Source: Promethearchaeota archaeon (GTDB taxonomy: Archaea; Asgardarchaeota; Lokiarchaeia; Sigyniarchaeales; SOKP01). Taken from it: 23,020 nt of DNA. Location of the stretch: the NCBI GenBank assembly GCA_019058365.1, contig JAHPZE010000047.1:1-23020 (forward strand), given 5' to 3'. How positions within the stretch are numbered: the stretch's first letter is position 1; every line of letters begins with the position of its first letter. The notes beneath the pieces are model-generated. The model had not been told where the DNA came from, made no database searches, and was given only the letters and a program-made list of their open reading frames with translations. Below are positions 1 to 23,020 of this stretch, one piece after another. A program made the position numbers and the translations under genes.

Positions 1-22
1 AAACCAAGATACCGAAATATTT

Positions 23-42
23 AAAACCCATCACTGGGTTTT
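23..42. terminator. Perfect 8-bp hairpin, possible terminator
   Basis: AAAACCCA-TCAC-TGGGTTTT, located 30 nt beyond the stop codon of the 73..666 gene. Confidence 0.3.
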
Positions 43-72
43 GTAACTACCCAAATAATTTATTCAATATAT

Positions 73-666
73 TTAGTGTAAAATATCAGTTTTTTTAAGC
101 TTTTTTATTTCTATGAGTATATCTTTCCAAAATTTAATTCTTATGATATTTTTATTACAAATTGAAACTTTATTCCAAGGTTGATCAAATAAAAATAAGG
201 TTATATCTTTCTTTTTCTTAATTGGTTCAATTAAGTTCGGATTATCATCAATATATAAATCATATTCATACTTTAACTTTAAATCATAGGGCTTTTCATC
301 TACTAATATAATACGATCATATGATTGTCCCTTATTAATATTATATTTCAGTAAAATCTGTATTAATTGAGATTTGAAATTATGATTCCTTGCTGAAAGG
401 ATATCTACATGATGATCTTTTTTAATTATGCGTAAATATTCTGGAATTTTTTCATCAATTAATGAGATTGAGAACTTATTATTATAAATTTGATAGAAAA
501 TTTCGTATACTTGATTCTCATATATGCCCCAATTTTTATAGAACTCCCATTGAGTTATATCACTCTTCTTATAAGTAGTATTATAATTATGGTTAAATAT
601 ATTAAGAAATACGCTTATTAAGTCAAAAATAACTCCATCCACGTCAACAGCAATTTTCATTATCAT
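73..666 (-). CDS. HAD-superfamily 5'(3')-deoxyribonucleotidase (NT5C-like)
   Basis: HAD motif I IAVDVDGVIFD at the N-terminus, motif II ILSAR, motif IV LYIDDNP, C-terminal LFDQPWN typical of NT5C-like proteins. Confidence 0.85.
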   Translation of the reverse strand: MIMKIAVDVDGVIFDLISVFLNIFNHNYNTTYKKSDITQWEFYKNWGIYENQVYEIFYQIYNNKFSISLIDEKIPEYLRIIKKDHHVDILSARNHNFKSQLIQILLKYNINKGQSYDRIILVDEKPYDLKLKYEYDLYIDDNPNLIEPIKKKKDITLFLFDQPWNKVSICNKNIIRIKFWKDILIEIKKLKKTDILH

Positions 667-718
667 ATTTTGTTTTTTAAATTAATTATATAAACTTATT
701 AAATTAGAAATATGAGAT

Positions 719-1552
719 CTAACCAAAATAGGTTAGAATTAATCCCAATATTTGACCCTCATGAGTTAAGCTAAATTTTTTTTGTCTACCATGGGTCTTC
801 TCATTTATGAAATTTCGTGCCTTTAATGCCTTAATGTGATGTCCATACTTCATTTTAATTGTCTTATCATATGCATCGTGTCCTAATTCTCTCAAAAGAT
901 TCATGAAAGTTATCATCTCTCCCTTATCTCCATTAGTCATTTTCCGTAGAGTTTTTAAAATGTCTTTTTTTTGTTCAGTTAGGACTTCTGTAGGATATAC
1001 AGGTACATCTACATTTTTGTAACTTTCTTTATTTTTTTTATAGGTAATTCCATATTTCTCATACTTTTCTTTTATCTCATTCTTACCGATATCTGGGCTA
1101 AATAAATCATTGACTGTATAATGGGATGCATCAATATAAAATAATTTTACTAAATCATGTTTAAATGAACCAACGTACATCGCAGCACTAACAAATAGTT
1201 TAGTTGAAGTCGAAACATTAATCCAAATTTCATCAGCATGATACTCATTAATTTCTTTTGAGATAATACGACATAATTCTTCAATAATTGGTTCTAGTTG
1301 AATGAGAACTGTTTCAATAACAATTGGGGTACAAATTAATGAATTAATAAAATGTTCATAAAGTTTATCAACAAATTTTTTTGCTATTTCTATCATCTCT
1401 TTATCAGGATCAGCCTCATTTGTTAATTCTTTAAAGCTTTTAAGTAAATATATTATATTACATGGGTGATGAACGACACCTTCTATAATTCTATCATATT
1501 CAAACCCCACCGGCGCTATTTGTACTTTTCTAGTCATTTTTCTTACCTTCAT
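719..1552 (-). CDS. DUF6293/HFX_2341-type transcriptional regulator (CARF/Csa3-like Rossmann domain + C-terminal winged HTH)
   Basis: N-terminal VQIAPVGFEYDRI, central IWINVSTSTKLF and VPVYP linker, C-terminal wHTH (HHIKALKARNFINEKTHGRQKKFSLTHEG). Confidence 0.8.
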   Translation of the reverse strand: MKVRKMTRKVQIAPVGFEYDRIIEGVVHHPCNIIYLLKSFKELTNEADPDKEMIEIAKKFVDKLYEHFINSLICTPIVIETVLIQLEPIIEELCRIISKEINEYHADEIWINVSTSTKLFVSAAMYVGSFKHDLVKLFYIDASHYTVNDLFSPDIGKNEIKEKYEKYGITYKKNKESYKNVDVPVYPTEVLTEQKKDILKTLRKMTNGDKGEMITFMNLLRELGHDAYDKTIKMKYGHHIKALKARNFINEKTHGRQKKFSLTHEGQILGLILTYFG

Positions 1553-1585
1553 ATAAAATTAAATATTTATTAGAATAGTATAAAG

Positions 1586-1604
1586 GTAAGAATTTAAATC
1601 TTAC
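1586..1604. promoter_or_regulatory. Palindromic operator candidate in a divergent promoter region
   Basis: GTAAGA-ATTTAAA-TCTTAC perfect inverted repeat within the 68-bp gap between divergent genes 719..1552 and 1621..1962. Confidence 0.45.
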
Positions 1605-1620
1605 TATTATCATTTATCTT

Positions 1621-1962
1621 ATGATGGTTAACAATAAATTAAAGTATATTCAACGGAGTATTTTACGTCCAAAACTTCAACATCGTTGTACGTGTTGTGC
1701 AAAAATATGTGTTAGATCTCAAGTACTAGTAAGTTTTGGTGTAAATGACTCTAATAATGAGCGAATATTATTAAAAGATTTAAAAGTTGAAGAAATTTCC
1801 ATAGATCATATATGGGTTAAATGTGAAGAATTAAATGATGTTAAGAGATATAGGAAAGGTCTTACTATTACTTTTACTGCTTTAATATCATCGTACCAAA
1901 AAATAGGTGGACGAGTAGGTATTGGTCTCTTTGATATAAAAGATATTGAAATTGAAAATTAA
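1621..1962 (+). CDS. Hypothetical protein, beta-rich (possibly OB-fold-like)
   Basis: 113-aa ORF with pattern ILLKDL..DHIWV..G..ITFTA.I.SY.K, resembling small uncharacterised mobile-element proteins. Confidence 0.55.
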   Translation: MMVNNKLKYIQRSILRPKLQHRCTCCAKICVRSQVLVSFGVNDSNNERILLKDLKVEEISIDHIWVKCEELNDVKRYRKGLTITFTALISSYQKIGGRVGIGLFDIKDIEIEN

Positions 1963-2080
1963 CTTTTGCTAGTGAGAAATAAACTAAAGTTATCAGTCTA
2001 CTGTATTTATATTTAAGAGTATTCTTCATTATTATAAATAAGACAAAAAAGTAAATCAAAAAATAATAGGTTTTTTAAAA

Positions 2081-2860
2081 ATGTATTTCTATTTAAAAAC
2101 AGAAATCGAGAAAAATGCCCCTTTTAAAAATTACGTTGTAAAAAGGATACATTGTCCTACTTGTGGTAAAATACAAATAAAGAAAGTCTTCAAAAACCAC
2201 TTTTATACAAAATATAAATGCTGGAATAAAAAGTGTGAGAGAAAGGATATACCGTTTGTTCTAATTAATGATTATTTAAAAAATGAAAGTATCTTCAATG
2301 GCAAATGTGAGTTATGCAATCAAGAGTATTATCGTGAGTTTATAGAAAATGATGAGATCTGGGGTAAACTTATCTTTAAATGTACTAATGATAAATGTGA
2401 TGAATCAAATTATGAACTTTCTTATGATCTTGAAAATGAAGAATGGATAAAGAGAGATATCCTTTCAGATTGTGAATATCACTATATTCATTGGTATCTA
2501 TATAGAAATCCGGGTAAAAAAGAATTTGATATCCTCCATAACTATTTTTACGAAAAAGATTTTGTAATAGTAAAGGAAGATTCAGAAAAGAGTACTCTTG
2601 ATTATCGTAATTTCTTAGAAAATAATACTTCAATTCATTTCAAAATTTCTGTTAAACATTGGGGCTTTGGAATAAGCTGTCATAAAGACATAGAAATTCA
2701 TACAAAAGCAAAATTTGATAATCAAGCAATGAAAATCCTGTCAAAATTATATTTAATCCTTAAAGAAGAAAAATCTGGTAGATGTTTCATGCTTCCCAGA
2801 GAAAGTGAAAAATATAAACAATTTCTTAGAAATAAATTCAATTATAGAACAAATGGGTAA
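2081..2860 (+). CDS. Double zinc-ribbon protein with uncharacterised C-terminal domain
   Basis: Four Cys pairs: CPTC, CWNKKC, CELC, CTNDKC; stop lies 6 nt before the next start codon. Confidence 0.7.
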   Translation: MYFYLKTEIEKNAPFKNYVVKRIHCPTCGKIQIKKVFKNHFYTKYKCWNKKCERKDIPFVLINDYLKNESIFNGKCELCNQEYYREFIENDEIWGKLIFKCTNDKCDESNYELSYDLENEEWIKRDILSDCEYHYIHWYLYRNPGKKEFDILHNYFYEKDFVIVKEDSEKSTLDYRNFLENNTSIHFKISVKHWGFGISCHKDIEIHTKAKFDNQAMKILSKLYLILKEEKSGRCFMLPRESEKYKQFLRNKFNYRTNG

Positions 2861-2866
2861 ATAATA

Positions 2867-5803
2867 ATGAATTTCCTTAGGAGCTTAAGAGTTAAACTTA
2901 GAAAATATTTAAAAAAGTTAAAAAATAAGTTAAAAATATCAAGAGTTAAACCCGCTCTAAGCTTTACAATTAAACCTAATGAAAAGAAAGCAGAAGTAGT
3001 TCTAAAAAAGACAGAAGTTCCAAAAATAGAAATGGAACAATTAATAATACCAAAAAAAACACAAAAACCTTATATTAAAAAAACACCACCTAAATTAGGA
3101 AAAAAAGAGAAAAATAAAAAAAAAAGGAGTTCCTTAAGGAAAGAAAAAAAAGATCTCATAGTAGATTTGGGTAAAATATTCTCTAAATCTAGAAAAACCA
3201 AAAAAGGAAGAGAATCTGAAAGATTAAGAGTAGATAGCGAAATTCGGAAAGTTTCAACTGATATTCGTAGCCCATTTATAGAATTTAATTTTTCAGAAAT
3301 TACAATCAATTTGGTCATTCCTAAACAAATCATTAATTTAACTTCCCCTATTAGTTCAGTAGTCTATCATATAAAAATTAATGAAGATAATTTTAAGGAA
3401 ACTGCTAGTATAAAGCAATTAAATAACACCTATTATGAAGTAGAGAAACGAGAAATTGCATTGCATGAGCCTCTACAAAGTTTTCAAATAACATATCCAA
3501 TCTTATTTAAAAATGTAAAGTATAGTTTTAATTATTATCATAAAGATACTGATCTTTATATTTTTAGTGGACGATATCAAGATCGGGCTAAAATGATTGA
3601 GCTGTGGGATAAAGAAGGAAAATTAAATTTAATCCCTAAGAAGAAATTATGGATATTTCATCCCGATATTTATGAACTAGGAGTAGAATATAATTTAGCT
3701 GAAGATTTGTGGATCTGGAATTATAATACTCCTAAACTTGTAGATTTAAGAGAAAAATCCTTCATATATTTAAAAAATAGAGAGACTGGTCAACTAAAGA
3801 AATTTGCTTGTGATGTAAGTTTTCATCTTGAGGGTGAACAGACACCAAGCGACGACTTTGATGAAGAATTTCCATTATTTACAGGTAGAGAGATATCTCT
3901 AATCTCTCCTAGGATAAATCCAGATGGTTGGGTCATCTGGCTTCAAAATAAAGAAATTGGTTCATATAAACTTAATGACAACTGGAGTGGAGAAAATCCT
4001 TTTGTTCTAAAGTGCCATGAAGATCTAAGGATATTAGAAGGGACATTTCAACTAGATATTGCAGATAAGGGTATGAGAATACCAATTGAGACAATACATT
4101 TTCGTTATGCTTTTCATATAGAATGTGAATATCCAAGAGATTTAGTAATTCCTACCCGTGATGGACATAAAAATGAACTAGTATGTATTGGTTTAGAAGA
4201 ATCAATTGAAAATTGGAATATTTTAATAGATTCGGATGTACATATTAAAGAGGATTATGATAATAATCAGTATCAAATTATCATTCCTAAGATTCAAGAT
4301 ACTGTTAATTTTTCTTTAAAGAAAGATAAAAGTGACATTAAAAAATTAAATTTCGAAATTACAATTCCAAGATTAAAGTGGAGAATTGGGAATCAAAAAG
4401 AATGGACTGGTAAAATTTTGGAGAAGAATAGAAACACTTTAACAGCTGGAATTGACTTATTTTTAGAAGTAAATACCAATGATTATAACAACTCATATAA
4501 AATAATGATTCAATTATTTTCTGCTGAAAAAAACCAACTATTACAAGAAACCACACTTTCTATGGAGAATATTTATCATTCATGCAATCTAAATCGATTT
4601 TTTGATACAATTTTGACTAATTATAATCATTTATTTTTATCATTAGAAATAATTAATAGAACAACTGATAAAAGATATCCTCTAGTAAATATTTTAGAAT
4701 TTCCAGATAGAGATCCTATTAAAAGATTGTATAAATCTCTCTTAGAATTTCAAAGAGATAGAATTGAAGAATTCTATCAATATTACAAAAATTATTGTAG
4801 TAAAAACAATGAGACCAAAGAGTTTTCTGTCAATGAATTATTTGAGGTTTTAACTTTATCATTTAATCAATCAAAATCGTTAAAGGAAACAGGACTAATA
4901 TATAAATTATTATCAAAAATTAACGATACCTTCAGAAAAGGTTTTGAGAACAGTTTATTAGGATTATTTAAAAATATTATTTTGAAAATGGGAAATACAG
5001 GGATTGAAATTAAAGATAGAATAGAGTATTTAGAATTTTGTATTGATTTTGAAAACTATTTCGATATTCCACCTCCAAATACAAAAGATGTTTTAAATCT
5101 AATTTTAAAGAAAGAAATCAATGTAATTAATGATAATTATTTATATTATAATCGATTATGTAAAATTTTTAAGCCAGATATTTCCAATTTTGATGATATT
5201 CGTAAAAATCTATTTAAAAAGCAATTATATAAAGGAGTAAAAATATTAAAAAATGCGAATGATAATTTTAAAGATAATATGTATCTAAAATGTTGTGAAT
5301 CAAGTTACAAAGCAGCATTTATTATGCTCAAGGCGCTTCTATTTTTTGAGCACATATATCCAAAAGATAAATCTTATTTAAGCATTACTCAGATGTATTT
5401 AATTGCCTTTAGAGAGAATTTTAGTAAGTATTTAGATAATTTCAAAAAATTACGAGAGAAAAATTTTAATTTAAAACAAAACCATGCTTGGTATGCCTAT
5501 AAAAATTCCGAAAAGATTTTTAGGAAAATTAAACGACGTTATGATTTCATATACCCCCAACTTAAAAATCCTAAAAATCAAAAGACCAGTCTAGATAATT
5601 TTGAATGGCGCTTTCCTAAAAATGACATTCCAGATGTCATTAGATCTTATATTAAAAAAATTCAAAAATATAAAACAACATATCATTCAAATTTTTGTCC
5701 ACTTCCTCCAGGCTTAATAAAATTAGGTATTCGTGAAATAAATATTAGATATGATAAAGAAGAAATTCTCGTATATGGTCTACAAAAAAAAATGAGAAAA
5801 TAA
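2867..5803 (+). CDS. Large helicase-partner protein (Druantia DruH/DruF-like position) with Lys-rich N-terminus, beta-rich core and HEPN-like C-terminal domain
   Basis: 978-aa ORF directly upstream (15-nt gap) of a DUF1998 helicase; nt ~5228-5545 encode ILKNANDNFKDNMYLKCCESSYKAAFIMLKALL...FKKLR...AWYAYKNSEKIF, matching the helical HEPN pattern. Confidence 0.6.
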   Translation: MNFLRSLRVKLRKYLKKLKNKLKISRVKPALSFTIKPNEKKAEVVLKKTEVPKIEMEQLIIPKKTQKPYIKKTPPKLGKKEKNKKKRSSLRKEKKDLIVDLGKIFSKSRKTKKGRESERLRVDSEIRKVSTDIRSPFIEFNFSEITINLVIPKQIINLTSPISSVVYHIKINEDNFKETASIKQLNNTYYEVEKREIALHEPLQSFQITYPILFKNVKYSFNYYHKDTDLYIFSGRYQDRAKMIELWDKEGKLNLIPKKKLWIFHPDIYELGVEYNLAEDLWIWNYNTPKLVDLREKSFIYLKNRETGQLKKFACDVSFHLEGEQTPSDDFDEEFPLFTGREISLISPRINPDGWVIWLQNKEIGSYKLNDNWSGENPFVLKCHEDLRILEGTFQLDIADKGMRIPIETIHFRYAFHIECEYPRDLVIPTRDGHKNELVCIGLEESIENWNILIDSDVHIKEDYDNNQYQIIIPKIQDTVNFSLKKDKSDIKKLNFEITIPRLKWRIGNQKEWTGKILEKNRNTLTAGIDLFLEVNTNDYNNSYKIMIQLFSAEKNQLLQETTLSMENIYHSCNLNRFFDTILTNYNHLFLSLEIINRTTDKRYPLVNILEFPDRDPIKRLYKSLLEFQRDRIEEFYQYYKNYCSKNNETKEFSVNELFEVLTLSFNQSKSLKETGLIYKLLSKINDTFRKGFENSLLGLFKNIILKMGNTGIEIKDRIEYLEFCIDFENYFDIPPPNTKDVLNLILKKEINVINDNYLYYNRLCKIFKPDISNFDDIRKNLFKKQLYKGVKILKNANDNFKDNMYLKCCESSYKAAFIMLKALLFFEHIYPKDKSYLSITQMYLIAFRENFSKYLDNFKKLREKNFNLKQNHAWYAYKNSEKIFRKIKRRYDFIYPQLKNPKNQKTSLDNFEWRFPKNDIPDVIRSYIKKIQKYKTTYHSNFCPLPPGLIKLGIREINIRYDKEEILVYGLQKKMRK

Positions 5804-5818
5804 ATAGTGTGAGATAAA

Positions 5819-8800
5819 ATGCCAATTAATCCAATAGAATTAACAAAAGATATTCAACAAAATTATGCAAATTACCTTTCAGGTACCTTTTACATAAAAG
5901 ATCAGAATTTAAGGAATATAATTATTAAGGAAATTGAGAGTTATCCTTTCATAAAAGGACCTTATTTGGAGTCTATACCACCGTTTAAGAAGGGTGAATA
6001 CTTAAAAGATTTTATCAAAAAGGGTCTTCTTAGCAATATTTTTACAAATTTTATCTACGAGGCTCTTCCTTACCTAAGAGATAATCCATTATATCTGCAT
6101 CAAGATAAAGCAATTCGGAAATTATTAGATAATCGTAATTTAATCATATCTTCAGGTACGGGTAGTGGTAAAACAGAATGTTTTCTTATTACAATCTACA
6201 ATCATCTGTTAAGAGAATACGAGGAGAACATGTATCTTGAACCCGGAGTTCGTGCTTTATTACTATATCCTATGAATGCATTAGCAAATGATCAATTGAG
6301 AAGACTTAGAGAAATAACAAAAGTGATGGAGGAAAAAATCCCAGACGTAAAAATTACATTTGGTAGGTATACAGGAGATACTAAAGATGAAAGTAGAGAG
6401 AGTGCAACACAAAGATTCATGCAGAGATTTCCTAATCAAACTCCCGCTGAAAACGAGCTTCTAACAAGGGGAGAAATGCAAGAAACACCTCCACATATTC
6501 TTATAACAAATTATGCAATGTTGGAATATTTACTTATAAGACCTGGTGATAAGAAATTTTTTGACGGGGAATATGCAAAAAGTTGGAAATTTCTTGTATT
6601 GGATGAGGCTCATATTTATAATGGAGCAAAGGGTATAGAAATGGCTTTACTGATCCGACGCTTAAAAGATAGAGTTTGTAAAAATATGAAAGGAGATTTG
6701 CTGTGCATAGCTACAAGTGCTACCTTAGTATCCGAGGCTGAAGACTATACTAAGGTAACGAAGTTTGCAAGCGATTTATTTGGAGAACTCTTTGAATGGG
6801 ATGAAAATGAAAAAAATAAGCAAGATATTATAGAAGGTAAAAGATTGGATATAGAATTAAGTCAAGCTACAGAAAGTTTCCCTCTTAATATCTACTCCTC
6901 TTTACATTCTCTAATTTTTGAGGAAAGTATTGATAAGGTACAAAGTATATATGACATGCTTAAAGAGCAAGGTATCGAAAAAGAGATTTTAGAAGTCGCA
7001 AGAAAGGAATCAAACAGAGATCTAAAAAAGTTTGTTTATAATTTTCTGGCTTTTGATAAGCGAATTTTGGATTTAAAAATGATATTAAAAGATGGTTCTA
7101 AAGATCTTGACAAATTTATGAAAATTATTTTACAAAAGGAAAATCCAAGTAAAACTGAAAGACAATCAATTATAGACCTAATTAATCTTTCTGTATGGGC
7201 AAAGATAGATGATGATTCCCTACCTTTACTACCTGCACGGTATCATCTTTTTATCCGGGCTCCAGAAGGTATTTTTATATCTTTTTATCCAACCGAACAA
7301 ATCTTTTTGGAAAGGAGAGAAGAAACACATGATAAAAAACCCGTATTTGAATTGGCTGCATGTAGGCGATGTGGTCAAGAATATTTTGTTGGCTTTATTA
7401 AGGATAATGAGTTAAAGCATAGTTTTTCGGAATTACCTCTGTCTGAAAGAGGAAATGATAAGATTACTAATCAATATTTTATCTTTTGGCCAAAAAGTAT
7501 CGAATTCGAGGAGGATGAGGATCAAGAAATCTCACTCCCGGAAGACCTTTCAATAAAAGGGGAACAGTGGGAATTATGTATAAAATGTGGAAGGATTTAT
7601 AAAAATGATGAGCTAAAATGTAAATGTCAAGATGATGTTCCTATAAAGCGTACTTTAATAGAAATAAAACCAAAAAATATAGAATTAAATAAATGCTATT
7701 CATGCAGTCATCGTTCTCCATTTGGGATTGTTAGGAAGTTTATATTTAATCAGAATGATTTAAATTCTGTTTTAGTAACGGTACTATATCAAAATCTAAA
7801 TAAAACTATTATTGAGAATAATGAATTAAAAAAAATTCTGGCCTTTTCCGACAGTCGACAAGGAGCAGCATATTTCGCTCCTTTTTTGCAAGCTGAATAT
7901 GATAAAATCTTGTTCCGTAGGCTTATCATTAAAGCTTTAGATGCAAATATTAAATATAAGGATTATGGGTTATCCTCCTTATATCAGGATGTTTCGATGC
8001 TAGCTCGAAATTATAATTTGCTTGAACATAATCTTGATGATAAACAAAGGTCACAAATCGTATGGAGATGGATAATTCATGAATTTTGTGCTTTATTTGA
8101 TAATAAGCGTAATTCGCTAGAAAGAGTTGGTATGCTTTTCTTTAAACCATCAACACCTAAGAACTGGGTGCCTCCCCCTGAATTGTTAAACCCACCTTGG
8201 AGTCTTACCGAGCAAGAAGTGATCAATCTTTATTATTTTCTACTGAACACTATGAGATATAATTTTGCAATCACTTTGCCAAGTGAAGTCGGATTAGATC
8301 CTTCCGATGCCTTTTTCAGACCTCTTAATAAAGAATATAAATTTCGTGGTGAAATTTCAGATTCAAAGAAACATATCCATTCTTTTATACCTTCAAAAAG
8401 ATATCTGAATAGCAGATTGGATATTGTAAAAAAATTATTTAATAAAATAGTCAATAGAAACGATGAAGATAATGAATACAAGAAAATTTTGGGAATAATT
8501 TGGAATGATTTAAGATCTAATTGGAGAGGACACGGTATTTTTGGATTTAATATACCTAAAGAAGGAATTGTATTTCAATTAGATCATAATTATTGGAGGG
8601 TGGTAAGACGACGCCAAGATGAACAATGGTACTTTTGCGACAAATGCGGGATTATCTTACCTTTTTCAGTTAGGGGTGTTTGTCCTACTTTTAATTGTTT
8701 GGGAGAAGTAAGAATAATCGATACTGAATTTGAAAAATCTCTAAAATATAATTTTTATAGAACCATGTACAGTAAATTTAATCCAATAAAAATGATCAGT

Positions 8801-11146
8801 CAAGAACATACCGCTCAATTAACTTCAGATTATGCTACAGAGGTTCAGCAAAAATTTATTGACGGAGATATTAACATTTTAAGTTGTTCTACTACTTTTG
8901 AATTGGGAGTTGATTTAGGTACTTTAGAGGCCATTTTTTTACGTAATGTACCCCCTGAACCTTCAAATTACGTCCAACGAGCTGGTAGGGCGGGAAGACG
9001 ATTGGATACAATCGGATATACAATAACTTTTGCTCATTTAAGATCTCATGATCTTTCATACTTTAAAACTCCAGAAAAAATGATAGATGGAAGAATTAAA
9101 CCCCCAGAACTCTCCCTTACAAATCAAAAAATTGTTCGACGACATATTCATTCGATTGTTTTAGCTAAATTCTTTCAACTATACGAAAAATTGTATGGAA
9201 GTATAGAAAGTTTTCTTCATCTGAGTGAAGATTTTTCAGGAATTCAACTACTAAAAGATTATTTAGAATCTAAGCCTCAATCGATTCTGACTTCTATAAA
9301 GAGAGTTGTACCAGAACTCGTGAAACAGTATTTTTGTCTAGACACATGGGAATGGGTAGAAGGATTAGTCGGAAGAAATGGTACATTAACAACTGCTGAA
9401 GAAAAGATAACGCTTGAGTATGATTTTTTATCGGATTATTATAACCAAAAACAACAGCAGTGGATTAAGACTTCAAATCAGGATGAAAAGGACAAATTTA
9501 ACAGTGATATGAGATGGGCTAATAAAAGAATTGAAACAATTAAGAAAAAAAACTTAATCGATTTTTTAGCTTCAAATACAGTCATTCCGAAATATGGATT
9601 CCCCGTAGATGTTGTAGATCTACTAGTACTCTCCAAAAGCCCTGCTGCAAAACAAATTGAATTAGAGCGAGACCTAAGAATTGGATTATCTGAATTTGCT
9701 CCTGGAAGTGAAGTCGTAGCGAATAAATATATTTGGAAAAGTGAAGGTCTCAGAGTTCTCCGTAACAGGACGTGGACCATTTATTGGTATGCAATATGCC
9801 CTTATTGTGAACGAATATTTATGGAATTGGGGTCTTTAAAAGAAAAACCCCCCAAAATCTCATGTAATATTCATGGTTCTTTAAATAAATATAGATATCG
9901 ATTTATAATTCCAGAATTTGGATTTACTACAAATATTCAAACTCCGCCTAGAAATGCAGCTTTGTTTCGACCAAGAAAACAGTTTACCACAAGACCTTAT
10001 TTCTATGATTACGGTGAGGTTGAACAGAAAGAGATTTCTATTAAAAAGCTTAAGATTAACATAAAATATGGAAAGCACGGTGAATTAGCAGTTATATGTA
10101 AAGGTAAGGAAGGAGTTGGATTCCGTATATGCCCTTCGTGTGGTGCTGCATTTGCGTATGACAAAAGACTTACTAGCACTCATATATCTCCTTTTGGCTG
10201 GGAATGTAAACGTACGGTTTTTGGACCTAGAATACATTTAGGTCATAAATTTATGACAGATGTAGTTTCTTTAACCTTCATTAAACCTCAAATAAGGGAA
10301 AATCAATATTTTGGTCTTTCACTCCTTTATGGCGTTCTTCAAGGAATAAGTAAAGGATTAGGAATTAAAAGAAATGATCTTGATGGATGTTTACACCAAA
10401 CAAAAGAGGGAATGGTGTTAATTCTGTTTGATAACGTGCCAGGGGGCGCGGGACATGTTAGAAGACTATTACAAGAAGAGAATTTATATAAAGTTTTTGA
10501 AAGTACATTAAGTGTATTAGAAAACTGTTCATGCGGTCCTGAGACCAGCTGTTATAGCTGCTTGAGAAATTATCAAAATCAGTTTTGCCACCATCTTTTA
10601 AGAAGGGGGTTAGTCTCAAAATTTCTTAAAGATTATCTAGGCTATGAAAAAGAGAAGAAAAAACAAAAAGAAATAGATGATAAACTTTTAGTCAGCATTG
10701 GAAGGCAAGGGGAACAAAATGCTTATAACTATATAAGAAAATTAAAAATAGAAGAATTAAGGGTGGATGAGGATCCAGAAACAATTATTATTGATAAAAA
10801 GGATGGATTTATAATTAAATGTCAAGAGAAGGAATTAATTGATGTAACATGGGAAAATGCTATTGAAGAAAAATATAAGGGTTATGATATTAGTTATAGG
10901 GACGATAATAAAATAAAACATTATATAGAAGTAAAATCCACCACCTCCTCTTCAAGAAGCTGGTTTAATATTACTGAAAACGAATGGAAATATTTCTTAG
11001 ATAAAAAAGAGAGGTATTTTATATTCAGAGTATATAATGTCGAATTGGGAAAATTAAATAATGAAAATATCGAGATCATTAAAAATCCGTATAAAGAATG
11101 GATTGAGGGTAAAATAATGGCATATCCATATAAATTAGAGATATAA
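5819..11146 (+). CDS. DEAH-box SF2 helicase (YprA/MrfA/DruE-like) with DUF1998 Zn domain and C-terminal DUF3883-type PD-(D/E)XK nuclease
   Basis: Helicase motifs: Q LYLHQ, I GTGSGKTE, Ia YPMNALANDQ, Ib ILITNYAMLE, II LDEAH, III ATSAT, IV AFSDSRQ, V STTFELGVDLG, VI YVQRAGRAGRR. DUF1998: FDNVPGGAG...CSC..SCYSCLRNYQNQ. DUF3883: IGRQGEQNAY...GYDISY...YIEVKST...ITENEW. Confidence 0.9.
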   Translation: MPINPIELTKDIQQNYANYLSGTFYIKDQNLRNIIIKEIESYPFIKGPYLESIPPFKKGEYLKDFIKKGLLSNIFTNFIYEALPYLRDNPLYLHQDKAIRKLLDNRNLIISSGTGSGKTECFLITIYNHLLREYEENMYLEPGVRALLLYPMNALANDQLRRLREITKVMEEKIPDVKITFGRYTGDTKDESRESATQRFMQRFPNQTPAENELLTRGEMQETPPHILITNYAMLEYLLIRPGDKKFFDGEYAKSWKFLVLDEAHIYNGAKGIEMALLIRRLKDRVCKNMKGDLLCIATSATLVSEAEDYTKVTKFASDLFGELFEWDENEKNKQDIIEGKRLDIELSQATESFPLNIYSSLHSLIFEESIDKVQSIYDMLKEQGIEKEILEVARKESNRDLKKFVYNFLAFDKRILDLKMILKDGSKDLDKFMKIILQKENPSKTERQSIIDLINLSVWAKIDDDSLPLLPARYHLFIRAPEGIFISFYPTEQIFLERREETHDKKPVFELAACRRCGQEYFVGFIKDNELKHSFSELPLSERGNDKITNQYFIFWPKSIEFEEDEDQEISLPEDLSIKGEQWELCIKCGRIYKNDELKCKCQDDVPIKRTLIEIKPKNIELNKCYSCSHRSPFGIVRKFIFNQNDLNSVLVTVLYQNLNKTIIENNELKKILAFSDSRQGAAYFAPFLQAEYDKILFRRLIIKALDANIKYKDYGLSSLYQDVSMLARNYNLLEHNLDDKQRSQIVWRWIIHEFCALFDNKRNSLERVGMLFFKPSTPKNWVPPPELLNPPWSLTEQEVINLYYFLLNTMRYNFAITLPSEVGLDPSDAFFRPLNKEYKFRGEISDSKKHIHSFIPSKRYLNSRLDIVKKLFNKIVNRNDEDNEYKKILGIIWNDLRSNWRGHGIFGFNIPKEGIVFQLDHNYWRVVRRRQDEQWYFCDKCGIILPFSVRGVCPTFNCLGEVRIIDTEFEKSLKYNFYRTMYSKFNPIKMISQEHTAQLTSDYATEVQQKFIDGDINILSCSTTFELGVDLGTLEAIFLRNVPPEPSNYVQRAGRAGRRLDTIGYTITFAHLRSHDLSYFKTPEKMIDGRIKPPELSLTNQKIVRRHIHSIVLAKFFQLYEKLYGSIESFLHLSEDFSGIQLLKDYLESKPQSILTSIKRVVPELVKQYFCLDTWEWVEGLVGRNGTLTTAEEKITLEYDFLSDYYNQKQQQWIKTSNQDEKDKFNSDMRWANKRIETIKKKNLIDFLASNTVIPKYGFPVDVVDLLVLSKSPAAKQIELERDLRIGLSEFAPGSEVVANKYIWKSEGLRVLRNRTWTIYWYAICPYCERIFMELGSLKEKPPKISCNIHGSLNKYRYRFIIPEFGFTTNIQTPPRNAALFRPRKQFTTRPYFYDYGEVEQKEISIKKLKINIKYGKHGELAVICKGKEGVGFRICPSCGAAFAYDKRLTSTHISPFGWECKRTVFGPRIHLGHKFMTDVVSLTFIKPQIRENQYFGLSLLYGVLQGISKGLGIKRNDLDGCLHQTKEGMVLILFDNVPGGAGHVRRLLQEENLYKVFESTLSVLENCSCGPETSCYSCLRNYQNQFCHHLLRRGLVSKFLKDYLGYEKEKKKQKEIDDKLLVSIGRQGEQNAYNYIRKLKIEELRVDEDPETIIIDKKDGFIIKCQEKELIDVTWENAIEEKYKGYDISYRDDNKIKHYIEVKSTTSSSRSWFNITENEWKYFLDKKERYFIFRVYNVELGKLNNENIEIIKNPYKEWIEGKIMAYPYKLEI

Positions 11147-11316
11147 TCTAAAATTTTCCAACTAAAAAACAATGGAAGCTACGCTCAAATTTTTTGATCT
11201 TGGATTTTATTTTCATTAAATCTCCTCTATCCAGTAATTTAAATGATAAACTAAGAATAAAGTGTATGTCTTTAAAAAAAATTTAATTAATTCACATAAA
11301 TTTTCTTAGATTTTGC

Positions 11317-11448
11317 CTACTTTTTAGTTCTCTTATCCGTTGAACTCATAGTACGGGATTTAAAACCTTTATCGCCTTTTGAGCCTTTTTTATCTTGACT
11401 CGATTGAATCCTTCTTGCGGCTTTTGGAGTCATCTTACTTTTTGCCAT
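11317..11448 (-). CDS. 43-aa basic hydrophilic protein, SMP/LEA-like 'RIQS' family (absent from the ORF track)
   Basis: MAKSKMTPKAARRIQSSQDKKGSKGDKGFKSRTMSSTDKRTKK*, preceded by a strong GAGGTGGT RBS at 11456-11463; locally elevated GC. Confidence 0.7.
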   Translation of the reverse strand: MAKSKMTPKAARRIQSSQDKKGSKGDKGFKSRTMSSTDKRTKK

Positions 11449-11477
11449 ACTTTTTACCACCTCTTTTTATGCTATTA

Positions 11478-11891
11478 TTATCTTTTTATAAGTTTACCAC
11501 ATATAGGGCATTCATACCAGTTAAATTCTTTTAATAGAATCATTATTTCGTTGCATTTTGTACAATAAATCCCTGATATTTTGTTTTCACTGGCATTTTT
11601 TGGAGATTCAGAGCTTGATATATGATTCTTTTTCGAGAACTTTATTGATGGTTTTAATTGAAATATTGTTACTCCATTATCAGAAAAGTCTTTACTGATT
11701 ATTATATGCCCATTCTGATTAGCATCGTTTAAAAAAATGTCTGAACGGATATGGTCTCTTATTCTAGTACCATGTTTATGCCCATGTATTATTTCTAACA
11801 TATTATCTCCAATTTCCTTACATTCATCAAATTTGAACATTATCTCATCTATTGCATCTTTTAAAAAGAGCTTATGTACATCTAGTTTCAT
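11478..11891 (-). CDS. Smr (MutS2 C-terminal-like) domain protein with C-terminal zinc ribbon
   Basis: MKLDVH...A...LEIIHGHKHGTRIR...NGVTIF Smr pattern; C-terminal CTKC...WYECPICG. Confidence 0.8.
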   Translation of the reverse strand: MKLDVHKLFLKDAIDEIMFKFDECKEIGDNMLEIIHGHKHGTRIRDHIRSDIFLNDANQNGHIIISKDFSDNGVTIFQLKPSIKFSKKNHISSSESPKNASENKISGIYCTKCNEIMILLKEFNWYECPICGKLIKR

Positions 11892-11940
11892 TTCGCTTGG
11901 ATTTATGGATTATTGTATAATATTAGTCAATTTTATCTAT

Positions 11941-12006
11941 ATTCTATTTTGATTTCCTACCAATATAAATTTTAGTGTATAAATTCAAGAGTAGGGAATC
12001 TAGAAT
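11941..12006. other. Intergenic imperfect inverted repeat / stem-loop
   Basis: ATTCTA(tttt)GATTTCCTAC - 30 nt - GTAGGGAATC TAGAAT. Confidence 0.45.
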
Positions 12007-12017
12007 AACTAAATTAC

Positions 12018-13121
12018 TTAATTTTTAATATTCATTGCTTTTTTAAGATAGTCCTCAAGGTTTTCTCGACAATCTTCAGTGAGCGTAAATTTTTTAGCAG
12101 ATTGAGAAATCAATAATCTAATTTCTATTAATTTTTCAATCGCATTAGCTAATTTTCTATTAGAATAAGACAATATTCCTTCTTTTTTGGCAGAACGTAA
12201 AAGGTTATGTAAATAACTATATTTATGTTCCTGCTTATCCTCATTTTTACCAGTGGTATAGGCATTTATAATTATTTCGAATATTTTTCGCCAGTCTTCT
12301 TTATCAATTATATCTTTAAGATTGGGGCTTAATTCTGATTCTACATGAGGATCTTCCTCAGGTAGGAAAATTTCCATAAAACCTTCAATAATTTCTGTTT
12401 TTATCTTCCCCTTTTCTTCTGCTGCTGCTACGAATTTGCTAAAAGAATTAAAAGTTTTTGTCTTATCATCTGGTTCTTGAACCATTGATGCTCCTTTATA
12501 ATCAAAATTCGAAGAACTTCGCATTAGATTATCTATTAAGGCACTTCGCGTCGTTTTACTGTTTTCTCTTGCAAGTTGTATAGTCTCTATTAACCAATCT
12601 ACTGCAGTATCAAAGGGAATTGGCTTTTCTTTTTTTTTAAATATCTTAATTTTTGAAAAATCTCGAGCTTTATACATTTTAGAAAGTTCTCCAAGAGAAA
12701 GAAAATCATCAGCACTTAATAATAAATGCTCACTTATATTATGGGTATCACCAATTATTATAACTTTTCTACGATTTGCTTTAAGAGCATTCACTAATGA
12801 AATAAAATCCTTATCACCTGTTAATAATATGAAACAATTAATTTCAGGATATAATTGAGCAGTTTCAAGACAATCAACAGCAATTTTTACATCTACACTA
12901 TTCGGTTTTCCCATAGATACTTGAATCGCATCAAATCCCAAACTATAGAGGGCTTGAATAATCTCTTTATTAATTCCTGCCCAATCTGAATAAACTTTTT
13001 TTACTCGAAGGTGACCTAGTGATTCAGAGTATTTTATTAAAGCTTCTGCGATAGGTACATTAATACCTTTTGCTACTACTCGAACATTTTCATAGTCCCA
13101 AAAAATAGCTACTTCATCCAT
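12018..13121 (-). CDS. NYN (LabA/DUF88, PIN-like) ribonuclease with C-terminal LOTUS/OST-HTH-like and wHTH-like domains
   Basis: AIFWDYENV, VYSDW, KPNSVDVKIAVD, LLTGDKDFISLV, LLLSADDF; later FNSFSKFVAAAEEKGKI is LOTUS-like. Confidence 0.85.
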   Translation of the reverse strand: MDEVAIFWDYENVRVVAKGINVPIAEALIKYSESLGHLRVKKVYSDWAGINKEIIQALYSLGFDAIQVSMGKPNSVDVKIAVDCLETAQLYPEINCFILLTGDKDFISLVNALKANRRKVIIIGDTHNISEHLLLSADDFLSLGELSKMYKARDFSKIKIFKKKEKPIPFDTAVDWLIETIQLARENSKTTRSALIDNLMRSSSNFDYKGASMVQEPDDKTKTFNSFSKFVAAAEEKGKIKTEIIEGFMEIFLPEEDPHVESELSPNLKDIIDKEDWRKIFEIIINAYTTGKNEDKQEHKYSYLHNLLRSAKKEGILSYSNRKLANAIEKLIEIRLLISQSAKKFTLTEDCRENLEDYLKKAMNIKN

Positions 13122-13410
13122 ATATAAAACTTCTTTTGATTATTACTGTTGAATATTTTTATCTTAACATAGTAACAATTATCTGAATTTTTATATTTAT
13201 TTCATGTTTTGGTTTAAAAACCATAATCTCCTATTTTCGAAATCTAATATGATAAATAAAATAACAATATTATATAGATAAAAATAAATAATTTCAACGA
13301 ATTAGGGATAACCTGAATCCTACCAATCACCGAGATAGAATAAAAGGATGTTTTTATGTATTAGGATTAATATGAATTGAATAATATTAAATACATTCTA
13401 CATTAAGAAC

Positions 13411-15300
13411 TTAATTGATGATTTTTTGTTTTAATATATTAGATATTACATCATCAGTATCTTTTATTTTCTTATTTTCTTCTATTTTATCTTTTAATTT
13501 AAATAGTCTTACTTTAGCTATATTAATTACATTCATATATGTTTTAGCTTCAATAATTATATTTCTCTCATTTAAATTTTTACCAGCAACATATTTCCCA
13601 ATTTTTGTACCCAGAACATAACAAATGATACCATCTCTACTTTCAAGATGCCCTTCCTCATCTAAATATAGGCAATAATCTTCAGCTTGATGCATATTAT
13701 CTTTATTTAAAGTCGAACCTCCTTTTTTGAGTTCTAAAATTAAAATTTTTCCTACTCCTTCTGGTTCTCCTTTTAGACTGTATTTATCAGTAGAATATAT
13801 CCCTAGTGAAAAATCGTTTGGTATAATAACAAAATCTGGTCTATCCAATATTTTGTTTTTATATTTTTTGTTAAAAAATCTTTTAATAACAGTAATTAAT
13901 GGTTTATTAGATGTATATTGAATTGTATCATATTCTGGTCCAAAAATCCATAATGCTTTTTCAAAGATTGGTTGAAGTTCATGTAACTCATCAGATAGAC
14001 GCTCAGTAAGCACTTCCAAATTCTCTATAAAATCAATTCTACGATAAATCTCAGTAAGAATTATTTTTGCATCTCTTATACTCCAATTTGATAATATTTC
14101 ATTAAGATCTTCAAGTTCCGCTGTTTCTAATTTAGCTAAATTGCTCAATAAATCATATCTTATATTACTTTTCTCAAGATTTATGAGAATCTTCAACAAA
14201 TTCTCTAGATCACTATCATTCAAGTGGGGACAATTTGTTAGGACTTGATCTATAAAAGTACCAATAAAATCTCTTGAATTAATATCTAAGTTATGTAATT
14301 CACGGATTTCAGCTTGTAAAATATTAAATTTTCTCTCTGTTTTTTTTTTCTGAAATAAAGAATCGAGTTTTTTTATTAAATAATCAGATAATTCCTTATG
14401 AATTGCCTTATAACGCTTAGTTTCCTCAAATCCAGTCCAATCGTCTTTAACATCTTCTTGTAGAAAATCTGCGATGATAATAAACACATATTCACGAGCT
14501 TCTCGATATCTTCGATCTAATTTCTCTCCTTCCGCTATTGTCCAAGTAAGGTTACCTACTGTACGATTATTAACCCACCATTGGATTCCATTCTGTTGTG
14601 CTGTTCTTCCTCTCTTAGTTTTAATAATTTTAATCTTAACATCTCCAAATTCAGTAGGTATATTTTCATCAATAATTAAATGTCCTATATCCTCCTCTGT
14701 TATAATATTCCCATTAACATATTTTGTAAAGGAAGGATCTGAAAAGAATTTTGAACCAATTAAATTAATAACCATTTTCTCATTTAACGACAAAATTTTC
14801 TTTAAATTAGTAGAGATTCTCGTTCCAGTCTTCTTATCACTAATCTCCTTATCTTCTACTAAGTGTTCGATATCAAAGGGTTGATTTTTTTGTTCAACCT
14901 TAAATTTATTGTAAAAACCATTTTTACATGTCTCTACGATATATGAATTAGAAAAGCAATACATTGCAAATCTACCTTTTCCATTTCTTCCATAAGCAAC
15001 TCGATTAGCAGGCGTTCCATCAGGAAAGAAAACTTCATTGCCTTGATGCTTTTCCCTGTCATAGCCTATTCCACTCCATCGATAAATAAATTCTTCTTTT
15101 ATCATTCCATTACCATCATCACTAATAATAAAGCTCCTTTCTTCATCATTTCCAATAGTAATGTATACATTTCTAGCTCCTGCATCATAACAGTTAGCAA
15201 TTAGCTCAATTATTGCAATTTCCCAGTTATTTATGATGTTTCGTGCAAAACCCTTAACAAATCTGGAACCAAACCAATTAGTTATTTGTTTAGTAGACAT
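13411..15300 (-). CDS. GHKL (MORC/HATPase_c_3-like) ATPase fused to a C-terminal PD-(D/E)XK nuclease
   Basis: GHKL boxes IIELIANCYDA, ISDDGNGM, GRNGKGRFA, TGTRI; nuclease motifs LWIFGPEY, RPDFVI, ILILELKK, QAEDY. Confidence 0.85.
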   Translation of the reverse strand: MSTKQITNWFGSRFVKGFARNIINNWEIAIIELIANCYDAGARNVYITIGNDEERSFIISDDGNGMIKEEFIYRWSGIGYDREKHQGNEVFFPDGTPANRVAYGRNGKGRFAMYCFSNSYIVETCKNGFYNKFKVEQKNQPFDIEHLVEDKEISDKKTGTRISTNLKKILSLNEKMVINLIGSKFFSDPSFTKYVNGNIITEEDIGHLIIDENIPTEFGDVKIKIIKTKRGRTAQQNGIQWWVNNRTVGNLTWTIAEGEKLDRRYREAREYVFIIIADFLQEDVKDDWTGFEETKRYKAIHKELSDYLIKKLDSLFQKKKTERKFNILQAEIRELHNLDINSRDFIGTFIDQVLTNCPHLNDSDLENLLKILINLEKSNIRYDLLSNLAKLETAELEDLNEILSNWSIRDAKIILTEIYRRIDFIENLEVLTERLSDELHELQPIFEKALWIFGPEYDTIQYTSNKPLITVIKRFFNKKYKNKILDRPDFVIIPNDFSLGIYSTDKYSLKGEPEGVGKILILELKKGGSTLNKDNMHQAEDYCLYLDEEGHLESRDGIICYVLGTKIGKYVAGKNLNERNIIIEAKTYMNVINIAKVRLFKLKDKIEENKKIKDTDDVISNILKQKIIN

Positions 15301-15596
15301 TATAATAGATAAAAAGTATTTTTTTAGTTATTTACTATTTTTGTCTATATTATAATATTATTGGATATAATATAAATTAGATTTGTTAATTAAATTTCTA
15401 ATTTAGGTTCTTAAATTTAAGTAATCATATATTAGGGTTTATATCCTACAAATTTATAATAGAAAAGTTCATTCCATCCCTACTTTTTTAGGAGGGGCAA
15501 CACGGGGGAGGGAAATCCTCAGGAAATTTCAAGAAGTTCTGAAACAATAGAGGTATTTGGATGCGTTTTTAGGAGGAATTACTTGTTTTATTTTAT

Positions 15597-16526
15597 TTAA
15601 GGAACCTTATCCACTCCAATCATATATATATTTTTAAATTCATAATATCTAAGGTCTTTAATTAAATCGGAGCTGCGACTATTCCACCATATTTTTTTTT
15701 TATTCCAAATATCAATACCTTTTTGAATTTTTTTATTAATATCTGGTTCAACTATCACAGTGTTTCCATTTAATGCCCAACCCTTTTCTAAGTTAATATC
15801 AATAAAACCAGCGACAAAACATAAATTCGAGAATTTCATTGTTCTTGAGATAATGCCGTCAATCGCTATAGCATTATTATCTAATTTGAAATGCACTTTT
15901 TTATACCATAATTCTGCTTTTATCTCAATAGGATATTTTTTTGCATTTATATCCAATAAAATCTTTCTTAATTTTTTTCTAATTATGATTTTTTGGTGGT
16001 AAGCTTCAATGTCCCAAGCAAATGGATCACCGGATAACCATTCATTATCAATTATTTTAATTAATTTATTATTTTGATCATCAAATATTTTAACAGATAT
16101 TTGTAGATAGCCATCCTCAGAAATTCTAATAAGGAAAAGATTTTCATTATCAACTCTTATAAAATCTCCATTTCCAATGAAAAGATTACTTCCAGTTGAA
16201 ATAACAAGGTCTTCTTGATTAATTTTCAATAATCCCTTAGTATATCCACGTTGAATATTGAAAGGATTTTCTTTATATCTTCTTTGTTCATCCTCACTCA
16301 TTGCTCCGTCTGTCGCTTCAAAATGACAATAGGGGCATAGACACATCATATCTTCTGGTCTAAAATGTGGATCATCATCAGTATAAGGAATTATGTGATG
16401 ATATTCTATTATTGGCTTACCACATTTACAACATCCAAATCCCGATTCTTGTCTTAATTGTCTCTTTATAGACAAAGGTGTTGGTGGTCTTTTTTTACTT
16501 TTTTCGCTCAAATTTTCCCTTACCAC
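15597..16526 (-). CDS. HNH endonuclease (N-terminal) with beta-rich C-terminal domain
   Basis: LRQESGFGCCKCG..IIEYHHIIP...MMCLCPYCH. The true start may be TTG at 16511, about 29 nt downstream of a TTTATATA box at 16540-16547. Confidence 0.85.
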   Translation of the reverse strand: MVRENLSEKSKKRPPTPLSIKRQLRQESGFGCCKCGKPIIEYHHIIPYTDDDPHFRPEDMMCLCPYCHFEATDGAMSEDEQRRYKENPFNIQRGYTKGLLKINQEDLVISTGSNLFIGNGDFIRVDNENLFLIRISEDGYLQISVKIFDDQNNKLIKIIDNEWLSGDPFAWDIEAYHQKIIIRKKLRKILLDINAKKYPIEIKAELWYKKVHFKLDNNAIAIDGIISRTMKFSNLCFVAGFIDINLEKGWALNGNTVIVEPDINKKIQKGIDIWNKKKIWWNSRSSDLIKDLRYYEFKNIYMIGVDKVP

Positions 16527-16911
16527 TATTTAAATGTATTATATAAATTAAAATCTTAACAGTAAGGTTAGAAAAAAAAAAATCTTTAGCATTCTCAATA
16601 ATTTCATTCTTAGCTCTAGTACTCAATTTAGCTTGTTGACCTTCACTTATAGATCCAGCAATAGAACCTGGTATTAGCATCAATTCAGCACTCGAAGGAA
16701 TAACATCTTTTAAAGATAATTCCCCTTCTGCATCCGCTAATAAATAATCATTAACCATATCCAATTCAACTAAAATATCTCCAGCGGTTATTCCTCTGCG
16801 ATATGTTATTCTAATTACATCTTCATTTGGACCAATAGTATTTTCAATGGTAATCTCTTTAGCATCTTTTTTCACTAAATTTCCTAGTAAATCAGACTTT
16901 GAATTGACCAT
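16495..16911 (-). CDS. Hypothetical protein, possible ubiquitin-like (beta-grasp) domain with C-terminal extension
   Basis: EITIENT / VIRITY / TAGDILVELD / YLLAD / LKDVIPSSAELMLIPGSIAG follows beta-grasp spacing; GGTGG immediately upstream of the ATG. Confidence 0.5.
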   Translation of the reverse strand: MVNSKSDLLGNLVKKDAKEITIENTIGPNEDVIRITYRRGITAGDILVELDMVNDYLLADAEGELSLKDVIPSSAELMLIPGSIAGSISEGQQAKLSTRAKNEIIENAKDFFFSNLTVKILIYIIHLNSGKGKFERKK

Positions 16912-16984
16912 TCCACCAATTCATATATTTTGGGGGAGATGTATACTACTGAAAATTTTACATTGATTTTTTATTTATAAATGA

Positions 16985-17662
16985 TTGATAGATCATTCTT
17001 TCAAACTTAATATATTGAGTTTGGAAAAAATGACTGAAACAGAATATAGTAATAAAATTAAACCTACATTTCAAGATGAGCGATTTGAACAAGTAGAAGT
17101 ATTATTTGAAGTTTTCATATTGAGAAATATTCGTAAAAAGTTAAGAAAAAAGCTTAAATCTCTAGAAAAAATGATAAAAGGAGAAAGTAATTCAGAAACT
17201 ACCAAGAAGTTAGAAGCTTTTAAAATAGTCTCTACGGAAAACAATATTAAATTTGAAGATCTTATGTCTAGACTTAAAACTTCATATAACATTTTCAAGT
17301 TAGTAAATGAGCTTGAAACTAATCAACAGTATCTAACGAATCTAAACAAGGAGCGGAAAAAACGTCATATCGATGCGAAACAATATGAGATAACTAAAGG
17401 GTATTATCTCCAAAAAATGATAGATATTCATGATGCGATTAATCAACTGAAAAATATCTCAATATCTTATTATCAAGAATTAAAGGATAAGTTAATTATG
17501 CTTGAAGATCGCCGTATCAGATTAACGACAGAAAAACTTAGAAAAATAATTACGAAAGAAGAATTCAAACCGAAATCTGATGAAATTGAAACATTAAAAC
17601 ATCAGTTGGAAGAAAAATTGGCATTTTTAAAAGTAGAAATAATTGATTTAGAATTAAAATAA
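16985..17662 (+). CDS. Coiled-coil hypothetical protein (likely start ATG 17030)
   Basis: Long amphipathic E/K/L-rich helices throughout; no catalytic motif recognised. Confidence 0.7.
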   Translation: MIDHSFKLNILSLEKMTETEYSNKIKPTFQDERFEQVEVLFEVFILRNIRKKLRKKLKSLEKMIKGESNSETTKKLEAFKIVSTENNIKFEDLMSRLKTSYNIFKLVNELETNQQYLTNLNKERKKRHIDAKQYEITKGYYLQKMIDIHDAINQLKNISISYYQELKDKLIMLEDRRIRLTTEKLRKIITKEEFKPKSDEIETLKHQLEEKLAFLKVEIIDLELK

Positions 17663-17666
17663 AGAT

Positions 17667-18014
17667 TTGAGGTGTTTGCGAATGGTAAAATATTATAAAC
17701 ATAATAAAATAATAAAAGTATTAACTATTATTGGTAGTTTTGCTGGATTCCTTTATTGTCTTTATCAAATCTCAAGTACAACTCAAATAACTAGTTGGAA
17801 TGAAATCTTTGGTTTTGGTAGATTTGTACGTAATCTTATTGGAATGATAATAGCTGCCCTAACATTGCTTGTTTCTTTTAAACCAGATGATCCTTTGCCA
17901 TGGCATTGGCTACTTCTCTTAGCTTTTTCAGTACTCCTTCTATTTTTTAGTTATTTAATGGGAGGAATCTTAGTCCTAATTGGTGGTGTTCTAGGGTTAA
18001 TAGATGATATATAA
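17667..18014 (+). CDS. Small integral membrane protein (3-4 TM helices)
   Basis: Hydrophobic segments and a C-terminal GGILVLIGGVLGLI; GAGGTG at ~17669-17674 suggests the start is ATG 17682 (MVKYY). Confidence 0.7.
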   Translation: MRCLRMVKYYKHNKIIKVLTIIGSFAGFLYCLYQISSTTQITSWNEIFGFGRFVRNLIGMIIAALTLLVSFKPDDPLPWHWLLLLAFSVLLLFFSYLMGGILVLIGGVLGLIDDI

Positions 18015-18031
18015 AAAAAAATTTCATTTAA

Positions 18032-21000
18032 TTATTTTAAAATTAGTTTCTTTTTGAAATAAACCACACTAACAACTATAAAAATTATACTTAATAATGG
18101 AATCAAATAATATCCTGAAATTACTTGAGAGGGTGCTCTTGGGTGATCATCAGGATCTAAAGGGTTTGTTCCTCTATCAACTTCAACCCCATCATTCCAA
18201 TTATCCCCATCTGTATCACCTAATTGAGGATTAGTAGCTTGTAGATACTCTTCGATATTGGTTAACCCATCAATATCAGGGTCAAGATTAGCATCATTAA
18301 CTAAAGGATTCAATAAGTTATCAACCTCCCACTTATCTGGCATCATATCTGAATCAGTATCAATATTTAATGGATCGGTATTATAAATATACACTTCCTC
18401 TCCATCTAATAATCCATCAGAATCAGTATCACTGCTTAATGGATCGGTATAATAAATATTCACTTCCTCTCCATCTAATAATCCATCAGAATCAGTATCA
18501 CTGCTTAATGGATCGGTATAATAAATATTCACTTCCTCTCCATCTAATAATCCATCAGAATCAGTATCACTACTTAATGGATCGGTATTATAAATATTCA
18601 CTTCTTCTCCATCTAATAAATCATCCGAATCTGTATCATTATTGAATGGTTGTGTATCAAATTGATATTCTTCTAGATTAGTTAGATAGTCATTATCTGG
18701 GTCGAAAGCGGAATCATTTGTTAATGGGTCTAATTGGTTGTTTATTTCCCATCCATCTGGTATCATATCCGAATCTGTATCATCGTTTAGAGGATCGGTA
18801 CTGTGAGAATTCAACTCTTCCCCGTCCAATAAGCCATCTGAATCAGAATCAGAATCTAATGGATCAGTCCCATACAGATTAACCTCTTCCCCGTCCAATA
18901 AGCCATCTGAATCAGAATCAGAATCTAATGGATCAGTCCCATACAGATTAACCTCTTCCCCGTCCAATAAGCCATCTGAATCTGTATCATTTGAGGAAGG
19001 ATCTAACCCATTTCCTTGTAGTATTTCAAATATGTCTGTTAGACCATCATTATCTGAATCTCCGTAAACTTCTCTTAATGTAATTACTTCATTTCCTTCA
19101 ACTTCAATAAAAATTTCAAATCCAGTAATATTATATCCTTCTTCAATCGTAATGAAATCATTGTAATACCCAAATCCGGTGCTTGTACAGATTAAATCTT
19201 CTAACATAAAGGTGTTAAAAGTTATATTAGGCGAAATAGTGCAAACGGTTATATTTAATGTCTTTAGGAGCCCATGGCCATAGAGAATAAATGAATAATT
19301 TAGTTGATTTTCAATAAAATCGTAGGAAATAGGGCTTAATGCGGGATACAATACTGATTCTCCATCTATTCCATCATATATTTGTGGGTGATATTGAATT
19401 CCTGGCCCATAACTAGCAGAATAAGATTTAGTTCTTGAGGAAACATATGAAAAGCACTCTTCAGTTGATAAAATTCCATCACCATTTAGATCGTTAGCAT
19501 TATCTACTGATTCAAGAAGATAATAAGTAAAAATTCCGTTATTTAATACTGGGTCTTCCATACTAAATTGCCCACCCTTACATGCTGTCATAATAAAATT
19601 ATCAGTCGCTTGTGTTTCAGTGATCATCCCTCCACTATTACATGCGTCTATAACCACATATTTATGATCACAATTAAGGGTATTTAATTTCGAATCGAGC
19701 AAATTATCCGTATAATAATTGCTTGGGTTACTAGGTAAAGAATCATATGGACATAAATAATGTGGGCTTTCATATCTTATAACTTCAACCATATCAATTC
19801 TGAATCCCCAATAATAATCTGGATTATAATAATCACTTACTAAATTCACATATATTCTATTATCATTGAGGAGAGGAATCCAATCAGACCAGAAATTGGT
19901 ACCATACCCGGTGAGACTCTGATAATAATACCCCTCGGTAATATAAGTATCACCAATATAAAGATAATCATATCCATCCTCAAGATCTAATGTCTCAAAG
20001 TGAACTCTCATATATGCGGCATCAGTAACTGCATACCACCACGTGTAATCATAATTATCAGGATAAGGATGTGGAGATTGAATATAATGGGGAATTGTGC
20101 CAATATTCACAAGATCCGCCCCACCATGGCCTGAATAATAGAAATAGAAAATATCATCCTGATCGATCATTGAAGATATTGAATTAAAAGCATTATTAAT
20201 TGCGCTTTTAGTAGCACTGGAATCTTGTAAAAAGATAATATTTTCAGATCTGAAATTGTAATCGTCTATCAACATGTTATAGACTTCGATAGCATCATCA
20301 TCGCAATAAGAGAGGTCATTTTCAGTTCCAGGATAATTAGAAATACCAATAACAACAGCATACGCATTTCTAGGGTTTAAATTTTTAATAACTATTACAG
20401 ATTTATACCCTAAATTACCAGCTAAATCATTTGCATAGAAAGTGATATTAACATATCCGTCCTCGCAAGCATCCCACTCAGATTGATTTACTACTCCAAT
20501 TAAGCTTGTGATATTAAGTTTTATTCCATTATTTAAACTATACCATGTTCTATCTAAATGTACCTCATTAATTAGAATATTATAAGAAGGAAGAGAATCA
20601 AGAAAAGCATGTGATTCTGGAGCAATGATAGAAATATTAGGGGGTGTAGAATCTTTTACAATTTTCCTATCTTCAAAAGCAATATTATGAGCTAAATCAC
20701 TAGCATAGAATCTTATAGTTACATTACCATCTTCTTGTGAAATCCATGTGCTCTGATTAATTATCCCCAGAGGACTAAAAAAGGTAAAATTGGTCAACCC
20801 GTCATCTAAAGTATACCACATAGATTCCAAGTGGAGATCAGTGATATAAACAATATAATTTGGAGTAGAGACCCCAAAAAGCTCATAAAATAAAGGGGAA
20901 TTAATAAGTATTATTGGATCTATTGCATCCTTGTATAATTGTACTTCACTCACCACTTCACGTGAAATTGAATCATTAATATAAAACTTTAAAATTACTA

Positions 21001-22852
21001 ATCCCTCATCGGTATTATTCCAAGCATATTGATTTATCTCTCCAGAGCTATCATTGAACATAAATATTGGGCTGTTATTTATAGTATACCACGTAGAATT
21101 AATGTTTTTTCCATGCTTAATTATATTATAATTTAATTGCTTCCCATATAATTTAAACGATTCTGGTTGGATAATCTGAATATAAGGGGCATATATGTCT
21201 TTATTTATTTCAATTATTGTAAATCCTAAGTTACTAACAGTATCATTAGCATAAAAAATAATTTCAACTGTTCCATTATTGCACATTTCCCAAGCAGTTT
21301 GATTAATAGTAATAAAACTTGACGAAAATGTGTAGTTATTTAAACCTCCATCTAAAGTATACCAACTTGAATCTAAATTGGGATCATCAATCAATAGATT
21401 GCAATTTGGAGAGTAATTCCCATATACTTGATAAGGTTCTGGAGACTGAATTATTATAATGGGATCAACAATATCTTTTCGTACATTAACCTCTTCAAAT
21501 TCAATGACTCCAAATGAATCATTAGCATAGAATTTAATATTGAGATTTCCATTTCCATATAGTTTCCAAAGATCTTGATTAATCTTCCCCGTTTCTCCTG
21601 AGAAAAAATAATTTTCACTATTATTTACAGTGTACCATGTTTTATTTATGATGGATTCATGAAACTCTAAAGAGAAATTTGGAGATTCTACACCATACAC
21701 TTGATATTGGGTAGGATTATTGATACTAAATAGACCTAAACCTTCTAACTTGATTAACCATGCATCATTGTTAATATAACCCCCAAGAAATATGGAGCCT
21801 GATGAATGAATTAAGATATCATTGCACCAACTCGAAGTAATTTCAGTGGGCTCAAATGTATAATTCCAAAGAAAATTTCCTAAATTATCATGCTTAGCAA
21901 GACACCATTGATTGTTCACAGTTCCAAAGCTGTAAAGATTATCATACTTATCTAGAGCGATTTCTGCACAATAGGATAAAGGAATTTCATATTCTATAAT
22001 TTTAAAAATTAATTCTCCACTTGAATTGTATTTGTATAGAAAAAATTCATTATCTTCTGTGAATGATATAATAATATCATCTGAACTGTCACATTCGATA
22101 TCGTAATCATAGACCCATTGATAATCAAAACACGTACGTTCCCATAAAATACTACCAGAAGTATTTAATTTAAAAAGATCAGTTCCGTGGTATGGATAGT
22201 CCCCTACAACTCCTGCAATATAAATATTATCAGAACTATCAATCGCCATTTCTCTTACTCTTTCAGGGACATGACCAAGTGAGGCTAGCCATGTCTTATT
22301 CCAAATATGATTACCTTGAGCATTTATTTTCATTAAACAGTACTTACGATTAGTACCGTCATAAAAATGTTCTTTAAGTAGATATATGTTATTTTGCGAA
22401 TCTAAAACAAGGTCACATAAATCCCCACTCAACTCCCAATTAATTTCCCACAATAAATTTCCTTCACTATCATACTTGCTTAAGTTTGTAGAATAAGCAG
22501 CATAAACATTATTCATTGGATCACAACAGATTTTACTAAAAATACCACTGCGATTCCATAATAAATATCCTGAAGCATTATACTTTAATAATGTAAATTC
22601 ATCTGGTTCTGCTGTCCAATTACTTAATATTGCATATATATTTTTGTTAGAATCTTCTGCTAGAGAAATTATAGTTTGAAAATCCTTTCCTCTCCATGTT
22701 TTATTCCACAAAATATTAGGAGTCGAAGATAATTCTACAGAATGATCTATACTAAATTTATTGAAAGAAGGAAAGTTTATAGTTATAGTCTTACTTGAAA
22801 AAGATAGCAATATTAAAAAGATTATAAAAATGCTATTTTTTTTGTTCCTCAT
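18032..22852 (-). CDS. Secreted, C-terminally anchored multidomain surface protein: beta-propeller + 5 Ig-like repeats + caspase-family (C14) peptidase with CUB-like insert + TSP3-like Ca-binding repeats + Loki-CTERM-like anchor
   Basis: Signal peptide MRNKKNSIFIIFLILL; repeats of KYDSEGNLLW/DSSDNIYIAG; 5x WY(T/S)...FYAND; AYAVVIGISNYPG, DLSYCDDDA, FYYSGHG, VIDACNSGG; DSDSDGLLDGEE repeats; ISGY-TM-KKK tail. Confidence 0.85.
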   Translation of the reverse strand: MRNKKNSIFIIFLILLSFSSKTITINFPSFNKFSIDHSVELSSTPNILWNKTWRGKDFQTIISLAEDSNKNIYAILSNWTAEPDEFTLLKYNASGYLLWNRSGIFSKICCDPMNNVYAAYSTNLSKYDSEGNLLWEINWELSGDLCDLVLDSQNNIYLLKEHFYDGTNRKYCLMKINAQGNHIWNKTWLASLGHVPERVREMAIDSSDNIYIAGVVGDYPYHGTDLFKLNTSGSILWERTCFDYQWVYDYDIECDSSDDIIISFTEDNEFFLYKYNSSGELIFKIIEYEIPLSYCAEIALDKYDNLYSFGTVNNQWCLAKHDNLGNFLWNYTFEPTEITSSWCNDILIHSSGSIFLGGYINNDAWLIKLEGLGLFSINNPTQYQVYGVESPNFSLEFHESIINKTWYTVNNSENYFFSGETGKINQDLWKLYGNGNLNIKFYANDSFGVIEFEEVNVRKDIVDPIIIIQSPEPYQVYGNYSPNCNLLIDDPNLDSSWYTLDGGLNNYTFSSSFITINQTAWEMCNNGTVEIIFYANDTVSNLGFTIIEINKDIYAPYIQIIQPESFKLYGKQLNYNIIKHGKNINSTWYTINNSPIFMFNDSSGEINQYAWNNTDEGLVILKFYINDSISREVVSEVQLYKDAIDPIILINSPLFYELFGVSTPNYIVYITDLHLESMWYTLDDGLTNFTFFSPLGIINQSTWISQEDGNVTIRFYASDLAHNIAFEDRKIVKDSTPPNISIIAPESHAFLDSLPSYNILINEVHLDRTWYSLNNGIKLNITSLIGVVNQSEWDACEDGYVNITFYANDLAGNLGYKSVIVIKNLNPRNAYAVVIGISNYPGTENDLSYCDDDAIEVYNMLIDDYNFRSENIIFLQDSSATKSAINNAFNSISSMIDQDDIFYFYYSGHGGADLVNIGTIPHYIQSPHPYPDNYDYTWWYAVTDAAYMRVHFETLDLEDGYDYLYIGDTYITEGYYYQSLTGYGTNFWSDWIPLLNDNRIYVNLVSDYYNPDYYWGFRIDMVEVIRYESPHYLCPYDSLPSNPSNYYTDNLLDSKLNTLNCDHKYVVIDACNSGGMITETQATDNFIMTACKGGQFSMEDPVLNNGIFTYYLLESVDNANDLNGDGILSTEECFSYVSSRTKSYSASYGPGIQYHPQIYDGIDGESVLYPALSPISYDFIENQLNYSFILYGHGLLKTLNITVCTISPNITFNTFMLEDLICTSTGFGYYNDFITIEEGYNITGFEIFIEVEGNEVITLREVYGDSDNDGLTDIFEILQGNGLDPSSNDTDSDGLLDGEEVNLYGTDPLDSDSDSDGLLDGEEVNLYGTDPLDSDSDSDGLLDGEELNSHSTDPLNDDTDSDMIPDGWEINNQLDPLTNDSAFDPDNDYLTNLEEYQFDTQPFNNDTDSDDLLDGEEVNIYNTDPLSSDTDSDGLLDGEEVNIYYTDPLSSDTDSDGLLDGEEVNIYYTDPLSSDTDSDGLLDGEEVYIYNTDPLNIDTDSDMMPDKWEVDNLLNPLVNDANLDPDIDGLTNIEEYLQATNPQLGDTDGDNWNDGVEVDRGTNPLDPDDHPRAPSQVISGYYLIPLLSIIFIVVSVVYFKKKLILK
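18368..18640. repeat. Coding tandem repeat, 69-bp unit, ~4 copies (TDPLSSDTDSDGLLDGEEVNIYY)
   Basis: Units start at 18368, 18437, 18506 and 18575 and are near-identical at the DNA level. Confidence 0.95.
18815..18982. repeat. Coding tandem repeat, 69-bp unit, ~2.4 identical copies (DSDSDGLLDGEEVNLYGTDPLDS)
   Basis: Units start at 18815, 18884 and 18953. Confidence 0.95.
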
Positions 22853-23020
22853 TTTTCTTTTCCTTGATAATTGTCTAATATATAATTATTATATTTTAAT
22901 TTTTAAAATCTTTGAAATTAACTATCAATAAAGAAAATTGTAACAATTAAAAAAAAAACAATAGTAATTGAGTAAATTTTACTCTTAATTTTTTTAATTC
23001 TTTTTTGTTATTTTTCTATT

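What the first reader, a model, noticed from the sequence alone, without database searches (positions are those of the whole stretch)
2081..11146. Candidate new Druantia/YprA-helicase-like defence system: Zn-ribbon protein + HEPN-fused partner + helicase-DUF1998-DUF3883
Seen: three co-oriented genes with 6-nt and 15-nt gaps. Established: a large helicase-DUF1998 gene preceded by a ~1000-aa partner is the layout of type III Druantia (DruH-DruE), and DUF1998 helicases also underlie DISARM (DrmAB). Inferred: this variant carries an extra effector-like domain on each large subunit (HEPN-like on the partner, DUF3883 nuclease on the helicase), adds a Zn-ribbon third gene, has no methyltransferase in the window, and sits in a probable Asgard archaeon. 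I do not recognise this combination as a named system.
Basis: partly seen in the sequence, partly recalled or inferred. Interest (0 to 1): 0.85.

Follow-up and report, generated by a model that had tools for sequence, protein, structure and literature searches.

The report
Asgard Druantia-like two-gene defence variant
An Asgard archaeon carries a rare version of the two-gene Druantia-type anti-virus system, in which the big helicase has a different DNA-cutting tail and its partner an extra, probably inactive, RNase-like domain; the small zinc-finger gene in front does not belong to it.

Summary
The three co-oriented genes and their 6- and 15-nt gaps are real. The 1775-aa protein is a DruE-family (YprA/MrfA-type) helicase: DEAD, Helicase_C, MZB/DUF1998, plus a C-terminal NOV_C/DUF3883 PD-(D/E)xK domain with an intact E..D..ExK core. 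The 978-aa protein has a disordered Lys-rich N-terminus, about five Ig-like domains, a helical module, a HEPN fold lacking the Rx4-6H motif, and a small tail.

Every helicase locus at 50% identity or more whose upstream DNA was held (14) has a homologue of the partner's Ig-like core directly upstream. The unit is therefore a two-gene partner plus DruE-like module with the Druantia type III layout. It is patchily spread in archaea and bacteria.

The NOV_C helicases form one small clade (five sequences), and all pair with partners carrying the extra C-terminal module.

The Zn-ribbon gene is not a component: its 68% and 50% homologues lie elsewhere without the system, and three NOV_C-type loci from more distant relatives lack it.

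No partner matches PADLOC's DruH models, and the helicase scores only at cross-type level on DruE types I-IV.

Verdict: a new variant of a known kind, not a new system. Function is inferred, not tested. The scan noted HEPN-bearing partners of Druantia-like helicases in two other genomes.

The parts
2867..5803 (+). Partner gene (978 aa, P0002), DruH-like in layout. It belongs to a family always found directly upstream of this helicase clade.
   Evidence: ORF. 86 cluster representatives match at E<=1e-10. A homologue lies directly upstream on the same strand in all 14 helicase loci with upstream DNA. AF2 model has mean pLDDT 85.
2867..3256 (+). Partner residues 1-130: one N-terminal helix, then a Lys-rich, predicted disordered region. 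No globular N-terminal domain.
   Evidence: pLDDT is below 50 for residues 23-63, 72-91 and 106-127. The sequence shows Lys runs.
3257..4711 (+). Partner residues 131-615: an array of about five Ig/FnIII-like beta-sandwich domains. This is the conserved core of the partner family.
   Evidence: All-beta in the model with pLDDT mostly above 90. Foldseek and VIA hits are multi-Ig receptors, S-layer proteins and macroglobulin domains. BLASTP gives 31-34% identity, E 1e-75 to 1e-88, to partners of the compact helicases.
4715..5200 (+). Partner residues 617-778: a helical module with the invariant FKN.I(L)..G motif. The same module is fused after tandem PLD nuclease domains in other proteins.
   Evidence: Alignment A2. 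P0203, P0207, P0212 and P0220 have PLDc_2 x2 followed by this module. No fold match.
5201..5554 (+). Partner residues 779-896: a HEPN-fold domain. His873 is conserved in the close family, but there is no conserved Arg, so Rx4-6H is absent here (N-x6-H).
   Evidence: Pfam PF05168, E 8e-6. 2hsb at E 3.8e-5. VIA Z 12.3, rmsd 2.6 over 110 residues to 1wol. Motif check.
5591..5788 (+). Partner residues 909-974: a small alpha/beta tail domain, present only in P0002, P0004 and P0006.
   Evidence: Model secondary structure. Alignment A2.
5819..11146 (+). DruE-family YprA/MrfA-type SF2 helicase with a C-terminal nuclease domain (1775 aa, P0003).
   Evidence: PADLOC DruE1 E 5.9e-201 (669 bits) and DruE3 552 bits. 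Pfam domains. Walker A GSGKT at residue 115 and DEAH at 262. Best PDB sequence match is 9tu7, a 2108-aa DEAD/DEAH helicase, E 3e-71.
10334..10564 (+). MZB/DUF1998 zinc-binding domain of the helicase (residues 1506-1582).
   Evidence: Pfam PF09369, E 3.1e-11. Includes the CYSC motif at residue 1578.
10691..11143 (+). NOV_C/DUF3883 PD-(D/E)xK nuclease domain (about residues 1625-1775). GRQGE(1632), YD(1690)IS and IE(1704)VK(1706)ST are invariant in the four members aligned.
   Evidence: Pfam PF13020, E 1.7e-14. PADLOC TmtA C-terminus, E 9e-23. Alignment A3. Positions.
2081..2860 (+). Double Zn-ribbon gene (259 aa, P0001). It is adjacent and possibly co-transcribed here, but it is not a conserved component of the system.
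   Evidence: It is present before the pair only in the 80%-identical loci L005 and L006. Its homologues in L008 (68%, next to DarT/Macro) and L007 (50%, next to rpL35Ae) have no helicase or partner nearby. L003, L004 and L009 lack it.
719..1552 (-). HFX_2341-like regulator (HFX_2341_N plus winged helix), transcribed divergently. It is a candidate regulator of the locus.
   Evidence: Pfam PF19810 E 3e-15 and DUF6293_C. The genome has only two copies. Family members lie upstream of the pair in L003, L004, L005 and L006. HFX_2341 represses cas genes in Haloferax (PMC11434293).

Best explanation
Genes 2867-5803 and 5819-11146 form a two-gene anti-virus or anti-plasmid module of the Druantia type III-like kind. 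The helicase (shown: a DruE-family SF2 helicase with an MZB domain and intact Walker A and DEAH motifs) is inferred to load on exposed single-stranded or forked foreign DNA and translocate, as published for type III DruE. Its C-terminal NOV_C PD-(D/E)xK domain (shown: catalytic E..D..ExK conserved) is inferred to cut the DNA, taking the place of the PLD nuclease domains of type III-A DruE. The partner (shown: an Ig-like array followed by a helical C-terminal region, always encoded directly upstream) is inferred to play the DruH role of DNA-binding sensor or scaffold that licenses the helicase-nuclease. Its extra C-terminal module, a helical domain plus a HEPN fold, accompanies the NOV_C domain in all five NOV_C loci. 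It lacks the HEPN catalytic arginine, so I infer it is a regulatory or nucleic-acid-binding add-on rather than an RNase. The upstream Zn-ribbon gene is a neighbour, not a component. The divergent HFX_2341-like gene may regulate transcription of the locus.
For: DruE family: PADLOC DruE1 669 bits, DruE3 552 bits, with DEAD, Helicase_C and MZB. Conserved pair: all 14 loci with a complete helicase at 50% identity or more and upstream DNA have a P0002-core homologue directly upstream on the same strand, and BLASTP between partners gives E 1e-75 to 1e-88. The partner family has 86 representatives at E<=1e-10. The partner's Ig-like array plus C-terminal helical region matches the published description of DruH as six Ig-like domains between helical domains (10.64898/2026.05.13.724313; 10.64898/2026.05.12.722862). 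The NOV_C active-site residues are invariant in the four members aligned, which are 44-58% identical over this C-terminal stretch. The five NOV_C helicases form one clade with support 100, sister to the compact clade, and all five pair with partners carrying the C-terminal module. None of the ten compact loci aligns with P0002 past residue 701. Defence context: neighbouring genes in the loci include McrBC, PLD, pAgo with SIR2, AAA_15/21, type I R-M and, here, NYN, HNH and a GHKL ATPase. Sporadic distribution: 3 of 400 Asgard genomes and 0 of 53 congeners have a close helicase; 2 of 101 have the partner. Published mechanism for type III: DruE is a helicase-nuclease acting on ssDNA or forked DNA, and DruH is an ssDNA binder or 3'-5' exonuclease (10.64898/2026.05.13.724313, 10.64898/2026.05.13.724758, 10.64898/2026.05.12.722862, 10.64898/2026.05.12.724681).
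Against: There are no functional data for this clade; defence is inferred from homology and context. The partner shows no detectable sequence relation to DruH. PADLOC found no DruH hit for P0002, for 8 further partners or for 50 family members. hhalign of the family profile against E. coli DruH gave probability 0.2%. The partner lacks DruH's globular N-terminal domain, where one group places the exonuclease site. The helicase scores only at the level seen between Druantia types: E. coli DruE scores 2695 bits on its own model and 541 on DruE1. The link between NOV_C and the C-terminal module rests on a single evolutionary event. Archaeal viruses and their replication intermediates may differ from the phage substrates studied.
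Confidence: 0.72

Rival explanations
1. One reading: a new three-gene system in which the Zn-ribbon protein is an obligate third subunit alongside the HEPN partner and the helicase.
For: The gap between the Zn-ribbon gene and the partner gene is 6 nt on the same strand. The same order is kept in L005 and L006.
Against: L005 and L006 are close relatives (80-90% identity), so their synteny says little. L003 (partner 52% identical) has a pAgo gene at that position, and L004 and L009 have no homologue. Homologues of the Zn-ribbon protein at 68% and 50% identity sit beside DarT/Macro and beside rpL35Ae, with no helicase or partner within the 8-20 kb fetched. None of the compact-clade loci gave a tblastn hit (one search covers L010-L012).
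Confidence: 0.06
2. A dual-nuclease abortive-infection system. The partner's HEPN domain is an active RNase that degrades host or viral RNA once the helicase senses foreign DNA, while NOV_C cuts DNA.
For: The HEPN fold is well supported. His873 is conserved in the close family, and two relatives (P0006, P0007) have an Rx6H arrangement. Unchecked scan notes report HEPN modules beside other Druantia-like helicases.
Against: In this protein the residue seven positions before His873 is Asn. No Arg is conserved across the seven family members at either possible register. The PLD-fused relatives lack even the His. Many HEPN domains are non-catalytic.
Confidence: 0.12
3. A housekeeping DNA-repair helicase-nuclease of the MrfA/YprA kind, with an accessory protein, rather than a defence system.
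For: The YprA family includes repair helicases such as MrfA (PDB 6znp, matched at E 2.4e-16).
Against: The best matches are DruE models and solved DruE-type helicases, not MrfA. The distribution is sporadic: 3 of 400 Asgard genomes and 0 of 53 congeners. The clade mixes archaea and many bacterial phyla. Defence genes flank it in several loci.
Confidence: 0.05

Closest known systems
Druantia type III-like / III-B (DruH plus a compact DruE without PLD domains; Bell et al. 2025, 10.1101/2025.09.15.676423; Himpich et al. 2026, 10.64898/2026.05.13.724758)
   Same: A two-gene layout with a large partner of no annotated domains directly upstream of a DruE-family helicase. The compact helicases mostly end after the MZB domain. 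Bell et al. state that some members of the branch carry a PD-(D/E)xK (Vsr-type) nuclease instead of PLD or nothing.
   Different: I could not place P0003 on their tree, because the reference GIH50614.1 was not obtainable, so identity of the clades is not shown. Here the PD-(D/E)xK domain is typed NOV_C/DUF3883 by Pfam. The partner carries a C-terminal helical plus HEPN module that the papers I read do not mention. The host is an Asgard archaeon.
Druantia type III-A (E. coli or P. aeruginosa DruH-DruE; PDB 9tu7, 9tud)
   Same: Gene order and helicase core (DEAD, Helicase_C, MZB). The partner is built from an Ig-like domain array followed by a helical C-terminal domain. The helicase carries a C-terminal nuclease.
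   Different: The E. coli DruE is 2114 aa with PLD-type nuclease domains and scores 2695 bits on PADLOC DruE3, against 552 for P0003. E. coli DruH scores 1830 bits on DruH3, against no hit for P0002. P0002 has no globular N-terminal domain and about five rather than six Ig-like domains.
Druantia type I DruE (PADLOC PDLC00013)
   Same: It is the best-scoring PADLOC model (669 bits over profile positions 261-1701 of 1776) and is similar in length. Bell et al. report a C-terminal PD-(D/E)xK-type (inactivated Vsr) domain in type I DruE.
   Different: PADLOC found no type I accessory among the two upstream genes scanned; the other flanking genes were scanned with Pfam only. The score is at cross-type level. 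The nuclease motif here is intact.
DISARM (DrmA, DrmB, DrmC and a methyltransferase)
   Same: A YprA-family helicase with a DUF1998 domain. DrmA models give weak hits (E 2.4e-15).
   Different: Here the helicase and DUF1998 are fused in one protein. The window has no methyltransferase and no PLD DrmC.
Tiamat TmtA and other DUF3883-tailed defence ATPases
   Same: The C-terminal NOV_C/DUF3883 domain matches the TmtA C-terminus (E 9e-23, residues 1610-1774).
   Different: Only the nuclease tail is shared; the ATPase or helicase body is unrelated.

Membership tests
Druantia (any type): DruE signature helicase | A large YprA/MrfA-like SF2 helicase with a RecA core plus an MZB/DUF1998 domain that matches DruE models | tested here: met
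   PADLOC DruE1 E 5.9e-201, DruE3 7.2e-166, DruE2 and DruE4 also hit. Pfam DEAD, Helicase_C and MZB.
Druantia types I-IV as modelled in PADLOC | The helicase scores like a bona fide member of one type | tested here: not met
   P0003 scores 669 (DruE1), 552 (DruE3), 428 (DruE2) and 365 (DruE4) bits. A true III-A DruE scores 2695 on DruE3 and 541 on DruE1. Relatives P0013, P0014, P0018, P0038 and P0053 behave like P0003.
Druantia type III | A two-gene operon with a large partner directly upstream of druE | tested here: met
   The gap is 15 nt here. The partner homologue lies directly upstream in 14 of 14 loci.
Druantia type III | The partner is a DruH by sequence | tested here: not met
   No PADLOC DruH hit for P0002, for 8 further partners or for 50 family members. 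hhalign of A1 against E. coli DruH gave probability 0.2%. The positive control, E. coli DruH, scores 1830 bits.
Druantia type III | The partner has DruH architecture: N-terminal globular helical domain, six Ig-like domains, C-terminal helical domain | tested here: inconclusive
   The model shows about five Ig-like domains and a helical C-terminal region, but a disordered N-terminus in place of a globular domain. DruH (9tud) did not appear among the fold-search rows, and I could not superpose the model on it directly.
Druantia type III-A | DruE C-terminal PLD-like nuclease domains | tested here: not met
   No PLDc hit; NOV_C instead.
Druantia type III-B / III-like branch of Bell et al. | The helicase falls in that branch of the YprA tree | not testable with these tools
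   The reference sequence GIH50614.1 and their tree are not available here. The description (compact; no nuclease or a PD-(D/E)xK nuclease; DruH-like partner only) fits.
Druantia type I | DruA-DruD accessory genes | tested here: inconclusive
   PADLOC found none among the two upstream genes scanned (P0001, P0002). The other flanking genes were scanned with Pfam only.
DISARM | Split DrmA and DrmB, a methyltransferase, and a PLD DrmC | tested here: not met
   The helicase and DUF1998 are fused. Pfam finds no methyltransferase or PLD in the window.
HEPN superfamily | The four-helix up-down HEPN fold | tested here: met
   VIA Z 12.3, 12.2 and 11.9 to 1wol, 2hsb and 1ufb (110-113 residues, rmsd 2.4-2.6). 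The top 12 rows are nearly all HEPN proteins. Pfam score is above its cut-off.
HEPN RNases | A conserved Rx4-6H catalytic motif | tested here: not met
   The sequence here is N866-x6-H873. In the register aligned to AF0298 the Arg position is K870. No Arg is conserved across the seven family members.
NOV_C/DUF3883 PD-(D/E)xK nucleases | The Pfam domain plus the E..D..(D/E)xK catalytic core | tested here: met
   PF13020 scores 54 bits against a cut-off of 22. E1632, D1690, E1704 and K1706 are invariant in the four members aligned.

The most novel reading that the evidence does not exclude
The partner family is a second, sequence-unrelated lineage of 'DruH-like' Ig-array proteins that current defence-finder models miss. 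It swaps C-terminal nucleic-acid modules: HEPN here, Alba in the ~1400-aa forms, and basic eL13-like tails in compact forms. The helical plus HEPN module, which is also fused behind tandem PLD nucleases in stand-alone proteins, would be a portable nuclease-licensing adaptor that was acquired together with the NOV_C nuclease and gates it in trans.
Probability: 0.2. Interest if true: 0.6.

Novelty: new variant of a known kind. Interest (0 to 1): 0.42.

Why it matters
Druantia was largely a black box before the 2025-2026 studies, and all of that mechanistic work is on bacterial type III-A. This locus shows that a related partner-plus-helicase module also occurs in Asgard archaea. It shows that the nuclease end of the helicase is exchangeable: PLD, none, or NOV_C. 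It also shows that the partner changes its C-terminus in step with the helicase. The partner family has about 100 clusters at 50% identity and is invisible to PADLOC's DruH models, so such systems are probably under-counted in archaea and uncultured bacteria. The co-acquired NOV_C and HEPN modules offer a natural experiment on how partner and helicase communicate.

Tried and rejected
(1) Complex prediction of the partner C-terminus (A2) with the helicase NOV_C region (A3) gave no verdict (score 0.09). I do not count it either way.

(2) The look-up of sequencing runs listed no RNA holder, so co-transcription of the three genes could not be examined.

(3) ESM Atlas searches gave nothing usable: by features for P0001 (best 0.80) and for P0002 612-785, and by shape for the C-terminal model (TM below 0.3).

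(4) Foldseek and VIA searches of the whole P0002 model listed only generic Ig-like arrays. DruH (9tud) was not among the rows. I do not know whether 9tud is in that library, which holds entries released up to 2026-04-08.

(5) hhalign of the partner profile against single sequences of E. coli DruH and of the C. butyricum 1069-aa partner found no relation. A profile against a single sequence has low sensitivity.

(6) The supplements of Bell et al. held as text list ARMADA type I, but no Druantia rows, for Promethearchaeia, so they did not settle the clade.

(7) The profile of the partner family hits eukaryotic ribosomal protein eL13 weakly (E 7.6e-5). This lies in the basic C-terminal tails of compact partners, not in P0002. 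I treat it as compositional.

(8) I did not run the sigma-70 promoter scan, because archaeal promoters are not covered.

(9) I considered ARMADA, BRIGADE and TALON. No BrxHII-like helicase, PglX methylase, deazaguanine genes or TPR-CSD/TBP genes are in the window.


Full report
**Observation.** The ORF listing confirms three + strand ORFs at 2081-2860 (259 aa), 2867-5803 (978 aa) and 5819-11146 (1775 aa), with gaps of 6 and 15 nt (translations).
- The helicase carries DEAD, Helicase_C, MZB/DUF1998 and NOV_C/DUF3883 by Pfam. The partner carries a HEPN domain at residues 789-885.
- The 259-aa protein has no family match, but it has two C4 zinc-ribbon motifs.
- Pfam scans of the window's 14 ORFs of 113 aa or more found no methyltransferase.
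- The genome (4.74 Mb, 54 contigs; the window is a whole contig) has six Actin-family hits, the best at 441 bits. Homologues are labelled Promethearchaeia, Thorarchaeota and Hodarchaeota. An Asgard (Lokiarchaeia-type) origin is therefore well supported. Unchecked scan notes say the same.

**The helicase.** PADLOC places P0003 in the DruE family: DruE1 669 bits, DruE3 552, DruE2 428, DruE4 365.
- As calibration I fetched an E. coli type III-A locus (L031). Its DruE scores 2695 bits on DruE3 and 541 on DruE1. Its DruH scores 1830 bits on DruH3.
- P0003 therefore scores at the level seen between types, and so do its relatives. It is a DruE-family helicase outside the four modelled types.
- The closest solved sequences are the 2108-aa and 1970-aa DEAD/DEAH helicases 9tu7 and 9wae, and then MrfA/YprA.
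- Walker A (GSGKT, residue 115) and DEAH (residue 262) are intact.

**Relatives of the helicase.** The protein-collection search listed only three other helicases that keep the NOV_C tail: P0012 (72%), P0013 (Hodarchaeota, 56%) and P0014 (marine sediment, 55%). A fifth, 89.5% identical, is encoded in L005/L006.
- Behind them lies a very large set of ~1600-aa helicases, 46-56% identical over 91% of the length, that end after the MZB domain. They come from Asgard lineages, Methanofastidiosia, Archaeoglobus, Methanophagales and many bacterial phyla.
- In a FastTree tree built on columns that exclude the tail, the five NOV_C helicases form one clade (support 100). This clade is sister to the compact clade. 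A Methanobacteriota helicase, a Clostridium butyricum helicase and E. coli III-A DruE lie outside.
- The NOV_C domain keeps the PD-(D/E)xK core (GRQGE, YDIS, IEVKST) invariant in the four members aligned, which are 44-58% identical over this C-terminal stretch. It matches the C-terminus of Tiamat TmtA.

**The partner.** P0002 has few full-length relatives: P0004-P0008, and P0138, the L009 partner.
- Its residues ~40-620 match about 100 cluster representatives, 86 of them at E<=1e-10.
- The genes directly upstream of the compact helicases in L010, L011 and L012 are 31-34% identical to this core (E 1e-75 to 1e-88).
- By tblastn, all 14 loci with a complete helicase at 50% identity or more and upstream DNA have such a gene directly upstream on the same strand. 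The 38%-identical L020 does not. The conserved unit is therefore partner plus helicase.

**Partner structure.** An AlphaFold2 model built on 101 sequences has mean pLDDT 85. It shows:
- one N-terminal helix and a disordered Lys-rich stretch (residues 23-127);
- an all-beta region (131-615) that Foldseek and VIA match to multi-Ig, FnIII and macroglobulin arrays;
- a helical region (617-891);
- a small alpha/beta tail (909-974).

Folded alone, the C-terminus gives clear HEPN matches for residues 779-896: 1wol Z 12.3, 2hsb 12.2, 1ufb 11.9, followed by sacsin HEPN, Csm6, HEPN toxins and AbiV. Residues 617-778 and the tail match nothing.

**HEPN motif.** The canonical Rx4-6H motif is not present. 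His873 is conserved in the close family, but the residue seven positions before it is Asn here. It is Arg only in P0006 and P0007. In the register aligned to AF0298 the Arg position is Lys870, and that position is variable. I read the HEPN domain as degenerate.

[quoted passage not shown] Its fold searches likewise return only ICAM- or NCAM-like Ig domains.
- One group reports a 3'-5' exonuclease activity. The other reports ssDNA binding that ATP inhibits (10.64898/2026.05.13.724313; 10.64898/2026.05.12.722862).
- P0002 shares the Ig array and the helical C-terminal region but lacks a globular N-terminal domain.
- No sequence relation is detectable. PADLOC DruH models miss P0002, 8 further partners and 50 family members. 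hhalign against E. coli DruH gives probability 0.2%.
- 'Works like DruH' is therefore a reasonable inference. 'Is a DruH' is not shown.

**Linked fusions.** All five loci with a NOV_C helicase (the window, L003, L004, L005/L006, L009) have partners with the C-terminal helical plus HEPN module.
- In the ten compact loci the match to P0002 ends by residue 582-701.
- This association is one event on the tree, so it is suggestive only.
- The same module follows tandem PLD nuclease domains in stand-alone proteins (P0203, P0207, P0212, P0220).
- Other partner forms carry an Alba domain and sit beside a split DruE-like helicase, a UvrD-type helicase and a Schlafen-like helicase.
- The partner's C-terminus is thus a variable slot for nucleic-acid-related modules.

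**The Zn-ribbon gene.** It has seven homologues.
- It precedes the pair only in L005 and L006, which are 80-90% identical to the window.
- In L008 (Thorarchaeota, 68%) it lies beside DarT/Macro, together with a homologue of the window's 113-aa ORF (1621-1962).
- In L007 (Promethearchaeia, 50%) it lies beside rpL35Ae. Neither locus has a helicase or partner.
- L003 has a pAgo gene in that position. L004 and L009 have no homologue.

**Context and distribution.**
- The window also encodes an HFX_2341-like regulator transcribed divergently (719-1552). It is one of only two copies in the genome. Family members lie upstream of the pair in L003, L004, L005 and L006. HFX_2341 represses cas genes in Haloferax (PMC11434293).
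- Flanking genes in the loci include McrBC, PLD, pAgo with SIR2, AAA_15/21 ATPases, type I R-M and, here, NYN, a GHKL ATPase and HNH genes.
- Close helicase homologues occur in 3 of 400 Asgard genomes and in none of 53 congeners. The partner occurs in 2 of 101 genomes.
- This patchiness, and the mix of archaea and bacteria in the clade, fit a mobile defence module.

**Comparison with the literature.** Bell et al. 2025 (10.1101/2025.09.15.676423) describe a phylogenetically distinct 'Druantia Type III-like' (III-B) branch. Its helicases occasionally carry PLD domains, in other cases a Vsr-type PD-(D/E)xK nuclease, and most often none. Himpich et al. describe III-B as DruE plus DruH with a compact DruE.
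- The clade found here fits that description.
- I could not test identity with it, because the reference sequence and tree are not available to the tools.
- The papers I read do not mention HEPN, DUF3883 or Asgard members in this context.

**Verdict.** This is a Druantia type III-like two-gene module. The helicase's nuclease is NOV_C rather than PLD, and the partner carries an added helical plus degenerate-HEPN module. It is a new variant of a known kind, not a new three-gene system.
- The proposed mechanism is that the helicase loads on exposed or forked foreign DNA, that NOV_C cuts it, and that the partner senses or licenses. This is inferred from type III-A work and is untested here.
- The complex prediction gave no verdict and no RNA data were found.

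Noticed in passing
window 11478-16911 (- strand): A run of minus-strand genes downstream of the helicase: a weak Smr-like gene (137 aa), NYN (367 aa), a GHKL/HATPase_c_3 protein (629 aa), HNH (309 aa) and a 138-aa ORF. It looks like further defence-island content, but I did not analyse it as a system.
   Followed up: no
window 18032-22852 (- strand): A 1606-aa protein with a caspase (Peptidase_C14) domain and bacterial TSP3 repeats. It is probably a surface protein unrelated to the finding.
   Followed up: no
window 1621-1962 and L008:1406-1714: The 113-aa ORF upstream of the Zn-ribbon gene has a 53%-identical homologue next to the Zn-ribbon homologue in a Thorarchaeota contig, beside DarT/Macro. 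The two small genes may therefore form their own pair, independent of the Druantia-like module.
   Followed up: partly
L003:5397-7757 and L003:2531-3730: In the 52-72%-identical locus a pAgo (Piwi, 786 aa) sits directly upstream of the partner gene, and a SIR2_2 gene lies nearby. This is a different defence neighbour in the slot occupied here by the Zn-ribbon gene.
   Followed up: no
L004:17342-20548: In the marine-sediment locus a 1068-aa gene with a weak AAA_16/STAND-like hit overlaps the stop of the NOV_C helicase. It is a possible third gene in that lineage only.
   Followed up: partly
P0009, P0010, P0139, P0163, P0165, P0185 (contig): These ~1400-aa partner-family proteins have a duplicated Ig-like region and a C-terminal Alba domain. 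They are encoded after a split DruE-like helicase (a Helicase_C protein of at least 1550 aa, cut at the locus end, plus a 744-aa MZB protein), a UvrD-type helicase and a Schlafen-like helicase. This is another architecture of the same partner family.
   Followed up: partly
P0203, P0207, P0212, P0220; L033:3239-5650: These stand-alone proteins have two PLD nuclease domains followed by the same helical (FKN..G motif) module as P0002 617-778. In P0203 and P0207 the match runs on through P0002's HEPN region (to residue ~890). The module appears to be undescribed.
   Followed up: partly
L010:5717-8020 and profile A1: The C-terminal tails of compact-clade partners give weak hits to eukaryotic/archaeal ribosomal protein eL13 (Pfam weak hit; PDB profile search E 7.6e-5). 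This may be a basic RNA- or DNA-binding tail, or compositional bias.
   Followed up: no
L032:2783-10668 (Clostridium butyricum megaplasmid pNPD4_2): A two-gene pair of a 1069-aa hypothetical protein and a 1559-aa DruE-family helicase. This partner also matches no PADLOC model and does not match the A1 profile. It suggests further unmodelled partner lineages around compact DruE helicases.
   Followed up: partly

Follow-up and report, generated by a model that had tools for sequence, protein, structure and literature searches.

A CUB domain nested between the catalytic histidine and cysteine of a caspase-family surface protein from a Promethearchaeota archaeon

Introduction

Caspase-family enzymes and CUB domains are textbook modules. 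Asgard archaea are the closest known relatives of eukaryotes and live by surface contact with partners. In a stretch of 23,020 nucleotides from a Promethearchaeota archaeon (assembly GCA_019058365.1, contig JAHPZE010000047.1, positions 1 to 23,020; hereafter the window), a single gene raises the question of whether a caspase fold can carry a complete CUB domain between its two catalytic residues and, if so, what such an arrangement may do outside the cell.

Domain organization and topology of the surface protein

The features of the gene and its product, in order along the protein, are the following:

18032..22852, minus strand: whole gene, a single open frame of 1606 aa encoding a type-I surface protein
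22772..22834, minus strand: signal peptide or anchor at the N-terminus, aa 7-27, following MRNKKN, with a Kyte-Doolittle mean of 2.02 (19 residues)
21731..22735, minus strand: beta-propeller-like N-terminal region, aa ~40-374, from sub-threshold Pfam and NCBIfam hints and repeated motifs
20381..21724, minus strand: five tandem repeats of ~92 aa, aa 377-824, with no Pfam family
20111..20365, minus strand: N-terminal half of the caspase domain, aa 830-914, beta1-alpha1-beta2-alpha2-beta3 up to SGHG, PF00656 positions 3-83
20126..20128, minus strand: catalytic His909 (SGHG), aligned with the His of AtMC4 YSGHG
19763..20110, minus strand: inserted module, aa 915-1030, a two-stranded stalk plus CUB that is missing from close un-nested relatives
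19781..20092, minus strand: core of the CUB domain, aa 921-1024, free of cysteines and bearing the acidic trio E958, D962 and D1007
19373..19762, minus strand: C-terminal half of the caspase domain, aa 1031-1160, alpha3, beta4 up to DAC and the p10-like part
19640..19642, minus strand: catalytic Cys1071 (IDACNSGG), aligned with AtMC4 DSCHSGG
19457..19492, minus strand: EF-hand-type loop DLNGDGILSTEE, canonical 12 residues, aa 1121-1132, read from the sequence
19067..19372, minus strand: post-caspase domain, aa 1161-1262, a conserved block with no Pfam family
18173..19066, minus strand: about 10 bacterial-type thrombospondin type-3 (Ca-binding) repeats, TSP3_bac, aa 1263-1560
18038..18130, minus strand: C-terminal TM anchor (Kyte-Doolittle mean 2.35) and short basic tail KKKLILK

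Kyte-Doolittle analysis revealed only two hydrophobic segments in the 1606-aa protein, at aa 7-27 and aa 1575-1605. The N-terminal region gave sub-threshold matches to SBBP, Beta-prop_ACSF4 and the delta-60 repeat (Pfam, NCBIfam), and NIY...G motifs recur in its translation. A phmmer search of the protein with its second repeat recovered all five copies (E 5.5e-13 to 9e-65), and 21 NxS/T sequons lie within this repeat region, out of 37 N-glycosylation sequons in the whole protein. Beyond the caspase domain, the block NxLxYSF...GxG...TGFGYY is conserved in alignments A1, A2 and A4, and Pfam TSP3_bac matched the following region in 9 stretches (E 4.7e-31). The protein has 10 DxDxDG-type motifs. 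Searching NCBIfam with the protein gave only sub-threshold matches (CglD, MtsD, caspase_w_EACC1), and at E <= 0.01 there was no anchor model of the Loki-CTERM type.

The N-terminal signal or anchor, the C-terminal TM helix, the TSP3 repeats and the 37 sequons make it very likely that the protein is membrane-anchored with its caspase head outside the cell, in line with the extracellular location proposed in the first-pass annotation. The propeller-like region, the five glycosylated repeats, the TSP3 repeats and the TM anchor would together hold the caspase(CUB) head there. The same annotation had described caspase-like proteases as mostly cytoplasmic, a generalization that finds no support in that form, as membrane and extracellular prokaryotic metacaspases have already been catalogued (PMC3501461).

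A caspase domain with an intact dyad in two separated halves

Over the whole protein, Peptidase_C14 (PF00656) scored 69 bits in two stretches (E 6.5e-19; cut-off 21.4 bits), and the score rose to 74.8 bits when the caspase fragment was searched alone. The second stretch corresponds to the C-terminal half, where Peptidase_C13 overlaps. The N-terminal half matched metacaspase-4 in the PDB with E 1.7e-9. The C14 dyad read from the letters proved to be intact, with His909 and Cys1071 at the expected nucleotides and both unchanged in all 16 rows of alignment A4, which holds the nearest nested relatives; His909 is also at least 90% conserved in the 55 rows of alignment A2. The gap of ~160 aa claimed between the two residues is 162 residues by coordinates. 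Further invariant positions in A4 include D851-853, D1069, G1074 and G1075.

In the alignment with AtMC4, C850-D-D-D853 matches C-V-N-D and D1069-A-C1071 matches D-S-C. Following TbMCA2 and AtMC4, we take C850-x-x-D853 and D1069-x-C1071 to form the acidic S1 pocket. Metacaspases cut after Arg or Lys, a specificity that is given by such a pocket, and the nested enzyme is probably active, with cleavage after Arg or Lys.

AlphaFold2 modelling of aa 830-1159 gave a pLDDT of 96.7 and a pTM of 0.91, and in this model the two halves join into one caspase fold, which bears out the earlier proposal of a discontinuous caspase fold with a CUB insert. The VIA comparison with AtMC4 (6w8r_B) gave Z 24.0 and an rmsd of 2.0 Å for 199 residues over model residues 1-330, and metacaspase matches overall had Z 23-24 and rmsd 2.0-2.1 Å; the Foldseek search with the model gave E 8e-10 for the caspase fold. 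Within the insert, a beta-sandwich is flanked by two long strands (model residues 81-96 and 187-204). The model shows the catalytic domain as one continuous caspase fold whose short post-His loop is replaced by a two-stranded stalk with a complete CUB, and the high pTM suggests that the orientation of the CUB relative to the caspase is fixed. The insert modelled alone reached a pLDDT of only 76.5, and because this value is middling, the full-domain model was preferred.

Metacaspases and orthocaspases (MEROPS C14B: AtMC4 6w8r/6w8s and AtMC9 8a53/9n3d of Arabidopsis, Yca1 4f6o of yeast and the bacterial GSU0716 3bij) share with this protein the caspase-hemoglobinase fold, the SGHG and DxCxSGG motifs, the acidic S1 positions and a single chain with a p10-like part. 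Unlike them, it carries a 115-aa CUB plus stalk between His and Cys, and its caspase domain is extracellular, membrane-anchored and set within a 1606-aa modular surface protein. The acidic Ca-binding loop of metacaspases between His and alpha3 is absent, its position being taken by the CUB insert. The type I prodomain, the type II p20-p10 linker and the type III order with p10 before p20 were likewise not found in this protein: the p20-like part runs directly into the p10-like part, in the normal order and with no long linker, and upstream of the caspase lie extracellular repeats, with no Pro/Gln-rich or LSD1 zinc-finger prodomain detected by Pfam. The EF-hand-type loop sits between helices of the C-terminal half (model residues 278-289 and 301-317); in A4, D1121 (alignment position 292) is invariant, with conservation of 90% or more at D1125, S1129, E1131 and E1132, and the orthologue of Promethearchaeum syntrophicum MK-D1 gave a faint EF-hand_5 match.

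The segment between His and Cys is an inserted CUB domain

The His-Cys spacing was 148-162 residues in 77 insert-bearing proteins, compared to a median of 51 in 152 other relatives, where it was 38-79 in all except three. Close un-nested relatives read SGHGG-(5-8 aa)-HY(L/I)CPYDS at the insertion site, and since they have a loop of only 5-8 residues here, aa 915-1030 (~115 aa) represent a true insertion. The insert recurs, conserved, in dozens of clusters at 50% identity, far more than chance would produce.

The first-pass annotation had placed a CUB-like module at ~19785-20090, right after the His, and both sequence and fold confirmed the insert as a CUB domain, with its core at 19781-20092. 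By sequence, the insert matched cubilin CUB5-8 (E 0.0021), and the profile of the insert family matched only CUB chains in the PDB (TSG-6, enteropeptidase, neuropilin). Taken by itself, this copy did not reach the Pfam CUB (PF00431) threshold of 21.4 bits, scoring 17.8 (E 0.0042). Homologous free copies scored 50-80 bits (P0081 80, P0202 72, P0170 50) and caspase-adjacent copies 30-36 bits (L083 36, L091 35, L082 30), and as these pass PF00431, the CUB homology of the insert is supported transitively. By fold, Foldseek with the full model matched MAp19 (E 1.3e-5) and PCPE-1 (2e-5), the CUB matches obtained from the models also include MASP-1 CUB2 (8e-4), C1s, C1r and Kremen, and the best matches of the insert-only model were mostly CUBs at TM 0.5-0.6.

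In animal CUBs, a Glu/Asp/Asp trio at the ligand-binding end coordinates Ca and captures a basic ligand side chain. The corresponding motifs were placed by eye onto LDLE958, YD962Y and SD1007, and the LE..DY and SD of the family profile align to the TSG-6 CUB. Among 60 nested copies, E958 is conserved in 88%, D962 in 100% and D1007 in 96%, and these residues are predicted to be a Ca-site trio kept from the Ca-binding subset of CUBs. The position of the animal Ca-site Ser is presumably Tyr here, an assignment taken partly from C1s numbering. Compared to animal Ca-binding CUBs (C1r/C1s, MASP-1/2, MAp19, cubilin, TSG-6, PCPE-1, enteropeptidase), the insert shares the jelly-roll, the motifs, the trio and the junction to an extracellular protease. 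It differs in having none of the four classical cysteines (two disulfides) within aa 915-1030, in its own signature S-x-H-P-Y plus R-V-H-F with two near-invariant His, in its position inside the catalytic domain and not strung beside it, and in its partner and host, a cysteine protease in place of a serine or metallo-protease, and an archaeon.

It is very improbable that the insert belongs to another small beta-sandwich type (GOLD, CBM or PPC-like), unrelated to CUB, and resembles it by chance or through a common fold: the sub-threshold PF00431 score, the missing cysteines, the pLDDT of the isolated insert and a Foldseek list in which a GOLD domain ranks third and CBM36 also appears would favor it, but every sequence-level match is a CUB, the homologous copies clear the Pfam threshold by wide margins, both fold searches are dominated by CUB chains and the pattern SP.YP..Y..W...F..F.LE...DY..I.D...SD...GF is directly visible, and this reading was dropped.

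Distribution, relatives and genomic context

The first-pass annotation had suggested looking for the nested architecture in Asgard proteomes, and a search of species-representative genomes returned 31 other nested loci. All 31 are labelled Asgard or unclassified archaeon, and the nested CUB-caspase family appears confined to Asgard archaea; two of the copies belong to the cultured MK-D1. Phylogenetic analysis placed 33 close relatives without the insert in a starred clade, indicating that the CUB is dispensable for the caspase fold. For the history of the insert, the best FastTree tree requires 7 changes, of which the starred branches force only 1, with deep support of 87-94, a pattern compatible both with one insertion followed by loss and with repeated gain.

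The same type of CUB is paired with C14 in three arrangements, namely nested, CUB-PPC-caspase and caspase...CUB. The CUB-PPC-caspases (~500 aa; L082-L087, L089, L091) of other Asgard lineages carry the same CUB subtype (~40% identity to the insert, E ~1e-15); unlike in the present protein, an unsplit caspase follows the CUB. Caspases with an upstream CUB form a separate starred clade (FastTree), and their occurrence in other Asgard lineages indicates that CUB and caspase have been paired repeatedly.

The nearest kin are nested CUB-caspases with a zinc-ribbon tail, such as the 736-aa protein of MK-D1 (L028) and a paralogue in the same genome (contig C48), which are 38-55% identical and share the caspase(CUB) head, the post-caspase domain, the TSP3 repeats and the TM helix. 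In contrast to these, the present copy has a huge N-terminal ectodomain and a bare C-terminal anchor. It belongs to a 12-row subclade with a long N-terminal ectodomain extension and only 1-14 residues after the TM helix, and the cytoplasmic zinc ribbon (CxxC..CxxC tail) is absent throughout that subclade. With no cytoplasmic tail, the protein would be a purely extracellular enzyme or adhesin and not a transmembrane signaller.

No conserved partner gene for 18032-22852 emerged from the neighbour search, and the genes on its downstream side are convergent and unrelated. A small Zn-ribbon membrane gene (2-TM) lies directly downstream in 21 of the 35 nested loci examined. No such gene stands beside this copy, whose upstream side ends at the contig end, and the sole homologue of the Zn-ribbon partner in this genome adjoins the paralogue on C48.

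Possible functions of the nested CUB

With moderate confidence, we favor the reading that the protein is a surface, membrane-anchored caspase/metacaspase protease (MEROPS C14, clan CD) in which the nested CUB is a Ca-dependent exosite. A rigid stalk would leave the chain at Gly910, beside the active site, and carry the CUB, which as a built-in exosite would select or position a substrate or ligand for the neighbouring cleft. By analogy with the animal domains, we infer that the CUB may act as a Ca-dependent substrate- or ligand-binding site.

It is possible, though rather unlikely, that Ca acts as a switch, whereby the ion, bound by the CUB and by the EF-hand-type loop (1121-1132), would order the stalk at Gly910, the oxyanion-hole neighbour of His909, and turn the protease on, in the role of the acidic Ca-binding loop of metacaspases. 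Bacterial and other archaeal relatives have SGHGS..DGDDE... after the His. This acidic loop is missing both from the nested family and from its closest un-nested kin, the latter having a short Ser/Gly loop; the insert occupies exactly that site, and both the acidic trio and the canonical EF-hand loop are conserved. Against this, the un-nested sister clade keeps the dyad with neither the acidic loop nor the CUB, so that the fold does not require switching by Ca here, and the Ca ion of animal Ca-type CUBs serves ligand capture and is not known to act allosterically. Metacaspases are Ca-regulated according to two reports (PMC9626678, PMC12914765), which is in accordance with a switch.

A similarly doubtful alternative is that the protein is an adhesin or scaffold, whose CUB, propeller and repeats would bind in cell-cell or cell-matrix contacts, for example with syntrophic partners, while the caspase would process itself or be idle. 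The huge, modular, glycosylation-rich ectodomain with TSP3 repeats, the sub-threshold likeness to the cohesion proteins CglD and MtsD, the missing conserved operon partner and the nature of CUBs as binding modules are all consistent with this role. However, the nested family shows no variation in its dyad, its oxyanion Gly or its S1 Asp residues, which points to purifying selection on catalysis, and the aligned sequences show no pseudo-variant (such as Tyr/Ser).

Literature searches for CUB with metacaspase, Asgard or Lokiarchaeota returned nothing relevant, and none of the papers searched describes a clan-CD protease with a whole binding domain set between its catalytic residues.

Implications for Asgard archaea

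The nested head exists without a cytoplasmic tail, which speaks against transmembrane signalling as a necessary function of the family. The arrangement bears on the tolerance of the caspase fold to an insertion beside the active site, on the age of the partnership between CUB domains and proteases, and on extracellular protein processing in Asgard cells that contact partners. The two copies in cultured MK-D1 make the nested family open to experiment.

Under the exosite reading, a further and distinctly improbable extension is that the head is a capture-and-cut device for specific proteins on the surface or in the matrix of the archaeon or of syntrophic partners, following the logic of animal complement and tolloid systems. 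If true, a Ca-held acidic site would lie beside an Arg/Lys-specific cleft, the combination of CUB with an extracellular protease would be in use in Asgard archaea, whether of independent or ancestral origin, and the repeated CUB-caspase pairings would point to extracellular proteolysis serving cell-cell interaction throughout the lineage.

Results

Position of the Insert in the Caspase Domain

The gene occupies 18032-22852 of the minus strand, with a frame open throughout its 1606 codons, in contig C25, which is the entire window (23,020 nt, ~25-34% G+C) in a 4.74-Mb genome of 54 contigs. Pfam analysis of the protein revealed a Peptidase_C14 match split into two stretches (69 bits versus a cut-off of 21.4; E 6.5e-19), nine TSP3 repeats of the bacterial type (E 4.7e-31) and a weak CUB match in the whole-protein scan. 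From N- to C-terminus, the protein comprises a signal/anchor, a propeller-like region, five tandem repeats, the caspase domain, a conserved domain of ~100 aa, about ten TSP3 repeats and a TM anchor. Only two hydrophobic segments are present (aa 7-27 and 1575-1605) and the C-terminus is KKKLILK; the sequence is read as that of a type-I surface protein, with a predicted extracellular location. None of its 37 NxS/T sequons lies in the caspase-CUB head (aa 830-1160).

20381-21724 (aa 377-824), minus strand: five tandem repeats of ~92 aa, of no Pfam family, holding 21 of the 37 N-glycosylation sequons

The first-pass annotation had located the catalytic dyad in SGHG and DAC motifs ~160 aa apart; the residues are indeed there, as His909 (nt 20126-20128) and Cys1071 (nt 19640-19642), separated by 162 residues. 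In the sequences collected, this spacing is 148-162 in the 77 insert-bearing proteins and has a median of 51 in the 152 proteins without insert (range 38-79, except for three). Close relatives without the insert (un-nested) have the motif SGHGG-(5-8 aa)-HY(L/I)CPYDS, while the same stretch here is SGHGG-ADLVNIGTIPHYIQ-[CUB]-MVEVIRYESP-HYLCPYDS, and therefore ~115 residues (915-1030) have been inserted cleanly into what is otherwise a short loop. Protein P0177 of a Bathyarchaeota-labelled MAG carries a different ~85-aa insert, with no Pfam match, at the same His-Cys site, and the post-His loop may therefore be a hot spot or permissive point for domain insertion. P0177 (1531 aa; locus L034:103-4695, plus strand) has a similar overall layout (propeller-like, caspase, TSP3).

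The Insert Is a CUB Domain

Compared alone with Pfam CUB, the insert scored 17.8 bits, under the cut-off of 21.4. Among PDB sequences, cubilin CUB5-8 was its sole significant match (phmmer, E 0.0021), all four cubilin CUBs aligning to SPHPYPDNYDYTW...VHFETLDLE, and the module profile gave nine matches at E <= 0.01, all of them CUBs (TSG-6, enteropeptidase, neuropilin-1). The insert-only model (pLDDT 76.5) matched mostly CUB folds (MASP-1 CUB2, C1s CUB1, C1r CUB2, Kremen, neuropilin, spermadhesins and TSG-6), with a GOLD domain and a CBM mixed among them. An exhaustive HMMER search revealed free copies of the module, 4-8 in tandem, in other proteins; five of the nine scanned were over the Pfam CUB threshold, three of them far above it (P0081, 80 bits; P0202, 72 bits; P0170, 50 bits). 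These sequence, profile and fold matches, together with the free copies, upheld the earlier proposal that the insert is CUB-like, and it is very improbable that it is another kind of beta-sandwich. The insert has none of the classical CUB cysteines and belongs to the CUB superfamily as a divergent, cysteine-free member.

Profile alignment showed that the LE, DY and SD motifs of the family fall on the corresponding motifs of the TSG-6 CUB; transferred by eye, they correspond to E958, D962 and D1007, conserved, respectively, in 88, 100, and 96% of 60 nested copies. We take these positions to be those that coordinate Ca in the Ca-binding subset of CUBs (C1s and MASP structures), and the CUB is predicted to bind Ca. 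Two near-invariant motifs peculiar to this CUB family, S-x-H-P-Y (aa 926-930) and R-V-H-F (aa 949-952), occur in the prokaryotic CUB subtype but are missing from animal CUBs, and may have a structural role or make up a second metal site. The two His in these motifs (within 19781-20092, minus strand) are 81-95% conserved.

Fold and Catalytic Residues

The AlphaFold2 model of aa 830-1159, built from a 55-row alignment, had a pLDDT of 96.7 and a pTM of 0.91. Its best PDB fold matches by Foldseek were metacaspases 9 and 4, GSU0716, Yca1, MALT1 and legumain, with the CUB proteins MAp19 (E 1.3e-5) and PCPE-1 further down the same list. Superposition with VIA-align on Arabidopsis metacaspase 4 (AtMC4; PDB 6w8r) gave Z 24.0 and an rmsd of 2.0 A over 199 aligned residues spanning model residues 1-330, and therefore the metacaspase fold covers almost all of the ~215 residues outside the insert. 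In the model, both caspase halves thus build a single fold, in agreement with the discontinuous caspase proposed earlier. Two long strands, at model residues 81-96 and 187-204, exit and rejoin the core and border the beta-sandwich, and the high pTM suggests that the orientation between CUB and caspase would be fixed.

H909, C1071, D851-D853, D1069, G1074 and G1075 are invariant in the 16-row alignment of nested proteins (positions 80, 242, 22-24, 240, 245 and 246, respectively). C850-x-x-D853 and D1069-x-C1071, which align with the equivalent AtMC4 residues, presumably form the acidic S1 pocket known from TbMCA2 and AtMC4 work. From the invariant dyad and acidic S1 residues we infer a probably active, Arg/Lys-directed protease. 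The protein is a family C14 member on the metacaspase/orthocaspase side; it lacks the Ca loop characteristic of metacaspases and matches neither type I, II nor III.

19457-19492 (aa 1121-1132), minus strand: canonical EF-hand-type loop DLNGDGILSTEE, between two helices of the caspase C-half

Across the nested family, the first Asp of this loop is invariant and conservation reaches 90% or more at four other positions. In prokaryotic C14 domains, the loop could serve as a Ca site separate from the metacaspase acidic loop. It is visible in bacterial relatives as well.

Distribution and Gene Neighborhood

As the search for the same architecture in Asgard genomes revealed, the caspase-N/CUB/caspase-C layout recurs in 31 loci of GTDB species representatives, all labelled Promethearchaeota, Hodarchaeota or "uncultured archaeon"; in the same set, no bacterial or other archaeal locus has the CUB module. 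The cultured strain MK-D1 (Promethearchaeum syntrophicum) has two nested copies (L028, 736 aa; L095, 1260 aa). The module is present in 71 of 400 genomes and 37 of 85 genera of the phylum, and is patchy even inside the genus to which the window belongs (10 of 53 other genomes). Both copies in the genome studied are nested, the second being in a 1071-aa protein with a cytoplasmic zinc ribbon on contig C48.

Other Asgard lineages carry the same CUB subtype (~40% identity) upstream of an unsplit caspase, in CUB-PPC-caspase proteins of ~500 aa whose CUB passes the Pfam threshold. The CUB-upstream proteins (loci L082-L087, L089 and L091) have about 420-740 aa, most ~500; in the three scanned with Pfam, PPC (L082, L083) or Big_7/Big_13 Ig-like domains (L091) separate CUB and caspase. 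Four further proteins have the reverse order, caspase then CUB. In the FastTree tree of caspase cores, with the insert excised, the CUB-upstream caspases form a separate starred clade, and a starred clade of 33 un-nested proteins is enclosed by nested rows; this is compatible with one insertion that was later lost, but is not proof of it.

The protein belongs to a 12-row clade (support 100) in which the N-terminal ectodomains are very long and the complete members end with a TM helix and no more than 1-14 residues after it, whereas most other nested proteins have cytoplasmic tails of 100-270 residues with a terminal zinc ribbon. Of the 35 nested loci examined, 21 have a small zinc-ribbon membrane gene immediately downstream. 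The C48 paralogue, next to which the single homologue of this gene in the genome is found, is among them, whereas the gene studied has none downstream; the nested CUB-caspase here is a tail-less, partner-less form.

L001:7199-7816 (G000:C48:10198-10815), plus strand: small zinc-ribbon gene at the C48 paralogue, with a C-x2-C...C-x2-C ribbon followed by TM helices
16985-18014, plus strand: convergent ORFs downstream of the window's gene, encoding a 225-aa coiled-coil protein and a 115-aa 3-TM protein

The 225-aa product is a Lys/Glu-rich coiled coil of no Pfam family, the 115-aa product has about three TM helices, and no link between these ORFs and the caspase gene was found. Upstream, the contig ends 168 nt past the start codon. 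Elsewhere, the window holds a defence-like neighborhood, rich in nucleases and unrelated to the gene. Its 2081-16526 region is rich in nucleases and helicases (HEPN, DEAD helicase with MZB and NOV_C, Smr, NYN, GHKL ATPase and HNH).

Discussion

The analyses established the architecture, fold and CUB homology of this protein, and the conservation of its catalytic, S1 and CUB acidic residues. With about even confidence, we propose that the nested CUB would act as a built-in Ca-dependent exosite beside the cleft, selecting or positioning substrates or ligands, because CUBs do such work in animal proteases, because pairing of C14 domains with this type of CUB recurs, in three arrangements, and because the stalk begins one residue after the catalytic His. 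The relatives in bacteria and other archaea have an acidic DGDDE-type loop after the His, whereas here the loop is absent and the CUB is in its place; that the CUB is a Ca switch standing in for the lost loop is unlikely. An adhesin role, in which the caspase would be idle or would process only itself, is similarly doubtful.

Because extracellular metacaspases of prokaryotes had been described before (PMC3501461), the location of the protein is by itself no novelty. The literature searched contained no description of a CUB inserted between the catalytic His and Cys.
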